Shown here: in pieces, positions 1 through 64,000 of the stretch
How the letters are laid out: each line of letters starts with the position of its first letter
Numbering within the stretch: position 1 is the stretch's first letter
Assembly (NCBI GenBank): GCA_963800615.1
Contig: CAWDBO010000037.1
Coordinates: forward strand, 1,152 to 65,151
Length of the DNA: 64,000 nt
Origin: an uncultured Chloroflexia bacterium
GTDB lineage: Bacteria; Chloroflexota; Anaerolineae; CG2-30-64-16
Reading direction: 5' to 3'
Translations under genes and position numbers: made by a program
Notes under the pieces: generated by a model
Databases searched by the model: none
Seen by the model: the letters and a program-made list of their open reading frames with translations, nothing else
What the model was told of the DNA's origin: nothing

Positions 1-154
1 AGACCTCCACGGCTAAGAAGGACCGTTTTCGCACTATCCAACTTGCCACAGAGGTCTCACTATCTCAAGTGTCCGAACTTCGGTCCGGACCTCAGCAAAC
101 TAATAAAACGCAGGCGGGCGCGGGTAGGTTCCCATCGGGCAAAGCAGGGCAGGA

Positions 155-1219
155 TTGCCGCGTTTGGAGTATACTGGAGCTCACCCGATTGCTCCTGGAG
201 GCCTTCTTGGATTCAAACATCAGCCCGCGCCACGCGTGTGGACGGCCATTCGACACCAGCAGGCGGACATCGTCCCGTACCAGATCAACACGACCATCCC
301 CGCCCGCGCCATGCTCGCAGCCCACTACGGAACGACTCAACTGGACGACTTGCTCGGTAACCATATCGTGCGGTACAAGTCCAGGCTGGAATACGAGCCG
401 CTCGCCGAACCGGGCCTGTCGCGGGACGAGTGGGGCGTGGTGTGGAACCGCAAGGTGGATCGAGATCTCGGCGTGCCGGTCAACCGGGTGCTGGCGGATC
501 GCGACCTCGGCGCGCTCCTGCTGCCCGATCCCTGCGATCCACGGCGCTACGCCGGCCTGCCCGCGTTCTTCGCCGCGAATCCGACCCGGTTCACGCTCTT
601 CGGCGTCAGTTTCTCTCTGTTCGAACGCGGCTGGACGCTCCGCGGGATGGAGGCCCTGCTGGCCGACATGATCGAGGCGCCCTCGTTTGTCGCCGCGCTC
701 CTCGACCGCATCTTTGAGTGGGCTATGGCCGTGCTCGACGAAATGCTCCGCCACCCCTTCGACGGCGTCCTGTTTGGCGACGATTGGGGCCACCAGCGCG
801 GGCTGCTGTTCGGGCCGAAGCGCTGGCGCGAGTTCATCAAGCCGCGGGTCGCCGCCATGTACCGGAAGGTGGCAGACGCGGGGAAGACCGTTTGCATCGA
901 CTCGTGCGGCAAGGTCCAGGACCTGTTCCCCGAGCTCATCGAGATCGGCCTGCAGGTGTTCAACCCATTCCAGCCCGAGGTCATGGACCTGCGCGAGATG
1001 AAAGCGCGCTACGGCCGCTCGCTCACCTTCTACGGCGGCGTGAGCATTCAGCAGCTGCTGCCCTTTGGAACGCCGCAGCAGGTGCGGGACGAGGTCCGCC
1101 GCTTGCTGGACGACCTCGGACACGACGGCGGTTTCATCATCGCCCCCTCACACGAGATGCCGGGCGACATCCCCTTAGAAAACATGCTCGCGTTCATCGA
1201 AACCGTGCAGGCGCAATAA
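155..1219 (+). CDS. uroporphyrinogen decarboxylase (URO-D) family protein, MtaA/CmuA-like
   Basis: Intact 354-aa ORF. URO-D-like motifs run throughout (DDWGHQRGLLF, IDSCGKV, FNPFQPEVMD, GGFIIAPSHE). Start uncertain; an in-frame GTG at 236 is an alternative. Confidence 0.75.
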   Translation: MPRLEYTGAHPIAPGGLLGFKHQPAPRVWTAIRHQQADIVPYQINTTIPARAMLAAHYGTTQLDDLLGNHIVRYKSRLEYEPLAEPGLSRDEWGVVWNRKVDRDLGVPVNRVLADRDLGALLLPDPCDPRRYAGLPAFFAANPTRFTLFGVSFSLFERGWTLRGMEALLADMIEAPSFVAALLDRIFEWAMAVLDEMLRHPFDGVLFGDDWGHQRGLLFGPKRWREFIKPRVAAMYRKVADAGKTVCIDSCGKVQDLFPELIEIGLQVFNPFQPEVMDLREMKARYGRSLTFYGGVSIQQLLPFGTPQQVRDEVRRLLDDLGHDGGFIIAPSHEMPGDIPLENMLAFIETVQAQ

Positions 1220-1221
1220 CC

Positions 1222-1278
1222 GCGGCTTCGCAGGCTTCGTGCTTCGTGCCCTTCGATCTCCTTCGCGCGTTCGTGTTC
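1222..1278. repeat. intergenic run of CTTCGTG-type words (word-hairpin repeat family P3, partial)
   Basis: cttcgcaggcttcgtgcttcgtgcccttcg...cgttcgtgttcc lies directly after the URO-D stop. It uses the same word vocabulary as the other P3 copies. Confidence 0.45.
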
Positions 1279-1342
1279 CAAACCCCGTCAATGCGTTATA
1301 ATACGTGCTGCACCTCACCATTCCTCGACGAGGAGGTCCTCC

Positions 1343-2535
1343 ATGCGTATCGCAACCGTCCTTCGGCTCGGATTAGTTGTTTCGATCCTGGCCGCACTGC
1401 CCCTGACCGCGTTCGCGGGGAGCAAAGACGAAGTGTACCAAACTGCATTCATGAAGTGGACCGGCCCTGATCTGGCCGGATTTGAGGGGAAGGGAGTCGA
1501 CTTTACCGGCTCCGAGCTGGTGTTCCTCCGGAAGGACGCCGTGCAGGAAACCGACCTGGGCAATATGTATAACAAGGGGACATACTAGGTCGGCGAGGCT
1601 ACCGGCCCCGTGCTCGACACCGGTTTGGCTTCACCGAAGCCATCGCATCCTGGAACGCCACCACCCCGCCGGCACCTGGATCGAAGTCCTGATCAGCGCA
1701 CGCATGGGCGGCGCCTGGACGAAGTGGTACAACATGGGCGTCTGGGCGTCGGGGACGGACACGATCCAGCGTCACTCCGTGCGCCAGGGCGACCCAGACG
1801 GCTACGTCGCGGTCGACACCCTCGTGCTCACCGCCAAGAAGATGACAGCCGACGCACTGCAAGCTCAAGGTCCGGCTGTTCAGCGCAAAGCGTGCGGCTG
1901 CGCCCAGCATCCAGGGCTTGTCGCTCACCTACAACAGCGCCGGCCCCGAAAAAGACCTCGCCAGCACGGGAGACCCGGCCAACTGGAACAACTTGCTTGC
2001 CGTCCCTGAGTGCTCGCAGATGGTTTACCCCGATGGCGGCAATGTCTGGTGCAGCCCGACCTCGACCTCCATGGTGCTCGGCTTCTGGGGCATCGATCCC
2101 GGGCCATGCGAGCCGCGGGTGCGGAACACTGTGACGGGCGTTTACGACTACGTCTACGATGGGCACGGCAACTGGCCGTTCAATACCGCCTACGCGGCAA
2201 GCCGCGGCATGGAGGCGTACGTCGTGCGCTTCACGGGCCTGGATAAGGTGGAGCCGTGGGTCAAGGCGGGCGTGCCGGTCGTGGTCAGCTATGCGTGGAA
2301 GAAGGGCGAGCTGACCAACGCGCCCATTGCCGCAAGCAGCGGCCACCTCGGCGTAATCGTCGGTTTCGATGGTCGGGGCAACCCAATCGTCAACGATCCA
2401 GCCGCCAGCCTCGATGACGAGGTCCAGCGGACGTACCTGCGCTCGGAGTTCGAGCCGCTGTGGCTGAGGAATTCCGGGGGGACGGTGTACCTGATCTTCC
2501 GCGCGGGTCTCGGGCACGCAACGGGCCTCTTCTAG
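1343..2535 (+). CDS. secreted peptidase C39-like (Peptidase_C39_2) domain protein, reading frame broken at least 3 times
   Basis: Signal peptide MRIATVLRLGLVVSILAALPLTAFAG (ORF 1343..1588). The middle part continues in other frames (TEAIASWNATTPAGTWIEVLISARMGGAWTKWYNMGVW). The C-terminal 205 aa (1918..2535) has the C39-like CSPTSTSMVL...GHLGVIVGFD signature. Confidence 0.6.
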
Positions 2536-2615
2536 CCGCGGAATCCAGACCTGAATCGGGATGACCCGGCGTGCATCAGGGCGCGAGTCATCCTGTACTG
2601 GGTCTATCGGACGAC

Positions 2616-4032
2616 CTAGATGAACTCGGGCAGCCACGTCGCCGTGCGCCTCGATCAGGTCGTCCACCAGGCGCCAGATCTGATCCAGGTCCAGCTCGGC
2701 CGCCGTGTGCGGGTCGAGCATCGCCGCGTGGTACACCGCTTCCCGCTTGCCCGTCAGCGCGGCCTCCACCGTCAGCTCCTGCACGTTGATCTGCGTCCGC
2801 ATGAGTGCGGCCAGGTGCGTCGGCAGGCCGCCGATCCGCGTCGGCTGCACGCCGCTCGCATCCACCAGGCATGGCACCTCCACGACGCATCCCGCGGGCA
2901 GGTTGTCGATCAGCCCGTGGTTCAGCACGTTGCCGTAGATCACCCTCGGCGTGTTCGTCTCGATGCTGTGGATGATCCCCGAGCCGTACTCCATGCTCTT
3001 CTTCGGCTTGTCGAACTCCAGCACCTGCTCGATCGCCTGCTCGATCATCTTCTCCGAAGTCACCGGCTGGCTCCGGAGGAAGTCGATGAACGCCTGGATG
3101 TCGGCGTCCGTGACGTCGTCCGGCCGCTCCATCTGCTTCCGCACGAACTCCCAGCCGGCGATCTGGAACTCGCAGCGGTGGAGGTACTCGTCCAGCGGGA
3201 CGTTGAACTGCTCGAGCAGGTCCGGCCGGTCGCGCTTGATAAACCACGGCACGTACTCCGCGAAGTGCTCGCTCGACTCGGTGACGAAGTACCCCAGCCG
3301 CTTCAGCATCTCGTAGCGCACCCGGTTGTGCTCGGGCACGCGGCCGTCTTCGATCACCTGGCGGATGCGCGGGTACAGGTCCTCGACGCCGCCGTCCGGC
3401 GTGCGGCGCCAGAAGTTCGAGGTAGAACGCCATGTGGTTGATGCCCGCGCAGAGGTAGTGGATTTCCTCGACCGGGACGTCGATGTCCTCGGCCAGGTGC
3501 TCCGCCGTGCCCTGCACGCTGTGGCACAGGCCCGACGTTCTTGATCTTCGTCGCCTTCTGGATCGCCCAGGTGTTGATCGCCATCGGATTGACATAGTTC
3601 AGCAGCCACGCGTCCGGGCACACCTGCTCCATGTCGCGCGCAATGTCGAGGAACACCGGGATGGTGCGCAAGCCCGCGCATGATCCCGCCGATGCCCAGC
3701 GTGTCGCCGATGGTCTGCCGCAGCCCGTACTTTTTGGGGATTTCGAAGTCGACGACGGTCGACGGGCGGTAGCCGCCGATCTGGAACATGGAGATGGCGT
3801 AGTCGGCGCCTTCGAGCGCGGCGCAGCGATCGAGGTGCGTTTCGATCCGGGGGTGCGCGCCGCGGCCCGCGGCCAGGCGTTGCGCTACGTTCTTGGTGGT
3901 GTTCAGCCGCTCCGCGTCGATGTCGTGGAGGGCGATGGTGCAGTCGGCCAGCTCGGGGTAGGCCAGGATGTCGCCGAGGAGGTTCTTGGCGAAAACAGTG
4001 CTTCCGGCGCCGATAAAGGTGATCTTGGGCAT
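2616..4032 (-). CDS. glycoside hydrolase family 4 (NAD/Mn-dependent alpha-galactosidase/alpha-glucosidase type), at least 4 frameshifts
   Basis: N-terminus [23 protein letters not shown] (Rossmann fold). Internal pieces lie in three frames ([34 protein letters not shown]; [13 protein letters not shown]...INHMAFYLE; [28 protein letters not shown]...). The likely true end WLPEFI-stop at 2616 is reached only after a 1-nt shift. Confidence 0.8.
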
Positions 4033-4134
4033 GGGGTCCTCGTCTAGGCGTAAGAGTCGCGCTTAACCGGCAAGAGCCGGCGCAAGTCTCGGCCCGGGAC
4101 AAATCGCGGCGCCCGGGCAAACAACCTCGCCCCT

Positions 4135-4196
4135 ACGGCTTCGTGTCTTCGTGTCTTTGTGGTAGATTTCTCGTTATTGTACCACGAAGACGGCCG
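4135..4196. repeat. word-hairpin repeat (family P3) in divergent intergenic region
   Basis: cttcgtgtcttcgtgtctttgtggta...taccacgaagacgg forms inverted arms built from CACGAAG/CACAAAG words. Confidence 0.55.
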
Positions 4197-4225
4197 GCGT
4201 CAAAGTCGGCATGGAGGTTTGACTA

Positions 4226-5260
4226 TTGAAGGCTGTTCGATTAACAGAAATTGGTAAGCCCCTGGAGGCATCAGGAGACCCCACTCCTAGCCCCAGAGCA
4301 CGGCGAGGTGCTCGTGCGGATCAAGGCCGCGGGCATTTGCCATTCGGATGCGCACTACCGCGCCGGCGCGTCGTACGCCGGTCCGCTGCCAGTCACGCTC
4401 GGCCACGAGATCGCGGGCGTGGTCGAGGCGCTGGGCGCCGGCACCCCGCGGACGCGCATCGGCGACCGGGTCAGCCTGCATTACCTGGTCACGTGCGGGC
4501 AGTGCCATCACTGCAACCGCGGCCAGGAGCAGTTCTGCGACACGGGCAAGATGCTGGGCAAGCACCGTGACGGCGGGTACGCGGAGTACATCGCGGTGCC
4601 CGAGCGCGGCATCGTGCCGCTGCCCGACGAGGTCCCGTTCGAGGCCGGCGCGATCATGATGTGCTCGTCGTCGACCTCGTTCCATGCCCTGCGGAAGGCG
4701 CGGCTGCAGCCGGGCGAGACGGTGGCCGTGTTCGGCGCAGGCGGGCTTGGCATGTCCGCGATCCAGCTGGCGAAGGGACTCGGGCGCGGCCGAGGTGTAC
4801 GCGGTGGACATCAACCGTGACAAGCTGGTGCTGGCGGCCAGCTTCGGCGCGATCCCGGTCGACGCTGCCAACGCGGACCCCGTCGAGCTCGATGCGCCAG
4901 CTGACCAACGGCCGGGGCGTCGACGTGGCGCTGGAGCTGATCGGCCTGCCCGTCACGATGCGCCAGGCCGTGCAAGTGCTCGGCGGTGCAGGGCCGGGCC
5001 GCGCTCGGCCGGCATCACCCGGAAGCCGTTCGAGGTGGACTCCTACCAGGAGATCATCGGCCGCGAGGCCGAGATCGTCGGCGTGTCGGATCACCTGCTG
5101 CAGGAGTTCCCGCTGCTCATGGACTTCGCCCGCCGCGGCGTCCTCGACCTCTCGCACGTGGTGACGAACAACAGTCCCGCTGGAGGCCGCGCCCATCAAC
5201 GACGCGCTCGATGCACTCGAGCGCTGGGGCGGCGAAGTGCGGACGGTCATCGTCCCCTGA
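4226..5260 (+). CDS. zinc-dependent alcohol dehydrogenase (MDR family), at least 5 frameshifts
   Basis: MKAVRLTEIGKPLE start, GICHSDAH and GHEIAGVVEALG zinc motifs, CGQCHHCNRG structural-zinc motif and GAGGLG NAD motif. The C-terminal half is scattered over three frames and ends EVRTVIVP-stop. Confidence 0.8.
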
Positions 5261-5311
5261 TCCTGTCTGTACGAGGCGGGTCTCGTAACCCGCGCCCCTT
5301 AGCTCCGGCAA

Positions 5312-5348
5312 ACAAAAAGTGGGCGGTCGTCGTTGACCGCCCACTTTG
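5312..5348. terminator. bidirectional intrinsic terminator between convergent genes
   Basis: acaaaaa-GTGGGCGGTC-gtcgtt-GACCGCCCAC-ttt: a 10-bp GC stem flanked by an A-run and a T-run, between the ADH stop and the cytochrome stop. Confidence 0.75.
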
Positions 5349-5366
5349 ACATTCAGGCCCGAGATG

Positions 5367-7239
5367 CTACTGTGCCGCCTGCTTGTGGCACGTCTGGCAC
5401 TGGTCCACCGTGAAGCTCACGTGGTTCGCCGGGAACGGCTTTAGCTTGCCCTCGCCGTGACAGGTCGTGCAGTCCTTGAACAGGGGGCTGGTAAGGTCGT
5501 GATTGGCCGGGATAGCGGGCGCTGCGGCCGCTGCGCCGCCCGTCGAGCCTGTCCCGCTCGACGCACCCGTTCCCTCGGCCGGCTTATGGCAGCCCGTACA
5601 CTGCTCCGTCGGTGAAGGCCGTGTGGTTCGCAGGATACGGCTTGATCTTGCCTTCGCCGTGACACGTCGTGCAGTCCTTGTACGTGTCGCCTTCGATCGG
5701 GTGCGGGATCGGCGCGGGACCGCCGGCCTGGCCGCCCGTCGTCGCGGTTGCACCCGCCGCAGGCGTCGTTCCACCGGCCGCAGCCGGCTTGTGGCAGCCC
5801 GTGCACGAATCCACCGGGAACGCCGTGTGGTTCGCCGGGAACGGCTTCAGCTTGCCCTCGCCGTGGCACGTCGTGCAGTCCTTGTACGTGTCGCCCTCGA
5901 TCGGGTGCGGGATCGGTGCGGGACCGCCGGCCTGGCCGCCCGTCGTCGCCGTACCGGCCGCTTCTGGCGAAGCCCCAGCCTCAGGCGTCGTGCCCGCCGC
6001 AGGCGTCGCCCCAGCGGCCGCAGCCGGCTTGTGGCAGCTCGTACACTGCTCGGTGGTGAAGGCCGTGTGGTTCGCCGGATACGGCTTGAGCTTGCCCTCG
6101 CCGTGACACGTCGTACAGTCCTTATACGTGTCGCCTTCGATGGGGTGCGGGATCGCCGCCGGGCCGCCCGTTCCGGTCGTCGCGCCCGGCGCAGGCGTGG
6201 GGCCGGGGAGGTGGCACACGGTGCACGACTCGTTAGGCCGCCCCACGTGATCTTCCGGGAACGGCTTGACGCCGTCGCGCCCGTGGCATGTGTCGCACTG
6301 CTCCTGCCCCTGCACGGGATGCGGGATCAGGGCGGCCGCGACCTGGGTCAGGCTGGGGCCCGGGGTGGGCGTCAGCGGGGTGAAGACGTCCTGCCGTTCG
6401 ATCGGCACCGGCAGCGTCGCGATCGCCGTCTGTTCGAAAGTGGCAAACTGGTAGACTGCGAACACGCCGATTAACGCGAGGACGATCGCGATCGGCAGGT
6501 AAATGCGCTCGCGGCGGCGAACGCCGGCCGGATCGGGCCCGGGACGCATCTTGCCCGCTACGCGCTGCTCCAGCTCTTCGCCGTGCTCCTCCTCCATCTG
6601 GTGGCGCGACATCTTGCCCGAGAACATGCTCCTGTTGAACATCTTCACGTGGACGTTATAGAAGTGCCAGATGAGGATGGCCAGGACGGCCAGCACGGCC
6701 TCGCCGCCATGTGCGGCTTTCGCGGCGGGGATAACCTGGCCCGGCAGGAAGCGCGCCGTCGAGATGGGATTCCAGAGCATGAACCCGGTGATCGCCATGA
6801 CGACCGTGCCCCACACCATCGCCCAGTATTCGACCTTCTCGCCGAAGTTGTAGCGGGGCATGCGCGGGTGTTCTTTGCTCAGCCCCAGGTTGTAGCGGAC
6901 GACGTCGAGCGCGTCGGTCAGGTCCTTCAGGCCGGGCAGCATGGTCAGCTCGGTGCGGCGCACCCAGATCTTGTAGCCCAGCACGATGACGTGGTACACG
7001 CTCATGAGCACGATCGTGACCGCGGCGATGCGGTGGATGATGCGGACGGTCTCGATCCCGCCCATCCACGAGATCAATGTGTCGGCGAACGCGTTGCCTG
7101 CGTACTTCTGCGGCAAGCCGGTGAGTGCCAGCAGGCTGAACGAAACCAGCAGCACGATGTGCTCGATGCGCTGGGCCAGGCTGAAACGCACGAAGTACTT
7201 GTCCACGGCGCGATTGGAATTCGTAGCTTGGGTCGCCAT
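5367..7239 (-). CDS. FdnI/HydC-like diheme cytochrome b fused to a C-terminal decaheme cytochrome c domain (5 tandem doubled-CXXCH modules); one frameshift near 5610
   Basis: N-terminal about 250 aa has 4-5 TM helices with conserved His (RIEHIVLL, IHRIAAV, AHGGEAVLAVLAILIWHFYNVH). Ten CXXCH motifs follow (CDTCH, CTVCH, CTTCH, CTSCH, CTTCH, CTGCH, CTTCH, CTGCH, CTTCH, CQTCH). ORFs 5584..7239 and 5367..5774 join if one g is removed at about 5610, turning AFTDGA into AFTTEQC. Confidence 0.85.
5370..6330 (-). repeat. intragenic tandem repeats (about 200-240 bp units) encoding diheme modules with Pro/Ala/Thr/Gly linkers
   Basis: Near-identical DNA blocks recur, e.g. gtcgtgcagtccttgtacgtgtcgcc.tcgatcgggtgcgggatcgg.gcgggaccgccggcctggccgcccgtcgtcgc at about 5667-5750 and about 5870-5955. 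The protein unit is IPHPIEGDTYKDCTTCHGEGKLKPYPANHTAFTxxxCTxCHKP. Confidence 0.85.
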
Positions 7240-7242
7240 CGC

Positions 7243-8343
7243 TTACGCCTCCTTCCGCCGTATGCGGCGAAGGATCCGGCTGACGGCGTCCAGGCCGACG
7301 AACAGCAACATGCCGCCGATGACGGCAGGGATCAGGATCTTGTAGAACAGGTTCACGTAGTAAACCAGGGGTTGATTCGTGCGGCTGGGCGGGAAGTGGC
7401 CGACCCAGCTGCTCGGGAAGTTCGCCGTCGCGTCCGGATGGCAGCGCTTGCACGTCGCCAGCAGGTTTTCCTTAACCACGGTCGCGTTCTGGTCGGTGAC
7501 GGGCAGGATGTTGTGTACGCCGTGGCAGTCCGTGCAGACAGCCTTATTGGTCTGCTGGTCGGGATGCTGCTTTTCGAACAGCGTCACCGTCGTGCCGTGG
7601 AAGTCGGCGACGTAAGTGTTGAACACATCCGTCGAGATGCCGTACTTCTGCATCAGTGCCGCATTCGCGTGGCAGCCGCCGCAGATGTTCGGCGACTTGA
7701 GGCGGAAGGCTGCCGTCGTCGGGTCTTCCTGCGTGTGCGCGCCATGGCAGTCGGTGCAGACCGGGACATCGGGGTTCCCGCTCTCCAGCAGCGCCGCGCC
7801 GTGGACGCTGCCGGCGTACTGGTCATGGATCTGGCTATGGCACTTCTGGCACGTCTGCGAGATCTGCTGCCGGGGCTGGTCAGGCTTCGTTACGTTGTGT
7901 GAGCCGTGGCAGTCCGTGCAGATGGCCGCGTTCCGGTTGCCCGCAGCCAACTCGCGCGCGTGGTTGCTGTCCAGCGACTGCATGTACTGGTCCTGGTGAC
8001 AGGTCTTGCACTGCTGGTAGCGCTCCAGTTGAAACGATCGACGGTCGCCCGCGGTGAGCTTCGGATGCGGGTAGCCGCTGATATTCGTATGGCACGACGT
8101 GCATGTCAGGTTCGCGTGCATCGACGAATGGTACACTTGCGGGTCAACGGTGAGCGGCAAAGTCTCACCGCTGGCGAGCTGAACGCTCAGCCCGGGGTTC
8201 GAGTGGCAGCCAAGACAGGTGGTGTTGTCGCCGCTTTGGGCCTGGGCGCTGGCGCCCGCGACGAGAGCGGTAAAGAGCAGGACCGCGAGGCCCGCTACGA
8301 TCAACCACCGGACGGGTTGCCTGCCTGGGCAAGCAAAGGTCAT
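7243..8343 (-). CDS. nonaheme c-type cytochrome with N-terminal signal peptide and C-terminal TM anchor
   Basis: Intact 366-aa ORF with 9 CXXCH motifs (CLGCH, CTSCH, CKTCH, CTDCH, CQKCH, CTDCH, CGGCH, CTDCH, CKRCH). Signal peptide LIVAGLAVLLFTALVAGASAQA; C-terminal helix ILIPAVIGGMLLFVGL followed by RRIRRKEA. RBS GGAGGAG upstream. The stop is 3 nt before the cytochrome b start. Confidence 0.9.
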   Translation of the reverse strand: MTFACPGRQPVRWLIVAGLAVLLFTALVAGASAQAQSGDNTTCLGCHSNPGLSVQLASGETLPLTVDPQVYHSSMHANLTCTSCHTNISGYPHPKLTAGDRRSFQLERYQQCKTCHQDQYMQSLDSNHARELAAGNRNAAICTDCHGSHNVTKPDQPRQQISQTCQKCHSQIHDQYAGSVHGAALLESGNPDVPVCTDCHGAHTQEDPTTAAFRLKSPNICGGCHANAALMQKYGISTDVFNTYVADFHGTTVTLFEKQHPDQQTNKAVCTDCHGVHNILPVTDQNATVVKENLLATCKRCHPDATANFPSSWVGHFPPSRTNQPLVYYVNLFYKILIPAVIGGMLLFVGLDAVSRILRRIRRKEA

Positions 8344-8516
8344 AGTGGTGACTCCTCCGTGATGGGTTCGAATGATGGCACTACGAACAGGGTAACAAGG
8401 CGCGGAAAGCCGCGGACGTGAATTATAAGCCTGTAACTTTCCGCACTATATGACGCTCGTCATGATTCGGGTGGTGTATTATTTCACACACTGCGTGAGC
8501 GGAGCGAAGGGCAGGG

Positions 8517-8777
8517 CTAGTGCCCGCGCTTCCACAGCAGGAGCGCGGCGATGGTCAGGAGTATCACGGCGACCAGCCCGCCCAGGAAGGGTAAGCCCGC
8601 CTCGAACGTCTCCTCGTTGCCGCCGGCCGCCCACCCACTGGGGGACATCTCTGTCAGGGCAATCGGCCGGCCGTCCGAATGGCGGGCGTCGGGCCACTCC
8701 GGCGCGCGGCTCTGCTCCGGGGCGTCGCCGAGCGGGTATACCCGCTGGCCGCTGATCGTTACAATCGGTTGACTCAT
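8517..8777 (-). CDS. small tail-anchored membrane protein (hypothetical)
   Basis: 86-aa ORF with GGAGAA RBS 8 nt upstream. C-terminal TM helix GLPFLGGLVAVILLTIAALLLW followed by KRGH. Lies directly upstream of the cytochrome pair on the same strand. Confidence 0.45.
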   Translation of the reverse strand: MSQPIVTISGQRVYPLGDAPEQSRAPEWPDARHSDGRPIALTEMSPSGWAAGGNEETFEAGLPFLGGLVAVILLTIAALLLWKRGH

Positions 8778-9162
8778 CGTGCTGGTTCTCCAAGCCGCGG
8801 TTGCTAACTACCTCTCCAGGATAACACGAAAAGTCCCTGGCGCGAAAGCGGGGCTTTCTGAGAAAGCGGCTTTCGCTGCCAGGGACAGTTGCAGGCTTCC
8901 TCCGCCTGCTTCGGGGGACCAGGCGTATCAGGGGTGCTGCGACGAAGCTGCGATGTTCGACGGGATTGCGATGGATACGCCCTATCGAACGTAAACTCTA
9001 TCACGATTCAAGCCGCAGTCTATGATTTGCATCATGTATGTGCCTTCCGTCGCATATTTCTCGCAAAAGTGTATGGAAGCAAAAGCGTGTCATCAACACG
9101 CCGCAGTGATGGAGGACAGGATTAGTTAGCCCTGTCATGTATTCTGCCTGGATGCAAAGGAG

Positions 9163-9196
9163 CCTGCCCTCGTAACGAGGGCAGGCTCTCCTCGTT
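9163..9196 (-). terminator. GC-rich hairpin after valS stop (probable terminator)
   Basis: GAGCCTGCCCTCG-ttac-GAGGGCAGGCTC: a 13-bp stem, with only a weak U-tract (CUUUG) on the minus strand. Confidence 0.5.
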
Positions 9197-9208
9197 TCCG
9201 CGGTCTGC

Positions 9209-11993
9209 CTACGCAAGCTCGGTCAGCCGGTCGCGCAGCCGCGCCGCCCGGCCTTCGAGCTCGCCGAGCTTGTCTCGCTCGCGCGCCACCACGTTCGCCG
9301 GCGCCCGCTGCGCGAACGGGCCCTGCAGCAGCCCCGAGGTGCGCGCGATTTGCGCCTCGGTTTCGGCCAGTTCCTTGGCGAGCCGGTTGCGCTCCGCCTC
9401 GAAGTCGATCAGGTCCGCCAGCGGCAGGTACGTCGTCACCAGCCCGGTCACGAGCGTCAGTGCCTGCGGCGGCGCATCCAGCCGCTCTGCGATCGTCAGC
9501 TGAGCCGGGTCCAGCCGGGCAAGCGAGCACAGGATGTCGGCGTGCCGCTTGAGCATCGGCGCGCGTTCCCCGGCGGCAATACTGGCGTGCAGCGGCTGGC
9601 CCGGCTTCACGTCGTACTCCGCGCGGGCGTTGCGGATCGCGCGCACCATGTCCATGATCTAGCCCCATGTCCGACTCGGCCGCTTCGTCGCGCATGGCGG
9701 TCGCCGGCCACGGCGCGATGATCAGGCCCGCGGGCCACTCGCCTCCGGCATTCCCCACCGCCTGCTTCAGATACCCCCACGTCTCTTCGGTCACGAACGG
9801 GATGTAGGGATGCAGCAGCCGGAGCGACTCGTCCAGCACTTTGATGAGGACGGCCTGCGTGCGCGCCTTGGCTTCGGGCGAACCCCGGTAGATGGCGATC
9901 TTGCTGATCTCCAGGTACCAGTCGCAGAACTCGCTCCAGAAGAAGTCGTAGATCTGGCGCCCGGCCTCGCCGAACTGGAAGGTGTCCATCAGGCGGGTGG
10001 CGTCCGCGAGGGTGGCCGACAGCCGGCTCAGGATCCACCGCTCGGGAAGATCCAGGTTCTGACCTTGCCACAGAGGACTCAGAGCGCTCCGAGGTGGCTC
10101 CGAGGTCTCTGTGCTCTCTGTGGCTGTTCCGTTGCCCAACTGCGACAGGATATAGCGGGTGGCGTTCCAGATCTTGTTCGTGAAGTTCCGGTTGCCCTCC
10201 ACCCGCTGCAGGCTCAGGTTCATGTCGTTGCCCGGCGTCGCGCCCGTCAGCAGCGTGAAGCGCAGCGCGTCCGCGCCCATCGCGGCGATGCCCTCCGGAT
10301 ACTGCTTGCGCACGTAGTCGCTCAGCTCCTCGGGCCGCGCGCCGTCCAGCAGCGCGAGCGGATCGAGCACGTTCCCCGTGGTCTTGGACATCTTCCGGCC
10401 CTGGTCGTCTCTGACGAGGCCGTGCAGGTACACGGTCTCGAACGGGATGTCGTTCGTGTAGAGCAGGCCCTGCATGATCATGCGCGCCACCCAGAAGAAC
10501 AGGATGTCGTAGCCCGTCTCCATCACCGTCGTCGGATAGTAGCGGCGCAGGTCGGGCGTGTCGTCGGGCCAGCCGAGCGTCGAGAACGGCCACAAGCCGG
10601 ACGAGAACCAGGTGTCGAGCACGTCCGGGTCCTGCTCGATGCGCGACGAGCCGCAGCTCTCGCAGCGATCCGGGTCGATCCGGGCCACGGTCGTATGGCC
10701 GCACTCCGCGCAGTGCCAGGCCGGGATGCGGTGTCCCCACCACAACTGCCGGCTGATGCACCAGTCGCGGATGTTCTCCAGCCAGTTGTAATACACCTTC
10801 GTGAAGCGCTCCGGGATGATCTCGATGCGGCCCGAGCGCACCGCTTGCAGGCCCATGTCGGCCATGGGCTTGATTTTCACGAACCACTGCGTGCTGACCA
10901 TCGGCTCCACGATTTCGCCCCCGCGCTGCGAGCGCGGCACCTGTGTACGGTAAGCTTCAACCTTGATCGTCAGCCCCGCGGCTTCCATGTCGGCCCACAG
11001 TTTCTTGCGCGCTTCGAACCGGTCCATGCCCGCGTACGGCCCGCCCGCGGCGCTCACCTTGGCGTCCTTGTCGAGCATCCCGATGATTTGCAGGCCATGC
11101 CGCTGCCCGATCTCGAAGTCGTTCGGGTCGTGCCCGGGCGTGATCTTGAGCGCCCCCGTCCCAAACTCCATGTCCACGTACGTGTCGTGGATCACGGGGA
11201 TGGGCCGCTTGAGGATGGGCACCAGGCACGTCGCACCGATCAGGTGGCGGTAGCGCTCGTCGTCCGGATGCACCGCCACTGCGGTGTCGCCCAGGATCGT
11301 CTCCGGCCGCGTCGTCGCCACCGGGATGTAGCCCTTGCCCGGTCCGTCCTCCAGGTTCGCGCCCGCGATCGGGTACTTGAAGTAGTAGAGGGCCGCGTCT
11401 TCCTCGGTGTACTCCACCTCCAGGTCGCTGACCGCGGTCTGCAGCCCGGGCGACCAGTTGATCAGGTACTCCCCGCGGTAAATCAGGCCCATCCGGTACA
11501 GCCGCACGAACGCCTCGCGCACCGCCTGGCTCAGCCCTTCGTCCATCGTGAAGCGCAGCCGGTCCCAGTCGCACGACGCGCCCAGCCGGCGCAGCTGCCG
11601 CACGATGTGGCCGCCGTACTTTTCCTTCCACTCCCACGTCCGGCGCAGAAACTCGGCCCGCCCCAGGTCCTGCCGGCGCAACCCCTCGCGCGCCAGCATC
11701 TTCTCCACCTGCAGCTGCGTGGCTATGCCCGCATGGTCATAGCCCGGCACCCACAGCGCCGCGTACCCCCGCATCCGCTTGTACCGGATCATCAGGTCCT
11801 CGAGCGACACGAACATGGCGTGGCCCAGGTGCAGCTCGCCAGTGATGTTCGGCGGCGGGATCGAGATCACGAACGGCTGAGCGTCCGGCGGAGCAATCTC
11901 TGGCTTGAAGTAGCCGTTCGACTCCCACCAGTCGTAGATCCTGCGCTCGGAGGCGCTGGGATCGTAGGTCTTGGGCATTTCGAATGATGTCAT
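9209..11993 (-). CDS. valS: valine--tRNA ligase, one frameshift near 9658
   Basis: Class I HIGH motif (PPNITGELHLGHA), KMSKT motif (GRKMSKTTGN), and full-length ValRS-like sequence. The C-terminal coiled coil (ORF 9209..9655, MDMVRAIRNARAE...) is in another frame: ctagatc should read ctgatc. RBS GGAGAGG. Confidence 0.95.
10068..10123. repeat. imperfect palindromic word-repeat (CACAGAG words) inserted in frame inside valS
   Basis: ccacagaggactcagagcgctccgagg-tgg-ctccgaggtctctgtgctctctgtgg. Translated on the minus strand it gives ATESTETSEPPRSALSPLW in the variable loop between NKIWNATRYIL and ERWILSRL. Confidence 0.6.
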
Positions 11994-12029
11994 GATTTCC
12001 TCTCCTGTCTCAACCCGGTGCCGGCCTTG

Positions 12030-12494
12030 TCAGGGATGGTCGTTCGGGTTGTTGGTTGTCAGACCCTCGCCACGCGCTGCCTCGAGCAACTCGCCATTGG
12101 CGCTGATGAAAATCGGCGGACCCGAGGCCAACCGGGCCAGGTCGTTCGCGAGATCCAGCGCCGTTGCGAGATGCAGTGCATCGTAGGCGCGCAGCCCATG
12201 CGCGACCGCCAACTCACCTGCAGCCTTGATTACGATCCGCGACACAGGTGAGGTGTGAACAAGCGCTCGAATGTCCTGATTCAGTTCGGTAATGATCACC
12301 TCGCGCCTCGGCTTGCCGATTCGCTTCTCTCGGTAGGCGCGGCCGAATGCGCTCATGACCTCCACTGCGACGAGTTCGCTGCTAAGAAACATATCGTCTT
12401 CGGCCTGATCCATCAGGTTGTTCATCCAGGTGCTCCCCGACTCCCTCACATACCGTTTGACGAGAGCGCTGGCATCAAGGTAATAAACGGGCAT
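12030..12494 (-). CDS. vapC: PIN-domain toxin VapC
   Basis: 154 aa. YYLDASALVKRY (N-terminal acidic residue), ELVAVEV, and LRAYDALHLATAL are typical PIN motifs. The start overlaps the vapB stop (ATGA). Confidence 0.85.
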   Translation of the reverse strand: MPVYYLDASALVKRYVRESGSTWMNNLMDQAEDDMFLSSELVAVEVMSAFGRAYREKRIGKPRREVIITELNQDIRALVHTSPVSRIVIKAAGELAVAHGLRAYDALHLATALDLANDLARLASGPPIFISANGELLEAARGEGLTTNNPNDHP

Positions 12495-12817
12495 CAGCGC
12501 GGTCCCCTATCTTCGATAATCCACTCTGACAAGGGAACTCCAGCGAGCCATTCCCGTATCTCGTCGAGCGTTGCTGGTTCGACCCCTTCAATCCACGGCA
12601 GCAAGTCACCCGGGTCCGAAAGTTTCCCCGCCTCGCATAAGGCGCGGAGGATGCGCTCCTTCTCGGTTTCAGGCTTCGGCTCCACTCCCAACCCGGAAGC
12701 CAATGTATCAACGACGGCCTGGTTAAGCGAAACATTGTACTCGGCGGCCCGTTCCTTTAGCGCACGGTGCAGCTGCGCCGGCAAGCGTAGGGTTAACTTC
12801 ACACTCTCTTCACTCAT
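12494..12817 (-). CDS. vapB: ribbon-helix-helix antitoxin VapB
   Basis: MSEESVKLTLRLPAQLHRALKERAAEYNVSLNQAVVDTL is a CopG/Arc-like RHH. GGGAGG RBS lies 6 nt before the ATG at 12817; the ORF track starts earlier, at 12841. Confidence 0.8.
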   Translation of the reverse strand: MSEESVKLTLRLPAQLHRALKERAAEYNVSLNQAVVDTLASGLGVEPKPETEKERILRALCEAGKLSDPGDLLPWIEGVEPATLDEIREWLAGVPLSEWIIEDRGPR

Positions 12818-12833
12818 CGTTTCCTCCCGATTT

Positions 12834-12863
12834 GCCACCATAGTGGCATGCCACTATGGTGGC
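12834..12863. promoter_or_regulatory. 30-bp perfect palindrome, candidate VapB operator
   Basis: GCCACCATAGTGGCA|TGCCACTATGGTGGC, located between the T-box terminator and the vapB RBS. Confidence 0.55.
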
Positions 12864-12883
12864 ATCCTATCACGTCTTGCCAG

Positions 12884-12920
12884 AAATAAAAAGACCCTCC
12901 GTCCTCAAGGACGGAAGGTC
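12884..12920 (-). terminator. intrinsic terminator of the T-box leader
   Basis: RNA GACCUUCCGUCC-UUGA-GGACGGAGGGUC followed by UUUUUAUUU. Confidence 0.9.
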
Positions 12921-13204
12921 TCCGCGGTGCCACCTTGGTTGGCATTGCGCGTGCAGTCGGCGGCGCGCGTTGCCCACTCTGCGCTGTAACGGGCTCACCC
13001 GTGGCTGCTTGTCCGATGCGCGTTCGGCACACGTGTGCCACGCACCAACCGGTTCGGCAGCCAGACTCCCCGGCGACGTTCGGCCCTGCTCACATCGGAA
13101 GGGGGCTCGCACCCGGTGACCCCCTCTCTCTGGCGACGGCTACGGCAAGCGTCCCTCGGGACGATTGCCCGGCCTACTCCTCCGGTTCCACGTCTTCTTC
13201 GATT
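12884..13204 (-). promoter_or_regulatory. T-box riboswitch leader, specifier most consistent with GUC (Val)
   Basis: Stem I elements are GGAGGAGUA and an AGAGAG bulge. The specifier loop GAAC-GUC-G places the codon at 13077-13075. F-box CCGUUA is present. The T-box AAGGUGGCACCGCGG (12936-12922) can fold as antiterminator AAGG[UGGCACC]GCGG-AGACCUU-CCGU-CCUU, competing with the terminator. Confidence 0.9.
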
Positions 13205-13210
13205 GGCGCT

Positions 13211-13238
13211 ATTATATCACTTCGCCGCTTACTGTCAA
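13211..13238 (-). promoter_or_regulatory. consensus sigma-70-type promoter driving the T-box leader
   Basis: TTGACA (13238-13233), 16-nt spacer, TATAAT (13216-13211). The -35 overlaps the stop codon of the upstream gene. Confidence 0.75.
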
Positions 13239-14629
13239 CCCCCCGGGACCGCCCGGCGCAAATCTGCAAACACCCGCGTCAGCTCCGCCCGCAGCTCTGA
13301 CTCCGTCGGCAAGCTGGCGATCAATTGCTCGGCCTCCCGCATGCGCCGCCGCGCATCCGGAAAGTCCACCAACCCTTGCGTCACCTGCTGGCGCACGGGC
13401 AGCAGCGTCTCGATCGCGGCGTCAAAGGTCGCGCTGGCCGAGCTCGGTCCTTGCTCCGGTTTCCTCACCGCCGCGAGCGCGCGGTCCGCGTCGATGTCCG
13501 CAGGCACAAGCAACCACTTTCCGGTCTCCGCCGCCATCGCCCGATAAGCCTCCGCGGCAGGCTCCATGTCGCTCTCGAAAATGTGGCTGCGGTCGACCCT
13601 GTGCTGCCCCAGGTGTGTCCTCTGCACCGCCAGCTGGTGGATGCCTCCCGGACCTTCGAGGATGGCGCCGGTCAGGCGATAACCTCTCGGCGGCGGGAGC
13701 ACCCAGGCCCAAAGGACACGGAGCCAGGCAAGCGGACCTCCGTAGGCTTCTCGCTCCAACTCGATCGGGAATTGCTTGTCCCGCACGAGGTGATTCCACT
13801 GTGTCAGCTTTTCCGTGATGCTCACGGGAATGACGCGGGTGGCGGTGTCGGCCTCTGTCGTGAACGGGCTGGTGAATTCGCCAATGAGGAACCCGGGCGG
13901 CACTGCAGGGCGGCCAAGCAGCGGCAGGATGCGGGTGTACCAAAGCTCGCGCAGCGCCCCCAGCAGCCAGCGCAGCAGCGCGCCCAGGAGGTACAAGAGA
14001 GCTATCAACACGAGTCCGGCCACGACAAAGCCGAAGGCGTCGAGGACCTTCGGGCCGGTGGCCGAGGCCAGCGTGGCTGCGGGCACCGGCGTTTCGGCGG
14101 GAGCCGGCGTCTCAGTCGGCAGCGGCGCGAGTTGCGTTGCCTGGATGGCGGCCTTGCCGCCGAGCGCAGCCTGCAGGCCCTGCAGCGCCTCCGCATTCCC
14201 GCGCGTGTCCTCCGCGATCTGGGAATAGAGCGTCGCGGCGCTGTCGTAATCCTTGCCTTCGAGGTAGGCCTTGGCCAGCACCAGGCGCGCCTGTAACTCG
14301 GTGAAGGTGGCCGTCGGGCTTGGGGTAAGCGTGGGCGTGATCGTCGCGGATGGCGCTACCGCTGTGCCGGTCCTGGCGGCAGGAGCCGAGGCCGTCCCGG
14401 TCGCCGCTGCCGGCGTTCCGGCCGCCCCCGCAGCAGTCGTCCCTGTGATGGCCGCGCTTGCGGCAGGCGCCGCAGCTGTGCTCGCGGCAGGTGCGGTCGC
14501 CTGGGTGACGTCAGGAGCTTGGGTAGGCGTTGCTCGGGTGGTGCAGCCGGCAAAGACGAGGACAAGCGCAAGGGCCACCAACCACGGCAGCAGGCTGCGC
14601 GCCGCACGGCGCGTCCCGCGTCGACTCAT
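13235..14629 (-). CDS. putative lipoprotein with Thr/Ala/Pro-rich linkers, internal TM helix and uncharacterised C-terminal domain
   Basis: Start chosen at MSRRGTRRAARSLLPWLVALALVLVFAGC (lipobox-like, GGAGG RBS 6 nt upstream). TPR-like segment LVLAKAYLEGKDYDSAATLY; TM helix FGFVVAGLVLIALLYLLGALL. No family recognised for the last about 250 aa. Confidence 0.5.
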   Translation of the reverse strand: MSRRGTRRAARSLLPWLVALALVLVFAGCTTRATPTQAPDVTQATAPAASTAAAPAASAAITGTTAAGAAGTPAAATGTASAPAARTGTAVAPSATITPTLTPSPTATFTELQARLVLAKAYLEGKDYDSAATLYSQIAEDTRGNAEALQGLQAALGGKAAIQATQLAPLPTETPAPAETPVPAATLASATGPKVLDAFGFVVAGLVLIALLYLLGALLRWLLGALRELWYTRILPLLGRPAVPPGFLIGEFTSPFTTEADTATRVIPVSITEKLTQWNHLVRDKQFPIELEREAYGGPLAWLRVLWAWVLPPPRGYRLTGAILEGPGGIHQLAVQRTHLGQHRVDRSHIFESDMEPAAEAYRAMAAETGKWLLVPADIDADRALAAVRKPEQGPSSASATFDAAIETLLPVRQQVTQGLVDFPDARRRMREAEQLIASLPTESELRAELTRVFADLRRAVPGG

Positions 14630-14794
14630 GGCAACCTCCGGGGCGAAACGATGATGGTCGGGCGAACGCAATGGCCGGTCGCGCTTCTGGTGACTGCCGT
14701 ACCGCCTGGCGCGACGCGGCCGGATTATAACATCCTTCACTTGTAGCGGCAACAACCCGAAGCCGCGGTTAAGATTCTCGCGTCGCGCCGCCGG

Positions 14795-14803
14795 TGCTAT
14801 AAT
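14795..14803 (+). promoter_or_regulatory. extended -10 promoter element (TGcTATAAT) upstream of yitJ-like gene
   Basis: TGCTATAAT lies 39 nt before the ATG at 14842. No good -35 was seen. Confidence 0.4.
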
Positions 14804-14841
14804 CCTGCGGCCGCCGGCACTGCCCGGCGACAGGAGTGGTG

Positions 14842-16725
14842 ATGGCGCACCCTTTTCTTGAACGCTTGGCCCGCGGCCCAGTGCTTGCCGATGGCGCAAT
14901 GGGGACCATGCTGCATGGCCGCGGCGCGCGGGTTGACCAGTGTCTCGACATGCTCAACCTCGAACAGCCGGAATGGGTGCGCGAGATCCACCTCGCCTAC
15001 GTCCGCGCGGGTGCGGAAGTCATCCAAACCAACACGTTTGGCGCCAGTGCGCCGCGCCTCGTCGACTTCGGGCTGGAAACCCGGGTGCGCGAGATTAATT
15101 TCCAGGGCGTCAAGCTTGCGCGGGAGGCCCGCGAGATCAGCGGCCAGCCCGTCTGGCTGGCGGGATCGGTAGGCCCGCTTGGGAAACGTGCGCGCCGCGG
15201 CGATGAGTTGCTGCGCGGGGTCGCCGAGGCCGCGTTCAAGGAGCAGATCGCGGCGCTCTGGGAGGCGGGCGCGGACCTGTTGGTCCTGGAGACGTTCTCC
15301 GACCTGCCAGAGCTGGTGCTTGCGGTGCAGGTTGCGAAGGCGACGACCGACCTGCCGGTGGTTGCCGAAGTGACGTTCGGCAACGACGGCGTCAGCGGCG
15401 ACGGCGCGTGGCCGAGCGACGTCGCCCATGCCCTGGCCGCTGCCGGCGCCGATGTGGGCGGCGTCAACTGCTCCCTGGGCCCCGCGCGCCTGCTTGATTT
15501 TGTCGCCGAGATGCACGCCGCGGAGCCGGGCCTCCGGCTGTCGGCCATGCCCAACGCCGGCCTGCCTTATCGGGCGGGCGAGCGGATGATTTACCCCACT
15601 GCGCCGCACTATTTCGCGGAGCGGGTGCCTCAGTTCGTCGCCCAAGGCGCCGCGCTGATCGGCGGGTGCTGCGGTACGACCCCGGCGCATACCCATGCCA
15701 TGCGGGCTGCGCTCGACCAGGCCGTCGGCGCGCCCCAGCGTAAGGAGGAGCTCACGCCGCTGCCCATGGTCCGGGTGAGCTCCCCCGGCGCGGGCGTCAC
15801 GGACGAAGAAGCACCGGAGCCGACAGGATTGCTCCGGAAGATCAAGGCGGGCCAGTTTGTCGTCAGCGTCGAAGTTGACCCACCCCGCGGTTTCAGCGCC
15901 GCCAAGATGCTCGAAGGTGCTCGGATCGCCCAGGAACACGGTGCGGACGCGGTGAACGTCGCCGACAGCCCGATGGCTCGCGTGCGGATGGGCGCGCTGG
16001 CCCTCTGCGTGCTGATCCAGCAGCAGGTTGGGATCGAGACCATCCTGCACCTCACTACCCGTGATCGCTCCCTGATGGGATTGCAGGCCGACCTGATCGG
16101 CGCGCACGCGCTGGGCGTCCGCAACATCATCGCGTTGACAGGCGATCCCCCCAGCCTGGGGGACACGCGCGAGAGCAGCGCCGTGTACGACGTCGATTCG
16201 ATCGGGCTTGCGAAGATTGTCAGCCAGTTCAACCAGGGCCTCGATCGTTCGGGCAAGCCTTTCGGGGGCAAGGCCGGGTTTACCATCATCGTCGCCAGCG
16301 ACCCAACCCGCGCCGACCTGGTCCGCGAGGTCGATCGCTTCCACCGCAAGGTGGGCTCCGGCGCGCACCTGACCATGACGCAGCCGATCTTCGATGCCGA
16401 GCTCTGGCGGCGCTTCTTCAGCCTGTACGAAGAACGGCACGGCCCCTTCCCGGTGCCGGTGCTGATCGGTATCCTGCCGCTGCAGAGCCACCGCCACGCG
16501 TCTTTCCTGCACAACGAGGTTCCCGGCATCACGATCCCCGAGGCCGCCCTCGTCCGAATGGAGCGGGCCGGCGCTGAGGGCCGCAGGGAAGGCGTGAAGA
16601 TGGCGCAGGAACTCCTGCTCGAGCTGACGGAGCTGCCGCGGGTGCAGGGCGTCTACCTCATGCCCAGCTTCGGCCGCTACGAGGTGGCCTGCGAGGTGCT
16701 CGACGTGGTGAAAGACCGCGCTTAG
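14842..16725 (+). CDS. yitJ: bifunctional homocysteine S-methyltransferase / 5,10-methylenetetrahydrofolate reductase
   Basis: Intact. The N-terminal half is Hcy-binding ([23 protein letters not shown] zinc site). The C-terminal half is MTHFR-like ([24 protein letters not shown]). AGGAG RBS 5 nt before the ATG. Confidence 0.9.
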
Positions 16726-16734
16726 GAACGACCG

Positions 16735-17424
16735 GTGCAGGATATGTCACCTCAGCAACCATTCGTCCTTGCCTCCAAGTCTCCCCGGCGGCGGCAGCTT
16801 CTCGCGAGCCTCGGGCTGGAGTTCACCGTCGATGCCGCAGATGTGGACGAAACGCCGCTGCCGGGCGAGCCGCCGGACGTGCTCGTCTGCCGGCTCTGCC
16901 GCGCCAAGGCGGCCGCAGTCGCCGACCGGCATCCGGGCGAGGTCGTGCTTGCTGCCGACACGCTCGTCGTGCTTGCGGGCAGCCTGCTGGGTAAGCCGGC
17001 CGACCCGCTGGAAGCAGTCGCGATGCTCGCGGCGCTGCGCGACCGCGTCCACGTCGTCTACACGGCGGTTTGCGTCCTGAACGGCGGCTCGGCCGAAACC
17101 AGGGTCTCTGCGACCGACGTCAGGATGCGCCGGTACACGGATGCGGAGATCGAGGCCTACGTGGAAACCGGCGACCCGCTCGACAAGGCGGGTGCGTACG
17201 GCATCCAGGATCCGAAGTTCGCGCCGGTCGAGGCGTGGGATGGGTGCTACTCTGCAGTCATGGGCCTGCCGTTGGGATTGACGGCCGAAATGCTCGGGCA
17301 GGCCGGCGTGCAGGCGTCAAGCCGGTGGCTGTTATTCGCGTGTGAGACGATGACTGGGGATTGCTGCTGCCAGCGGAGGGCGGCGCTCGCCGAGCCCGCG
17401 CGCTTGCGCGTTGCCGAAAGGTAG
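16735..17424 (+). CDS. maf: Maf-like nucleoside triphosphate pyrophosphatase
   Basis: FVLASKSPRRRQLL, LAADTLVV and DKAGAYGIQ motifs, plus about 35 extra C-terminal residues. Confidence 0.85.
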   Translation: MQDMSPQQPFVLASKSPRRRQLLASLGLEFTVDAADVDETPLPGEPPDVLVCRLCRAKAAAVADRHPGEVVLAADTLVVLAGSLLGKPADPLEAVAMLAALRDRVHVVYTAVCVLNGGSAETRVSATDVRMRRYTDAEIEAYVETGDPLDKAGAYGIQDPKFAPVEAWDGCYSAVMGLPLGLTAEMLGQAGVQASSRWLLFACETMTGDCCCQRRAALAEPARLRVAER

Positions 17425-17463
17425 TTCGGGAGAACGGACGCGATGAATAACCAGGGTTAAAGC

Positions 17464-19891
17464 ATGGACACCGTCCCCCCCCCTACCCACAGCCATGATG
17501 ATATCCTTGCCGGCCTGAACCCCGCTCAGCGGGAGGCGGTCACGACAGTCAAAGGCCCGGTGCTCGTTTTGGCCGGGCCTGGTTCCGGAAAGACACGGGT
17601 GCTCGCCCACCGCGTCGCATATCTGCTGCGCGTGGTCGGCGCCCACCCACGTGCGGTCATGGCAGTGACCTTCACCAACAAGGCCGCGGGCGAGATGCGC
17701 GAGCGCATCAACCGGCTGCTGGGCGAGGCGGTGCCGGTCAGCTCCGGATGGAAAGGGCTCACCATCGGCACCTTCCACTCCATCTGCGCGCGCATCCTCC
17801 GCGCTGAGGCGGACCCGGCTGGGCTGAACCCCAACTACGTGATCTATGATGACGGCGAGCAGCTGTCGGCCGTCCGCATTGCGCTCAAAGACCTCCGCAT
17901 CGACGAGAAGATGTACCGGCCCGAGGCGATGCGCTCCGCCATTTCGAAGGCCAAGAACGAGCTGATCAAGCCCGACGCGTTCACTGCGACGACCTATTAC
18001 GAAGAAATCGCCCAGCGGGTGTACACCCGCTATGAGGAAATCCTCAAGGCCAACGGCGCGCTCGACTTCGACGACCTCTTGTGCCGCACGACCTGGCTGT
18101 TCAAGGATCATCCGGAAGTCCTCGCGCGCTACCAGGACCGGTACGAGTACCTGCTCGTGGACGAATTCCAGGACACGAACTCGGCGCAGTACGAGATGGT
18201 GTGCATGCTGGCCGCAAAATTGCACAATATATTCTGCGTGGGAGACGAGGACCAGTCGATCTACGGCTTCCGCGGGGCGGACTACCGCAACGTCCTTCGT
18301 TTCCGTGAGGACTTCCCCGAAGCCAAGGTGGTCCTCCTCGAGCAAAATTACCGCTCGACGCAGAGCATCCTCGATGCGGCCAACACGGTCATCGCGCGGA
18401 ACATCAAGCGGACCCCCAAGCACTTGCGGACGGATCGCGGCCAGGGCGCGCAGGTTATCATGCACGAGGCGTATGACGAGTCGGACGAGGCCCAGTTCGT
18501 CGTCAACACGATCCAGCGCCTTGCCGGTTCAGGCGAAATCCGCTTGAGCGACGTCGCGGTCATGTATCGCACCAACGCCCAGTCCCGCTCGCTGGAAGAT
18601 GCGTTCGTCGCCCGCGGCGTCCCTTATCGTCTGGTTGGCGGCACCCGGTTCTATCAGCGTAAGGAGATCAAGGACGCGCTGGCATATCTCCGCCTTGTCC
18701 ACAATCCCTCCGATAATGTCAGCCTGATGCGGGTCATCAACGTCCCGCCCCGCTCGATCGGCGACAAGACCATCTCCTCGCTCGCGAGCTTCAGCGCCGA
18801 GCAGGGGGTGTCGATGGTAGGCGGCCTGGCTGCTTGTAGCCGGCGATCTCGCCAGCCCCGTCCTGGCAGGATACCCGGGAGCCGAGGATGGAAAGCCGCC
18901 GCAGCACCCGTTCGGCGCCGCTGCACACCGCGCGCTCGTGGCGTTCTACCGCCTGCTCAAAGGTTGGCTCGACGTCAAGGACGGGTTGACGGTCAGCCAG
19001 TTGCTCGACAAGATCACCGAGCAGTCCGGCTACGCGACCTGGCTTCGGGACGGCACCGAAGAGGGCGAGGATCGTTGGGAGAACCTGCAGGAATTGTCCT
19101 CGGTCGCGGCGCATTACGACGACTTCCCGCCCGATCTGCGCCTGACCGCCTTTCTTGAGGAGGTTGCGCTGGTCTCCGACCAGGACGAGCTTGCGGAACA
19201 GGACGAGCGGGTGACGCTCCTGACGGTGCACACGGCAAAGGGGCTCGAGTTCAAGGTCGTCTTCCTGGTTGGCCTGGAGGAAAATATCTTCCCCCACAGC
19301 CGCAGCATGGAAGACCCCGACCAGATGGAAGAAGAGCGCCGGCTGATGTACGTCGGCCTGACGCGCGCAAAGGACCGCCTCTACCTGCTCCGTGCGTTCC
19401 GCCGGATGCTTTACGGCCGCAGTGAGATCAACGAGCCTTCGCGCTTCCTCCGGGACGTGGCCGCGGCGCAGGGAACCTCGATCGGGATGAGTCCCGTGCG
19501 TGGGGTCGGCGCCCGCTCCGGCGGCTGGGGCTACGACGCCCGGGACCGCCGCCGGGACGATGACGACGACAGCTGGGGCGGCGCCAGCCGCCGCACACGC
19601 CCCGACGATCGCTCATCTCTCTATGGCGGGAAGGGCGGCAGCCGAGGCGGCCCGTCCGCGATGCCCGGCAAGCACGTCGAACCGCCGCAAAAACCAAAAC
19701 CGGCTGAGCGCCCCTCGCGCCCCGCCCAGTTCAAGCCGGGCGACCGGGTGGATCACGGCCTGTTCGGCCAGGGGATCGTGCTGAAGTCAGAACTCACCGC
19801 GGATGACGAGGAAGTGACGGTGGCGTTCGCCGGTAAGGGGACGAAGACGCTGCTGGCGGGGTTTGCTAAGCTGCACAAGATCGGCAAGTAA
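17464..19891 (+). CDS. pcrA: ATP-dependent DNA helicase PcrA/UvrD, frameshift(s) around 18810-18940
   Basis: LNPAQREAV and AGPGSGKTRVL (Walker A), DEFQDTN, YRST, VHTAKGLEF, and the C-terminal Tudor-like GDRVDHGLFGQGIV. ORFs 17464..19158 and 18938..19891 overlap in different frames. Confidence 0.9.
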
Positions 19892-20913
19892 ATGAAACGG
19901 CATTCCATTGCTGGCATCCTCTCGGCCGGCTTCTTCGCTGCGTTCATGCTGATCGGGCTGTTCTTTTTCGCCGGGACGGCGGCGGCCACTCGGGTAGCCC
20001 CCGCAGCCGCACCGCCGACGCCGATGGCTGCTGTGCAGCAGTGGGTGTGGCCCGAGCCGGGTTTCGGTGGCTGGCCTGCCATCACGCTGACGCAAGGCAT
20101 CGACCGCTATTCCTACTACCACTGGTGGCCCACCTGCGATGCTCCGGCCCGTCACCAGGTCCCCATGATCGAGGGCAGAACGAGCTTCTACACGAACACC
20201 AATCTCCTGAAGCAGCTCTTCGACGGCCCCTGCAACGATGGCCGGCCCCTGCTCTTCCTCAACGAGCCGGCGCGGCCCGAACAGGCGAACATCACCCCGG
20301 TTGAGGCCGCGCACATGTTTTACACGATGACACGCGCGCCGCGACCTGGCCCTACGCCCGATGGCGCGGCCCGATCTATGCGGGGAACAACCTGGCCGAG
20401 GATCAGCAGTGGGATAAGGAGTTTGTGCGGCAGTTCGCCCGGCTCTACAACCGCGGCAGTCTGAAGATCCCCGAGATTGCCGGCTGGGGCATTCACCTAT
20501 ACGGCAACTACCAGTACGGCCCGAAAGCCGGCGATCCGAACGCGGCCTGGACGCACGATATCCCCGAAAAGGACACTCGTGCCGTGGTGTATCGCAGCAT
20601 GTACCAGGCCGACCGGTATATTGCGGAGCGCAGGCTGGAAGGAAATGCCGCTTCGCTCGTCGTGACCGAGTTCGGCTTGCTGCAAGCCTCCGGATGGCAC
20701 ACCCCGCCCGCCCTTTACTACTCGACCACTGCACGCTTCATGCAGGAGTATGTGCGGGTCTTCGACCGCCGGCCGGAAATTCTGGCGTGGTTTTCGTTTA
20801 TTAGTGCCAGCCCAAAGAAGGAATTGCTCGACGCTAATTTGATGGTCGATGCTCGGGGCAAGTTGACGCCAAACGGGCTGACGTGGCGCGAGCTGGCGCG
20901 GGCCCGCCAGTAG
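19892..20913 (+). CDS. secreted glycosyl-hydrolase-catalytic-core-like protein (Glyco_hydro_cc type), one frameshift near 20335
   Basis: N-terminal TM/signal segment. LFLNEPARPEQANITPVEAAHMFY continues in another frame as WPYARWRGPIYAGNNLAEDQQWDKEFVRQF..., then LVVTEFGLL. The ATG abuts the pcrA stop (TAAATG). Confidence 0.5.
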
Positions 20914-20937
20914 ACCAGGTAGCAACCCATCTCAAGG

Positions 20938-20977
20938 CAAAAAGACAGGCCGGCGCCCCCCGGCCGGCCTGTCTTCC
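20938..20977. terminator. bidirectional intrinsic terminator between convergent genes
   Basis: caaaaa-GACAGGCCGG-cgccccccgg-CCGGCCTGTC-tt. Confidence 0.7.
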
Positions 20978-20999
20978 ATGCTTCCGTCTGGTCATGCGG

Positions 21000-22025
21000 T
21001 CAGTCGTTCGGCCACTTGTCGTCGTCGTTGATGCTCGGCCCCCTGTCGGGGATATCGTCCCAGCGGGAGGCGTCGACTGATGTCAGTTTGTCGGCCGCGA
21101 TCGCGTTGATGATCGCCCCGGTAGCTACGAGCATCTGCTGCACAATGTAGCCGCGGCTGCGGTTTCCGATGCCGCCCCGGTTCTCGAAGAACATCGCCGC
21201 GGTCTTCCACCCGGCGTCCTCTCCACGTGGACCTTTGCTGCCGAGCATCATGGTCGAAACAACTGCTGTCGGGATGTTGATGAGCGGATAGCGCGACGGA
21301 TTTACATATCCGAGCCTGTCGACGGCATCGAAGCCAACAACTGCCATCTCTCTGTTGGTATCCCATACCCACGGATCCAGGTATTGCGGCCACATTGGGA
21401 TGCCGATCGAGAAAGTGGTCATCTTGTTGCTGTCTTCGACAAAGTACGTGCCTTGATGGTGTAGATCGATCGCATAGTGCGGCTTGAACGCGGCCCAGGC
21501 GTAGTAAAACGCCTTCGATTCGGGTTCCGAATACGACGGGTACCAGTTCCGATTCAGGTCGACGCCTTTGGCATTGCCCCTCCAGAAATGCGCTGCGCCG
21601 TCCGGGTTGTACATGGGGATGATCCAGAAGCTCATCCGCTCCAATAGAGTACGGTCGCTGCTTAGAAGTCCCTTGATGACCGCGAGGCAGACGTCGTTGC
21701 CCAACGGTTCGTTACCATGGATACGGCCTTGCAGCCACATGCGCTTTGGGCCGTTTCCCAATTTGGCAATATACAGCGGGCGGTTTTCCCGGGTGTAGCC
21801 GGCGATATCAAGCTTCATGGCGCCGTTGCTGCGCGCTTCCAGCAGCTTCAGCTCCGCCTCCACCTGCTCGAAGGTCATGAGCGCCGAGCCGTTGTTATTC
21901 GAATTCGGGGGCACGAATGGTCCGCCGGGCTTAATGGGGGCTGAGCTCTGTGCTAGAGCCGGCAACGCCGAAGCAAGAAGCATGACTAACACCAGGGTGA
22001 GTACGAGCCAACGCCTGTTCTTCAT
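21000..22025 (-). CDS. secreted M14-family zinc carboxypeptidase
   Basis: Intact 341 aa. Signal peptide LVLTLVLVMLLASALPALAQ, HGNEPLG zinc motif, VDLNRNW, AIDLHHQG. GC content is visibly lower than the flanks. Confidence 0.8.
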   Translation of the reverse strand: MKNRRWLVLTLVLVMLLASALPALAQSSAPIKPGGPFVPPNSNNNGSALMTFEQVEAELKLLEARSNGAMKLDIAGYTRENRPLYIAKLGNGPKRMWLQGRIHGNEPLGNDVCLAVIKGLLSSDRTLLERMSFWIIPMYNPDGAAHFWRGNAKGVDLNRNWYPSYSEPESKAFYYAWAAFKPHYAIDLHHQGTYFVEDSNKMTTFSIGIPMWPQYLDPWVWDTNREMAVVGFDAVDRLGYVNPSRYPLINIPTAVVSTMMLGSKGPRGEDAGWKTAAMFFENRGGIGNRSRGYIVQQMLVATGAIINAIAADKLTSVDASRWDDIPDRGPSINDDDKWPND

Positions 22026-22153
22026 GGTGTTCCTCCTGTTGGGGTGGGTGAGGGGGCCGGGTTGGGCGTGCTGTCCAGAACTCCACGAAAGCGTTCGTAT
22101 TGTAGCTGAGAAGAGTTCCGGAGCGCAAATTTAAATTTCGAGGGTAGGCCCAG

Positions 22154-22717
22154 TCAAGTAATTTTAATTGGTGAACTGTCAGGAAGAGCCTTCAGGTCGA
22201 CCAGGTAGCGCTCCACCAACCCGAGCACCGCCTCCGCCGACAGCGCCTTGTTCGCAAGCCGGTCTCCGTTCCAAACGTGCCGCTCACCCCACTCGGCGTC
22301 TTTCGCCGACAGGTGGATGTAGACGAGGCCCACGGGCTTGCCCGGCGTCGCTCCAGTCGGCCCCGCAATGCCCGTGACCGACGCCGCGATATCCGCGCCA
22401 TAGGCGCGGCGCGCGCCCCGGGCCATCTCGGCCGCCGTCTCCGCGCTCACCGCCCCATGCGCGGCCAACGTCTCCTCGCGCACCCCGACGATGCCCTGCT
22501 TGGCGCTGTTGGCGTAGGTCACCGCACTGCCAAGGAAGTAGGCCGAGCTGCCGGAGATGTCGGTGATGAGGTCCGCGATCAACCCCCCCGTACATGACTC
22601 CGCAAACGCAAGCGTCAGCCCCGACTCTACGAGGCGCTCGTGAACCTGCAGCGCGAGTGCATTCGGGCGTTCCGTCAAGCGCCGGGTGCTTCCACCCGTT
22701 TCGTCTCCGGTCATCAT
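22154..22717 (-). CDS. pncC: nicotinamide-nucleotide amidohydrolase (CinA C-terminal domain)
   Basis: TLAFAESCTGGL, YFLGSAVTYAN, GAVS, and SVTGIAGPTGATPGKPVGLVY. The start ATGATG overlaps the stop of the histidine kinase. Confidence 0.85.
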   Translation of the reverse strand: MMTGDETGGSTRRLTERPNALALQVHERLVESGLTLAFAESCTGGLIADLITDISGSSAYFLGSAVTYANSAKQGIVGVREETLAAHGAVSAETAAEMARGARRAYGADIAASVTGIAGPTGATPGKPVGLVYIHLSAKDAEWGERHVWNGDRLANKALSAEAVLGLVERYLVDLKALPDSSPIKIT

Positions 22718-24136
22718 GCACCCTCCCCATCGGCTTCGTCGACCCGCGGCTCGGGTAGATAGAGCGTGAAGATTGTCCCCTGCCCGACCTCGCTTTCGAC
22801 CTCCAACTCGCCGCCGTGCGCCTCCGCCACCCATTTGGCGATCGACAGGCCCAGGCCCGCGCCGCCCGGACGCGTGCGGCTCCGATCGGCCCGGTAGAAA
22901 CGCTCGAAGATGTGCGGCAGGTCTTCCGGGGGGATCCCGCACCCCGTGTCCGACACCGTGACCTGCACCCAACCCGCCTGGCGCTTGAGCGTCAGCGTAA
23001 CATCGCCGCCCGACGGCGTGTACTTGATCGCGTTGTCGACCAGGTTGAGCAGCAGCTGGCGGAGTCGGTCCCCGTCGCCCATCACCACGGCCTGGTCCTC
23101 CGCGCCCAGCCGGACGCGCACCCCGGTTCCCTGGCTGATCACCTGGCCCTGCCGGTACACGTCGAGCAGCAGGGTGTCCAGCTCGACGGGTTGTAGCTGC
23201 AGCTGCAGCCCGGCGTCTGCCTGGGCCAGCAGCAGCAGGTCGTTGATCAGCCGGCGCATCCGCACCGTTTCGTTGCCGATCGCCGCCAGCGCCTCGCCGC
23301 GCATGCCCGGATCGTCGGCCGCACCGCGGCGCAGCAAGTCCAGGTTGCCCTGGATGGTCGTCAGCGGCGTGCGCAGCTCGTGGCTCACGTCCGCCACCAG
23401 GCGCTGCTGGGTCTCGAATGACGCTTCGAGCCGCCCAAGCATGTCGTTGACCGTTGCAGTAAGTTGGCCTACTTCGTCGGTGGGCACGCCCGCGGGTATC
23501 CGCTGGCTCAGGTCACTCGTCCCTGTGATCCGCTGCGCGGTCTCGGTGATGATCTTGATCGGGTGCAGCGCGGCCCGCGCCAGGATGCTGCCGCCCACGG
23601 CCGCGAAGACCAGCGCCAGCACGCTCCCGAGCAGCAGCGCCCGCCGTGACGACGAGCAGCGCGTCCTCGATGTTCGACATCAGGCTCGCTACTTCGACGA
23701 TGCCGACAATCTGGTTGCCGATCGGGATGGGCAGGCTCGCGATGTGGAGGCGGATGTTCCCGGCCGGCAGCGTTACGAAGCGCGGGCGTCCTGGCTCCAG
23801 GTCCTGCAGGAGGTCTTGGGACTCGGGAAGCCGCTGCCCGCGCAGGTTCTCGGACAGCTGCACCGCCCGGCCGTCGAGCTGGACGATCTGCGTGTAATAC
23901 TGCGAGCCGAAGGTATCGATCGAGGGCAGCCGGACGCGCCCGGAGCGCATGACCGCGACGGGATCATTTTCCTGCTGAACGACCGAGATCACGTCTTCCG
24001 CCTGGGCCAGCAGGCGCTCTTGCAGGTTGACGATCAGGATCCGGCCGACGACGGAGTAGATCAGGATGCCGAGGAGAAGCAGGGTCAGCGCCAGCAGCCC
24101 CGTATACCACAGGGTCAGCCGGGTGCGTATCGTCAT
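22714..24136 (-). CDS. sensor histidine kinase (TM-sensor-TM-HAMP-HisKA-HATPase_c), frameshift near 23630
   Basis: H-box VADVSHELRTPL, N-box LVDNAIKYTP, G-boxes DTGCGIP and GLGLSI. The N-terminal sensor part lies in ORF 23513..24136. Confidence 0.85.
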
Positions 24137-24137
24137 G

Positions 24138-24824
24138 TCACTCTTCTCTTAAGGCGTAACCCACGCCCCGCACCGTCTGGATCAGGCGCGGCTCGCCGCC
24201 TTCCTCCAGCTTTGATCGGAGGTAACGGATGTAGACTTCGATGATGTTGGACTCACCGCCAAAGTCGTACCCCCAGATCCGGTCGTAGAGCGTGTCACGC
24301 GTGATCACCTGCCGCGGGTGCTGCAGGAACAGGTTGAGCAGCTCGAACTCCCGGGCGGTCAGGTCGACCCGCCGGGTCCCGCGGTGTACCTCGTGCGTCA
24401 CCGCGTTCAGTGTCAGGTCGGCAAAACGCAGCACCTCTTCGGCCGTAGCCGGCTGCCGCCTGCGCAGCAGCGCCCGGATGCGTGCGAGCAGCTCGTCGAA
24501 CGCAAACGGCTTCACCACGTAGTCGTCCGCGCCCACGTCCAGCCCCTTCACCCGGTCAGGCACCGCATCTTTCGCGGTCAGGATGAGGATCGGCACGTCG
24601 CTGCCGGCCCGCAGCCGCTCGCAGACCGTCAGGCCGTCCATCCCGGGCAGCATCAGGTCCAGCAGCACGAGGTCCGGCTGGCGGTCGCGGGCCGCGGTCA
24701 GTCCCTCCGGCCCGTCGCCTGCAACCTTGACCGAGTACCCTTCGTAGATTAAGCCGCGGCGCAGCAGGTCCGCGATCTGCGGATCGTCCTCGATGACCAG
24801 GATGTGTTCTGCCATATTCGCCAA
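24138..24824 (-). CDS. OmpR-family response regulator
   Basis: Receiver domain ([22 protein letters not shown]) plus winged-helix domain ([15 protein letters not shown]). Confidence 0.9.
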
Positions 24825-24913
24825 TCTTCGTAAGAACCATGACGGGTTGCGCGCACGATATCTGGCATGATTCTACACGTCCTGTGCGCCCTGGGCAAGC
24901 GTGCAAGGGAACG

Positions 24914-25008
24914 CAACCACCAAGATACCAGGAACCGAAGGTTCACAAAGACGATCTCGTTCTGTCTCCAACTTCGTGAGCCTTTGGTTCTTCGTGACTT
25001 GGTGGTGA
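24914..25008. repeat. word-hairpin repeat (family P3) in divergent promoter region
   Basis: caccaagataccaggaaccgaaggttcacaaag...cttcgtgagcctttggttcttcgtgacttggtggtg. Confidence 0.6.
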
Positions 25009-25091
25009 GCGTCTCTCGTCCGCCATTGTCACGAGCAGACATAAGAGTTATAATTCCGCTCGGTTTCATTCAAGAGGAGTCAATCTATCGC

Positions 25092-26072
25092 ATGGATAAC
25101 ACGCAAGCCACCGCTAACCTTCAGGTGATCAATTCCCTCGCGGAACGCGTGGTTCAGAACGTCGAGAGGGTCATCCTCGGCAAGCGCCGGGAAGTGGAGC
25201 TGACCCTCATCGCCCTCCTGTGTGAGGGGCACCTGCTGATCGAGGACGTGCCCGGCGTCGGCAAGACGATGCTCGCGCGCGCCATCGCCAAGTCCATCGG
25301 CTGCTCGTTCCGCCGCATCCAGTTCACGCCGGACATGCTCCCTAGCGACGTGACGGGCGTGTCAATCTTCAACCAGCGCGACCGCGAGTTCGAGTTCCGC
25401 CCCGGCCCCATCATGGCCCAGATCGTTCTCGCCGACGAGATCAACCGGGCCACGCCGAAAACCCAGTCCGCGCTGCTCGAGGCCATGGAAGAGCGCCAGG
25501 TCAGCGTGGACGGGCGAACGTATCCCATGGAGCGGCCGTTCCTCGTCCTTGCCACCCAGAACCCGATCGAATACGAAGGGACCTTTCCCCTTCCCGAGGC
25601 GCAGATCGACCGCTTCATGATGCGGGTGAGCCTCGGCTATCCCTCGCCGGCCGACGAGATGCGCGTGCTGGAGTCGCAAAAGGAGCATCACCCGCTGCAG
25701 GACCTGAGCCAGGTCGTGTCGGCCCAGGAGTTGATGCATGCCCAGGCCGAGGCGCGCCAGATCTACGCCGACGACCTGATCAAGGAGTACATCGTCGAGC
25801 TGGCGAACGCCACCCGGCGCCACCCGGACATCTATCTCGGCGTCAGTCCCCGCGGGAGCCTCGCGCTGTTCCGCGCCGCGCGCGCCTACGCCGCCTTGCA
25901 GGACCGCACCTACGTCATTCCCGACGACGTCAAGGCGCTGCTCGAGGCCACCTTCGCCCACCGCCTGATCATCAGCCCATCCGCTCGCATCAAGAACGTC
26001 GAAGCCCGCGCGGTCGTGGAGCAGATCGCCCAATCGGTGCCCGTGCCCGGCACGCGCATCCACGCGCGCTAG
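25092..26072 (+). CDS. MoxR-family AAA+ ATPase
   Basis: Start at MDNTQAT with a GAGGAG RBS. Walker A GVPGVGKT, Walker B LADEINR, sensor [11 protein letters not shown]. Confidence 0.9.
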
Positions 26073-26108
26073 CGCCGGCCGCCGCCGGCGCGGGAAGGGA
26101 GTCACTCG

Positions 26109-27408
26109 TTGCGACGTTCATGGGCGATATTCCTGCTGTGGATCGTGACCGCGATCTTCGCGTTCGCATCCGGGCGGGCGCTTGCCTTCAACCTCTGGTA
26201 TCTCGTCACCGGCGTCATCCTGGTCTCGCTCGCCTGGGCCTGGCTCAATCAGCGCGGCCTGAGCCTGCGCCGCGCGACCCGCACGCACCGGACGCAGGTC
26301 GGCAAGTATTTCGAGGAAACGCTCGAGCTCGCCAACCGCTCCGCCTGGCCGAAGCTGTGGGTCGAAGTGCACGACTTTTCCGACTTGCCCGGCCACCAGG
26401 TGAGCCGGGTCGTCAATTCGCTCGGCCGGGGCGCCACCTCCCGCTGGCAGGTGCGGACGCTCGCCCGCCGCCGCGGGCGCTTCACCCTGGGCCCGATCAC
26501 CCTGAGCAGCGGCGACCCGATCGGCATCTTCCGCTTCACCCGCGAGGTTTCCGACACAAGCTCGCTGGTCGTGACGCCGCCCACCTTCGATCTTCCGGGC
26601 TTCAGCCCGCCCACCGGTTATCTTCCCGGTGGCGAGTCCGTGCACCGGCGCACGCCCTACGTCACCTCGAGCGTTTCGGGTATCCGGGATTACGTCCCCG
26701 GCGACAGCATCAACCGCATTCATTGGCCGTCCACCGCGCGCACCGGCCGCCTGATTTCCAAGGAGTTCGAGCTCGATCCGTTAGCCGACGTGTGGATGTT
26801 CCTCGATATGTACGAGGACGCGCACGCGGAAGCGCCGTGGAACGAGGTCGACGACGACGTCGTGATGCCCTGGCTGACGCGTAAAGCCGAGCATATCGAG
26901 CTGCCGCCAAGCACGGTGGAATACAGCGTCACCATCGCAGCCTCGCTCGCGCAGCATTTCCTGCAGTCCGATCGCGAGGTGGGCTTTCTCAGTTACGCCG
27001 AAACCCGTGAGGTGGTGCAGCCCGACCGCGGCGAGCGCCAGCTTACCCGGCTTACCGAGATCCTGGCAGTCATCCAGGCCCGCGGGCGCCTGCCTATCGC
27101 CGAGGCGTTGGCGACCGACGGCGCCACGCTCGCCGCGCCACACCACGTTGATCGTCATCACGCCATCGACCGACAGCCGCTGGGTGACTGTGCTGCGCGG
27201 CCTCCGTTCCCGTGGGGTGCATGGCGTCGCCATTTTGCTGGCCGGCCGCACGTTCGGCCCCGCGCCCGAATGGGCGCCGACGCTGGCCGATCTCCAGGCG
27301 AGCGGCATCGCCGCATATATCGTCAAGAACGGCGACGATTTGACCGAAGCTCTGAGCCGCCTTGCCAGCGGTGTCGGCCCCCGAGCCATCCCGATTCGCC
27401 GAGCGTGA
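26109..27408 (+). CDS. DUF58 domain protein (MoxR partner), frameshift near 27135
   Basis: Two N-terminal TM helices, IRDYVPGDSINRIHWPSTARTGRLISKEFE (DUF58 core). The tail HTTLIVITPSTD...AAYIVKNGDD is in a second frame. Confidence 0.8.
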
Positions 27409-29252
27409 CAGTGCGAATACTGCGCCCCCTCTTGATCCTGGCGCTTGCGTTCGGATCACTTACCCTGCCTTCGTCTGCCGCCCCATCGGCACGCGCCGAG
27501 AACCTCAACTCGTCGCGTGGGACGCGCCGCACGCGGCCGGCCAGTTGCTCGTGAAACTCGGGCCCGGCGGCCGCTCACGCCTCGAGGCCAGCGGCGCAGC
27601 GGTTCTGCATGAGATCCCGGCCCTCGGCCTGGCGCTCGTCGAGGTTCCCGCAAGCGAAAGTCTCGCCCAGGCCGCCGCCCAACTGGACGCTGAGCGCCGG
27701 CATCGAGTGGGCAGAGCCGAACTACACCATCAGCCTCGATTTCGTCCCCGACGATCCCATGTACCGCGCGCACAGGTCCCTTATCTCTCGCGCCTCGCGA
27801 CTGAAACCGCCTGGGATTACACTCTGGGCCGGCCCGACACGGTCATTGCCGTCTTGGATACCGGCGTCGAAATGTGGCACGAGGATCTGGCCGGCGGGAT
27901 CTGGACCAATCCCGGCGAAATCGCGGACAACGGCGTCGACGACGATCGCAACGGTTTCGTCGACGATGTTCACGGCTGGGACTTTGCGGACGACGACAAC
28001 ACGCCCGACGACGACTACGGGCACGGCACGCACGTAGCAGGCATCGCCGCGGCGCGCATTGGCAACGGCAAGGGCATCGCCGGGATGGCCGGCCGCGCGC
28101 AGATCATGCCGGTGGACGTGTTCACCTACGGCGTGGGCACCTACGACGCCCTGATCCGCGCGATCGTCTACGCCGCCGATAACGGCGCACGCGTGATCAA
28201 CATGAGCCTGGGCGCCACCAGTTACAGCCGGGGCGAGGAGGCTGCGGTCGACTACGCCTACGAACGGGGTGTGGTGCTCGTGGCCGCGGCGGGCAACACC
28301 GGTCTCGAGGAACTGCACTATCCCGCGGCTCACAATCATGTGATCGCCGTCGCGTCGACCACCGCGAGCGACGCCCGCTCCTCCTTTTCTACGATGGGCG
28401 ATTGGGTGGACGCGGCCGCGCCCGGCTCGTCGATCTATTCCACCTACCGCGGCAACTCGTACGCCTACATGAGCGGCACCAGCATGGCGACCCCGCACGT
28501 CTCCGGCCTGGCCGCGTTGATCCTCGGCCTCGATCCCAAGCTTTCGCCCGACGCGGTGCGGGGGATCATCGAGGGCACGGCGGACGACCTGGGACCGGCC
28601 GGCCGCGACATCTACTACGGCGCGGGGCGTATCAACGCGGGACGGGCTCTCTCGCGTCACGCCGAACGCGCCGCTCGACATCGATCTCCAGGGATGCACT
28701 GATCTGCTTAGCAACGGTAGTTTTGAGGCTGGCCTGGAGGGTTGGCAGGTTTCAGGCGCGGCGGAGGTTGTTGCGGACCTGGCGAGCAAGGGCGGTCGCT
28801 CGCTGCACTTCGCCGGGGGTCCTGACACGGGGGGAACTGCCGCGCAGGCGATCAACGTCGATCCGAAAGGCGGTCGCAGGAGTGCTTAAGTTCGACTACC
28901 GCATCGCTCCTACGGACTACGGCCACGGTGCGTCGCCAACCTGGCCCTTTGACGATTGGTTCACCGCCGAGTGGCATGGGCCTGGCGGGGCGTACTGTTG
29001 GAGCGGCTTCTCCTGACGGGGAACACCGCGGACACCGTGAGCTCCGGCCTGCCGTGGGACCGCTACCTGTACCGCCTCGGCGCCGCCGACCTTGCCCGGC
29101 TCGCCGCGGCCGGCCCGGTGAGCCTCGTCTTCACGTCGCAGAATGACTCAGACGACCAACCCACCCAGGTCTGGCTGGACGCCGTCAGTTTTTGCACCGT
29201 AAACACGCTGCTGCCGCACCGTGCATACTTCCCGTTCGTGAGCGCGCCCTAA
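27405..29252 (+). CDS. secreted subtilisin-like S8 serine peptidase with C-terminal extension, at least 5 frameshifts
   Basis: Signal peptide VRILRPLLILALAFGSLTLPSSA; catalytic motifs VLDTGV, HGTHVAG, SGTSMATPHV. The extension (LLSNGSFEAGLEGWQVSG..., ...VWLDAVSFC) is spread over further frames. The GTGA start overlaps the DUF58 stop. Confidence 0.75.
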
Positions 29253-29749
29253 CGCCCGGCCCATCCGGCCACGTATTGGGCCGTCGACTCGAAAGCCAGC
29301 TCGTCCCAGGGCACCTCGTCCCGGGTGAACCAGCGGGCATCGCTGACGTCGTCGCCCGCCTGGGCCTCGCCCCCGACCGGTTCGGCAAGGTACAACAGCA
29401 GGATGCCGCGCGGCTCCTTCCAGCCCGCCAGGGGCGCGATGCCCTGCAAGCGGAGAACGCGCACCGCCACCCCGGTTTCTTCGGCCACTTCCCGCACCAA
29501 CGCCTGTTCGGGCATCTCGTCCACATCCATGTAGCCGGCCGGCAGCGCCCAGTACCCGATCCGCGGGATCGCCTTCCGCCGCACGAGCAGGATGCGGCTG
29601 CCGTCGTGTACCGCCGCGGCGACCGCCACCTTGGGCTCCACGAAATGGATGAACCCGCAGTAACGGCAGTGCTTCCGCGTGCGGCCGAATTTCTCGCCCT
29701 CGGCCAGCGGCGCGCTGCAGCGTGGGCAGAATCGATAGGTCGCGTCCAT
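29249..29749 (-). CDS. NUDIX hydrolase with N-terminal zinc ribbon
   Basis: CPRC...CRYC zinc ribbon; Nudix box GYWALPAGYMDVDEMPEQALVREVAEETG. Confidence 0.85.
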   Translation of the reverse strand: MDATYRFCPRCSAPLAEGEKFGRTRKHCRYCGFIHFVEPKVAVAAAVHDGSRILLVRRKAIPRIGYWALPAGYMDVDEMPEQALVREVAEETGVAVRVLRLQGIAPLAGWKEPRGILLLYLAEPVGGEAQAGDDVSDARWFTRDEVPWDELAFESTAQYVAGWAGR

Positions 29750-29771
29750 CTTACTCAATGCAGTGTATGGC

Positions 29772-30767
29772 TTAGCTTGCGCGGCCTTCGACGGCCTCAC
29801 GTACTGCCCGTAAATTGGAAAACGGTGCGTTGACCGGCGCGACGCAGCCCGACGACACGATGACCCGCCGGCCGCCCGTCTGTTCGATGGCATCCGACAC
29901 CAGCCCGCGGATTTGCTCCGGGTCCCCCCGCAGCAGGTGCTCCCAGTGCTCCAGCCCGCCGCACACCGCGCCGCGAAAGCGTTCCTTCCCTTCGCCCAGC
30001 GATGGCCCCGACTCGCGGTCGTGCCAGTTCAGCGCCTGCGCGGGATACCGTGCCACGAGGTCGAACATCCCCGCCGGGCCGTGCAGGTGTACCATGTTGA
30101 ACTCGAGGTCGCCCACGGCTTCCAGGAGCCGCCGGTCATACGGCTCTCCGAACTCCCGGTACTCCCCCTCGCTCAGCAAGCCGTAATTCGCCAGCTGTAC
30201 GGCGTAATAGATGCCCGAGATGCCCGTCGCCTTGGCCGCCTCGATGAACCGCAGCGTCGTCTCGACGATGACCTCGAGCCCTGCGACGACCAGCTCGGGT
30301 GACTGCCGCAGGTGTACGATCAGCCGTTCCTGCCCGGCCAGGTTCTTGGCCTGCGCCAGCGGGCTGAAGATGGTCTGGATGAACGGCACTTCGGTCCCCA
30401 CGCCGTCGCGGATGCGCCGCAGGCAGTCGATCTGCCGCGCAAGTGCGCCCCGGCCCGGGTCCTGCGGCGCCAGCCGCGTCCAGCCCTCCGCGTTCGTGAT
30501 CGCGCGCCGGGTATATTCCCGGTTGCCCTCGTCGCCGCCGGTCCACCGGTCCTCCACGCCCCAGTCGACCAGGCAGAAGCTGCTGGCCGGCGACACCTTG
30601 ATGAAGTCCCAGTCCCACGTCTTCTGCCACATCAACGTGGCCGCCGCCAGGTCCGCCGGCCGCTGATCGTCGCCCGGAAAGTGCCGCCACAAGGCCACCG
30701 CCACCCGGTCGACCGGCTGCCCGGCCACGGTCGCCGCCAGCCGCTCGCGCCGCGTCATCTGAGCCAT
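29772..30767 (-). CDS. uroporphyrinogen decarboxylase (URO-D) family protein (second copy)
   Basis: Intact. Start at MAQMTRRERLAATVAGQPVDRV, with URO-D-like fold motifs throughout. Confidence 0.75.
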   Translation of the reverse strand: MAQMTRRERLAATVAGQPVDRVAVALWRHFPGDDQRPADLAAATLMWQKTWDWDFIKVSPASSFCLVDWGVEDRWTGGDEGNREYTRRAITNAEGWTRLAPQDPGRGALARQIDCLRRIRDGVGTEVPFIQTIFSPLAQAKNLAGQERLIVHLRQSPELVVAGLEVIVETTLRFIEAAKATGISGIYYAVQLANYGLLSEGEYREFGEPYDRRLLEAVGDLEFNMVHLHGPAGMFDLVARYPAQALNWHDRESGPSLGEGKERFRGAVCGGLEHWEHLLRGDPEQIRGLVSDAIEQTGGRRVIVSSGCVAPVNAPFSNLRAVREAVEGRAS

Positions 30768-30769
30768 CT

Positions 30770-31630
30770 TCAACCTCCGAACAACAGCCGCCAGAGACGC
30801 GGCCCGAATATCGCGATTCCCACCGCCACGGATGCCAGCGCCGCGATCAACACCGCGCCCGCGCCCGCGTCCTTCGCGAGCTTCGCCATCGGATGATACC
30901 GCTGGACCAGCAGGTCGACCGCGAGTTCGGTAACCGTGTTGATCAGTTCCGCGCTGAGCACCAGGCCGATGCACACGAAGATCACGGCCCATTCGACTGC
31001 CGTGATGCGGAACGCGATGCCGGCGGCGATCACGAGCAGCGCGACGGCCAGCTCCACCCGCATGTTGCGCTGCGTCCGGAAGCCGTGGCTGATCCCCTGC
31101 CACGCGTACACGAAGCTCTTAAGAAGGCGCGCAAGGACCGCATCTTGCCTGGCCCACATATCGGCTTCCTCGTCCGGCTCCGCGTGATCGTACCCGAGAA
31201 GGTGGAGCGTGCCGTGAACGGCAAGGAGCCGCAGTTCGTCGCGCAGCGGGCGGTTCAGCCCGGCGGCCTGCCTCTCGGTGAACGGCAGCGCGATGATGAT
31301 GTCCCCGAGGTAGTCCGCCATTTCGGGCGCCGACACGAAACCGGGTGTGGGGTCTTGCGCCGGGAAGGAGAGGACGTCGGTCGGCCCCTCCGTCTGCCGG
31401 TACTGCCCGTTCAATTCCGCCACCGCCTCGTCGGTCGTGATGACCACGGTCACTTCGCCGCCCCGGCCCTCGGCCTCAAGCGCCGCGCTGACGGCCGCGG
31501 CCAGGTCTGCCGCATCCACCCGGTCCGCGAACTCGTCGTCGACCTGGACGACGATTGGGCCTTCCGCACCGGCGGCTTCGTCCTCAGAAAGCGGATTGGC
31601 TTCCGTTGGTTGCTTCGGGGACAGGCTCAC
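30770..31630 (-). CDS. ybeY: YbeY endoribonuclease fused in frame to DgkA-type lipid kinase
   Basis: HGTLHLLGYDH metal motif in the first about 160 aa, then directly LKSFVYAWQGISHGFRTQRNMRVE plus three TM helices (DgkA/undecaprenol kinase signature), with no stop between. Confidence 0.8.
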   Translation of the reverse strand: MSLSPKQPTEANPLSEDEAAGAEGPIVVQVDDEFADRVDAADLAAAVSAALEAEGRGGEVTVVITTDEAVAELNGQYRQTEGPTDVLSFPAQDPTPGFVSAPEMADYLGDIIIALPFTERQAAGLNRPLRDELRLLAVHGTLHLLGYDHAEPDEEADMWARQDAVLARLLKSFVYAWQGISHGFRTQRNMRVELAVALLVIAAGIAFRITAVEWAVIFVCIGLVLSAELINTVTELAVDLLVQRYHPMAKLAKDAGAGAVLIAALASVAVGIAIFGPRLWRLLFGG

Positions 31631-33853
31631 TGGCCTCCTCCTCAGTTTCGTCGCTCCCGCCGTTTCCCGGCGCTGCCGGGTTCAGCGGGACGTTGGCGCC
31701 CGGCAGATCTGCCGCCGGCAAGCTTGCCGCAGGTGCACCCGAGGCCACGGCCGCGGGCTCGCCCGGATAGGCCACCCGCGGGTGGTGCAGCCCGCGCAGC
31801 ACGTCCACGAAAGCGCGGCGGATGGCTGCCAGGTCCGCCAAAGTCAGCGGGCACTCGTCCATCTGGCCCGACAGGACGCGGTTCTGAATGCTCTCGCCGA
31901 CGATCCGGTCGAGTTCTTCGATCGAGGCCGGGCGCCGCGAGCGCACCGTTGCCTCCGCGCCGTCCGCCAGCATGGTCAGCGCGGTCTCCCGGGTCTGCGG
32001 CTTGGGGCCGGGATACTGGAACTGGGTCTTGTCGACTTTGTCCGCGCTGCCCGCCTGCTGGACCGCCTGGTGGTAGAAATAGGAAACGAGCAGCGTCCCC
32101 TGGTGCTCGGGGATGAAGTCGATGATGCGGCGGGGCAGGCGGTACTTGCGCGCCAGGTCGATGCCGTCTTTCACGTGCGTGACGATGATCTGCGCGCTCG
32201 TATAGGGGTCCAGCCGCGCGTGCGGGTCCGCGCCTTCGGTCCGGTTCTCCACGAAGAAGTACGGGCGAATGGTCTTGCCCACGTCGTGGTAATACGCGCC
32301 GACGCGTGTCAGCAGCGCATCTGCGCCGATGGCCTCAGCCGCCCGCTCGGCCATGTTGCTCACGATCAGCGTGTGGTGATAGGTGCCGGGCGCCTTCAGC
32401 AGCAGCTGGCGCAGCAGCGGGTGGGTCGGGCGCGAGATTTCGAGCAGTTGCAGCGAGGTGGTGATCCCGAAAATCGCCCCGAGCAGGTACAGGCCCACCA
32501 CGGTGACCGTCATCGCGATCAGCGCGTTGCCCACGGCCGCGCCGCTCAGCTCGAGCAGCCCGCGCCAGTCCCACTGGCCGGCGGGAATCCGGAACGCGAG
32601 GACCGCGAACAGGTTCACCACCGCGATGTAGAGCACGCCCCACGCAAAACTCGCCAGCCGCTCGCCCCGGCGCACCTTGAGCATCCCCGCCATGCTGCCC
32701 GCAAATGCGTAGGTCATCACCTCGAGGCTGCCTCCCGTGAGATAACCGATCATGAGCGTGAACAGCGCCGTGGTGACGATCGCCAGCCTCGGGTTCAGCG
32801 CGATAGCGAGGATGATGCTGAGCGCCGCGTACGGGAAGACGTAGGGTGCGACGGTTCGCAGCGGGATCGTGAGCTTCGCGCCAAGCATGAACACCGCGAT
32901 CACCGCGACGAGAAGCAGCACCTCGCTGCCCCGCAGCCACATGTGCGGCTCCATCCGCCACAGGTAGTACAGGAAGATCAGGCCGAGCAAGAGGATGAAA
33001 CCCGCCGCGGCGCCGAACTCGGGCCAGGACCACGTCCGCTGCTGCAAGCCCAGCGCCTGCAGCGCTTCCACGTCCAGCGGGCTGACGATGTCGCCGGCGC
33101 GCAGGATGATCTCGTTCCGCTCGAAGGTCTGGGAAGCCGGCTCGACGGCCTCGCGCGCGTCCCGGCGGCGTTGCTCCGTCCGTTCGGGGTTGAAGAAGCT
33201 GTTGGGGACGAGCAGGTCCTGGACGATCTCGCTGACGATGGCCGCATCCTCGTCGGCCAGGTCCAGCCGCACCCGGGCGGCCACTTTGCGCCGCTCGTCG
33301 GCCAGCGTGTTCTCCCGGATTTCCTCGCGCATCGCGCGCTCGAGCACCGCCGGGACTCTCGCTCGCCACTTTCTCCCAGTTCGCGCCCGGCAGGGTGACG
33401 ATGCGGTTGATCACCGGCTCGGGCAGGTCCAGGCCCTCGATTGACTTGAGTCGCCTTGGCTTTGGCCGCCACGTCCGAGAAGCTGTCCGCGCGGACCGTG
33501 TTCATGTAGTCGATGATCTGGCCCGCCAGCGTCAGCTGCTCCCGGCCGATGCGGGCCTGGGGCGGGTCGTAGACCTCGCCCACAGCATTCGCGGCCATCT
33601 CCCGGCGCTGCTCGGTCTGGATTTGGCTGACATACGTGATCTGCCGCGGCGAGACCACGTCGCGCGGGGCTACGTCGCCGACCCCCAGCGTCACCTGCCC
33701 GCTGAGCGGCAGGCGAACGACGAGGACGAGCGTCACAAACACGATCAGCCCCAGCCACGCGACGATCACCCGGACGCGCGGGCCCCAGGGAATGTCCTCC
33801 CCTTGGAGCGGCCCGTCCGCTCGAATCGCCGAGTCTGCCGTTGTGTCGGCCAT
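31584..33853 (-). CDS. pgpH: 7TM-HD (HDIG) membrane phosphodiesterase PgpH/YqfF family, 2-3 frameshifts around 33350-33450
   Basis: N-terminal TM plus extracellular domain (ORF 32978..33853), a 7TM block, and HD domain GTYHHTLIVSNMAE...AYYHDVGK...PEHQGT. Confidence 0.85.
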
Positions 33854-33869
33854 CGCGACCCTTACGTTT

Positions 33870-34325
33870 CTACTGTCCCGACAGGAGCTCGCGCACCACC
33901 CGGCTGACGACCGAGCCGTCCGCCTGGCCGCGCAGGTCTGCCGTCAGGCGCTTCATCACCTGGCCCATGCCCTTTTGGTCCGTAACGCCGAGCTCCGCGA
34001 TCACTGCCTGCGCCCGCACCCGGATTTCGTCCTCGCTCATCTGCGCGGGCAGGTACTTCTCCAGCACCGCGATCTCGGCTTGCTCCTTCGCCACCAGGTC
34101 CGTGCGGCCGCCCTTGGTGAACTCCTCGACGCTGTCGCGCCGCTGCTTGACCTGCTTCTGCAGGATGCGCAGCACGTCTTCGTCGGTCAGGGTGCGCTGT
34201 TCCGTGCCCGCGACCTTGGCTTCCGTGATGGCGGTCTTGGCCGACCGGATGGCCAGTTTGCGGGTGTTATCGCCCGACCGCATCGCGTCTTTCAAGTCCG
34301 CATCCAGGCGTTCTTCGAGGGTCAT
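33870..34325 (-). CDS. yqeY: GatB/YqeY domain protein
   Basis: Intact 151 aa: LKDAMRSGD, RRDSVEEF, EKYLP, MGQVMK. Confidence 0.85.
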   Translation of the reverse strand: MTLEERLDADLKDAMRSGDNTRKLAIRSAKTAITEAKVAGTEQRTLTDEDVLRILQKQVKQRRDSVEEFTKGGRTDLVAKEQAEIAVLEKYLPAQMSEDEIRVRAQAVIAELGVTDQKGMGQVMKRLTADLRGQADGSVVSRVVRELLSGQ

Positions 34326-34343
34326 GGGTTATTGCTCCTATCC

Positions 34344-35724
34344 CTAAATGACGATGCCGATGAGGTCATCACCGTCGAGGCCGGTCAGGTGGGTTTGAGT
34401 GATCCGGTTGTGCAAGTCAATCCCCGGCAGCGTCGTCGTCCGCACCCGCAGGTAATTATCCGTCAGGCCCGACCAAGTCTCACGCACCTCCAGGAATCCG
34501 CTGACCTCCGGAATCCCGCTGACCTCCGAGGTTTCGAAAACCTCGGAGGTCTTTTCCGCGCCTGATCTCCGCACGCTCTCCCACAAGACCGAACGCACCT
34601 CGCCGACGAACGATGCGCGCACGCCGGCGCCCAGCTCCGCGTCGAGACCCGTCAGAACCTTGACCCGGCGCTTGCGCTCCGCTTCGGAACCTGCCCGCTG
34701 AAACTCGCCGCGGCCGTGCCTTGCCGCGCCGAATAGGGGAAAACGTGCATATGCGCGAAGCCGGCTGCGCGCGTGCGAAGGCCACCGTCTCTTCGAAGTC
34801 GGCCTCCGTTTCGCCAGGAAATCCCACGATCAGGTCGGTGGTGATCGTCACGCCGGGTATCGCCGCCCGCGCGGCATCGACCAGCCGCTCGAAATCCGCA
34901 GCGCGGTTCCGCCGCGCCATGCGCTTGAGCACCGCGTCGCTGCCCGATTGCGCGGGCAGGTGCAGGTGCGGCATGAGCCGGCCGCCGGCCTGCGCCCAAA
35001 GTCGAAGAACCCCGGCTGCAGGTCGAACGGCTCCAGCGACGACAGCCGCAGCCGCGGGATTTCGGTCTCGGCCAGCACCGCGGCGGTTAACTCGCTCAGT
35101 CCCGTTCCCAGGTCCGACCCATACCCCCCCAGGTGGACGCCCGTGAGCACCGCCTCCTGGAACCCTTCTTCGTGGAGTCCCCGGATTTCCGCCACGATCT
35201 CCGCGATCGGCCGGCTGCGCTCTGCCCCCCGCGCCACGGTCACGATGCAGAACGTGCACTTGTTGCGGCACCCGTCCTGCACCTTGATAAACGCCCGCGT
35301 CCGCCGTTCGGAGTTGCGGGGATGAGGGGATGCGGGGATAGGGCCATGCGCTTGGACGTCATCCCCGTAATCCCCTGCCATCCCCGCCGCTTCGTTCTCG
35401 ATAATCGAAGCCAGCTCATCCTTGCGGGTGTTGCCGACGACGAGGGTGACGTTCGGGAGCTTGCCGACGGTCTCGCCTTCGAGCGTGGCGTAGCAGCCGG
35501 TGACGATCAGCTTCGATGCCGGATTGCGTCCGCGCCATCTGCCGCGCCAGCTGGCGGCTCTGCCGGGCCGCCTCGCCGGTCACCGCGCAGCTGTTCAAAA
35601 CACAAAGATCCGCGCCGTGCGCGCTGGGTGTTATCTCGTGACCCGCTTCGGCCAGCTGCCGGCCGAGGGCCGCCATTTCGGCGTAATTCAGCCGGCAGCC
35701 CAATGTTTCCAGGTAAACTCGCAT
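34344..35724 (-). CDS. mtaB: tRNA threonylcarbamoyladenosine methylthiotransferase MtaB-like radical SAM enzyme, at least 4 frameshifts, two repeat insertions
   Basis: [16 protein letters not shown] and NSCAVT (MTTase N domain), [16 protein letters not shown] (radical SAM CxxxCxxC), [18 protein letters not shown], and a TRAM-like end LTDNYLRV. Confidence 0.8.
34498..34551. repeat. P1 palindromic element (plus half-copy) lying in frame in the mtaB TRAM region
   Basis: ccgctgacctccggaatcccgct-GACCTCCGAGGTTTcgaAAACCTCGGAGGTC. It translates as [21 protein letters not shown]. Confidence 0.7.
35316..35387. repeat. GGGGAT/ATCCCC word-hairpin element (family P4) lying in frame in mtaB
   Basis: gcggggatgaggggatgcggggat...atccccgtaatcccctgccatccccgc. 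It translates as [24 protein letters not shown], between the MTTase N domain and the radical SAM core. Confidence 0.6.
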
Positions 35725-35732
35725 AATCGCAA

Positions 35733-35761
35733 AGTATAGCCCAAGCTGAGGTTCGCGGCAA
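35733..35761 (-). promoter_or_regulatory. promoter immediately upstream of mtaB (possible leaderless transcript)
   Basis: TTGCCG, 17-nt spacer, TATACT, with only 8 nt between the -10 and the ATG at 35724. Confidence 0.5.
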
Positions 35762-35775
35762 GGAAGTGGCGCGCG

Positions 35776-36760
35776 TTATGAAATGTAGCCCGCCTCGCGC
35801 AGCCACTTCTCCGTGCGCCGCATGCCTTCTTCGAAGGAGATTCGGGGCTTGTATCCGAGCAGGCGTTTGGCCTTGGCCACGCTGAACTGCGAGGGGTTGA
35901 AGCGGAAGTGCAGCGACCACGGGCCGGCCTGGGGCCGCCCGAGCAGGCGGCGTAACGCCTGTGCCGGCGCGAGCCGTGCCAGTTGTGCCGCGATGCCCGG
36001 GACCGTGGGCAGCGACGTGAGCCCGAGCATGCGGGCATAGGCCAGGTAGAATTCGCGGTAGGTGACCGCCCGGTCGTCCGCAAGGTTGAACGTCTCCCCC
36101 AACGCCTTGTCGCGGTTCAGCGCCAGCACGCAGCCCGTCCACCACGTTCTCGATGTACCCCGGCGTCACGAGCCCCTTGTCCTTCCCCAGCAGCACGAGG
36201 CGGCCCGCCTTGATGTTCTCGATCGGACCGAGGGTCCAGGCCGACCCGCGCGGTCCGTAGGTGGAAGCGGGGCGGATGATGACATAAGGCAGGCCCGATT
36301 CGCGCACCAGCGCCTCCGCCACGATCTTGCTGTCCGGGTAAGCCTGTCCGACGCGCGGCGTCTGGGCGGTCTCGTCGACCAGCGGCGCGCGGTTCCGCCC
36401 GTACACCGCCACGCTGCTGATGTAGACGAACCGGCTCACGCCGCTCGCCTTGCCGCGGCAAGCGCGTTCGCGGTCCCGTCCACGTTGACCTGGTACCCTG
36501 CCTCGCCGCTCAGTTCCGGCCCGCCCGTCCAGGCCGCCGCATGCACGACCGCGCCGCATCCCTCCGCCGCTCGTGCCAGCGCGTCCGGGTCCGCCAGGTC
36601 CGCCTCGACGACCTCGACGCCTTGCTCCCCCAGCCAGCCCGCCGCCTCCGGCCGCCGTGCCGTCCCCCGCACCCCCGCGCCGGCTGCGCACCAGCCGCTC
36701 TGCCAGGTGGCTCGCAATGAATCCGTTCACGCCGGTGATTAAGATGGTTTGATCGGGCAT
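35776..36760 (-). CDS. NAD-dependent epimerase/dehydratase (SDR) family protein, at least 4 frameshifts
   Basis: ILITGVNGFIASHL (GxxGxxG), YISSVAVYG, YPDSK (YxxxK). The C-terminal 117 aa is intact in ORF 35776..36129. Confidence 0.75.
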
Positions 36761-36865
36761 GAAGTCATTCTACCCGTCCCGCCCCGGCGCGCAAAGCGCA
36801 AGGCAGAGCAGCCTTTAGCGCATCTCGCCGGCTTGTGATAGACTCCCGTTCCGGAGAACACCACT

Positions 36866-37705
36866 GTGACAGAACCCACCTGGAAGAAATACCTCACTGA
36901 CTACAACGAAGGCCTCGGCCTCGTCTACGAGCGGTTCGTGCTGAACGACTTCCTGCTCAAGGTCAAGGGCCGGTACGGCTTTGCCAACGTCATCGAGGCG
37001 CCCCTCTACGGCATGGCCGGCGTCAGCGGCATCAACAGCGTCGCGCTCGCGCGCATCAAGACGCCCGTCACCCTGGTGGACGATAACCCGGAGCGACTGG
37101 CGGGCGTGCAGCGCATCTGGGGCGAGCTAGGCCTCCCCGCGCACTTTGCCTGCGTGGATGACTGGTCGAAGCTCCCCTTCCCCGACAACTCATTCGAGTT
37201 CGCATGGAACTGGGCCGCCATCTGGCATCTCCAGGACCCCGCGGCCCTTCTCTCCGAGCTCGTGCGGGTCAGCAACAAGCTCGTCTTCGTCGCGGTGCCC
37301 AACCCCGTTCAGGTGGGCTACCAGGTCCGCAAGCACATCGTCGAGCCCGAGTTCGTGAAGGAGATCGACGAGCGCTGGACGAACATCAAGCTCGTCCGGC
37401 AGACCCTGGAAGGGCTGGGCATCAGGATACTCGAACAGGGCGTGCTCGACACGCCGCCCTGGCCCGATACGGTTATGCCGGCGAGCCAGTTGCTCGGCAA
37501 GCTCGGCATTCGTTCAAGGAAGTTGCAGGGCCGGTTCGAGGGCGAAGGCTGGAAGTGGTCGACCATGGACTACTACCTCGACCGCGACCCCGGCCTGTTC
37601 CCGCGCGTGATGAAGTACGCCTGGCTCGAGCGCTGGCGCTTGCACTGGCGCATGAAACAGATTTGGTCGCACCACCGGTGGGTGCTTGGCTGGAAGTCGA
37701 TCTAG
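36866..37705 (+). CDS. class I SAM-dependent methyltransferase-like protein
   Basis: Intact 279 aa with GTG start. VIEAPLYGMAGVSG and FEFAWNWAAIWHL resemble methyltransferase motifs I and post-II. Family assignment is tentative. Confidence 0.5.
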   Translation: MTEPTWKKYLTDYNEGLGLVYERFVLNDFLLKVKGRYGFANVIEAPLYGMAGVSGINSVALARIKTPVTLVDDNPERLAGVQRIWGELGLPAHFACVDDWSKLPFPDNSFEFAWNWAAIWHLQDPAALLSELVRVSNKLVFVAVPNPVQVGYQVRKHIVEPEFVKEIDERWTNIKLVRQTLEGLGIRILEQGVLDTPPWPDTVMPASQLLGKLGIRSRKLQGRFEGEGWKWSTMDYYLDRDPGLFPRVMKYAWLERWRLHWRMKQIWSHHRWVLGWKSI

Positions 37706-37712
37706 CAGTCGT

Positions 37713-40616
37713 ATGCAACCCCTCCCCGTTCGGGCTTACCGCTGGGCGCTCGTCGCCCTCGTTATCTTCGCGATCCTGACGCTCTTGCTGACCTGGCCCC
37801 TGGCAGCCCGCCTCGGCAGCCGCGCGCCCGGCACGGCCACCTGGGCCTTCGACGAGTCGACCTTCATCTGGAACATCTGGACCTTCAAGCACTCGCTGCT
37901 CGACCTCCACACCAGCCCGCTCCACAGCGACCTCATCTGGCGGCCGCTCGGGATCGACCTGATCCTCTACACCTACAACTTCTTCAACGCGCTCATCGGC
38001 ATGCCGCTGCTGCTGGCCTTCAGCCCCGTCGTGGCAAGCAACGTCACCGTCCTGCTTGCGACGCTGCTCAGCGGCCTCGGCGCGTACCTGCTCGCGCTGG
38101 ACGTCATGCGCCGCGCCCGCACCGGCGCGTCCGGCGACGCGCTGCGCCTGGGCGCGCTCGTCGCCGGGATCATCTACGCGTTTGCCTCGAACCGTGCGAT
38201 CTACGCCTCGCTCGGCCACTACGACATGGTGACCACCCAGTGGCTGCCCTTCTACGCGCTCTACTTCCTCCGCACGCTCCGCCGGCCCACGGTCCACAAC
38301 GCCGCGCTTGCCGGGCTCTTCTTCGCGTTCGCCGCCCTCGCCGAGATGATCTTCGCCTCCTTCCTGGCGTTGCTCTCCATCATCCTCCTGCTGGCCTCAT
38401 GGCGCGGCCTCGGGGAGAAGCGGAAGGCGCTCATTTACACCGGCGTCGCGGTCTTGGTCGCGGTCCTCGTCTGGTCGCCCGTCCTCGTCCCGGTCGCCCG
38501 CGAGTTCACCCGCGGCAGCTACGCGCTCGAGGGCTGGGGCGAAAGCGTCAAGCTGAGCGCGGACGCCGTCGGCTTGGTGACGCCGACCGCGCTGAACCCC
38601 ATCTTCGGCGGCAACGAGCCGACCGGCCAGAACTGGCGCGACGCGCTGCGGGCAGTGGAGCGGGGCGAGGGGCAGTTCGGCGACATCAACACGGTTTTCC
38701 TCGGCTGGGCCACACTGGCGCTCGCCCTCGTCGGCGCGTTCGCGGCCCGCCGCAAGCTCGCCGGATGGATCTGGACCGCGGTGGTCTTCGGCATCCTCGT
38801 CCTCGGCCCGCTGCTGCAAATCAACGGCAAGTACCGCTTCAGCCTCGACAACCTGCTCCCCGAGGGCGTCACCTTCCCCCTGCCCTTCACGCTGCTCCAT
38901 TTCATCCCGTTCGTCAGCGCCAACCGCGCCCCGAACCGCAACAGCGTGATCCTGATGCTCGCGCTGGCCGTGCTCGCCGCGTACGGCGTTGCGTGGCGAT
39001 CGGCTGAGTTAGCCGCAGACTCCGCGGGCACAGATGGAACGCACGGTTCCGACCGGCGAACCTCATCCGTCGCCACGCGCAACGATCCCCTCACTCGCGC
39101 CTCATCCCTCGCAGAGCCTCTGTGCACTCTGCGGCTCTGTGGCTGTCGGCCGTTCTGCTGGCCGCCGCGATCATCGTCGAGCACCTGTCCGTTCCGCTGT
39201 CCACCACCGACGCGACGATCCCCACGGTCTACCGGAACATCGCGGCCGACCCCGGCGATTTCGCCATCATGCAGCTGCCGCTGGGCTGGCGCAACAGTTT
39301 CGGCACGTTCGGCAGCGAGCAGACGAACCTCCAGTACTTCCAGACCGCCCACGGCAAGCCCATGATCGGCGGCAACATCAGCCGCGCCCCGGCCTTCAAG
39401 ATGGACTACTTCCGGCGCATCCCGCTGTTCCAGGCGCATCACCGACCTGGAGATGTACAAGGAAGTCGCGCCCGACGTGGACAAGGCCGCCCGCGGGCAG
39501 GCCGCCGCCCTCATGTCGCTCTACAACGTCCGCTACTTCGTCACGACCCCGCCGATCCCCGGCCGCTACCCCTACCAGGACACCTGGCAGCAGACCGAGA
39601 AGTATGCGCTGGACGTCCTGCCGCTCGACCCTACGCCCGTCTGGGAAGATCAGGGCTACAAAGTCTACCGCGTCCGCCCCGCGCCGTCACGTTGCCGTTC
39701 CGCCTCGACCTTGGCGTCGCCAGGCAACGAGCCCTACCTGGGCGAAGGCTGGGATGCCCGCACCGACGAGCAGCCATACGGCGCGACCGCCAATTGGGCG
39801 ACCTCGACGGACGCCGCCCTGTATCTGCCCATGCCCGCTGATTTCGATCCGACCGCGCCCCCGGCGCAGAGAAGCCGTACAAGTTCCGGGTCGCGATTGC
39901 GCCGCTGAGCTACGAGGGCGCCGCGCCCCAGGTCGTGCGGCTGCAGGTCAACGGACAAGACGCGGGCCAGCCAGTCACGCTGAAGCAGGGCTGGCAGACG
40001 GTGGAATTCGACGTGAACGGGCAGCACCCTGCGGCCCGGCCCCAATGCCTTCCAGTTCCGTTTTGCCCGGGCCAACAGCCCGCGCGACGTCTTCCCCGAT
40101 CCCGCCAGCCGCGCCATGATCGGGACCACGGGCGTGCAGAGCCCGGTCAACCTCGAGGTTCACGGCTTCAGCCAGGCCTTCATGACCGCGACCGACGCCA
40201 GCGGCCAACAGGTCGACGCATCTGCGGGCCGCCAGGGCTACAACGTCGCGGTGTTCGACCAGCGAACCGGCCGTCTTCTCGACAAGCGCGGCTTCGACAC
40301 GGCGGCCAATGAGTTCGAAGCCGAGGCCCTGGCAGACTACCTCGACGGGATCCCGAACGGCCGCATCGTCGCGCTGGCAACCAAGGGCGCGGCGACACGA
40401 CATCTGACCCCTGCCGCGCTCGCCGCGCTGCAGAGCGTGGGCTCCAAGATCACCTCTCCCGCCGCACTCGAGAACTTCGCGCACGCACTCGCCGGCGTCA
40501 AGGGCGCTCCGCCCGGCTCGGCGTCCGAGGCCGTCGGCACGGACGCCTATCTCCGGGTCGGCGGCGACTTCCGGACGCTTGCCGCCGCGGTAGATTGGGT
40601 GGAGCTCGGCGAGTGA
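37713..40616 (+). CDS. large polytopic membrane protein (GT-C/YfhO-like) with C-terminal ILEI/FAM3-like (GG) domain, at least 4 frameshifts
   Basis: About 430 aa with more than 10 TM helices (ORF 37686..39365), then soluble parts in other frames. The last about 165 aa (ORF 40116..40616) read [22 protein letters not shown]...[40 protein letters not shown], matching the ILEI domain pattern. Confidence 0.6.
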
Positions 40617-42713
40617 GCGCCGGCGCGCGCGGCGCCGCCGCGCGACCGGACGCTGGCCGGTTGTCGCGCGCTCTGGCCGGCGTTCTCGCCTTGCCGTCTA
40701 CATCCGGTCCCTCGCGCCCGGCCTGCTCTGGGGCGACAGCGCCGAGTTCCAGTTCGCCGCGTGGCTCGGCGGCTTCGCCCACCCGACCGGCTATCCCCTC
40801 TACCTCATGCTCGGCTGGCTCTGGACCCACCTGCGTCCCCATTCGCGATCCCGCGTTCCGCATGAACCTGTTTTCGGCCTGTGGGGCGGCATCGCAGTTG
40901 CGCTGTTCTGCCTGCTGGTGATCCGGCTCTTCGTTCTGCGAGCACTTCCTGCTGCGTCGCGTGCCGCAGACCTGACAGGTTTCGCCAAACCTGTCAGGTC
41001 TCGTCGCGCGGCGCCCCTCGCGTCATCGCCCTCGGCGCCGCCCTCGTCTTCACCTTCACGCCCGACCTTCTGGTCGCAAGCCGTCATCGCCGAGGTCTAC
41101 ACCTTGCATGCCGCTTTCGTCGCCGCGCTCCTGCTCGCCCTGCTTCTCTGGGCCGAGCGGACTTGCGAGGGCGACGTCCCGGCCGCCCGGCGCCGCTCGT
41201 ACCTCGTCGCGCTGCTCTTCGGCCTCAGCCTCGCCCACCACCGCTCGACCATCCTGCTGATCCCTGCGGCCGCTCTGTTCGTCGCCATCGTCCTGCTTGG
41301 GACCCGGACCCGTCCGCGCTTCTCACGCCGCCAGGCGGCAGTGCTGCTCGCCTGTCTCCTTGCCCCGCTCTTACTCTACCTTTACATCCCGCTGGCTGCG
41401 CCTGCATGCGCCGTACTACCGGCTCGCCCTGTCGCCCGGCCACGCCCTGCCGCTGTACGATTCCACCCTCGGCGGTTTTCTCGCCCACGTCAGCGGCAGC
41501 GTCTTCAGCTCCTCGCTGGCCGCAGCCCCGCTCGGGCGCGCTTGACCTCGGTCAGCTTACGGGCCGCTTTGCCGCTGAGCTTTCGGCCAACGGCCTGCTG
41601 CTCGGCGCGTTCGGCCTGGTGACGCTGCTCATCCTGGCATTCCGGCGCAAGAGCCTGCGCGCCTGGGCCGTGCTCGCGCCTGACCGGCCTCTTCTTCATC
41701 GCACAGGTCGCCTTCAACCTCTTCTACGCCATCGGCGACATCTACGTCTTCTACATCCCGGCCTACCTGGTCTGGGTCCTGTGGATCGCGATCGGCGCCT
41801 GGGGCCTGGTCGCGCTGGCGGCATGGCTCTTCGCGGGCCAGGGCGAAGCCGTCCGCCGTTGGGTCGTCGCGGTCGCCTCGGTCCTGCTTCTCGCCGTGCT
41901 CCTCGCCTTCGCCTATCGCTCCGCCGTCGAGTATTGGCCGAAGGTCCAGCGAGCCGGCGACGATTCCGGCCGCCCGCGCATGGGATGCCCTCTGCGCGCT
42001 GAGCTTCCGCAAAATGCGATCCTGGTCAGCAACGACCGCGACGAGATGGTGCCGCTGTGGTATCTGAAGTACGTCGAGGGCCGGCGCACTGACCTCGACG
42101 GCCTGTTCCCCCTGATTCAGCCCGGCCCCGCATGGGCGGATGTGGCACGCGTCACGGATGCTGCGCTGCAAACCGGCCGTCCGGTCTACCTGGTCAAACC
42201 GATGCCGGGGCTTGAGGTCCGTTACGATCTTGCGCCGCTTCCGGGCGAGCCGGTCGGACCGCTCGGCCCGGCCGTTCGCGTCGCGGCCCCTGCGCCGCGC
42301 ATCGCCCGCGCACAAGCTCGACATCACCTACGGGGATGCTATCCGTTTGCTCGGGTATGATGTGACCCCTGACCCGCTCGCGCCGGGCGAACAGGCACAG
42401 GTGACGCTGTACTGGCAGCCGCTGCGCGAGCTGAAGGAGGACTGGACGACATTCGTCCAGGTCGTCGACGCGACGGGCGACAAGGTCGGGCAGAGCGACC
42501 ACCAGCCCGGCGGCGCGTTCTATCCGACCGGCCCTGTGGGCGGTGGGCGAGCGGCTGCGGGATACACACACGGTGACGATTGCGCCGAGCCGCGCCGGGC
42601 ACTTACCGTTTGGTCGTCGGGCTCTACGTGCCGGCCGGCGAGCGGCCTGCGGCAGCTCGGGCGAGCCGCAGACGGTCGGCGAATTGCCGCGTCACTCCAT
42701 GATGCAATCGTAA
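40613..42713 (+). CDS. DUF2723/TMEM260-like polytopic membrane protein (putative glycosyltransferase), many frameshifts
   Basis: YIRSLAPGLLWGDSAEFQFAAWLGGFAHPTGYPLYLMLGW is a DUF2723 hallmark. There are multiple TM blocks, and the C-terminal part YGDAIRLLGYDV...VTLYWQPL resembles other such proteins. The GTGA start overlaps the previous stop. The end is approximate. Confidence 0.55.
40968..41001. repeat. P1-variant palindrome inside the DUF2723 coding region
   Basis: AGACCTGACAGGTTTcgccAAACCTGTCAGGTCT. It translates as ADLTGFAKPVRS within a TM-rich region. Confidence 0.6.
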
Positions 42714-42723
42714 CGCGGAACCC

Positions 42724-42753
42724 TTGCGCCCGTCTCGCGCGGCATGGTATACT
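42724..42753 (+). promoter_or_regulatory. promoter of etfBA
   Basis: TTGCGC, 18-nt spacer, TGgTATACT (extended -10), about 115 nt upstream of etfB. Confidence 0.55.
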
Positions 42754-42866
42754 CATGACGCTGCGCGTCACGGCGCAGCCTGGCTCACTGAGTTCAATCC
42801 TGGGCGCCTGCCACCGGCTGAGTGGCCCGCGCCCACCTCACCAGCGTCGATCAAGGAGGCTACGGG

Positions 42867-43665
42867 ATGAAGTTTGTTGTCTGTGCAAAGCTTACGCCCG
42901 ACACGGAGCAACTGGGCGACGTCAAGCCGCAGGATGTCGGCTCCGACGATCTGGGCGTCACCATGGTCCTGAACCCGTGGGACGAATTCGCGGTCGAAGA
43001 GGCTCTGCAGCTGCAGGAGCGCTTCGACGGCGAGGCCGCGGTCATCACGGTGGGCGGTGAGGAATCGACCGAGGCCTTGAAGCGGGCCGTGGCGATGGGC
43101 ATCGAGGAAGCCGTCTTGCTTTCCGACGACCTGTTCCAGGGCAGCGACGCGTGGGGCACCGCGCACATCCTGGCGCAGGCGATCAAGAAAGTGGGCGACT
43201 ACACGCTGATCCTGACCGGGAAGCAGTCCGTCGACGGCAACGGCGGCCTGGTCGGCCCCGGCGTCGCGGCTCAGCTCGGCATCCCCTTCGTCTCCAACGT
43301 CAACAAGATCATCGACATGACCGAGGACAGCGCCACGGTGCAGCGGAACCTCGATGAGGGCGTGCAGACCGTTCAGCGTCAAGCTCCCGGCCGTTCTGGC
43401 GGTCAGCACCGAGATCAACGAGCCGCGCTACCCGAACTTCATGGGCATCCGCAAGGCATCACGGATGCAGTATCCTGCCGTCAAGGCGGCCGGCCTGCCC
43501 GGCCTTGACCAGGCCCGGCTGGGCGAGAAAGCGGCGTTGCTCAAGTGGACCAACCTGCGCAAGCCGCCGGCCCGCACCGGCAAGGTGGAGATCATCCAGG
43601 GTGGCTCACCTGCGGAGACCGCGGCGATGTTGGTCGATAAGCTGATTGCAGAGAAGGTCATTTAG
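42867..43665 (+). CDS. etfB: electron transfer flavoprotein beta subunit, one frameshift near 43375
   Basis: MKFVVCAKLTPD, NPWDEFAVEEAL, LILTGKQSVDG and VSTEINEPRYP. AAGGAGG RBS. An extra c breaks the frame. Confidence 0.9.
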
Positions 43666-43685
43666 GCTGAGGAGAGGACCGACCT

Positions 43686-44667
43686 ATGAGCATTCTCGTT
43701 TACGTGGATCAATATCAGGGCACGGCCAAGCCGGTTTCCTGGGAAATGTTGGGCAAGGCGCGCGATCTCGCTGCGAAGCTGAATACGGACGTCGCGGCCG
43801 TGGTCATCGGCCAGGGCGTTGGCGCCATCGCACAGGAAGCGGCCGCCTACGGTGCGGATAAGGTCTTCCTCGTGGATGGGCCTGAGTTCGCCCACTACCG
43901 CAACGGCGCCTATGCGGCCGCCCTGGTGGCCGCAATCGACGCGGCCAACGCCAAAGTCATCCTTGCCCCCGCCACCACCGGCGCGCGCGACGTTGCCGCG
44001 ATGGCGGCTGCCCAGTGCAACATCGGCCTTGCTGCGGAAGTGACCAATCTCGACGTGGATGCGAACGGCAAGCTGGTCGCCGAGCGCCCCGTCTTCTCGG
44101 GCAACATCATCGCCGACATCGTCTATGAGGGCGACCGCCAGATGGCGACCGTGCGCGTCCGCAGCTTCCCGATGCCCGAGAAGGGCGCCGCCGGCGGCCA
44201 GATCGTGCCGCTGCCGGTCAACCTCACCGGCGCCGCGCTCGGCCGAGGAGATCACCGGCTTCGAGGGCGTCGAAACCGGCGAGCTTGACGTCCAGAACGC
44301 GGGCATCATCGTCTCCGGCGGTCGCGGGGTGAAGGGGTCGGAAGGCTTCGAGCCGATCCGGCGGCTCGCCAAGGTGCTCGGCGGCGCGGTCGGCGCCTCC
44401 CGCGCGGCCGTCGATGCCGGCTGGATCCCCTACGTCCACCAGGTCGGGCAGACCGGCAAGACCGTCCGCCCCGACCTCTACATCGCGGCCGGCATCTCGG
44501 GCGCCATTCAGCACCTCGCCGGCATGAGCGGCGCAAAGACCATCGTCGCGATCAACAAGGACAAGGACGCGCCGATCTTTCAGGTCGCCCGCTACGGCAT
44601 CATCGGCGACCTGTTCGACATCGTGCCCGCCCTGGAGCAGGCATTCAAGCAAAAGCTCGGCAAGTAG
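43686..44667 (+). CDS. etfA: electron transfer flavoprotein alpha subunit, one frameshift near 44235
   Basis: ILVYVDQ...; the C-terminal FAD domain reads [45 protein letters not shown]. Confidence 0.9.
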
Positions 44668-44682
44668 CTTCGCCGATCCTTA

Positions 44683-44714
44683 GGAACCAGGTTTCTGTCA
44701 GAAACCTGGTTTCT
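44683..44714. repeat. P2 element: two adjacent 15-bp palindromes
   Basis: gGAACCAGGTTTCTgtcAGAAACCTGGTTTCT, 16 nt after the etfA stop and 30 nt before the rpsA -35. Confidence 0.75.
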
Positions 44715-44743
44715 GGTCGTCGCATGAACGTGCGGCTCGCGCG

Positions 44744-44773
44744 TTGACAGCGGCCGCGCCTTTCGATTATAAT
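44744..44773 (+). promoter_or_regulatory. consensus promoter upstream of rpsA
   Basis: TTGACA, 18-nt spacer, TATAAT, about 300 nt upstream of the rpsA ATG. Confidence 0.65.
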
Positions 44774-45073
44774 AGGTCTTTGCCAGCGCAGGCAGACGTC
44801 TCGGCGCGAGGGGCGCTTGCTCCCGCGCCTTTCATCGCGCTAGACCCTTCGTGTCGGGGTCGACGCACCGGGTCATTGATAAGGGGCGAAGTCCGACTGG
44901 GCGCCGTGAACGGATCGGTGAGCCAGCCGGGCCTATTTTTTGTCGGCTCGAACCAGCGCGCGTGCGAGCAGAGCTCGCGCCGGAGCAGTCTCGCACTTAG
45001 GAGCGGGTTGCTCGCAAGCGTCCGGGGTTCGAGAGTGCGCATAACATCATCCAGCGTTTCGGAGGTTCCTTTC

Positions 45074-46468
45074 ATGTCAACGTCTTTACCACCGACCAAG
45101 CCGCCGGCGGAAGTCCACCCGATGCAAGCCCTGCTCGATCAGGGCGGGTACGACATGCCGCAGCGCGGCGATATCCGCGAGGGCACTGTCATCTCGGTCA
45201 CCCCCCAGGAAGTCGTCATCGACCTGGGCCTGAAACGAGAAGCCATTGTGCCGGCTAACGACCTGTCCCGCCTGGACAAGTCGACCCTCGCAGAAGTCCA
45301 GGAAGGCACGACCTGGCCGGTTTACATTCTGCAACCGTCGGATCGGGAAGGGAACCTCATCGTCTCGCTATCCCGCGCGCTCCAGGAGAAAGACTGGCTG
45401 ATCGCGCAGGAGAAGATGGAAGCCAATGAGATGTTCGAGGCTCGCGTCACCGGTCACAACGCAGGCGGCCTCGAAGTCGAATTCGGCAAGCTGCGCGGTT
45501 TCGTCCCGGCATCGCACCTGTCCTCGCTCCCGCGCGAGATGTCGCCGGAAGAACGCAAGACGCACCTGGCCACCTACGTCGGCAAGACCATCCCGGTCAA
45601 GGTCGTCGAGGTTGACCGCAAGCGCCGCCGCCTGATCATGTCCGAGCGGGCCGCCCGCCGCCGCTGGCAGCGCGAGCATCGCAAGCAGCTCCTGGACGAG
45701 ATCCAGGTGGGCGAGGTCCGTGAGGGGACCGTCCGCAGCCTGTCCGAGTTCGGCGCCTTCGTCGATCTCGGCGGGGCCGACGGCCTGGTCCACATCTCCG
45801 AGTTGGCCTGGTTCCCGGTCGCCCACCCGAGCGAGGTGCTCAAGGTCGGCCAGGTGGTCGAAGTCAAGGTGCTGCGGATCGACAAGCAGCGCGAGCGCGT
45901 CGGCCTGAGCCTGAAGCGCGTCCAGCCCGATCCGTGGAGCCACATCGACGAGCTGTACAAGCCCGGCCAGTTGGTCGAGGCAGTCGTGACCCGCGTCACC
46001 GATTTCGGTGCGTTCGTCCGGCTGCGCAGCGGCGTCGAAGGCCTGCTCCACGTCTCCGAGATGGCCGACATCCGGCCCGACCATCCGCAGAGCCTCGTCT
46101 CGCCTGGCGACCTGCTCCTGCTGCGCGTCCTGCGCATCGAGCCTGACCGCCGCCGCATCGGCCTGAGCCTGCGCCAGGTCTCCGAGACCGAGTGGTCCGA
46201 GTGGGCCGCCAGCTACCGCGAGAAGCACGCCGCGGCTGCGGCCGAGGAAGCCGAAGCTGCGGCAGCCGCGGAAGCGGCCGCGGCTGCGCCCGAGACCGCG
46301 GAAGCCGACATGGACCAGTTCGCGATGGTCGGCGACGAGCTTCCGGTGGAAGAGGCCGAAGTGCCGCTCACCGCCGAAGAGGAAGCCGGGCTCCAGGCCG
46401 TCACGGCTGAGGAACCCGAGGCTCCGGAAGCCGAAGCAGCAGCGGAAGAAGCCCCCGTGGCCGGTTGA
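45074..46468 (+). CDS. rpsA: 30S ribosomal protein S1 (four S1 domains plus acidic Ala/Glu-rich tail; tail may extend to about 46783)
   Basis: GGAGG RBS. Repeated S1 motifs (GTVISV, ARVTGHNAGGLEVEF, GTVRSLSEFGAFVDLGG, AVVTRVTDFGAFVRL). The EAxAAEEAPVA repeat pattern continues past the stop at 46468 in shifted frames. Confidence 0.9.
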   Translation: MSTSLPPTKPPAEVHPMQALLDQGGYDMPQRGDIREGTVISVTPQEVVIDLGLKREAIVPANDLSRLDKSTLAEVQEGTTWPVYILQPSDREGNLIVSLSRALQEKDWLIAQEKMEANEMFEARVTGHNAGGLEVEFGKLRGFVPASHLSSLPREMSPEERKTHLATYVGKTIPVKVVEVDRKRRRLIMSERAARRRWQREHRKQLLDEIQVGEVREGTVRSLSEFGAFVDLGGADGLVHISELAWFPVAHPSEVLKVGQVVEVKVLRIDKQRERVGLSLKRVQPDPWSHIDELYKPGQLVEAVVTRVTDFGAFVRLRSGVEGLLHVSEMADIRPDHPQSLVSPGDLLLLRVLRIEPDRRRIGLSLRQVSETEWSEWAASYREKHAAAAAEEAEAAAAAEAAAAAPETAEADMDQFAMVGDELPVEEAEVPLTAEEEAGLQAVTAEEPEAPEAEAAAEEAPVAG

Positions 46469-46640
46469 AGCTGAAGCAGCAGCGGAAGAAGCCCCGTGGC
46501 GGCTGTGAAGCTCCCGGTTGACGAGCAGCAGTGGAAGAAGCGCCTGTGGCCGGGGAAGCCGAAGCCGCAGTCGAAGAAGCGCCCGTGGCCATCGAAGCTG
46601 AGGCTGAAGCGCCCTCCTTGCCTGTAATCACGAGCGAGGT
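46420..46640 (+). repeat. about 40-bp tandem repeats (gaagc.gaagcagcagcggaagaagccccgtggc)
   Basis: At least 4-5 imperfect units span the annotated rpsA stop. Confidence 0.7.
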
Positions 46641-46901
46641 GGAAGCCGAGGCGCCTTCCGCCGAGACGCCGAAGAGCCAACAGCGCTTGAGACGCTGAGC
46701 GGCGAGGAATCCGGCGCACCTTCCGGCAGCGAGCCGGAACCGGCCGCCGAACCCGAAGAGCCCTCCGACGAGGACGAGATCTAGTCACGACCTCGATCTG
46801 GTTTCTAAGACGGGACTACGCGTCCCAGGCGCAGGGGCGAGATGGCGGCGCGGTAATGCCGCGGTGCAGCGTTGCCGCCGCCTCGCCTTTGCAGGTGAGG
46901 A

Positions 46902-47243
46902 CATGAGCGAGAATCCAGACCCCATCGCAGAGGCGCGCGTCCCGGCTGCAGGCCGAACGCGCGGACGGTGCTCCAGGATCTCGAGCAGCTCGACAGCCGT
47001 CTCGAGACCAAGGGCGATTACGAGTTGGGTGAGGGCGATCCCATGATCTACCAGTGGGAGTTCAACCTGGCCCTGCGTGAGCGCGCGCAGCAGCACCTGG
47101 CGGAGATCGATGAGGCGCTGGCACAGCTCAAGATGGGCATCTATGGGCTGTGCGAGCGCTGCGGCAAGCCGATCGAACCGGAACGGCTCGCAGTGCTGAG
47201 CCACACCACCGTCTGCAGCCAATGCGCTCAACGCCGGCGTTAG
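46902..47243 (+). CDS. TraR/DksA-family C4 zinc-finger protein, frameshift(s) near 46940-46970
   Basis: MSENPDPIAEARV (RBS AGGTGAGG), then ORF 46968..47243 with the CERCGKPI...VCSQC zinc finger. Confidence 0.65.
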   Translation, partial: HERESRPHRRGARPGCRPNARTVLQDLEQLDSRLETKGDYELGEGDPMIYQWEFNLALRERAQQHLAEIDEALAQLKMGIYGLCERCGKPIEPERLAVLSHTTVCSQCAQRRR

Positions 47244-47331
47244 TGCTCCACCATAGTCGTATCCCTGACCGCCCGGCCCCAGCGCCGGGCGTTTGTCTAT
47301 CTCGCACGGAGATTTTCGATCACCGGGCACA

Positions 47332-47362
47332 GACCTCCGAGGTTTCGAAAACCTCGGAGGTC
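47332..47362. repeat. P1 palindromic element
   Basis: GACCTCCGAGGTTTcgaAAACCTCGGAGGTC, intergenic. Confidence 0.8.
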
Positions 47363-47404
47363 TCGATCGGTACTGAGGTGTTGGGTGGCGTTTAGTGAGG
47401 CTCG

Positions 47405-50095
47405 ATGGCCATTCCCAATCAGCCCGTCAGCGTTATCCTGACGCACGAGCACACCGATTTCGATGCGCTGGCGAGCATGCTGGCCGCCGCCCGCCTCTAT
47501 CCCCACGCGACCCCCGTCCTGCCGCGCCAGATGAACCGCAACCTCGAGGCGTTTCTCGCCGAGTACGCGGAGATGCTGCCGTTCGTCCGTCTCGAGGACC
47601 TGCCCAAGCGGCGCATCGACCAGGTGATCCTGGTGGACACCCAGAGCGTCCAGCCGATCCGTGGCATGAGCCCCCAGACCGCCATCCAGATCATCGACCA
47701 TCATCCGCTCGCGCGCGAGCTATCGTCCAACTGGTCCTACTCCGGCGAGGTGGTCGGCGCAACCTCAACGCTCGCTCGTCGAGCGCTTGGCCGAGCAGGG
47801 GTTGGCCGTCACGCCCGTCGAGGCCACGCTGCTGATGCTGGGCATTTACGAGGACACGGGCGCGCTTGTCTACCAGACGACGACCGCCGCGCGACATGCG
47901 GGCCGCGGCCTGGCTGCTCGAACGCGGCGCCAACCTGCTGGTGGTGGATAAGTTCCTGAACCATCCGCTCACCGACGAGCAGCGCGACCTGTACCAGCAG
48001 CTTGGCCGACAACAGCCAGCCGTATCAGTTCAACGGCCATTCGGTCATCATCGCCAGCGCGCACGTCGCCAGGCCGGTCGACGAGATTTCGACGCTGGCG
48101 CACAAGCTGCGCGACCTCTACGAGCCCGATGCGCTTGTTTATTCTCGTCGAGATGGGCGACTATATCCAGATGGTCGCGCGCTCGAGCAGCGAGGCGGTT
48201 GACGTCGGCAAGATCGCCGCGGCTTTCGGCGGCGGCGGCCACAGCCGCGCCGCCGCCGCGCTCGATTCGCGAGACCCCGCTTTGGGGCGTCTACGAGTCG
48301 CTCGTCTATCACCTGCAGAGCTCGATCCGGCCCAGCGTCACCGTCGGCCAGATCATGTCTTACGGCGCGCCCCAGACGCTCGCGCCGACCGACACGATTG
48401 CCGATGCGGCCGAGCGTATGCGGCGCTACGGCTTCGAGGGCTTCCCCGTGGTCGAAGACGGCCGGATCGTCGGCATGCTGACGCGTCGCGAGATCGACCG
48501 CGCGCTGCACCACGGGCTCGACAGAGCACCCGGTGAGCCGCTACATGCGCACCGGCGAGGTCTTCGTAACGCCCGACGACCCGGTGAGCGAGCTCCGCAG
48601 GGTGATGACCGAGCACGACTGGGGCCAGGTGCCGGTGCTCGATCCGGACACCGGCGCGCTCCTCGGGCATCGTCACCCGCACCGACCTGATCAAGCAGTG
48701 GGCCGCGCCCACCGTTCAGCGCGCCGAGTCGCTGGCCGGCCTGATGGCCGAAACGCTGCCCGCCAGCGCTGCTCGACCTGCTGAAGCAGGCGGGCGCGGC
48801 CGCGCACGAGCTCGGCTACCCGCTTTACGCCGTCGGCGGTTTCGTGCGCGACCTCTTGCTGGCCCAGCCCAACTTCGACGTCGACCTCGTCGTCGAGGGT
48901 GACGCGCATCCGGCTGACCCAGGAGCTGGTGCGCCGGCTGGGCGGCCGCCTGCGCAGCCACCGGCGCTTCGGCACCGCCAAATGGATCCTGCCCGAGGAG
49001 CTGCTGGCGCAGGCGGACCGGCCTGCCCGATTCGCTCGATTTCGTCACCGCCCGAACCGAGTTCTACGAGCATCCGACCGCGCTGCCGACGGTCGAGCGG
49101 AGCAGCATCAAGCAGGACCTGCACCGCCGGGATTTCACGATCAACACGCTGGCCGTCCGTCTGACCCCCGATCGCTGGGGCGAGTTGCTGGATTTCTACG
49201 GCGGCCGCAAGGATCTGGACGACGGGATCATCCGGGTTCTTCACAGCCTGAGCTTCGTGGAGGACCCGACGCGCATGCTGCGCGCGGCTCGGTTCGAGCA
49301 GCGCTTTGGGTTCGAGATCGAGCGGCGCACCGAGGAGCTGATCGCCGACGCGCTCGGCACTGCTCGACCGGGTCAGCCCCGAGCGCATCCGGCACGAGAT
49401 TGGAGCTGATCCTGGCCGAGGCCGAGCCCGAGCGCGTCGCTGTGCCGCCTGCAGGCGCTGGGCGTCCTCCAGAAGCTGCATCCCGCGCTTCGCTGCGACG
49501 CCTGGTTCGCCGACAAGGCGGCCGAGCTGCGGATTGCGCTGACCGCGGTCGCCAGCCCGAGAGCGTGTCACCGCCGCCTATGTCGCTCGGCCCGGACGCG
49601 GCGCCGCCGCTCTACCTTGCGCTGCTGCTGTACAATCTTGCGCAGAGCGACGCGGTCGAGGTGCTGGACCGGTTTCACGTCCGCAAGGCGTATCGCGACC
49701 TCGGTGCTCGAAGTGCGGCAGCTTGGCGGCAAGTTGGAGGCGCTGAAGCAGAACAGCGCGCGTCCGAGCGAGATCGTGGTCGATCCTTGACGAGTCCAGC
49801 GAGTGCGGCGCGCCTCGTGCTGCGCGTGGCGTCCGACGACTGGCTGGTCCGCCAGCGGCTGGACAGCTACCAGCGGCGCTGGCGCCACATCCAGCCTGAG
49901 CTGACCGGCGACGATCTGCGCGCGATGGGCCTGCCGCCCGGCCGCGTCTACCGCCAGATCCTCGAGCACCTGCGGGCCGGCCGCCTCGACGGCACTCCTG
50001 CACACCCGCGCCGACGAAGAGCTCATCGCCAGCGCGATCGCCCTCGCCGAGCAGGCCACGAGCGTCGCAATCGGAAGCGCGTCCCCACGGGTTGA
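47405..50095 (+). CDS. DHH/DHHA1 - CBS pair - poly(A) polymerase/CCA-adding nucleotidyltransferase fusion protein, about 10 frameshifts
   Basis: THEHTDFDALASM and IIDHH (DHH); GGGGHSRAAAA (DHHA1); two CBS motifs (FPVVEDGRIVGMLTRREI; VPVLDPDTGALLG.VTRTDL). Head domain YAVGGFVRDLLL, DLVVEGDA, RRDFTINTLAV, plus a tRNA-NT C-terminal region. The end is approximate. Confidence 0.7.
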
Positions 50096-50100
50096 TCCGA

Positions 50101-50127
50101 GTGGCGCAAGTTGCCAACTTGCGCCAC
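50101..50127 (+). terminator. perfect 12-bp hairpin after the nucleotidyltransferase gene (no U-tract)
   Basis: GTGGCGCAAGTT-gcc-AACTTGCGCCAC. Confidence 0.4.
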
Positions 50128-50217
50128 GATCTTCCGCTGGCCCGGAATTGCAGGCTGAGCGGAGGCCGGCGTGTAGTGACGCCGTCCGCAGTCAGCATCG
50201 CCCTTACGACACGATCC

Positions 50218-50247
50218 TTGGCCGGCCCCCTCCCTTTGTGCTATACT
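50218..50247 (+). promoter_or_regulatory. promoter with extended -10
   Basis: TTGGCC, 18-nt spacer, TGcTATACT; the GGGAGG RBS and the ATG at 50294 follow. Confidence 0.5.
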
Positions 50248-50293
50248 CCCCGCCGAACGTGTCCGACTGGCGCCAAAGGGAGGTATACAGCGC

Positions 50294-51015
50294 ATGGGCC
50301 ATCGCACCCTTATCGCTCGCCCTGGTGTTCCGGGCGCTTTTCCTCGACAGCGAAGCGTTCGACGAGCTGCCGCGACGACGACAATCCCTTCGTCGAGGGC
50401 CTGTTCCTGCTCGTCCTCATCGGCCTCATCACGGCCGCGCTGGCGCTGGTCGGCCAGGTGCTCGCGTGGGGCAGCGTCCCACGCATGGATGCGATTCGCG
50501 ACGTGGTATTGACAGCGCTGCAGCAGCAGCCCTGGTGGCCGGCCCTGGCGAGCAACCCCCAGGCGCTCGGCGTCTTCCAGCGGATCTGGGATCTCGCGCT
50601 GGCGCCTGTTCCCCGCTTGTTCGGCGCACCTGACCCAGCCCGGGCCGCGCTCAACCTGCTGCTCTGGCCGATCTGGCTGGTCTCGAGCTGGCTGCATCTA
50701 CACGCTCGCTGGCCCACGGTTTGCCCGCTGCGCTGGGCGGCCGCGGCAGCTTCCGCGGCGCGCTCGGCACGGCGGCGCTTTCGTTCACGCCGTTCCTGCT
50801 CCACGGCTGAGCCATCGTGCCGTTCCTGGTCTTCGGCGGCGTGCTCAACACCTGGCAGTTGATTCTCCGGTACAAGGCCGTGCGCTCCGCGCATGGCTTG
50901 TCCTGGGGCCGCTCGGTCGCTCGCGACCTTCTGCCATATCTCGTCTACTTGGTCGTCTGGCTCGTCGTCGGGCGTGCTGCTTGCCGTTCTTGTGGCCGCC
51001 ATCGTGGGGAGGTGA
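50294..51015 (+). CDS. Yip1-domain-like polytopic membrane protein, several frameshifts
   Basis: ALVFRALFLDSEAFDEL..DDNPFVEGLFLLVLIGLITAALALVG, followed by further TM segments in other frames. Boundaries are approximate. Confidence 0.4.
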
Positions 51016-51034
51016 GCGATGAAGACCTGGTTGC

Positions 51035-51820
51035 GTGACTCTCCTCGATGCGCTGCTTCTGCGTGGGGCAACCCTCGGCGCGTATCGCCGACCGGCCCGA
51101 TGCGTTCCTGCAGGGCCTGATCGTGCTCGTGGCCGTCGCGCTGTTCGCCGGGCTGCCCGTCGCTGGTCAAGGACGTCATCGGCGGGTTTCAGCCGCCCGC
51201 GGTGGTCGAACCCGGCGAGGCCGGCCCGGATGTGAGCCGCGCTCTCGACGATGGCTCCGACCCTGGCTGCGCAACGCCGGGGTGCCCGAGGCCATCATCG
51301 ATCAGGTGCTGCAGATGGCCGAGGGCAACGCGGCGATCGCGGACCGGTCGCGGCGCAGATCAGCAACTGCCCGCCGCCTTGCCGCGGCCGCTGGCGCAGG
51401 CTTTCATCGGCGATCGGCCATTGGCTCTCGCGCCCGTTCGCCAGCAGCCCGCTTCCGCTGGCCGCGGCAACGCTGAGCACCTGGCTGGGCTACGGCATGT
51501 GGGTGATGCTCGCAGCCAAGCTCCTCGGGGGCCGCGGCACCCTGCACGGCTTCTTCGGCGCGACGGCTTTCTTCGCGGTCCCGCACGTCCTGGACATCTT
51601 CGCAGCGTGCCCGTGCCGGCCCGATCCTGGCCGTCGTCGCGTTCCTTTGGGGGCTGGTGATCTATGTCGTCGCGACAGGCGCCAGCCACCGGCTGTCGGG
51701 CGCCCGCGCGTTGGTCGCCGTCTTCGCGCCATTCATTCTGTTGCTGACGCTCGTGGCGCTGTCCTGCTGGCGCTGTCGTCTCTGGGGTTGCTCGCTGGCG
51801 ATCGGGGGTGCATGCGGTAG
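51035..51820 (+). CDS. second Yip1-domain-like membrane protein, several frameshifts
   Basis: MTLLDALLLRGATLGAYRRIADRPDAFLQGLIVLVAVALFAGLP (stitched), then LSTWLGYGMWVMLAAKLLGG and VIYVVATGASHRLSGARALVAVFAPFILL. Confidence 0.4.
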
Positions 51821-51825
51821 CGCCA

Positions 51826-53096
51826 TGACGGAGTTCCTCAACCTTCTCACGGGTGAGGCCGCATGGGCGGTCTTCACGGCGCAGTTCCGGCCGCAGGTGA
51901 GCTCCGAGCGCATCCGCGTCGCGGACGCGTTGCGCCGCGTGCTGCCGAGGACGCGACCGCGCCCCACGACCTCCCAACTTTCATTCGCAGCACGGTCGAC
52001 GGTTACGCCGTCTCCGCGGCCGACACGCACGGCGCGTCGGCGGCATGCCCGCCTACCTGGACGTGGTGGCGGAGGCGCCGATGGGCCAGTTGGTCGACTT
52101 CGTGCTGGCCCCGGGCAGGCCGCGCTCGTCCACACCGGGGGCATGGTGCCGCGCGGCGCGGATGCCGTCGTGATGATCGAGCAGACACACCGGGCGGGCG
52201 GGCCGATGTTCGGCGGGCAGGCGCTCCAGCCGGGTTTCGAGCCGTATGCGATCGAGGTCTACCGGCCCGTCGCTACCGGCGACGCGTGCATCTATCCCGG
52301 CGAGGACGTGCGGGCAGGCGACGTGGTGCTGGAAGCCGGTCACGACCTGCGCCCGCAGGATATCGGCGGGCTGCTGGCGGTCGGGATCACCGAGGTCCAG
52401 GTCGCGCGCCGGCCGCGCGTCGGCATCGTCAGCCAGGGGGACGAGGTGGTGCCGCCCGACCGGGAGCCAGGGCCCGGCCAGGTTCGCGACATCAACAGCT
52501 ACACGCTTGCCGGCCTGGTGGAGGAAGCCGGCGGCATCCCGCTCAACTACCCGATCGCGCCCGACACGGAGGCCGGGCTCGACGCGGTCGTGCAGCAGGC
52601 CTACCGGGAGGCGGATCTCGTGGTGGTCACCGCGGGAGTTCGGTCAGCTACCGCGACCTGACTGCGGGCGCGATCGGCAAGCTCGGGCAGCCGGGCGTGC
52701 TGGTCCACGGCGTCGCCATCCGCCCCGGCAAGCCCACGATCCTTGCGCTCTGCGACGGCAAGCCCGTTTTCGGCCTGCCCGGCAACCCCGTGTCGTGCAT
52801 CAACATCTTCAAGGTCTTCGTCGTCCCGACCATCCGCCTGATGCTCGGCGCGCGGCCCCCCCGCCAACACGTCGTGCGGCGCGCGCCTCGCCCGCAACAT
52901 CCCCGCCGCCAGCGGCCGCGCCGATTTCGTCCGTGTGCGCCTCGAGGAGCGCGAGGGCGAGACGTGGGCCGTGCCCGTCTTCGGCAAGTCCAACCTGATC
53001 TTTACGCTGGTGCGCTCGGAGGGGGTGGTAGAGGTCCCGCTCAACAGCAACGGCATTCCCGCGGGAGATACGGTAACCGTCATCCTCGATTCGTGA
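51826..53096 (+). CDS. moeA: molybdopterin molybdenumtransferase MoeA, at least 5 frameshifts
   Basis: DLPTFIRSTVDGYAV; VHTGGMVPRGADAVVMIE; GEDVRAGDVVLEAGHDLRPQDIGGLLAVGI; SQGDEVV; SYRDLT...GVAIRPGKPT; and the C-terminal barrel GKSNLIFTLVRSEGVVEVP. Confidence 0.85.
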
Positions 53097-53156
53097 GCAC
53101 ATCCCCGCATCCCCGCATCCCCGCACCTTCGTCTTGCGTGGAAGGGACGCGAAATA

Positions 53157-53187
53157 GACCTCCGAGGTTTGCGCAACCTCGGAGGTC
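53157..53187. repeat. P1 palindromic element (loop variant), preceded by ATCCCCGC x3
   Basis: GACCTCCGAGGTTtgcgcaAACCTCGGAGGTC; upstream lies catccccgcatccccgcatccccgc (53100-53125). Confidence 0.75.
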
Positions 53188-53289
53188 AGCTCGGGCGGGC
53201 AATCGGTGCAAGGCGCGGAAAAGCCGGGGCGGCAGGATGTCGGCCCCGGCTTGATTTCTGATAAGAGCCTGGATAACGCCGAGGGCGAG

Positions 53290-54072
53290 TTACTGGCCCT
53301 TGCTCCGGCGGTGATGCTCGATCGTCCGCTGGATCAGGTCCTCTTCCTCGTCTTCCTCAAATTCCCACGTGCGGGTCTTCTTCTTGCGATCCCGGCGCCG
53401 GGTGCCGTCTTCGCCCTGGGCCTGCTGGAACGCGGCCTCGAAGGGCGAGAGGAACTCCTCCTCGGGCACTGCGGGCACTTCTTCTCTGGGGCCTGGCGCC
53501 CTGAGTCGGAGCCGCCATCATTTCGGCCTCGGGAGCCGGCGGAAGCAGCTCTTTGATGCTCAGGTCGATGCGACCGCGGCGGCGATCCAGCCCGATCACC
53601 TGCACGTCGATCTCATCGCCGATATGGACGACGTCTTCCGGCTTCTCGACGTAGCCCCGGCCCATTTCTTTGACGTGGAGCATGCCATCGCGGCCAACCC
53701 CGATGTCAACGAATGCGCCGTAGCGCTCCAGGCGTGTGACACTTGACCGCGGACGGTTGACCCTTCCTCCAGGTCGCGCAACGTCATCGTCCCCGGCTGG
53801 ACCATGCTCAGGCTGATCCGGTTCTTCTCCCGGTCCAGCTCCTTGATCCACACCTGGACCTTGTCGCCCTCCTTGACCACGTCGGACGGCTTAGAGACCC
53901 GGCCCTGAGCCATCTCAGACACATGGACGAGACCATCACGGCCTACGCCAATGTCGATGAACGCACCGAACTCGGTGACGCGCTTGACGACTCCCTCGAC
54001 TTCCTGACCCACTGCAAGTGTCTTGACGACCTTACGAGGCGGAATATTGAGGGCGCTTCCTTCCTGCCCCAC
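53290..54072 (-). CDS. S1 RNA-binding domain protein (two S1 domains, basic/acidic tail), 2-3 frameshifts
   Basis: GTG start after a TAAGGAG RBS. GQEVEGVVKRVTEFGAFIDIGVGRDGLVHVSEM and TRLERYGAFVDIGVGRDGMLHVKEM; the tail reads RRRDRKKKTRTWEFEEDEEEDL. Confidence 0.7.
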
Positions 54073-54130
54073 GATGTCCCTGCTCCTTAGAGGATAAAAA
54101 CTCGCGCGGCCTGCCAGCCGCCGATTGGCT

Positions 54131-54159
54131 ATTATACTAGGCTTGCAATACCGTGTCAA
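54131..54159 (-). promoter_or_regulatory. perfect consensus promoter for the S1-domain gene
   Basis: TTGACA (54159-54154), 17-nt spacer, TATAAT (54136-54131). Confidence 0.7.
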
Positions 54160-54286
54160 AAGCCATGCACACCGTCAAACGTGTCGCCGGGGTAAGCGAT
54201 TCGGCTACTTTTGCTTCTGATTCCGCGTTCCTCTCCCCTCCGTTATAATAGGCGCACGTGCATCATGCACGGAGGAGCACTGCCGT

Positions 54287-54510
54287 ATGACCGAGCAAGA
54301 GGCACTGGACTCGTCAGGAAGTTCCTGAAGGCGAAAGACGACGACGAGTTGATGCAGCTCGTCAGCCTCCACCTGTCCTCGCTCGACGGGGTGTTCTTCA
54401 GCACGGCGGACGCGGCCGTGCGGCAGTTGGAACGAGACGGCAAGACGGGCGCGGCGAACGCCCTACGCGGGCTGACCGACCGCATGTTACGGATGAAGAC
54501 GCTGATCTGA
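54287..54510 (+). CDS. small hypothetical protein, probable frameshift near 54305
   Basis: GGAGGAG RBS and ATG at 54287 (MTEQEALD...), continuing in the frame of ORF 54211..54510 (LVRKFLKAKDDDELMQLVSLHLSSLDG...). A TATAAT lies at 54244-54249. Confidence 0.35.
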
Positions 54511-54512
54511 TT

Positions 54513-54821
54513 ATGAGCGAACAAGTCAAACTTCTGCTGGCCTACAACATCAAGCCCGGCCACGAGAACGCCTACCGGCGCTTCGTGCTCGAGGAGTTCC
54601 TGCCGAAGGCGCAGGAGCTCGGCCTCACGCCAACCGACGCCTGGCACACCGCCTACGGCGCCTACCCCGCCCGCCTCATCGGCTTTGTCGCCGACGACCT
54701 CCACTCCATCCACCGCGCCATGGACACCGACGAGTGGAAGTCGATGATGAAGCGGCTGGAGGGCTACGCCGGCCCCGTCTCGCGCCGCGTCCTCCCCTTC
54801 AAGGGCGGCTTCCAATGGTAG
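54513..54821 (+). CDS. hypothetical protein
   Basis: Intact 102-aa ORF starting 3 nt after the previous stop. The composition is protein-like, but no family was recognised with confidence. Confidence 0.5.
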   Translation: MSEQVKLLLAYNIKPGHENAYRRFVLEEFLPKAQELGLTPTDAWHTAYGAYPARLIGFVADDLHSIHRAMDTDEWKSMMKRLEGYAGPVSRRVLPFKGGFQW

Positions 54822-54836
54822 ACTGAGACCAACGGT

Positions 54837-54912
54837 CACCACCAGGGCACAAAGAACCGAAGGCCCACAAAGGAGACTTTGTGAACCTTCGGTTCTTTGT
54901 GCCTTGGTGGTG
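54837..54912. repeat. word-hairpin repeat (family P3), about 34-bp stem
   Basis: CACCACCAGGGCACAAAGAACCGAAGGcCCACAAAG-gaga-CTTTGTGaACCTTCGGTTCTTTGTGCCTTGGTGGTG. Confidence 0.8.
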
Positions 54913-54921
54913 GGTTCAGCC

Positions 54922-55926
54922 TTACTTCCGCAAGGCCTCGGCAAACGCCCCGCGAACTCCGCCGGATCCCCCACCACGTTGTAATCCGCAAACGGCACGA
55001 TCGGCGCGCCCGCATCCGCCTGCGCCGCCACCACGCACCCCGCGTCCGCGATCCCCATCATGAAGTTGGTGTCCCCGTCCACCCCCAGACGCGATGCACA
55101 GCTTCGGCTTGATCGTGAACCCGGTCATCCCCACCAGCGCTTCTTCCGTGATCCAGCCCGCATCGAGCGCGGTCACGTCGCCTGCAACCACCCCGCCCAG
55201 CGCCTCGGCCAGTTCCTGCGCCGCCGCGAACCCGGCCTCGTCGCCCAGGCCCTGCCCGGTCACCACCACGGTCTCCGCGGTCGTCAGCGTCAGCGGCTTT
55301 GGCGCCAGCTCCACCATCTCGTGCATGGCCGGCTCTGCCCAGGCCAGCCCCGTGTCGCTGACCTCCCCCTGCCGCCACGTCTCCTTAAAGGCCGGCGGGC
55401 AGCAGCGATGTCTCCACCAGCACCACCGCCGGCGTGCCGAGCAGAGCCGCACCTGCACCCGCGCCGCGTCCTCCATCACCGGCTGGTGCGCCACGATCCG
55501 CTGGTAGACCGCGTCGAATGCGACGTCGGCCGCATATCGGCTCAGGCTGCCGCCTAGCATCTGCGCCAGGCCCGGCCCCAGGTTGCGGCCCAGCTGCGTC
55601 CGGGGCAGCAGGATCGCCTGCGGCTGCCGCTCGCGGAAGTACTCCGCCAGGTCGCTGACCGACGGCGTGCCGGCTGCGGTCAGCACCTTGTCGCCGCCCG
55701 CATGAATGGCCGCTTGCGTGTCCGCGCCCGTGGCGCCGCACCCCGCCAGCACGTAGACATAACCACCGAGAGCATCCGCCACGACCCGGCCTTTGCCGAT
55801 CAGCCGCAGCATCCCGTCGTCGATCGTCCCATCCGGCGTCACGACCCACACGCCGCCCGTCTCGCCCGTCGGCTCCTCGTATGATCCGCCCATCAAGGCC
55901 TGGAGATCGGAAAGATCAAAGCCCAT
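54922..55926 (-). CDS. etfA: electron transfer flavoprotein alpha subunit paralog, at least 3 frameshifts
   Basis: AAGGAG RBS. VVVTGQGLG, GGVVAGDVTALDAGW, GMTGFTIKPKLCIA.GVDGDTNFMMG (stitched). Confidence 0.75.
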   Translation of the reverse strand: MGFDLSDLQALMGGSYEEPTGETGGVWVVTPDGTIDDGMLRLIGKGRVVADALGGYVYVLAGCGATGADTQAAIHAGGDKVLTAAGTPSVSDLAEYFRERQPQAILLPRTQLGRNLGPGLAQMLGGSLSRYAADVAFDAVYQRIVAHQPVMEDAARVQVRLCSARRRWCWWRHRCCPPAFKETWRQGEVSDTGLAWAEPAMHEMVELAPKPLTLTTAETVVVTGQGLGDEAGFAAAQELAEALGGVVAGDVTALDAGWITEEALVGMTGFTIKPKLCIASGGGRGHQLHDGDRGRGVRGGGAGGCGRADRAVCGLQRGGGSGGVRGAFAEALRK

Positions 55927-55942
55927 AGCTTATCTCCTTAGG

Positions 55943-56737
55943 CTACCGCTTCCCGAGCCCTGGCTCGGGAAGCGCCCGTTTCGCTGCCAGGATGCCCGCC
56001 AGCTCGACTGCAGCCTCAGCCGGCGCGCCGCTCAGGACCTGCCCCCGTTGGCGTTCCGGTCCGAGCACGAGGCTCCCCATCTCCGCGTCCGGCGCCAGCT
56101 CCTCTTCGGCCACGCCCAGCTCCGCGGCCGGCCACGTCTCGACAAAGCCCTCATTCCACGCCACCGCGATCCGCGAGGGGTGCGGGTAGCGCGGCCGCTC
56201 GGGCCCGGCCATGACCATGGCGACCGCGGGCAGCGCGACCGGCACGCGCACCGCGCCCCCATCGCGCGCCGAGATCGCCTGCAGCCCGTCCGCGCCGTCC
56301 TCGAACGCCAACACGTCCATCAGCAGCGGCCTGTCGAGCGCGGCGGCCAGCCGGCCCGCCAGCGGTCCCACGGCATCCAGGTCGCCCGACCGGCCTGCCA
56401 GGATCAGGTCCGCGCCGCCCAGCCGTTCGAGAGCGGCCTGCGTCAGTGCGGTCACGCCCCTGCCGGTCGGCTGCCCCTTCTGCACGATCAGGACGCCCTT
56501 GTCCGCGCCCATGGCCACGGCCTCGCGGGCCGTGTCTTCCGCGCCCCGGCCGCCCACCACCACGGCAATCACCTCGGCGCCCACCGCATCCTTGAGCCGG
56601 AGCGCCGCCTCCAGCGCGTACTTGTCTTCGGGCAGCGTCCGCATCCGCGCCTCGCGCAGGTCCAACTCTTCGCGGCTGCGCGAGATTTTCACGCTCTGCG
56701 GGTCAAGCCCCTGTTTCATGCACACCACGATTCGCAT
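55943..56737 (-). CDS. etfB: electron transfer flavoprotein beta subunit paralog
   Basis: Intact 264 aa: MRIVVCMKQ, EDKYALEAALRL, LILAGRSGD. GAGGAGG RBS. Confidence 0.8.
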   Translation of the reverse strand: MRIVVCMKQGLDPQSVKISRSREELDLREARMRTLPEDKYALEAALRLKDAVGAEVIAVVVGGRGAEDTAREAVAMGADKGVLIVQKGQPTGRGVTALTQAALERLGGADLILAGRSGDLDAVGPLAGRLAAALDRPLLMDVLAFEDGADGLQAISARDGGAVRVPVALPAVAMVMAGPERPRYPHPSRIAVAWNEGFVETWPAAELGVAEEELAPDAEMGSLVLGPERQRGQVLSGAPAEAAVELAGILAAKRALPEPGLGKR

Positions 56738-56770
56738 GTTTCCTCCTCACCCAGACCTCCCAGGCGTCCA

Positions 56771-56801
56771 GACCTCCGAGGTTTCGTAAACCTCGGAGGT
56801 C
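56771..56801. repeat. P1 palindromic element (plus upstream half-copy at 56752-56760)
   Basis: GACCTCCGAGGTTTcgtAAACCTCGGAGGTC, between the acd stop and the etfB start. Confidence 0.8.
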
Positions 56802-56825
56802 TCCGGCATCCCGAAGACCCCCACC

Positions 56826-57994
56826 TTACGGCCGCACCCGCACGCCATACGGCCGGAGCATCTGCTCCGCGATGACGATGCGCTGCACCTCATTGGTGCC
56901 CTCGAAGATCTCCGCGATGCGCGCATCGCGCCACGCCCGCTCGATCCAGAAATCACGGCTGTAGCCGAGCGCGCCATGGACCTGCAAGGCCCGGTTGATC
57001 GCCCGCGACGCGACCTCCGACCCGAAGAGCTTGCAGATGCCCGCCTCCTTCGTGTACGGCTGGTCCGTGTCGACCATCCACGCGGTGCGGTAGACCATCG
57101 AACGGAGCGCCTCGACCTCCGCCGCGGTGTCCGCGATCATCCACTGGATCATCTGCTTCTGCCCGATCGGCTTGCCGAACTGCTCGCGGCCCGCTGCGTA
57201 CCGGCACATGCTGTCCAGCGCGACCTCTGCCCCGCCCAGGCAGGCCGCACCCAGGCCCAGCCGGCCCGTGTCCAGCGTCGCCATGAACGTCACAAACCCC
57301 GCGCCCACCTGTCCCAGCACGTTGGCCGACGGCACCACCACCTCGTCGAACACCATCTCCGACGTCGCGCTGCCGCGGATGCCCATCTTGTGCTCGATCG
57401 TTCCGACCGACACGCCCTCCATAGCCCTTCTCCACGATGAAGGCGGTCACACCGCCGCGCACGCCCAGGCTCGGGTCGGTGACCGCGAGCACGGTGAACA
57501 CGTCGGCGATCGGGCCGTTGGTGATGTAAATCTTGTTGCCGCTGATGACCCAGTTGCTGCCGTCCTTGACCGCCCGCGTCTTGATCGCCGCCGCATCGGA
57601 CCCTGCGCCCGGCTCCGTGAGGCAGAACGCCGCGATCTTCCGGCCGTTACACAGGTCGGGCAAATACTTCTTCTTCTGCTCCTCGTTGCCCGCCGAGGTA
57701 CAGCGCCATGACGCCGATGCCGATATGCGCGCCGATCAGGGTCGCGGTGGAGGTGCACACGCCGCCCATCGTCTCCATCAGCAGGCAGTAGCCGAGCTCG
57801 CCCAGGCCGCCGCCGCCGTACTTGGTCGGGAATGGCACGCCGAGCAGCCCGTTCTCGCCCAGCTTGCGGATGACCTCCATGTCCGGCCAGCCCTGCGCGT
57901 CCACCTGCTTCGCCTTCGGCGCCACCTCGCACTCCGCGAACTCGCGCAGCGTCTCCTTGAAGAGCTGTAGATTCTTCGGAAGCGTAAAATCCAT
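56826..57994 (-). CDS. acyl-CoA dehydrogenase, two frameshifts
   Basis: MDFTLPKNLQLFKETLREFA; CLTEPGAGSDAAA; YITNGP; and the C-terminal GALGYSRDFWIERAWRDARIAEIFEGTNEVQR. GGAGG RBS before the second ATG. Confidence 0.9.
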
Positions 57995-58015
57995 TCTTCC
58001 CTCCATGACACGCCA

Positions 58016-58048
58016 AGAAACCAGGTTTCTGCCGGAAACCTGGTTTCT
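58016..58048. repeat. P2 element: two adjacent 15-bp palindromes
   Basis: AGAAACCAGGTTTCTgccgGAAACCTGGTTTCT, in the 48-nt spacer between the two acd genes. Confidence 0.8.
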
Positions 58049-58054
58049 TATTTG

Positions 58055-59221
58055 TCAGGGCCTCACCTTGATGCCCGCGGGTCCGAGCAGGCTGCCGGCG
58101 ATGACGATCTGCTGCATCTGCGACGTGCCTTCGACGAGCTCCATCGCCCGCGCATCCCGGTAGTAGCGTTCCATCGGGTAGTCCGCGATGAAGCCCGCGC
58201 CGCCGTACACCTGCACCATCTTGTTCGTCACTTCGTTCGCCATGCGCCCGCAGAACAGCTTCGCCATCGCGGCCTGCTGCGTGAACGGCTGCCCCTGGTC
58301 CGCCAGCCACGCCGCGTGGCGCACCAGCCACCGCCCGGCGTCGACCTCCGTCGCCGCGTCGGCCAGGTACATCTGGATCGCCTGCTTGTTCGCGATGGCC
58401 GTGCCGAACTGCGTGCGCTGGATCGCGTAGGCCGCGGCCAGCTCGATCGCTTTCGCCGCGCCGCCCACCGCGGCGGCCGAGATGCCCACCCGGCCGTAGT
58501 CCAGCGTCTCCATCGCGATCTTGTACCCCCCGCCCTCCTGGCCCAGCAGGTACTCTTCCGGCACACGCACACCCTTCAGATAGAGCCGGTGGATCTGCGC
58601 GCCCCGCAGGCCCAACGTCTTCTCGCGGCCGCCCAGCACCACGCCTTCGTTCTCTGCCGGCACGACAAACGCGCTGATCCCCTTTGCCCCCGCGCCCGGG
58701 TCCGTCGCCGCAAAGATGATGTAAACCCCTGCGACGCCCGCGTTTGACACCCACGTCTTGCTGCCCGTAATAACCCAGTGGCTGTCCTCTTTGCAGGCAA
58801 CCGTCCGCAGCCGCGTCGGGTCGCTGCCCGCGCCGCCTTCGGTCAGGGCAAACGCACCGATCCGGTCCCCGCTCACCATCTCCGATACGAAGTCCTCTTT
58901 GGCAAGCTCGGAGCCATGCTTGACGAGCGTCCGGAGTGCCAGCACGTTATGGACGTGCAGCGTCAGGGCCGTGCTGGCGCATTCGGCCGCCATCGCCTCC
59001 ACCAGCAACGTATAGGTGGTGAAGTCGAGCCCTGCGCCCCCGTACGGCTCCTCGGGCGCGAACACGCCCAGGAATCCCTGCCCCGCGGCCCGCTTGATCA
59101 GCCGGCTCGGAAACTCTTCTTTCTTGTCGGTCTGTTCCGCCACCTTCGCCACCTCCTTGGTCGCGAAATCGCGGAACAGTTTCTGGAACATCTGCTGTTC
59201 TTCGGTCAATACGAAGTCCAT
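58055..59221 (-). CDS. acyl-CoA dehydrogenase
   Basis: Intact 388 aa from MDFVLTEEQQMF (AAGGAG RBS). ALTEGGAGSD, WVSNAG, YGGAGFIADYPMERYYRDARAMELVEGTSQMQ. The listed 586-aa ORF runs on upstream through a stop-free repeat. Confidence 0.9.
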   Translation of the reverse strand: MDFVLTEEQQMFQKLFRDFATKEVAKVAEQTDKKEEFPSRLIKRAAGQGFLGVFAPEEPYGGAGLDFTTYTLLVEAMAAECASTALTLHVHNVLALRTLVKHGSELAKEDFVSEMVSGDRIGAFALTEGGAGSDPTRLRTVACKEDSHWVITGSKTWVSNAGVAGVYIIFAATDPGAGAKGISAFVVPAENEGVVLGGREKTLGLRGAQIHRLYLKGVRVPEEYLLGQEGGGYKIAMETLDYGRVGISAAAVGGAAKAIELAAAYAIQRTQFGTAIANKQAIQMYLADAATEVDAGRWLVRHAAWLADQGQPFTQQAAMAKLFCGRMANEVTNKMVQVYGGAGFIADYPMERYYRDARAMELVEGTSQMQQIVIAGSLLGPAGIKVRP

Positions 59222-59260
59222 GGCGGCTCCTTTCTCAAGACCAGAGCGCTGTCGCCGGTC

Positions 59261-59347
59261 TAACTTCGTAACCACAAAGTATCCAAGAGACGAAGGTTCA
59301 CAAGGACCTTTGTGTGACCTTTGGTTCTTCGATTCTTCGTGGTTAAG
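59261..59347. repeat. word-hairpin repeat (family P3)
   Basis: cttcgtaaccacaaag...cgaaggttcacaaggacctttgtgtgacctttggttcttcgattcttcgtggtta. Confidence 0.7.
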
Positions 59348-59360
59348 GCGCAGCCTCAAG

Positions 59361-61390
59361 TCACGAGTTCCATCTCGTTCGAGAGCCGGTGCATCCTGAC
59401 AATGCGCTATCAGGTCGGCCAGAAACGCCCGCGTGCGTTCGACCCGCGCCGGATCGCCCGCTTGCGTGCCCGGCCCCGCCAGCCCCGTCAGCTCGCGGAA
59501 CGTCATCCGGACCATTCCCAGGTTCACGCCGGCCAGCCGCCGCATCAAATCTTCCCACCCTCCACCGACCGCCGGGTTAGCGTGGTTATGGATGCGCAGC
59601 GCGACCTGCGCAGCCGGCGACCGCCCCAGGTTCTGGGGCACCGCCTCATTCACCCGCTTCCCCGCGATTGCGAAGTAATAGCTCGCCATCGGGTTGACCA
59701 GCCGCTGGATGCGCGGCCACACGCAGTCGGCTTCCTGCGCCAGCCCGAAGAACGCCAGGTAGAACGGCACGGCCTCGGCATAGTTGCCCGACACGAACGC
59801 GTGCCCCGCCTTCACGGAGCAGTAGCTCGCCAGGTACCACTTCAGGTCGTCGAACCCCGCCCGCGGCTGTCCCGCCGCGCACTGCGTCCAGCTGGACGCG
59901 CGCCGCTTGCAGGTACCGCTGCGCGCTGCCCGCGAAATCTTTCTGCCGCAGGTCCGAGGCCTCCCGGAACAAGCTCTCGGCCAGCGCCACGGTCGGCTCT
60001 CCGGGCGGCAGCGCGACCTTCGCGACGGCCGCCGCCGCCATCAACAGCTCCTCGCGGTTCAGCAGCCGGTCGATTGTCGCCGCCGCGATCGCACACCCGT
60101 CTTCCGCATCCCGAGCGAACCCGTGGCTCGCAAGCCGCTGGCACAAGGCTTGCACCCGCTCCGAGCCCGCGCCCGGCCCGTAGAGCACCGGCGCAAGCGC
60201 TTCCGCGTCGACCGCGATGCCCCCCTCGACGATCCGCGACACGTATACGCAGTCGCAAGCCGCGTTCAGTTCGTCCAGCGCCAACGCCTGTGGGTCGAGC
60301 AGCGGCGCGTCGCTCCCCGGTTGGCCCCCCTCGTAGCGCAGTGCATCGCTCATCACCAGCAGCCGCATCATTTCCGCGACCGCGATCTTCTGGGTCAGCG
60401 CGTTTTCCGCGTCGTACCGGTCCTTGAGCAGGTCCGCAGCTTGGTTCAGCGAGAGCGGGGTTGCCGCCGACTGGACGGCCGCCAGGAAATCGACCAGCAC
60501 CTGCTGTCGCGTGGCCGCGTCAATCACGCGCAGGCCCGCTTCGCGCAGGAAGCTGCGGAAGCGTTGGCTCGGATCGATGTCCGCCGCAGGCTTGAAAATC
60601 GGCGGCGCGGTGTTCTCGCTCAGCGGCCCCACGACCGCAGCGCCCGGCGGATCGCCCGGCTTCCGCAGCCGGACGTAGAGCTGCATGTCCACTTCCTGCA
60701 AGGTGATCATGTTGAGCTGCCCTTCCAGGAAGGCGCGGAACTGCTGGTAGCCGTAGTTGGCCTCGTTGAACGACGAGTCGAGGCTCAGCATGATCTGCTT
60801 CAGGCGGCCCGCGAAGACCGGCGTCTCGCCCTTCTGCTCGGCCGCCGGCCAGCGCCCGCCGCAGCAGTTCCCGCGGGTCAGGCAGCTGCAGCTCGTCCGC
60901 AATGTCCGCCAGCTCTTCACTCACCAGCGTTTCGTAGAAGATGAACTCGTCGCACGCCCGGCGCAGCAGGTCCGACGTCGCCGAGTGCAGGCCGATGCCG
61001 ATGGTGTACTTCCCGTAGTCCCGCAGCTTGTGGATCAGCTCCGGTGAAGTCGGAGTCGCCCGAAACGATCGCATACACGTCGATGTTCGGCCTCGTGAAC
61101 ACGGCTTCCATCGCGTCGATCGCCAGGCGCACGTCCGCCCGGTTCTTCTGCTGGATGCCCACCGAGTACAACTGGAGCAGGTCGATGCCGTTTTCGAGCA
61201 TCGGCCGCCGGTAGCGATGAAAGCGACCCCAATCGCCGTATGCGCGCTTAATCAGAAGCCGTCCACGCGAGCGCAGCAGGTCCGTAACGGCCGTAACATC
61301 AAAATCGCCGTAATTGGCTTCTGCGGATGTCGCTACGTTTTCAAAATCGATGAAGACCGCGATTTGCGGCCCATCCAGGCGCATTTCCAT
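59361..61390 (-). CDS. NYN (LabA-like) nuclease domain - OST-HTH/LOTUS domain protein with about 400-aa uncharacterised C-terminal region, at least 3 frameshifts
   Basis: IAVFIDFENV...AYGDW...NRADVRLAIDAM...YAIVSGDSDFT.LIHKLRDYGKYTIGIG is the NYN domain. FAGRLKQIMLSLDSSFNEANYGYQQFRAFLEG is the LOTUS domain. The 3-prime end is uncertain; an out-of-frame TGA at 59361 is the nearest stop. Confidence 0.65.
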
Positions 61391-61411
61391 TTGAGAGAAA
61401 ATCCTTTGTTC

Positions 61412-61444
61412 AGAAACCAGGTTTCTGTCAGAAACCTGGTTTCT
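61412..61444. repeat. P2 element: two adjacent 15-bp palindromes
   Basis: AGAAACCAGGTTTCTgtcAGAAACCTGGTTTCT; the flanks extend the symmetry (ttc...gaa). Confidence 0.8.
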
Positions 61445-61455
61445 GAACGCGTTAG

Positions 61456-62250
61456 TTAGCTATCCGTAAACTTCGGCTGCCGCTTCTGCACGAACACGCT
61501 GATGCCTTCCACCAGGTCATGGCTGCCCACCAGGCCCATGAACTGCTTGGTCTCGAACTCCAGCCCCTGGTCCAGCGGCATCTCGCCGCCTTCGACGACC
61601 GAGATCATCGCCGCGCTGATTGCCAGCTTGCTCTTCGCCGCGATCTTCTTCGCCAGCCCCATCGCCTCGTGCAGCACCTGTCCCGCGGGCACCACCTTGT
61701 TCGCCAGCCCGATGCGGAACGCCTCCTGCGCGTTGATCATGTCGCCCGAGAGGATCAGCTCGAGCGCCTTCCCCTGTCCCACGACCCGCTGCAGCCGCTG
61801 CGTGCCGCCCCAGCCTGGAATCAGGCCCAGGTTGGTCTCGGTCAGCCCGACGCGTGCCCGGTCGGCCATGATGCGGATGTGGCATGCGAGCGCCAGCTCG
61901 AGCCCGCCGCCCAGCGCCACCGCGTTGATCGCCGCGATAAACGGCTTCGGCGAGCACTCGATCTTCTTGTAGAGCGACTTCGCCCGCAGCAGCGCGTCCT
62001 GCGCCACGTCCAGCTTGCCGCCGGTGAACCACTCGGACACTTCCTTCAGGTCCAACCCGGCCACGAACGCAAACTGGCCTGCCCCGGTCACCACCACCAC
62101 CTTGACCTGGTCATTCGCCAGCAGTTCGTCCACCGCCGCATCCATCTCCGCCACCGTCTGCGTGTCGAACGCATTCGCGGGCGGATGGTCGATCGTGAGA
62201 ATCGCGACACGGTCTTCGATCGCAACCTTCAAGTTTGAGTATTCAGCCAT
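61456..62250 (-). CDS. enoyl-CoA hydratase (crotonase family)
   Basis: Intact from MAEYSNLKVAIEDRVAILT (AAGGAG RBS). VVTGAGQFAFVAGLDL, AAINAVALGGGLELALACH, ETNLGLIPGWGGTQRL. Confidence 0.9.
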   Translation of the reverse strand: MAEYSNLKVAIEDRVAILTIDHPPANAFDTQTVAEMDAAVDELLANDQVKVVVVTGAGQFAFVAGLDLKEVSEWFTGGKLDVAQDALLRAKSLYKKIECSPKPFIAAINAVALGGGLELALACHIRIMADRARVGLTETNLGLIPGWGGTQRLQRVVGQGKALELILSGDMINAQEAFRIGLANKVVPAGQVLHEAMGLAKKIAAKSKLAISAAMISVVEGGEMPLDQGLEFETKQFMGLVGSHDLVEGISVFVQKRQPKFTDS

Positions 62251-62274
62251 CGTCTTACTCCTTGCGAAAAAGCC

Positions 62275-62347
62275 CCTCACCACAAAGCCACCAAGGTTCA
62301 CTAAGGCTTTCACCGTGCCTTAGTGGTGCCTTTGTGCCTTTGTGGTT
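62275..62347. repeat. word-hairpin repeat (family P3)
   Basis: caccacaaagccaccaaggttcactaaggc...gccttagtggtgcctttgtgcctttgtgg. Confidence 0.75.
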
Positions 62348-62364
62348 AAATTCCAACTTCCGCC

Positions 62365-63573
62365 TTACGCGTACTCGTGGAACCCGCGGCCGGCCTTCAC
62401 GCCGGTGTGCCCCGCGTTGACCTTCTGCCGCAGCAGCCATGCCGGGCGGAACCGCTCGCCATATTCCTTCTGGAGGTTCTCCAGGTCTTGCAGGATGCAG
62501 TCCAGCCCGATTTCGTCCGCAATCGCCAGCGGCCCCTTGCGCTCGCCCTTGTAGCTCATGCCCAGCCCCGCAATGCAGGCCATGTCGATGTCCGCCGGGT
62601 TCGCGATATGCTCGGTCAGCGCGATCACCGCCTCGTTGATCATCGGGTACATCACCCGCTCGGGCGTGAACTGGCTGCCCTCCTTCTTCAGGTCCGCGGT
62701 GAGCTCCGCAACTGGCGCATCGTTCTCTTCGCCGTAGCCGTAGATGCCCTTGCCGACCTTCTCTCCCAGGCGGCCGGCTTCCAGCATCCGGTACATCAGC
62801 TGCGGCAGTTCCATGCGAACGCCGTACTCCCGGTGCATCTGCTCGCCCGCGTGCGTCGCAATATCCAGCCCCACCGTATCCGTGAGGATGAACGCGCCCA
62901 TCGGCATGCCGAAGTCCCGCAGCGCCTCGTCGATCTCGGTCGCCGAAGCCGCGCCCTCCTGCAGGCAGTAGGCGGCTTCGTTGAGGAACGGCGCCAGCAG
63001 GCGGTTCACCAGGAAACCCGGGCACTCACGCACCGTGACCGGCAGCTTCCGCAGCGACTCGGCAAACATCACGACGTCGTCGACCGTGTCCTGGGCCGTC
63101 TCCAGCCCGGGGATCACCTCGATCAACTTCATGACGTGAGCGGGATTGAAGAAGTGCATCCCGATCACCTTGCCGGGCCGCTTCGTCGCCGAGCCCATCT
63201 CGCTGATCGAAAGCGCCGAGGTGTTGCTGGCAAGGATCGTCGTCTCGGGGCACACCCGGTCCAGTTCCGCGAACACCGCCTTCTTGACGGACATCTTCTC
63301 CGGCACCGCCTCGATCACGATGTCCACGTCGGCGAAGCTGTCGTAGCTGAGGGAGGGCTCGACGAGGCTGATCTTGCTCTCCATCTCGCCCGCGCTCATC
63401 TTGCCCTTGTCCACCCGGCCCTGATAGATGTGCCGGATCGTCTCCATGCCCTTGTCGAGCATCTTCTGGTCGACGTCTTTGAGGACCACCGGAAGCCCGC
63501 TAAACGAGATCACCTGCGCGATCTCGCCCCCCATCGTCCCCGCGCCGACCACCGCCGCCTTAAAAATGTACAT
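62365..63573 (-). CDS. 3-hydroxyacyl-CoA dehydrogenase (NAD-binding plus two C-terminal domains)
   Basis: Intact 402 aa from MYIFKAAVVGAGTMGGEIA (AAGGAGG RBS). NTSALSI, HFFNPAHVMKLIEV, GFLVNRLL. Confidence 0.9.
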   Translation of the reverse strand: MYIFKAAVVGAGTMGGEIAQVISFSGLPVVLKDVDQKMLDKGMETIRHIYQGRVDKGKMSAGEMESKISLVEPSLSYDSFADVDIVIEAVPEKMSVKKAVFAELDRVCPETTILASNTSALSISEMGSATKRPGKVIGMHFFNPAHVMKLIEVIPGLETAQDTVDDVVMFAESLRKLPVTVRECPGFLVNRLLAPFLNEAAYCLQEGAASATEIDEALRDFGMPMGAFILTDTVGLDIATHAGEQMHREYGVRMELPQLMYRMLEAGRLGEKVGKGIYGYGEENDAPVAELTADLKKEGSQFTPERVMYPMINEAVIALTEHIANPADIDMACIAGLGMSYKGERKGPLAIADEIGLDCILQDLENLQKEYGERFRPAWLLRQKVNAGHTGVKAGRGFHEYA

Positions 63574-63598
63574 GCCCAATCCTCCTTGCGAAGCGAAC

Positions 63599-63675
63599 GT
63601 CACCACCAAGTACCGAAGAAAGGAAGCTTCACAAAAACCTTGGTGAACCTTCGTTTCTTTGATTCTTTGTGGTGA
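63599..63675. repeat. word-hairpin repeat (family P3)
   Basis: caccaccaagtaccgaagaaaggaagcttcacaaaaaccttggtgaaccttcgtttctttgattctttgtggtg. Confidence 0.75.
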
Positions 63676-63676
63676 A

Positions 63677-64000
63677 CTAGATCCTCTCCACGACGACAGC
63701 CGAGCCCTGGCCGCCGCCGACGCACAGCGTCGCCGCACCGTAGCGCGCGTTCCGCCGCTTCATCTCGTGCAGCAGGGTGACCACGATGCGCGAGCCCGAC
63801 GCGCCGACCGGGTGCCCCAGCGCGATCGCGCCGCCGTTGACGTTCGTCTTGTCGGGGTCCCACCCATGCCCGTCGGCCTGCATCGACTTCGCCACCCCCA
63901 GCACCTGCGCCGCAAACGCCTCGTTGATCTCCACCAGGTCCAGCTGATCGTACTTCAGCCCCGCCCGCTTCAGCGCCTTCGGCAGCGCCGTCGCGGGACC
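63677..64000 (-). CDS. acetyl-CoA acetyltransferase (thiolase), C-terminal part; continues beyond window
   Basis: [26 protein letters not shown] and [16 protein letters not shown] are thiolase C-terminal signatures. Confidence 0.9.

Follow-up and report, generated by a model that had tools for sequence, protein, structure and literature searches.

A split CbcL-type cytochrome module of Chloroflexota with a tail of diheme repeats, a putative tethered electron relay

The locus at positions 5367–8777 of the window, the 64,000-nucleotide stretch of DNA from an Anaerolineae-type bacterium analyzed here, is best explained as encoding a menaquinol:cytochrome c oxidoreductase of the CbcL type, made up of two subunits and carrying its own tethered relay for electrons. 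A probability of roughly 60% is assigned to this function, which is inferred. In sequence comparisons the two cytochromes, designated c9 and b, are a split form of the CbcL/MtrH/MtoC type. This identity follows from the match of the b domain, the alignment of c9 across the c/membrane junction, and the existence of relatives in which both parts form a single ORF. The complex probably passes respiratory electrons from the membrane outward.

Three co-directional genes on the minus strand were confirmed by reading the ORFs and their hydropathy. The features of the first two genes and of the end of the operon are as follows.

8517..8777, minus strand: small ORF, 86 aa, with a C-terminal TM helix at residues 64–82 (ORF, hydropathy)
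7243..8343, minus strand: c9, nonaheme c-type cytochrome, 366 aa (exactly 9 CXXCH)
about 8239–8343, minus strand: signal peptide of c9, an N-terminal, signal-like helix (hydropathy)
7282–7338, minus strand: C-terminal TM membrane anchor of c9, residues 336–354 (hydropathy)
5316–5347, minus strand: intrinsic-terminator-like hairpin, a 13-bp stem with a T run, that ends the operon

The preliminary description of this locus had listed a small tail-anchored protein, a nonaheme cytochrome c with a signal peptide and a C-terminal TM anchor, and a b gene 3 nt downstream. All of these were recovered, with a single C-terminal hydrophobic helix in the small protein and the start of the b gene at 7239, 3 nt beyond the c9 stop codon. 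The small ORF is possibly the first gene of the operon. Its GC3 of 0.84 is coding-like, and homologues with 42–66% identity occupy the same position in loci L001, L002, L003, L005, L008, and L013. The protein is kept only in the closest relatives; in loci farther removed it is missing or was not called. No match was obtained in Pfam or NCBIfam.

The nine CXXCH motifs of c9 are invariant in 41/41 split-type homologues, as are nine further histidines (76, 93, 128, 149, 181, 203, 249, 277, and 316). The motifs align column by column with those of fused CbcL-type ORFs. There is no methionine in common with the fused ORFs, and Met231 is conserved only among the split-type homologues. The last 110 residues of c9 are colinear with the c/TM junction of the CbcL-type protein P0338 (E 1e-10), and the anchor helix (ILIPAVIGGMLLFVGLDAV) is without histidine. 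The only ORFs with multiple CXXCH motifs in the 64-kb window are those of the c9/b locus, and the heme motifs are far beyond chance.

The membrane part of the b subunit comprises two features.

6535..7239, minus strand: diheme cytochrome b domain, residues 1–235, four TM helices (PF01292, 1e-13)
6436..6507, minus strand: fifth TM helix, residues 245–268, followed by a conserved 'FExTAIxT' motif (hydropathy)

The FdnI/HydC-type b domain proposed earlier was borne out by the PF01292 search and by the match to FdnI (1kqf_C), which has an E-value of 2.8e-12 in sequence and a TM-score of 0.72 in fold. Within the FdnI/HydC (PF01292) superfamily the b domain classifies by sequence as a CbcL-type member, nearer to CbcL-type proteins than to FdnI. 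It is 31% identical to the CbcL-type protein P0331 over 224 aa (E 1e-29), all of His27, His69, His83, His177, and His192 are aligned between the two, and the same 15-residue histidine spacing is found in TM4. These five residues, which include all the candidate heme ligands, are present in 49–51 of 51 aligned sequences, the window protein and E. coli FdnI being counted among them. Profile comparison using hhalign gave E 2e-18 (probability 99) for CbcL-type sequences and 1e-10 for FdnI, and an E-value of 9e-54 was obtained against the b part of fused c9-b ORFs. The CbcL-type references are Desulfuromonadales/Geobacteraceae metagenomic proteins rather than GSU0274 itself, and were reached via machine-read fragments of the CbcL alignment in PMC9129911. 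With homology on both the c and the b parts, the earlier view of the pair as a split CbcL-type module is upheld.

Homologues of the b protein are labeled 'formate dehydrogenase gamma subunit' in their sources, including JGI annotations, and it could accordingly be read as the gamma-subunit anchor of a formate dehydrogenase or hydrogenase. The top NCBIfam matches are indeed FdnI models and the top PDB match is 1kqf_C. However, the NCBIfam scores fall far under their cut-offs (55.8 versus 339 bits and 54.9 versus 115.85), the b domain is nearer to CbcL-type sequences than to FdnI, and in every locus the protein conserved as its partner is c9, a multiheme cytochrome. The conserved neighbor families identified are c9, valyl-tRNA synthetase (ValRS), alcohol dehydrogenase (ADH), other cytochromes, and Ccm genes; a catalytic subunit of formate dehydrogenase or hydrogenase is not among them. 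An anchor function of this kind is extremely improbable.

The fifth TM helix lies within a helix predicted by AF2 at residues 237–275 with pLDDT above 90. It is found in all split-type b subunits checked, including those without a tail. The profile match to CbcL-type sequences extends through it, and CbcL-type proteins end just past their final TM; in these alignments the fifth helix corresponds to the last helix of CbcL-type proteins. Through it the polypeptide passes from the cytoplasmic to the outer side of the membrane, where the heme tail follows.

6211..6333, minus strand: diheme module 1, residues 303–343, a distinct and more conserved 'proximal' type
6031..6153, minus strand: diheme module 2, residues 363–403 (pattern H-x10-CXXCH-x12-NH-x8-CXXCH)
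5791..5913, minus strand: diheme module 3, residues 443–483 (motif pattern, AF2)
5586..5709, minus strand: diheme module 4, corrected residues 511–551, broken by a 1-nt insertion
5607..5612, minus strand: frameshift site, one extra base in GACGGAGCAG (homologue alignments)
5385..5507, minus strand: diheme module 5, corrected residues 578–618

Each module holds two CXXCH motifs and two conserved, mostly invariant histidines. In module 1, H307, C315/C318/H319, H331, and C339/C342/H343 are invariant in 55 sequences, and identity is 62% between proteins and only 36% to the later modules. The distal His365 and His391 of module 2 are invariant, and its pLDDT is about 80–85 in the AF2 model. Module 3 is a close copy of modules 2 and 4, with 36/41 residues common with each, and lies within a 204-nt tandem repeat. 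The linkers between modules are 15–35 aa long and rich in P/A/T/G. The b domain, TM5, and modules are modeled confidently by AF2 and the linkers have pLDDT below 50, by which they are predicted to be disordered. A rigid 'heme wire' is unlikely given such linkers; a tethered, diffusing relay is the better fit. Disordered linkers are in themselves no guarantee of heme-to-heme contact.

The ten-heme tail described earlier stands as to its fifth TM helix, doubled-CXXCH modules, and P/A/T/G linkers. The count of ten requires a frameshift correction that was not mentioned there. As assembled, the b ORF stops at 5584 and encodes 551 aa with only 7 CXXCH, and the final 3 CXXCH are out of frame with it, within the ORF at 5367–5774. 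Homologue alignments change from frame -2 to frame -3 at 5609–5614. Direct translation of module 4 breaks after 'TAFTD', and the corrected translation restores 'EQCTGCH'. Deletion of one G in GACGGAGCAG (about 5607) gives a 623-aa protein with 10 CXXCH in five modules; module 5 is followed by KQAAQ and a stop codon at 5367–5369, about 20 nt before the terminator-like hairpin.

The correction is justified by five observations. Heme counts are even (4, 6, 8, 10, 12) in 115/120 top homologues, and the 7 CXXCH of the window are one of the five odd counts among these 120. In L001, the closest relative, the C-terminal module is 75% identical to the stretch that is out of frame here. The corrected frame ends at the terminator. 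Neighboring genes are frameshifted relative to intact syntenic orthologues, namely those for ValRS (1 frameshift), Zn-ADH (2), a GH4 glycosidase (3), and another gene (1). The site falls inside the 204-nt tandem repeat (89% identity). Because at least four neighboring genes, including that for valyl-tRNA synthetase, are also frameshifted, the frameshift in the b gene is almost certainly an assembly error. A real frameshift, by which the strain would make a truncated 7-heme protein or carry a decaying pseudogene, agrees with the stop at 5584 in the given sequence. It is highly improbable, since the essential ValRS and three other neighbors are likewise frameshifted, the downstream frame is still 75% identical to its orthologue and ends at a terminator, and the site falls in a tandem repeat. 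That the repeat region and the b domain belong to one gene is evident from intact homologues such as P0008 (608 aa, 10 hemes, same synteny).

The tail is not a gain specific to this locus, as had been supposed. The fusion of b and tail has more than 2000 database matches, in Anaerolineae and some Acidobacteriota, with 2–6 modules (4 to 12 hemes) per homologue, and the number differs between close relatives (5 modules in the window, 4 in L001). The gene for c9 lies directly upstream of b in 42/42 split loci of Chloroflexota and Acidobacteriota. The two are separate in all of these, in the window by a stop codon and a 3-nt gap. They form one ORF only in L042, L043, and L045–L049, and the single-ORF form was seen in Verrucomicrobiota, Terriglobia, and KSB1. 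Counted without correction for phylogeny, the two classes being largely clades, 17/17 loci with at least 4 tail hemes are without any other ORF of at least 4 CXXCH within about 8 kb, and 21/22 loci with 0–3 tail hemes have one over the same distance. Relatives without a tail are found in large clusters of multiheme genes that include MtrC-like domains. The diheme string of L018 and L021 is on an adjacent NapC/NirT-like protein instead of on b. Strings of the same modules are also attached to NapC/NirT-type anchors and to a lipoprotein; a CBM96 domain is present in one related string-bearing protein and an Ig-like domain in another.

No terminal reductase, porin, or outer conduit was found near the locus in the window, where the neighbors are housekeeping genes (ValRS, ADH). 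ValRS adjoins the module in 11/19 long-tail loci, and the other neighbors there are likewise housekeeping. This neighborhood, free of an island for extracellular electron transfer (EET), suggests a constitutive, general role. The tail could then be a tethered periplasmic carrier, an analogue of PpcA or cytochrome c_y made as part of the b protein, and not an extracellular conduit. Its electrons would go to ordinary reductases of the membrane or periplasm, such as those for nitrite, nitrous oxide, or oxygen. Acidobacteriota are diderm, and their members of the family have short 4-heme tails, which agrees with a carrier; their possession of the fusion also weakens the earlier rationale of a thick envelope to be crossed. 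Periplasmic PpcA is reduced by CbcL itself (PMC9129911). For a short hop, however, as many as 12 hemes and long linkers are more than is required, and the CBM96 and Ig-like domains point to the cell surface. The multiheme clusters of the tail-less relatives also count against this reading. A purely periplasmic role is judged quite unlikely.

In the proposed complex, c9, with nine bis-His c hemes, would be exported across the cytoplasmic membrane and stay fixed to its outer side through the C-terminal helix, and b would be a diheme cytochrome b with the four-helix fold of FdnI. The gene pair would be equivalent to the one-polypeptide CbcL with a break after the anchor helix and before the first helix of b. 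The fifth helix would put the C-terminus of b outside, followed by five bis-His diheme modules of about 41 residues on flexible linkers. The b domain would oxidize menaquinol, and its two hemes would conduct electrons across the membrane, to be taken up by the hemes of c9, by the conserved proximal module 1, or by both. Transfer from bead to bead would occur through collisions of the tethered modules, and acceptors some nanometers to tens of nanometers from the membrane could be reached. The tail would thus substitute for the separate periplasmic or surface multiheme cytochromes encoded beside tail-less relatives. Gene structure, homology, ligand conservation, the case for the topology, predicted linker disorder, family distribution, and the complementary neighborhood pattern come from the sequence analysis. 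We infer that the hemes are loaded, that c9 and b form a complex, which way electrons flow, what the partners are, and how far the tail reaches.

The quinone site in the FdnI fold lies toward the cytoplasm, as established for Fdn-N and argued for CbcL (10.1101/2022.08.31.506072), so outward flow would conserve no energy and the reverse direction is, on this ground, equally possible. The same complex would then be an MtoC-like quinone reductase, with Fe(II), reduced humics, a cathode, or a partner cell as possible outside sources of electrons for its tail. Like Fdn-N, c9 and b would deliver them to menaquinone at the cytoplasmic side and build proton motive force. The FdnI fold and the aligned ligands fit this direction. 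Homologues of CbcL, MtoC, and MtrH are present in both Fe(III) reducers and Fe(II) oxidizers, with no distinguishing sequence feature (PMC6295460), and the cultured Chloroflexi Ardenticatena maritima performs both anodic and cathodic electron transfer (PMC5808234). The window, by its ORF translations, nevertheless holds ETF and β-oxidation-type genes that feed the quinone pool, which suggests a heterotroph in need of electron sinks. Inward flow is also disfavored by the all-bis-His hemes, which are usually of low potential, and no carbon-fixation or donor-specific genes were seen nearby. It is considered unlikely, and outward transfer is preferred.

The strings of about 41-residue diheme modules may represent a general modular 'extension cord' in Chloroflexota and some Acidobacteriota. 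This broader proposal is tentative and is held at less than even odds. At least three kinds of anchor may carry such strings (CbcL-type cytochrome b, NapC/NirT-type cytochromes, and lipoproteins), electrons may move by tethered diffusion rather than along a rigid heme wire, and the number of beads may evolve quickly by tandem duplication to fit the distance bridged. If so, the cord would be a distinct physical solution for connecting the quinone pool with the cell exterior, and many Anaerolineae, usually treated as fermenters, would be marked as respiring extracellularly.

Anaerolineae, like related Chloroflexota, abound in sediments, soils, digesters, and activated sludge, and the ways in which they dispose of respiratory electrons are poorly known. 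The split CbcL-type module is conserved in Chloroflexota, often beside valyl-tRNA synthetase, and belongs to a family that is common in metagenomes and unstudied. Its b subunit has repeatedly gained or lost the string of diheme beads, according to whether separate multiheme cytochrome genes are missing from the neighborhood or present in it. Should the tail work as a relay, the order c9, b, and n diheme modules would be a simple sequence marker by which extracellular or long-range periplasmic electron transfer could be recognized in lineages that are uncultured. The family would also supply a natural 4-to-12-heme series for testing tether length against reach and rate, and the widespread misannotation as a formate dehydrogenase gamma subunit would be corrected.

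In agreement with the preliminary description, no equivalent of this architecture was found in the literature searched. CbcL of Geobacter sulfurreducens (GSU0274) shares with the window module a nine-heme all-bis-His c domain with a membrane anchor helix, a diheme b domain of the FdnI/HydC type in which five histidines are conserved, and, at the end, an additional TM helix. Both are without FeS, Mo, or NiFe partners, homology to CbcL-type proteins spans the c and b parts, and a role as a quinol/quinone-to-cytochrome c link is presumably common to the two. The functional mark of the family is a requirement in the reduction of low-potential extracellular acceptors, or in quinone reduction by Fe(II) oxidizers, a role that is putative for the window module. 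Five candidate b-heme histidines were described for CbcL (10.1101/2021.04.15.440034), and 9 CXXCH with 9 histidines were reported, as in c9 (PMC9129911). CbcL, MtrH, and MtoC are each one polypeptide, whereas c and b are separate genes here, and unlike CbcL the b subunits of this family run on past the last helix into 2–6 diheme modules with flexible linkers. A 2018 survey of CbcL/MtrH/MtoC found variable numbers of heme motifs (3–23) in the N-terminal portion and included no Chloroflexi members, because fused proteins were sought (PMC6295460).

CbcBA of G. sulfurreducens (GSU0593–0594) is likewise split: its multiheme c subunit is anchored by a C-terminal TM helix, and its diheme b, of the PF01292 type, is a separate subunit. 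CbcA has 7 hemes, and its C-terminal domain was proposed to supply a b-heme histidine; CbcB has three such histidines and is said to have no homology with CbcL (10.1101/2021.04.15.440034). By this description CbcBA is set apart from the window module, which has 9 hemes, an anchor without histidine, and a CbcL-like b with five histidines. FdnI, the gamma subunit of E. coli formate dehydrogenase-N (1KQF chain C), has the same four-helix fold, and His27, His69, and His177 correspond to FdnI His18, His57, and His155, respectively. The fourth ligand is displaced by one residue here, an invariant His83 is added, the partner is a cytochrome c and not FdnGH, and a fifth helix and heme tail are present.

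PgcA, the extracellular triheme lipoprotein of G. sulfurreducens with PTx/PAx repeats, also has heme units spaced by Pro/Thr/Ala-rich repeats, and the number of hemes among its homologues varies from 1 to 6 (PMC5732950). The likeness, compared by description, is limited to the beads-on-a-string design; the units of PgcA have one CXXCH each, and the protein is released as a lipoprotein with no quinol dehydrogenase fused to it. The NapC/NirT-type proteins P0127, P0140, P0147, P0149, and P0159 contain the same diheme module (E down to 1e-40) with P-rich linkers. Their anchor differs (PF03264), some add class-I cytochrome c domains, and P0159 adds CBM96, yet as in the window the strings are at the C-terminus of a membrane-anchored quinol-dehydrogenase-like domain.

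The nonaheme c-type cytochrome gene (c9) and the gene for a diheme cytochrome b with a C-terminal tail of diheme modules (b) are arranged as follows.

8517-8777, reverse strand: small ORF of 86 aa with one C-terminal hydrophobic helix
7243-8343, reverse strand: c9, 366 aa, with an N-terminal signal-like helix, nine CXXCH motifs and a C-terminal transmembrane segment at residues 336-354
5584-7239, reverse strand: b gene as assembled, 551 aa, with seven CXXCH motifs
5367-5774, reverse strand: ORF in another frame, carrying three further CXXCH motifs

The small ORF and c9 are separated by a gap of 173 nt, and the stop of c9 is followed by the start of b after 3 nt. No sigma-70-like promoter was found within 5200-9300. 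Deletion of one G at about position 5607 provides a b protein of 623 aa with ten CXXCH motifs in five modules, and a terminator with a 13-bp stem is located 3' of the corrected stop. The decaheme tail of the preliminary description is thus obtained, but the assembled ORF holds seven motifs and the frameshift correction that the count of ten silently presupposes had gone unmentioned.

The DNA at the frameshift site is TTCACCGACGGAGCAG, and the earlier repeat units read ...ACCGAGCAG at the same place. The site belongs to a tandem repeat (204 nt, 89% identity). The number of CXXCH motifs is even in 115 of the best 120 homologues (4 in five proteins, 6 in 24, 8 in 56, 10 in 23 and 12 in seven; one has 2), and odd numbers occur five times, the window with its seven included. 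In L001, the closest relative, the last module shares 75% identity with the out-of-frame stretch, and an intact orthologue of 608 aa with ten hemes (P0008) occurs in the same synteny as in the window. The gene order MetH-like, hypothetical, ValRS, small ORF, c9, b-c, Zn-ADH, GH4 is shared by six loci. When compared with intact syntenic genes, ValRS contains one frame switch (about 9660), ADH two, the GH4 glycosidase three and another gene one. Programmed frameshifting in b was rejected because similar indels are carried by several unrelated neighboring genes. A genuine pseudogene, in which b is truly broken, is unlikely; the essential ValRS is broken as well, which speaks for an assembly rich in indels and against a biological cause. 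The correction of the b gene is very probably legitimate.

At least eight frame switches were located between 1300 and 12100 of the window (near 1625, 3415, 3530, 3670, 4775, 5175, 5607 and 9660), and five genes are affected relative to intact syntenic orthologues (ValRS, Zn-ADH, GH4 glycosidase, a 392-aa gene and b-c). Fragmented-looking ORFs are numerous elsewhere in the window too, and its assembly appears to be rich in indel errors. Long-read assemblies can be indel-rich.

Several other features of the window were recorded. A VapBC-type toxin-antitoxin-like pair is found just upstream of ValRS (12030-12494 and 12494-12841, both reverse strand), in which a PIN-like ORF of 154 aa shares one base with an ORF of 115 aa whose N-terminus is ribbon-helix-helix-like; a PF01850 PIN gene occupies the corresponding place upstream of ValRS at another locus (L050). 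A 554-aa ORF with Ala/Thr/Pro-rich low-complexity stretches and a transmembrane helix is located between the MetH-like gene and ValRS (13235-14899, reverse strand). It is kept in the syntenic loci, and the orthologue at L001 is without a Pfam match. Translations of 42800-46500 and 54900-64000 contain ETF alpha/beta-like ORFs adjoining a 594-aa ORF, together with acyl-CoA dehydrogenase-, enoyl-CoA hydratase-, hydroxyacyl-CoA dehydrogenase- and thiolase-like ORFs. This ETF and beta-oxidation-like set would be expected to feed the quinone pool.

The b domain was identified by a Pfam match to PF01292 (1e-13). In the PDB search its sole solved sequence relative is E. coli FdnI (1kqf_C, E 2.8e-12), which is also the best fold match of the AlphaFold model (pLDDT 80-97 for the b domain; TM-score 0.72); a weaker, non-significant fold match is to hydrogenase-1 cytochrome b. 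Across 51 aligned sequences, His27, His69 and His177 of b correspond to His18, His57 and His155 of FdnI, His192 is one residue away from FdnI His169, and an additional His83 is conserved. Each of the five histidines occurs in 49-51 of these sequences, and the candidate heme ligands whose absence would have counted against the preliminary description are in place. The NCBIfam FdnI models match the b domain with scores far under their cut-offs, and a formate dehydrogenase annotation of the b protein is unlikely despite the FdnI-type fold. Hmc/Nhc/Tmc-type complexes of sulfate reducers and ExtN/ExtO were rejected as marginal NCBIfam matches (E 1e-2 to 3e-4, far under the cut-offs).

CbcL (GSU0274, WP_010940947.1) of Geobacter sulfurreducens has five candidate b-heme histidines (10.1101/2021.04.15.440034) and nine c hemes, all bis-His (PMC9129911). 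The CbcL-type references used here are real Geobacteraceae/Desulfuromonas-type sequences, GSU0274 itself not among them, that were reached through machine-read and partly garbled alignment fragments from PMC9129911. The fragments returned 13 short proteins, and a follow-up search with a real protein fragment (P0280) provided 7031 CbcL-type matches, of which the best 120 are all 350 aa or shorter. The b domain is 31% identical to the CbcL-type reference P0331 over 224 residues (E 1e-29), with all five histidines aligned and an identical 15-residue spacing in helix 4. Profile-profile comparison gave E 2e-18 against CbcL-type sequences, covering the C-terminal 60% of the domain only, versus 1e-10 against FdnI. 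The former match extends through the fifth helix of b, and CbcL-type proteins stop just past their final transmembrane helix; the fifth helix is thus most likely ancestral and the heme tail the addition. This helix and an 'FExTAIxT' motif were found in 13 of 13 complete split-type b subunits checked, tail-less ones included.

Four metagenomic, Desulfuromonadales-like proteins of about 345 aa (P0316, P0323, P0301 and P0311) have a CbcL-type b domain and no c hemes. An extra N-terminal domain of about 60 residues is fused to the b domain in each; from the sequence read by eye, we take it to resemble the GspE/MshE N-terminal domain. In MshE that domain binds cyclic-di-GMP.

Over its final 110 residues, which take in hemes 8 and 9, the segment before the anchor and the anchor helix itself, c9 is colinear with the c-domain/anchor junction of a second CbcL-type reference, P0338 (E 1e-10). 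At seven loci (Verrucomicrobiota, Terriglobia and KSB1) the homologues of c9 and b are joined in one ORF, the c part preceding the b part, at 29-34% identity for the c9 part and 33-38% for the b part, and the nine heme motifs of these ORFs line up with the c9 motifs. The alignments of the b domain, the junction and the fused ORFs together argue that the c9 and b pair is a split CbcL, as had been proposed from the window alone. A search of PDB sequences with c9 or a fused homologue returned one weak match (28pb_A, 'Cytochrome c', E about 1e-5), which is unusable as an anchor.

Each tail module spans about 41 residues and follows the pattern H-x10-CXXCH-x12-(N)H-x8-CXXCH. Since its two additional histidines vary little or not at all, both hemes of each module are predicted to be bis-His. 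Module 1 forms a type of its own and is more strongly conserved (62% identity across proteins, 36% to later modules), and later modules are 45% identical across proteins and 53% inside one protein; modules 2-4 of the window have 36-37 of 41 residues in common. In the AlphaFold model the modules have pLDDT values of 80-93 (module 4 excepted) and the linkers, about 130 residues in sum, fall below 50. By simple chain geometry the tail at full stretch could reach tens of nanometers. A Foldseek search with the whole b model matched the b domain only, with nothing significant for the tiny diheme modules; heme domains this small and rich in loops seldom yield informative Foldseek matches.

One 49-residue module was searched exhaustively against 1.84 billion representative proteins (E 1e-3 or better). 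Of the 451 clusters obtained, only 12 of the best 149 contain the b domain. Five modules with P/T/S linkers are found on a lipoprotein (P0126), and six proteins (P0127, P0140, P0142, P0147, P0149 and P0159) are NapC/NirT-type followed by 3-7 modules. The occurrence of modules on b, NapC/NirT-type and other proteins indicates that the diheme string is a reusable part, placed on two unrelated kinds of quinol-dehydrogenase-like anchors. Besides its NapC/NirT N-terminus and numerous diheme modules, P0159 (1700 aa) contains six monoheme domains of the cbb3 type and a carbohydrate-binding module (CBM96), and P0150 (602 aa) combines diheme modules with Ig-like domains and is without a NapC/NirT match; these two suggest heme strings at the cell surface. 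P0146 (2344 aa, 31 'matches') was rejected as a false positive, a translated DNA repeat without cysteine motifs.

The database search returned 2154 matches, the best of which are all fusions of b with multiheme domains. The 49 genome loci belong mostly to MAGs of Anaerolineae and other Chloroflexota, with six from Acidobacteriota, and c9 immediately precedes b in all 42 loci where the two are separate genes. Where b has a tail, this consists of a single class-I-like heme, of one diheme module with one additional heme, or of 2-6 diheme modules. The tail is absent at seven loci (Ardenticatenaceae, Promineifilaceae and related MAGs), in five of which the c subunit has 14 hemes.

At the 14-heme loci (L034, L035, L038, L039 and L040; Ardenticatenaceae, Promineifilaceae and other Chloroflexota/Anaerolineae MAGs) the c subunit carries 14 CXXCH motifs, not nine, and b stops directly after the fifth helix. 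The pair is flanked by further 6-, 8- and 10-heme genes, some of which encode collagen-like Gly-rich stretches at the N-terminus and MtrC-like domains. A single-heme C-terminal domain follows a Pro/Thr-rich linker on b at L022, L023, L025, L026, L028, L029, L031, L032, L036, L037 and L041, and is class-I-like (CGMCHG... / CSACHG...) in the two that were read, L022 and L028. The L022 locus adjoins the Ccm system I genes CcmE, CcmF and CcmH and a thioredoxin gene, and homologues of these genes are present at 7-9 short-tail loci.

None of the 17 loci with at least four tail hemes has another ORF with at least four CXXCH motifs within about 8 kb, whereas 21 of the 22 loci with 0-3 tail hemes have one to four (Fisher's exact p = 3.5e-10 for the 17 + 22 loci, kinship ignored). 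No further ORF of this kind was found in the whole 64-kb window. The neighbors in the long-tail group are housekeeping genes (ValRS at 11 of 19 loci, ADH at 10), and the tail-less group has as neighbors genes for Ccm maturation, for NapC/NirT-like proteins with 7 to 16 hemes, for 10-heme proteins and for proteins that contain MtrC-like domains. At both L018 and L021, b is followed directly by a NapC/NirT-like protein that bears 4-5 of the same diheme modules.

In the best-supported reading, menaquinol would be oxidized at the CbcL-type b domain, and the two b hemes would carry electrons across to c9 and/or module 1. The tethered beads would pass them on to partners away from the membrane, from bead to bead by collision and with no fixed wire, and the tail would take the place of separately encoded multiheme cytochromes. 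Inward electron flow through the same complex would be accommodated equally well: the FdnI-type layout suits either direction, and the CbcL-type family is known from iron oxidizers and iron reducers alike (PMC6295460). More modestly, the tail may be a tethered periplasmic carrier that serves ordinary reductases.

The split c9 and b pair with its heme tail is well supported as an architecture, and the outward relay from menaquinol is its predicted function. The preliminary description did not recognize this architecture as described, and the library searched likewise contains no paper that connects CbcL with Anaerolineae or Chloroflexota in this way. The 2018 survey of the CbcL family includes zero Chloroflexi members and reports variable heme motifs in the N-terminal portion (PMC6295460). 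CbcBA (GSU0593-0594), known here from its description, is split like the window pair but is a poor fit: its 7-heme subunit is proposed to donate a histidine, unlike c9, and no relation of its b subunit to CbcL is reported to exist, unlike for the b of the window (10.1101/2021.04.15.440034). Joshi et al. mention cbcB-cbcA fusions in Chloroflexi. The tail shares a design idea with PgcA, in which hemes are spaced by PTx/PAx repeats, but PgcA is a different protein (PMC5732950).

Follow-up and report, generated by a model that had tools for sequence, protein, structure and literature searches.

A vapBC toxin–antitoxin module with its own candidate promoter, nested between a valine T-box leader and valS in uncultured Anaerolineae

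Both T-box leaders and VapBC modules belong to textbook biology. VapBC and FitAB modules combine a PIN-domain toxin with an antitoxin that binds DNA and represses its own promoter, and tRNA cleavage is the activity of many VapC toxins. The locus described here carries such a module between a valine T-box leader and valS, and this raises the question of whether the T-box, a promoter of the module itself, or both would govern the toxin genes. The window, which is the whole stretch of DNA analyzed, comprises 64,000 nt from an uncultured Chloroflexia bacterium (GTDB lineage Chloroflexota; Anaerolineae; CG2-30-64-16; assembly GCA_963800615.1, contig CAWDBO010000037.1, positions 1,152 to 65,151 of the forward strand). 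On its minus strand, the order is promoter, T-box leader, terminator, vapB, vapC, a 36-nt gap, and valS (Table 1). The main elements in a preliminary description of this DNA were all found where it had placed them, and the nested layout is confirmed. That description saw only the T-box promoter; it overlooked a candidate promoter, with an operator, in the stretch from the terminator to vapB and did not report a frameshift in valS.

Table 1. Features of the T-box–vapBC–valS locus, with positions in the window
Feature	Position	Strand	Basis
P1, sigma-70 consensus TTGACA-16-TATAAT	13211..13238	-	promoter scan 12/12, TG precedes -10
T-box leader (Stem I with specifier loop, Stem III, T-box sequence, antiterminator)	12904..13199	-	RF00230
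Specifier codon GUC (Val)	13075..13077	-	sequence and placement by model alignment
T-box sequence AAGGUGGCACCGCG	12923..12936	-	sequence, model alignment, comparison with relatives
Intrinsic terminator, 15-pair stem, loop UUGA, then UUUUUAUUU	12884..12923	-	terminator scan and RNA folding
P2, candidate vapBC promoter	12864..12892	-	read from sequence; homologous position in relatives
Candidate VapB (RHH) operator, two adjacent inverted repeats GCCACCATAGTGGC + GCCACTATGGTGGC	12834..12863	-	motif count, conservation, fold
vapB, 107 aa, N-terminal ribbon-helix-helix (RHH), C-terminal toxin-binding tail	12494..12817	-	Pfam, orthologues
vapC, 154-aa PIN-domain toxin	12030..12494	-	Pfam PIN, AlphaFold2, PDB matches
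vapC–valS spacer, 36 nt, valS ribosome-binding site GGAGAGG	11994..12029	-	terminator scan and RNA folding
valS, valyl-tRNA synthetase	9209..11993	-	Pfam tRNA-synt_1, Anticodon_1, Val_tRNA-synt_C

The T-box leader and the path to valS

The consensus promoter proposed ahead of the leader was recovered with a 12/12 match. This promoter, P1, is the predicted start of the leader transcript, and the same promoter is present in five relatives (L001, L002, L161, L110, and L084). The covariance-model search that had been suggested for the leader gave a significant match to RF00230, scoring 62.9 bits across the full model (1–219 of 219) with an E value of 2.8e-13 in a local search and 2.7e-11 in the 64-kb window. 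The score is below the Rfam gathering score of 93 bits because of long GC-rich insertions, so a default search with RF00230 reports nothing, and standard annotation would miss the T-boxes of these GC-rich Chloroflexota that fall under the cut-off.

The leader motifs named earlier (GGAGGAGUA, AGAGAG, CCGUUA, and AAGGUGGCACCGCGG) can be read directly in the sequence. The proposed GUC specifier holds by its position and by its recurrence: it lies in the context GAA-C-GUC-G at 13081–13074 on the minus strand, and related Anaerolineae show GAA-(N)-GUC-G in most of their valS leaders, GUC being kept while N varies. The amino acid specified, valine, agrees with the downstream gene. The antiterminator helix corresponds to the alignment consensus and is mutually exclusive with the intrinsic terminator. 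As to the earlier doubt that the leader might belong to another gene, it can be assigned to valS because the same leader occurs 66–240 nt upstream of valS in more than 50 related Anaerolineae. Collectively, these comparisons support a real Val T-box that belongs to valS.

The terminator had been described with a 12-bp stem; it is present, but the tool gives 15 pairs including G-U pairs (hairpin 12923–12890, -27.4 kcal/mol, z -4.6), followed by the T tract. All parts from the T-box to valS lie on one strand, this was the single terminator found, and between it and valS nothing was detected in the window that would halt transcription. The 36-nt vapC–valS gap, reported as free of a hairpin plus U-tract, indeed showed no terminator by scan and no significant structure by folding (z 0.21). 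No stem with a T tract was seen by eye in the corresponding spacers of relatives, where the tool scan covered L110, L084, and L091. Since vapBC has no terminator of its own, it is predicted that it must be co-transcribed with valS, and by gene order any readthrough from the T-box has to traverse vapBC before reaching valS.

The toxin–antitoxin genes and their candidate promoter

The identification of an RHH antitoxin and a PIN toxin agrees with the Pfam matches. VapB matches HicB (2.4e-7) and FitA-like RHH (1.9e-4), while its match to the NCBIfam YlcI/YnfO N-terminal domain, at 25.4 bits, is under the 30-bit cut-off of that model; its orthologues are 54–66% identical. A ribosome-binding site, GGGAGG, is found at 12828–12823 on the minus strand. 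The two genes do overlap as had been claimed, although through TGATG (1 nt) rather than ATGA. The locus thus has a small DNA-binding antitoxin gene upstream of, and coupled to, a toxin gene. VapC matches the Pfam PIN domain (PF01850, E 3.4e-9), and its AlphaFold2 model (pLDDT 96.2) gave PAE0151, P. horikoshii VapC4, and FitB as top Foldseek matches in the PDB (probability 1.00); the PIN fold of the toxin is therefore indicated by both Pfam and predicted structure. In the relatives, dN/dS is 0.07–0.2 for vapB and 0.1–0.25 for vapC, which amounts to purifying selection on both genes.

VapC keeps the active-site residues D7, E45, and D105. At position 133, which comes just after strand S4, it has Asn where 104/105 homologues have the catalytic Asp, so that the full set of four active-site carboxylates is found in the orthologues of relatives and is incomplete here; the toxin of this particular genome is probably attenuated. 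In valS, an apparent 1-nt insertion at about 9659–9661, seen in the sequence and as a switch from frame 2 to frame 3 in tblastn, puts the last ~150 amino acids (the tRNA-binding arm) in another frame. N133 and this frameshift may be signs of decay in this copy of the locus, or they may be assembly errors.

Just past the terminator lies a candidate second promoter, P2. Its -35-like element TTTTTA (12892–12887) overlaps the terminator T tract and is separated by a 17-nt spacer from an extended -10 element, TGaTAGGAT (12872–12864). This copy (TTTTTA-17-TGaTAGGAT) is weak and was not called by the promoter scan of the window. In relatives, the same -10 position reads TATGAT, TATACT, TATTAT, TAAGAT, or TAGGAT, and eight loci have a good -35 element (TTGAC[ACG]-17-TAxxAT in seven and TTGAAA-17-TATACT in L003); the scan calls the equivalents in L110 and L084 at 10/12. 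Directly 3′ of the -10 element are two GCCAC-N4-GTGGC repeats, which form the candidate VapB operator. The operator motif GCCACNNNNGTGGC has only two matches in the 64 kb, both of them here (0.26 expected), and as RNA the operator would fold into a 14-pair hairpin (-28.7 kcal/mol, z -4.6).

The -10 element and the GCCAC/GTGGC repeats occupy the same position in all homologous loci, about 20, each of which thus has a candidate promoter of its own overlapped by candidate inverted-repeat sites, as expected of a type II toxin–antitoxin module. To judge from sequence, the block is the usual autoregulated promoter of such a module. Because it is conserved and lies downstream of the terminator, the module would not be driven by the T-box alone. 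The earlier proposal of T-box control over vapBC is therefore upheld as regards the readthrough path to valS, but not as regards the T-box being the simple or sole controller. VapB bound to the operator could, in addition, block polymerases arriving from P1.

Distribution and history among relatives

All relatives compared are uncultured and are represented by metagenome-assembled genomes or metagenome contigs. The T-box/vapBC/valS order is found in five related genomes (L003, L004, and L006, plus L005 and L007, whose contigs end before the leader) and in 18 metagenome contigs. Four further contigs hold the two closest VapC relatives, P0002 and P0003: L161–L163 carry the closest, P0002, in the same layout, and on the contig with P0003 the genes follow the same order up to the point where the contig ends. 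The layout is thus present in roughly 28 contigs. At each locus with this VapB type, the T-box and/or valS is present wherever the contig extends, and among the 80 best metagenome matches the valS locus is the only place where the VapB/VapC subfamily occurs. A full-length T-box, at 76–105 bits, is retained in 12/12 vapBC-bearing loci scanned, which argues that readthrough still matters; the RF00230 scores of the leaders in L001 and L002, which are free of the module, are 69.5 and 89.3 bits.

The preliminary description had asked whether the T-box abuts valS in related genomes. It does so directly in most other Anaerolineae and, at a distance of 69–74 nt, in the close relatives L001 and L002, which lack vapBC and group with the module-bearing L003 at 88.5% bootstrap. 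The GC content of vapBC is indeed below that of its flanks (0.565–0.605 versus 0.65–0.72). These observations support the suggestion that vapBC was inserted secondarily between the T-box and valS. Furthermore, dS is higher in the vapBC cassette than in valS, L136 and L139 show mosaic identities (63% for VapB, 85% for VapC, and 98% for ValRS), and L123 carries a spare second vapB, which together indicate allele exchange. Part of the dS excess could reflect codon-usage constraint on valS and not recombination.

Proposed working of the locus and comparison with known systems

The best explanation, to which we assign a probability of about 0.7, is a composite operon in which two promoters are arranged in series and readthrough crosses vapBC to reach valS. 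The ancestor of a single clade of uncultured Anaerolineae would have gained a vapBC cassette with its own promoter and operator, which inserted into the 5′ leader of valS, downstream of the Val T-box terminator and upstream of the ribosome-binding site of valS. P1 would produce the T-box leader. With charged tRNA-Val, transcription would end at 12890–12884; uncharged tRNA-Val(GAC) would pair with the specifier (GUC) and the bulge (UGGC) and favor the antiterminator, upon which RNA polymerase would continue through vapB, vapC, and valS to give one mRNA. P2 would independently transcribe vapB-vapC-valS and be repressed by VapB or the VapBC complex on the GCCAC-N4-GTGGC repeats. Valine limitation would then raise vapBC mRNA along with valS mRNA while vapBC would not depend on the T-box, and valS would acquire in P2 a T-box-independent basal promoter that VapB or VapBC can repress. 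Co-induction of vapBC and valS is likely; activation of the toxin by valine starvation is speculation. The most economical history is that of an addictive, recombining toxin–antitoxin cassette lodged where imprecise deletion harms an essential gene.

A reading that overlaps with the composite operon, and to which we give slightly less than an even chance, holds that a mobile addiction cassette sits in the valS leader as a neutral or selfish passenger, its co-transcription having no adaptive meaning; it would persist by being addictive and because imprecise deletion would damage valS. That the spot is permissive is suggested by the unrelated genes that other Anaerolineae hold there (encoding a methyltransferase, PhzF, an amylase, a second class-I aminoacyl-tRNA synthetase, an amidase, and a hydrolase), and the varying presence of the cassette inside the clade, its allele turnover and spare vapB copy, and its low GC content are in line with a passenger. 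However, a freely mobile cassette would be expected elsewhere too and not only at valS, as found among the 80 best matches, and both genes are under purifying selection across deep divergence. The sole difference from the composite operon is whether the linkage was put to use.

It is unlikely that operative control of vapBC lies with the T-box, with uncharged tRNA-Val inducing the toxin module and ValRS and thereby linking valine charging to growth arrest. The terminator-free path from the T-box to valS, the retention of the T-box in all module-bearing lineages scanned, and the conservation of the layout across roughly 28 contigs would all suit such control, as would the tRNA cleavage by many VapC toxins and the tRNA- and SRL-cleaving VapCs among the PDB neighbors of the model. 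Yet the conserved promoter/operator block past the terminator suggests that the module is expressed and autoregulated without the T-box, the translational coupling of vapB and vapC means that more mRNA raises both proteins and by itself frees no toxin, and L001 and L002 do without the module. The VapC of this genome, moreover, lacks a near-invariant catalytic Asp.

More doubtful still is a co-option of the module into valS control, in which the operator would gate both P2 and P1 readthrough, VapC in the D133 lineages would cleave tRNA-Val or another translation RNA, and toxin state and charging would feed back on each other; if so, a tRNA-sensing riboswitch and a tRNA-targeting toxin would form one regulatory circuit. 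A promoter for valS within the vapC–valS spacer, which would leave the T-box governing vapBC only and valS uncoupled, is very improbable: the scan lists a weak TTGAGA-18-CATCAT at 12013–11984 (9/12), but its -10 element falls past the valS ATG at 11993, within the coding sequence, and would give no translatable valS mRNA, the spacers of relatives (14–233 nt) are just 14 nt in L109, L110, and L143 and cannot fit a promoter, and keeping a Val-specific T-box just for the toxin–antitoxin pair would have no rationale.

A literature search found no description of a T-box-linked toxin–antitoxin module or of one nested between a T-box and a synthetase gene. The nesting is a stable, selected arrangement of a clade and not a one-off, and it offers a natural system for asking whether any chromosomal toxin–antitoxin module is coupled to a specific starvation signal and how cassettes of this kind are maintained by lodging within essential transcription units.

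Compared to the transcriptional T-box leaders of Firmicutes and Chloroflexota aminoacyl-tRNA synthetase genes (RF00230), the leader has the same full model match, GAA-N-GUC-R specifier loop, AGAGA bay, CCGUUA, T-box 14-mer with UGGN bulge, competing antiterminator and terminator, and cognate synthetase downstream. It differs in scoring under the Rfam gathering cut-off, in an acceptor-binding bulge that reads UGGC where most Anaerolineae valS leaders have UGGU, and in having about 890 nt, two non-cognate genes, and a second (candidate) promoter between the terminator and the cognate gene. With VapBC/FitAB type II modules, the locus shares an RHH antitoxin gene, an overlapping PIN toxin gene, palindromic repeats at the promoter, and a predicted PIN fold that best matches members of these families. 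Unlike them, it lies within the leader of an essential gene under riboswitch control, has no terminator of its own, and carries N133 in place of a catalytic Asp in its putative toxin.

In the relA-mazEF arrangement of Escherichia coli, a chromosomal type II module shares a transcription unit with an amino-acid starvation gene, which prompted proposals of starvation-coupled toxin control. There, the module is downstream of a housekeeping gene and has no T-box, whereas the present module separates an RNA sensor from the gene under its control. In Clostridioides difficile prophages, c-di-GMP-I riboswitches are found upstream of type I antitoxin RNAs, and a second promoter, located past the riboswitch, also expresses the antitoxin, the riboswitch-associated promoter being dispensable (PMC11477304, citing Peltier et al. 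2020). By that account, the two systems have in common a riboswitch ahead of a toxin–antitoxin component and a second promoter past it, which is a candidate one here, and the C. difficile case differs in riboswitch class and ligand, in its RNA antitoxin, in its prophage location, and in having no essential gene downstream.

The valine T-box leader and its terminator

On the minus strand of the window, a T-box leader, vapB, vapC and valS follow one another as the preliminary description had stated, and all of the elements were found (see the table). The leader extends for about 320 nt downstream of a sigma-70 consensus promoter (P1). A permissive Rfam scan gave a significant RF00230 match of 62.9 bits (E = 2.8e-13 in the local search and 2.7e-11 over the entire 64 kb), in agreement with the T-box proposed earlier; it was the sole RNA family match within the 64-kb window. 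In the features tested, the leader is that of a transcriptional T-box. The scan of the window at the gathering threshold gave zero matches, because the T-box score lies under the 93 bits set for RF00230; the stems contain long GC-rich insertions, which account for the shortfall. Most T-box leaders of this GC-rich clade fall under that threshold (69.5-105 bits in the relatives), so that many would escape standard annotation.

Most valS leaders in related Anaerolineae share the motif GAA-(N)-GUC-G, with N alone varying, which supports GUC (Val) as the specifier. The acceptor-pairing T-box bulge (12928-12931) reads UGGC in the window and in four related loci (L001, L002, L004 and L161), and UGGU instead in most other Anaerolineae valS leaders. 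The UGGC bulge would imply either that the discriminator base of tRNA-Val differs or that a mismatch is tolerated; the 64-kb window contains no tRNA gene. The terminator arms vary among lineages with pairing kept (GAGACC/GGUCUC, AGCGCC/GGCGCU and AGUGCC/GGCACU, by eye in a gapped alignment). For the 3' part of 18 leaders, RNAalifold recovered the invariant antiterminator alone and no compensatory pairs.

Features of the T-box, vapBC and valS locus
Feature	Position	Strand	Description
P1, sigma-70 consensus promoter	13238-13211	minus	TTGACA-16-TATAAT, 12/12 matches
T-box, RF00230 match	13199-12904	minus	full model length
Specifier loop	13081-13074	minus	GAA-C-GUC-G
Intrinsic terminator	12923-12890	minus	15 pairs, -27.4 kcal/mol, z -4.6; then UUUUUAUUU
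Extended -10	12872-12864	minus	TGaTAGGAT, directly upstream of the inverted repeats
Candidate operator	12863-12834	minus	two adjacent inverted repeats, GCCACCATAGTGGC and GCCACTATGGTGGC
vapB	12817-12494	minus	107 codons; ribbon-helix-helix protein (Pfam HicB 2.4e-7, FitA-like RHH 1.9e-4)
vapC	12494-12030	minus	154 codons; PIN-domain protein (Pfam PF01850, 3.4e-9)
valS start	11993	minus	36-nt gap after vapC

The vapBC pair and valS

The gene pair has the make-up of a VapBC/FitAB-type module, save for an incomplete VapC active site in the window copy. The AlphaFold2 model of VapC is confident (pLDDT 96.2), and its nearest solved structures are the VapC/FitB toxins PAE0151, P. horikoshii VapC4 and FitB. 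In NCBIfam, no named family was found for VapC, and VapB gave a sub-threshold match only. The GC content of vapBC is 0.565-0.605 compared to 0.65-0.72 in the flanks, as noticed earlier; the overlap of the vapB stop with the vapC start reads TGATG rather than the ATGA first reported. In the PIN active site, D7, E45 and D105 are invariant, and position 133, immediately after strand S4, is Asn (codon AAT, 12096-12098). This position is Asp in 104 of 105 homologues, the nearest relatives P0002 and P0003 included, with GAT as the codon in L161, the closest relative. With Asn in place of the near-invariant Asp, the toxin of the window genome is probably attenuated or dead.

The gap between vapC and valS holds no terminator or significant structure (z 0.21), which bears out the earlier reading of this spacer. 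A candidate valS promoter inside it was rejected, as its -10 falls within coding sequence. In three related loci (L109, L110 and L143), the spacer is down to 14 nt, which leaves no room for a separate valS promoter. Tandem repeats of 7-8 nt fill this spacer in other loci (L091, 3462-3650; L003, L006, L082, L086, L087, L088 and L123), such as GCGAATC[AG] in up to ~15 copies and arrays of ACGCAAT or ACGTTTC; they are absent from the 36-nt spacer of the window.

An apparent 1-nt insertion in valS at ~9659-9661 (GGGCT-A-GATCATG; minus strand, within 9655-9665) puts the C-terminal ~150 aa, the tRNA-binding Val_tRNA-synt_C arm, in the frame of ORF 9209-9655. An error in the assembly, a pseudogene or a split gene could account for the frame change; the 64-kb window has no other ValRS gene. 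Together, N133 and the valS frameshift would represent either assembly errors or a decaying copy of the locus.

The cassette among related genomes

ValRS places the window in the Anaerolineae (Chloroflexota). Among genomes, uncultured MAGs are nearest to it, at ValRS identities of 82-86% over the best tblastn segment and 85-89% over 605 gap-free columns. Sources of the related MAGs and contigs include AnMBR and activated-sludge assemblies. The preliminary description had taken a T-box directly ahead of its synthetase gene as the normal arrangement, and this held: the T-box sequence lies 66-240 nt 5' of valS in most of 80 related genomes and 69-74 nt from it in L001 and L002, which are among the closest ValRS relatives and lack the cassette. 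The immediate clade of the window differs, with vapBC intervening in L003, L004 and L006, in the same order as in the window. Two further loci (L005 and L007) have vapC directly 5' of valS, and their contigs end beyond. The L007 vapC (27-481) matches in three reading frames with apparent frameshifts, which would reflect a pseudogene or an error of assembly or sequencing. P0002, the closest VapC relative at 75% identity, lies on L161 in a layout identical to that of the window. Among the 80 best matches of a metagenome scan by VapC alignment, 18 further contigs carry the same VapB type, and each of them has the T-box on the upstream side and/or valS on the downstream side as far as the contig extends; remoter VapC homologues (below ~43% identity, with other antitoxins) lie in unrelated contexts.

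In the ValRS tree, L001 and L002 cluster with the cassette-bearing L003 at 88.5% bootstrap, and therefore presence of the cassette varies within the clade. Only this grouping is usable, the deeper branches having bootstraps of 6-54%, so that the number of cassette losses is uncertain. No target-site duplications or cassette remnants were seen at the L001 and L002 junctions. Unrelated genes also lie between a Val-specifier T-box and valS in other Anaerolineae (L014, L024, L074, L077; L023, L026; L033, L037, L038; L021, L029, L053; L040; L043), encoding a SAM methyltransferase, a PhzF-like protein, an alpha-amylase, a second class-I aaRS (~31% identical to ValRS), an acetamidase and an alpha/beta hydrolase. 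It seems that insertions have occurred repeatedly in the valS leader.

Both vapB and vapC are under purifying selection, given a dN/dS of 0.07-0.25 in the closer pairs and the preserved length of the ORFs. For the same pair, dS is usually much greater in the cassette than in the adjacent valS (~1.2 versus 0.54 for L003/L006; 1.0 versus 0.16 for L110/L136). Identities are mosaic between L136 and L139 (VapB 63%, VapC 85%, ValRS 98%). In L123, one vapC is preceded by two vapB genes in tandem (166-501 and ~550-879) that differ in allele type, an arrangement that looks left over from the recombinational replacement of a cassette or allele. We read these patterns as allele exchange via recombination between conserved flanks; part of the dS difference could come from tighter codon constraint on valS.

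Two predicted promoters ahead of vapBC and valS

Promoter- and operator-like elements, overlooked previously, lie in the 67-nt stretch from the terminator to the vapB start codon. The pattern GCCAC-N4-GTGGC occurs twice in the 64 kb, both times at the candidate operator, with 0.26 matches expected. At every homologous locus, a -10 hexamer (TATGAT, TATACT, TATTAT, TAAGAT or TAGGAT) precedes the GCCAC/GTGGC repeats by a few bases. Eight loci have a good -35, TTGAC[ACG]-17 in L081, L084, L109, L110, L123, L136 and L143 and TTGAAA-17 in L003. A promoter scan of L110 and L084 independently predicted two promoters in each, one of 12/12 ahead of the T-box and one of 10/12 between the terminator and vapB. 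A -10 followed by repeats of this kind is typical of the autoregulated promoters of type II toxin-antitoxin modules, and the candidate is here called P2. In the window, its -35 is a poor TTTTTA taken from the terminator T tract, so that P2 may be a weak promoter here. The earlier proposal of a vapBC under T-box control was thus not supported as it stood, given the conserved -10 and operator repeats downstream of the terminator; vapBC may be expressed and autoregulated without the T-box.

The T-box is nevertheless retained. It is intact in all 12 cassette-bearing loci scanned (full-length, 76-105 bits), with scores as good as or better than those of the cassette-free L001 (69.5) and L002 (89.3). 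Keeping a Val T-box under selection upstream of vapBC-valS makes sense only if readthrough transcripts reach valS and hence cross vapBC. We favor a two-promoter vapB-vapC-valS operon, at a probability of about 0.7. P1 and P2 in series would feed a single mRNA, with the T-box making P1 output dependent on tRNA-Val charging and with VapB or VapBC bound to the operator gating P2 output. Valine limitation would then raise vapBC mRNA together with valS mRNA, as the preliminary description had inferred. The activity and repression of P2, the co-transcript and the physiological coupling are what we infer beyond anatomy and conservation.

A selfish cassette, an addictive vapBC sitting between an essential gene and the regulated promoter that drives it, fits equally well. 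Losing such a cassette would be hard except through precise excision or through recombination with an allele that lacks it, and the site is permissive, as the unrelated genes found there in other Anaerolineae indicate. A wiring of starvation to the toxin via tRNA-Val charging is improbable, since vapBC has its own predicted autoregulated promoter independent of the T-box, and since vapB and vapC are translationally coupled, so that extra mRNA lifts antitoxin and toxin alike and does not by that alone free the toxin.

The arrangement of T-box, vapBC and valS is moderately surprising and well conserved. A full-text literature search found no report of a T-box operon that controls or contains a toxin-antitoxin module, in line with the preliminary description, which knew of none. 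The targets in an early T-box survey were synthetase, biosynthesis and transporter genes only, with Dehalococcoides as the only representative of the Chloroflexi (PMC2494555). In C. difficile, c-di-GMP-I riboswitches precede type I antitoxin RNAs, which are also made from a second, stronger downstream promoter, the riboswitch promoter being dispensable (PMC11477304). This riboswitch and antitoxin arrangement is the closest analogy found to the T-box and vapBC.

Follow-up and report, generated by a model that had tools for sequence, protein, structure and literature searches.

The gene junctions of a fatty-acid operon that runs from thiolase to etfA are occupied by hairpins, and we consider it probable that these hairpins are copies of dispersed repeats, which entered short spacers as DNA and have been tolerated there, with effects on the RNA being secondary. 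The operon lies at the end of a 64-kb window (the whole stretch of DNA that was analysed), which also contains further copies of the same repeats in other spacers and inside genes.

The operon and its junctions

The operon is encoded on the minus strand (54922..64000, with a partial thiolase gene), and Pfam assignments agree with the gene order given by the first-pass annotation: thiolase (C-terminus, 63677-64000), 3-hydroxyacyl-CoA dehydrogenase (hbd, 62365-63573), enoyl-CoA hydratase (ech, 61456-62250), a NYN/LOTUS gene between ech and acd1, the acyl-CoA dehydrogenases acd1 (58055-59221) and acd2 (56826-57994), etfB (55943-56737) and etfA (54922-55926). The order is conserved in the related loci L001-L009 and L020. 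The L001 orthologue of the NYN gene combines NYN with OST-HTH/LOTUS, and at least 10 relatives keep such a gene within the operon. Frameshifts in NYN, acd2 and etfA match 1-2-nt indels relative to short-read contigs and are probably assembly errors. The assembled NYN frame (ORF 58055-59815) passes through the element at 59261-59347 and continues into acd1 with no stop in between. The elements are not an assembly artefact, as metagenome contigs built from short reads of the same population extend into them.

All seven elements that had been claimed (four P3, two P2 and one P1) were found at their positions, with predicted fold energies of -23 to -65 kcal/mol, and at each junction the stop codon precedes the element and an unpaired ribosome-binding site follows it. 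The gap between etfB and etfA, described as 16 nt long and free of an element, has that length, but a hairpin is nonetheless present in the last codons of etfB. It is a single-copy palindrome with a 12-bp stem (55947..55974, minus strand) encoding the last ~10 codons (ALPEPGLGKR), which are missing from the etfB of relatives, ending in ...KRLL/RRLI. Counting this unique palindrome, a hairpin is found at 8 of 8 operon junctions. The three proposed families P1, P2 and P3 are real; however, P1 and P2 share one architecture, in which a 13-15-nt odd palindrome is present twice in inverted orientation. We regard the elements as dispersed palindromic repeats of the REP kind, which are probably mobile.

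The P1 and P2 doublets

P1 has five copies in the window. The copy at the acd2/etfB junction (56770..56802) is the doublet AGACCTCCGAGGTTT-acg-AAACCTCGGAGGTCT and is followed by a degenerate half copy (GGGAGGTCTGG). Others are located in the spacer between a DksA/TraR-type gene and a DHH-family gene (47331..47363), in a convergent-gene spacer (53157..53187) beside a threefold direct array of the word CATCCCCG (53100-53125), and at 40968..41001, where a variant has a different core (AGACCTGACAGGTTT ... AAACCTGTCAGGTCT). The remaining copy (34521..34551, minus strand) is in frame in an ORF without Pfam or PDB match, is translated into 11 residues and has partial word copies next to it.

At least 120 metagenome contigs, with GC contents of 37-66% and flanks that are unrelated to each other, contain the exact P1 hairpin, as do 8 IMG/VR contigs. 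Intergenic P1 lies in 19 convergent, 30 co-directional and 6 divergent contexts, at median distances of 39 nt to the stop codon and 87 nt to the start codon. In 7 long ORFs an in-frame P1 gives the peptide (Q/K)TSEVxxTSEV, and one phage-like module has P1 at 4 consecutive junctions. Four contigs (L165, L161, L138 and L097) contain a gene for a REP-associated tyrosine transposase (RAYT) flanked by P1, identified by NCBIfam NF047646 (82.1 bits, cut-off 80 bits) and Pfam Y1_Tnp (43.6 bits); a RAYT paralogue sharing 38% identity has another palindrome of the same design on its flanks. The REP/BIME-type assignment proposed earlier is thus supported by a cognate, P1-flanked RAYT gene in other contigs and by the preference of intergenic P1 for sites just past a stop codon in co-directional or convergent spacers. 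Since no RAYT gene lies within the 64-kb window, we infer rather than observe the mobilisation of P1 in this organism.

P2 has the same doublet anatomy and three copies in the window. At the ech/NYN junction (61408..61448, -31 kcal/mol) it begins 8 nt past the ech stop and has perfect 20-nt arms, each with the odd palindrome GAAACC(A/T)GGTTTC, and at the acd1/acd2 junction (58015..58049) it lies 6-7 nt past the acd1 stop with perfect 15-nt arms. The third copy (44682..44714) follows a second etfA paralogue, 14 nt past its stop codon, and lies upstream of the gene for ribosomal protein S1. One soil metagenome has at least 15 contigs that carry P2 at an end and differ in their flanks, and P2 is also present in several RNA contigs (sparse metatranscriptome contigs of relatives). 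Neither a transposase nor a target-site duplication was found for P2 or for P3.

The P3 word hairpins

P3 is a hairpin of ~80 nt composed of 7-9-nt words, which is present in a sister genus as well. A covariance model detected five copies in the window, to which two variants can be added, and compensatory changes at 6 of 29 pairs preserve the hairpin. The copy at the thiolase/hbd junction (63599..63675, minus strand, -31.8 kcal/mol, 78.9 bits) begins 2 nt past the thiolase stop and ends 26 nt ahead of the hbd ATG, so that it does not cover the GGAGG ribosome-binding site. The hbd/ech junction holds a copy with the words CACAAAGG/CCTTTGTG (62275..62347, minus strand, -38 kcal/mol, 47.9 bits) and the NYN/acd1 junction another (59261..59347, minus strand, 71.6 bits). 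The copy after etfA, between convergent genes (54837..54912, minus strand, -65 kcal/mol, 90.3 bits), has a near-perfect 35-bp stem. L001 has P3 at the orthologous NYN/acd1 and post-etfA positions (14191-14278 and 18527-18605, respectively). Outside the operon, P3 separates a divergent response-regulator gene from a MoxR-type AAA ATPase gene (24916..25006, 77.1 bits), and a different word hairpin family with GGGGATG/CATCCCC words occurs at 35316..35387 (-60 kcal/mol).

A P3/P1 hybrid palindrome with outer CACAGAG and inner CTCCGAGGT words is in frame in valyl-tRNA synthetase (10067..10124, minus strand), and contributes ~18 extra residues, placed between the catalytic domain and the anticodon-binding domain, which appear as a gap in the comparison with 1GAX. 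The occurrence of the same elements in frame in housekeeping genes and in a phage-like contig fits selfish spread.

Turnover and density of the elements

Metagenome alleles skip the elements at 56737>56817, 57994>58059, 61392>61463 and 63576>63677; the first has 12 nt instead of P1 and the second 13-14 nt instead of P2. Element-free junctions are 10-14 nt long in L001, L004, L005 and L008, and 3-14 nt overall among close relatives and metagenome alleles. The same junctions carry unrelated hairpins in the closest relatives, and metagenome contigs have loose ends precisely at the element edges. The compact element-free junctions, together with the copies inside genes, indicate colonisation of permissive sites at the DNA level.

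The unusual local density pointed out in the first-pass annotation is evident. The window contains 18 strong hairpins as compared to 1-2 in Markov shuffles, and the operon is denser than the remaining window by ~5.5-fold for the three named families and by 2.5- to 4-fold for all hairpins. The operon makes up 13.8% of the window and contains 7 of the 15 members of the families (binomial p = 0.002), 4 of the 5 P3 copies (p = 0.0016) and 7 of the 24 strong hairpins of any kind (p = 0.04), these p-values being nominal because the densest stretch had been chosen beforehand. Among 80 relatives, tandem 7-8-nt word arrays reach 0.388 per kb in the operon versus 0.119 in the flanks (3.3-fold; per-locus Wilcoxon p = 1e-4), which makes the operon a real hot spot, and 24.8% of co-directional spacers in the operon bear an array versus 7.7% in the flanks. 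Generic strong palindromes are not enriched in the relatives' operons (0.27 vs 0.26 per kb).

Origin of the junction hairpins

The ancestral spacers would have been short, holding a ribosome-binding site only, and the elements would have entered them as DNA and stayed because they left reading frames and ribosome-binding sites intact. P1, and by its anatomy P2, would be REPIN-like REP doublets of inverted 13-15-nt odd palindromes 3-6 nt apart, moved in trans by a RAYT, a HUH Y1 transposase acting on single-stranded DNA hairpins. The P3 arm can be read as four 7-9-nt words in a row (CACnAAG...), a class of word hairpin that is common in Anaerolineae. Transcribed in the polycistronic mRNA, the elements would form very stable stem-loops just 3' of the stop codons, which probably block 3'-exonucleases or receive RNase III cuts, by analogy with REP/BIME and Correia elements. 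Such blocking or cutting is probably a side effect and not a designed stoichiometry device, although it may be mildly favoured in this operon. Neutral tolerance alone does not easily explain the word-array excess and the persistence of P3 across genera, which leaves room for selection at the RNA level.

The first-pass annotation had suggested a differential stoichiometry of the operon products. The hairpins would then be adaptive intercistronic RNA elements, decay barriers or processing sites that set the ratio of thiolase/hbd/ech to acd/ETF by splitting the long mRNA into segments differing in stability, possibly with participation of the NYN-LOTUS nuclease. We consider this possible but doubtful. 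In its favour are the enrichment in the window's operon, the higher density and spacer share of word arrays in relatives, the P3 kept at two orthologous junctions in another genus, the free ribosome-binding site at every junction and the conserved NYN + LOTUS gene, and a like proposal exists for cyanobacterial STRR hairpins in the hupS-hupL spacer (PMC2670836). However, relatives and alleles have compact junctions without an element, non-homologous elements occupy one junction even among close relatives, and members of the families are also found within coding sequence and in a phage-like contig. The lack of enrichment of generic palindromes and the equal fold energies on sense and antisense strands also speak against it, and a hairpin behind each cistron would give equal, not differential, protection.

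Two other explanations concern protein binding to P2 and transcription termination. That P2 is a DNA operator for a dimeric TetR/FadR-type fatty-acid regulator and not a mobile repeat seems quite unlikely to us, although all three window copies adjoin acyl-CoA dehydrogenase or ETF genes and the AAACC-N-GGTTT palindrome is similar to TetR-family operators; as a lead, the FadR box of Thermus thermophilus is TTRNACYNRGTNYAA. Every copy is just past a stop codon and none is at a promoter, no promoter-like site was found in the P2 junctions, and the window has no single palindromes. Moreover, the complementarity between the halves outruns the palindromes (perfect 19-20-nt arms), P2 is present at contig ends with dissimilar flanks and in RNA contigs, and its architecture is that of P1, which has a cognate transposase. 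We consider it highly improbable that the hairpins are intrinsic or partial terminators between cistrons. They are stable and directly 3' of coding regions, and the post-etfA copy sits between convergent genes, yet no T run (U tract) follows any junction hairpin on the sense strand. Terminator-like sites are at chance level in the region (7 vs 6.2 expected), with none on the minus strand at the junctions, and further copies are located within genes and, at 24916, in a divergent promoter region. Insertion of dispersed repeats remains our preferred reading.

Relation to known repeat systems

The closest systems are REP/BIME and REPIN-RAYT of E. coli and Pseudomonas (PMC3116915, PMC3337134, PMC6006769, PMC3733652). 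Shared with them are short palindromic units, inverted-unit doublets forming a hairpin, numerous dispersed copies whose flanks are unrelated, and the preference for post-stop spacers of co-directional or convergent genes. Also shared are a cognate transposase gene of the Y1/HUH type with the same palindrome on its flanks and, as described for subclasses 2.4 and 2.8, REP copies within the transposase gene. In contrast, P1 lacks the GTAG or CGTC tag of most described REPs, the units are 3-6 nt apart and not tens of nt as in Pseudomonas REPINs, and the host belongs to Anaerolineae (Chloroflexota). Most REPs are species-specific, whereas the same 31-nt hairpin is found here across contigs of 37-66% GC. 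The RAYT link applies to P1 only and comes from other contigs only.

P3 has a counterpart in the cyanobacterial STRR heptamer repeats, which were reportedly described by Mazel in 1990. Both have arms of tandem 7-nt-scale words that vary between species, and both lie in intercistronic spacers of operons (PMC2670836). The STRR hairpin of hupS-hupL has only been proposed to act in transcript stability or translational coupling (PMC2670836). P3 differs in phylum, in its 7-9 nt period with imperfect words (TRF finds only 2.4-2.9 copies per arm), and in having a fixed four-word consensus common to its copies and the sister genus, as one element and not a free array. Rickettsia palindromic elements (RPE; cited in PMC3733652) are likewise both intergenic and in frame, with genes staying open, housekeeping genes included. 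RPE have no sequence relation to the elements here, are longer (~100-150 nt vs 31-58 nt) and differ in host, which is free-living here.

Correia/NEMIS and ERIC elements form long hairpins in polycistronic mRNAs, serve as substrates of RNase III or RNase E and alter the stability of neighbouring cistrons; being MITEs, they have terminal inverted repeats and target duplications, neither of which was found here. PMC3733652 lists both as MITEs. For the 20-35-bp stems of P2 and P3, they are the best functional analogy.

Intervening sequences of 23S rRNA with a PF05635 ORF were reportedly described by Ralph and McClelland in 1993, and the stem of such a sequence is cut by RNase III. The same layout is seen in operons of relatives, where two long inverted arms enclose a loop with a PF05635 gene. 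In this case the host is the mRNA of an operon and not rRNA, the arms are 7-8-nt word arrays, and the window's own elements have no ORF. The small PF05635 genes within word hairpins at the relatives' junctions may be a new lead.

Operon Organization and Junction Hairpins

The gene order of the operon on the minus strand (thiolase, hbd, ech, NYN, acd, acd, etfB, and etfA) was confirmed by Pfam. The nearest relatives of hbd are found in Anaerolineae and other Chloroflexota MAGs, and the best of them, in the locus L001, shares 76% amino-acid identity. In the window, which has a GC content of 66%, the NYN gene, acd2, and etfA are frameshifted at positions 55394, 55443, 57689, 60845, and 61044. At these sites the window differs by indels of 1-2 nt from short-read contigs of several metagenomes, and the frameshifts are probably assembly errors. 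Many other genes of the window are also fragmented, and the window resembles a long-read assembly with leftover indel errors.

In L001, the orthologue of the fourth gene is intact and encodes an NYN domain together with an OST-HTH/LOTUS domain. This 670-residue protein, predicted to cut and bind RNA, is conserved mid-operon in at least 10 relatives (L001:12169-14193, L002-L009, and L020; 59355-61390 in the window). As assembled, the NYN/LOTUS frame (...RVERTRAFLADLIAHCQDAP...) has no stop codon and reads via a P3 hairpin into acd1 in frame (59222-59400; ORF 58055-59815, minus strand). The stop is missing either through a 1-nt assembly error (a TGA is present in the +1 frame at ~59355) or because it was removed by the insertion.

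The first-pass annotation had placed seven hairpin elements of three families (P1, P2, and P3) at the operon junctions. All seven are at their assigned positions, and each is predicted to fold into a single hairpin with an energy of -23 to -65 kcal/mol. The gap between etfB and etfA had been described as empty. It is indeed 16 nt without an element, but a hairpin exists at this junction, inside the end of etfB (55947-55974). The palindrome makes up the last ~10 codons of etfB, which are absent in relatives, and no second copy was found when it was looked for elsewhere. Because this palindrome adds to the seven elements, there is a hairpin at every operon junction.

P1 and P2 as REP/REPIN-Type Doublets

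The stems of P1 (15 bp) and P2 (15-20 bp) are all perfect, and both elements are within the size of a REP unit (~20-40 nt). The P1 arm is the odd palindrome ACCTC-C-GAGGT and the P2 arm is GAAACC-A-GGTTTC. The second arm is the reverse complement of the first at a distance of 3-6 nt, and this is the REPIN layout, with two inverted REP units in one hairpin. Since perfect inverted repeats read identically on both strands, their orientation relative to transcription was rejected as a meaningless measure. The window has five copies of P1 and three of P2, with P1 outside the operon at 34521, 40968 (a variant core), 47331, and 53157, and P2 at 44682. Conservation among the copies is confined to the hairpin, and the flanks are unrelated.

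The same pattern is seen beyond the window. The exact P1 hairpin is present in at least 120 public metagenome contigs with unrelated flanks and also in eight viral contigs (IMG/VR). P2 was found at 15 or more contig ends in the metagenome run X3, and a search for it in viral contigs gave no match. Intergenic P1 copies lie between convergent (19), co-directional (30), and divergent (6) genes, at a median distance of 39 nt to the stop codon versus 87 nt to the start codon, which agrees with the REP preference for the stop-codon side. No target-site duplication of the MITE type (Correia, ERIC) was seen in the flank alignments. The empty-site alleles of metagenome contigs differ by more than the element, and the insertion borders are inexact. 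Most catalogued REPs bear at one end a tag of four nucleotides, GTAG or CGTC (PMC3733652); this tag is absent at the hairpin foot of the P1, P2, and P3 consensus sequences. The sequences of the Escherichia coli REPs (BIME) are unrelated to the window repeats.

Two other identities were considered. P2 might be a TetR-type operator, which its palindrome resembles, and each of its three copies in the window is next to an acd or ETF gene. However, P2 is positioned just after stop codons, its complementarity of 20 nt extends beyond the palindromes, the window has no single sites, and its flanks in metagenomes are many and unlike one another, so that a REP doublet is the better reading. An intrinsic terminator is very unlikely, given the missing U tract at the junction hairpins. 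No T run follows any junction element; terminator-like sites are at chance level, and no junction has one on the minus strand. The REP-type reading, already proposed in the first-pass annotation, is supported by the palindrome doublets, the dispersed copies, and the P1-flanked transposase genes in other contigs. The hairpins are of REP/REPIN and probably STRR-like types, known kinds in a little-studied phylum.

The third P2 is flanked by the ribosomal protein S1 gene and, upstream of that gene, by an ORF whose product has the FAD-binding domain of ETF alpha (44059-44667; region 42800-46468). The identical 31-nt P1 hairpin occurs across metagenome contigs of 37-66% GC (L081-L200), a far wider spread than that of a typical REP family. 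Two IMG/VR contigs (L202:1029-3689 and L206:5278-7938) have a phage-like module with P1 at four gene junctions in a row; one gene of the module, read by eye only, is possibly prohead-protease-like. A REP-kind repeat inside a viral contig is unusual.

RAYT Genes Linked to P1

Among the P1 contigs, four (L165, L161, L138, and L097) contain P1-flanked Y1/HUH transposase genes with the motifs NHYH and YIHxNP. The uninterrupted protein of L165 matches the NCBIfam family NF047646, "REP-associated tyrosine transposase" (RAYT), at 82.1 bits (cut-off 80) and Pfam Y1_Tnp at 43.6 bits. A paralogue in L161 with 38% identity is flanked and interrupted by another palindrome of the same design (AGACCCTAAGGGTTT...), and the palindrome flanking the RAYT gene of L023 is GGTGAC-T-GTCACC. 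The palindromes at the P1-linked genes, the L161 paralogue, and the L023 gene are distinct, so each transposase goes with a palindrome of its own, in line with the REP-RAYT pairs already described. No RAYT gene is present within the 64-kb window. By these results, the REP/REPIN-RAYT system probably extends to Anaerolineae of soil and sediment, with a 31-nt hairpin that is unusually widespread.

In several RAYT genes (L161:6625-7266 and 10756-11385, L138:15-548, and L097:3231-3800), the cognate palindrome lies in frame right after the HUH motif, and the two paralogues of L161 each carry a different one. A REP inside the transposase gene is already known for tnpA-REP subclasses 2.4 and 2.8 (PMC6006769).

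Copies Inside Reading Frames

A minority of P1 copies are inside genes. P1 is read in one frame as (Q/K)TSEVxxTSEV in seven long metagenome ORFs. In the window, the P1 copy at 34521-34551 is in frame within the ORF 34344-34829 on the minus strand, and adjacent partial word copies read SGIPEV and SGFLEV. This ORF has no match in Pfam or among solved structures (PDB). The valyl-tRNA synthetase gene (ORF 9135-11993, minus strand) contains an in-frame 58-nt palindrome (10067-10124) made up of words resembling those of P3 and P1. The palindrome forms an insert of ~18 residues that separates the catalytic from the anticodon-binding domain and is absent at the same place from the Thermus structure 1GAX. 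The C-terminal part of this ORF is also out of frame, probably through an assembly indel.

Palindromes in frame within genes are a behaviour of Rickettsia palindromic elements and of some REPs (PMC3733652). The in-frame insertion in open genes is shared with the Rickettsia type, but the sequences are unrelated and the likeness is one of behaviour only. The in-frame copies argue for spread at the DNA level followed by filtering through selection. They provide a clean example of repeats that colonise spacers and protein loops alike. For annotation, the repeats account for long spacers, extra peptide segments, and interrupted contigs in genome assemblies from this group.

The P3 Family

P3 is ~80 nt long, which exceeds the REP size range. 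Its copies fit a single consensus in which each arm has four CACnAAG-type words at a spacing of 7-9 nt, and the 29-pair hairpin is maintained, with compensatory changes at six pairs. A covariance model of P3 detected five copies each in the window and in the 20-kb L001 locus, plus one in the relative's locus L021 between thl and hbd. Two of the L001 copies are orthologous in junction to window copies (between NYN and acd1, and after etfA). P3 is thus an older family, present in more than one genus. Outside the operon, P3 is found at 24916, with a partial copy at 4139 and the hybrid at 10067. No transposase and no target duplication were found for P3. Tandem Repeats Finder (TRF) reported a period of 8 with only 2.4-2.9 repeats, in only two P3 copies; clear 7-8-nt arrays exist in relatives.

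Junction Turnover and Possible Role in the mRNA

Contigs of relatives from metagenomes, RNA contigs included, skip the elements and retain only 3-14 nt, and junctions of 10-14 nt occur at various operon positions in relatives. In L001 and L005, the closest relatives, the hairpins at the corresponding junctions are unrelated to P1, P2, and P3 of the window. From these comparisons, the junctions appear to have been compact formerly and to be turning over now. The operon therefore works without the elements, as the element-free junctions of relatives indicate.

Each element follows a stop codon and precedes an unpaired ribosome-binding site, and translation starts are preserved. REP/BIME and Correia elements are known analogues for transcribed hairpins. 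By analogy with these, the junction hairpins in the mRNA would probably stop 3'-exonucleases or recruit RNase III. For the transcribed junction hairpins, the STRR hairpins of cyanobacteria are a further analogue (PMC2670836). The first-pass annotation had suggested that the junction hairpins could set a differential stoichiometry of the operon products. The hairpins alone do not predict this, since a hairpin after every cistron would protect all segments alike. A folding bias toward the sense strand, as a sign of RNA-level selection, was not found; both strands fold with equal energy. No family was matched in Rfam at the gathering or a permissive threshold, with just chance microRNA-like matches to the long hairpin. 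The contig ends in the metatranscriptome runs X19 and X20 were rejected as RNA ends; these contigs are short, of low depth, and from relatives, and their ends mark the limit of similarity.

Density of Hairpins and Word Arrays in the Operon

The window has 18 strong hairpins versus 1-2 in shuffled sequences. The operon, which is 13.8% of the window, holds 7 of the 15 family members (binomial p = 0.002), 4 of the 5 covariance-model P3 copies (p = 0.0016), and 7 of the 24 strong hairpins of all kinds (p = 0.04); these p-values are nominal because the operon region was picked for its density. The density, which had been called striking, is higher than in the rest of the window by ~5.5-fold for the named families and by 2.5- to 4-fold for all hairpins. 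It was measured per kb and not per spacer, since the codon-score gene map is fragmented by frameshifts and gives no clean spacer count. The enrichment within the window is real but moderate. Dense runs are not confined to the operon, as the four successive P1 junctions of the phage-like module demonstrate.

We compared the operon with its flanks in 80 loci of relatives, with the presence of an hbd relative as the sole basis of selection. Strong palindromes, taken as a whole, are not enriched in the operon (0.27 vs 0.26 per kb in close relatives; 0.19 vs 0.135 in the 80 loci). Tandem 7-8-nt word arrays reach 0.388 per kb in the operon versus 0.119 in the flanks, a 3.3-fold difference (per-locus Wilcoxon p = 1e-4, 80 loci). 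Co-directional spacers contain an array in 24.8% of cases in the operon versus 7.7% in the flanks (Fisher p = 7e-10, a value that ignores relatedness). The array words vary between species. The hot spot is real and conserved, but the sequences filling it are not. It may originate from selection on the mRNA or from a mutation or insertion bias tied to the operon. This raises the question of why one metabolic operon gathers word hairpins in dozens of species.

PF05635 Genes in the Junctions of Relatives

All nine PF05635 genes found in 1.7 Mb are small, come from other Anaerolineae, and occupy junctions of this operon in the operon's own orientation (L003:11213-11747, L007:2231-2739, L035:1456-2071 and 5571-6052, L029:3365-4073, L011:9321-9904, L074:12435-12927, L061:7170-7720, and L051:15188-15600). 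The PF05635 family bears the name "23S rRNA intervening sequence protein" and is a four-helix bundle. Inverted 7-8-nt word arrays bracket at least seven of the nine genes, for example TTGGTAGA x8 and TCTACCAA x8. An rRNA intervening sequence is arranged in the same way, whereas these genes are inside an mRNA operon. In our literature search, no paper tied heptamer arrays to genes of the PF05635 family. The most interesting loose end of this analysis is the accumulation of word hairpins, some of them with PF05635 genes, specifically in this operon of relatives.

One explanation, which we consider unlikely, is that the thiolase-hbd-ech-acd-etfBA operon of Anaerolineae is a conserved hot spot for undescribed elements resembling rRNA intervening sequences. 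Their arms would be inverted 7-8-nt word arrays, some with PF05635 in the loop, and P3 of the window would represent gene-less versions. The elements would be kept because cutting of the stem by RNase III or NYN-LOTUS splits the mRNA into separately stable pieces. If the build-up does reflect RNA processing, the operon would be a natural system for the study of polycistronic mRNA segmentation.

Word repeats also occur outside the operon in the window, as a GGGGATG/CATCCCC hairpin at 35316-35387 (-60 kcal/mol) and as arrays at 53100-53125 (CATCCCCG x3, adjoining P1) and 39118-39144 (CTCTGTGG x3). A direct tandem array of P3 words (TTAACCACAAAGGGCACAAAGGT x6) is present at L115:12-151, a metagenome contig that also holds P1.
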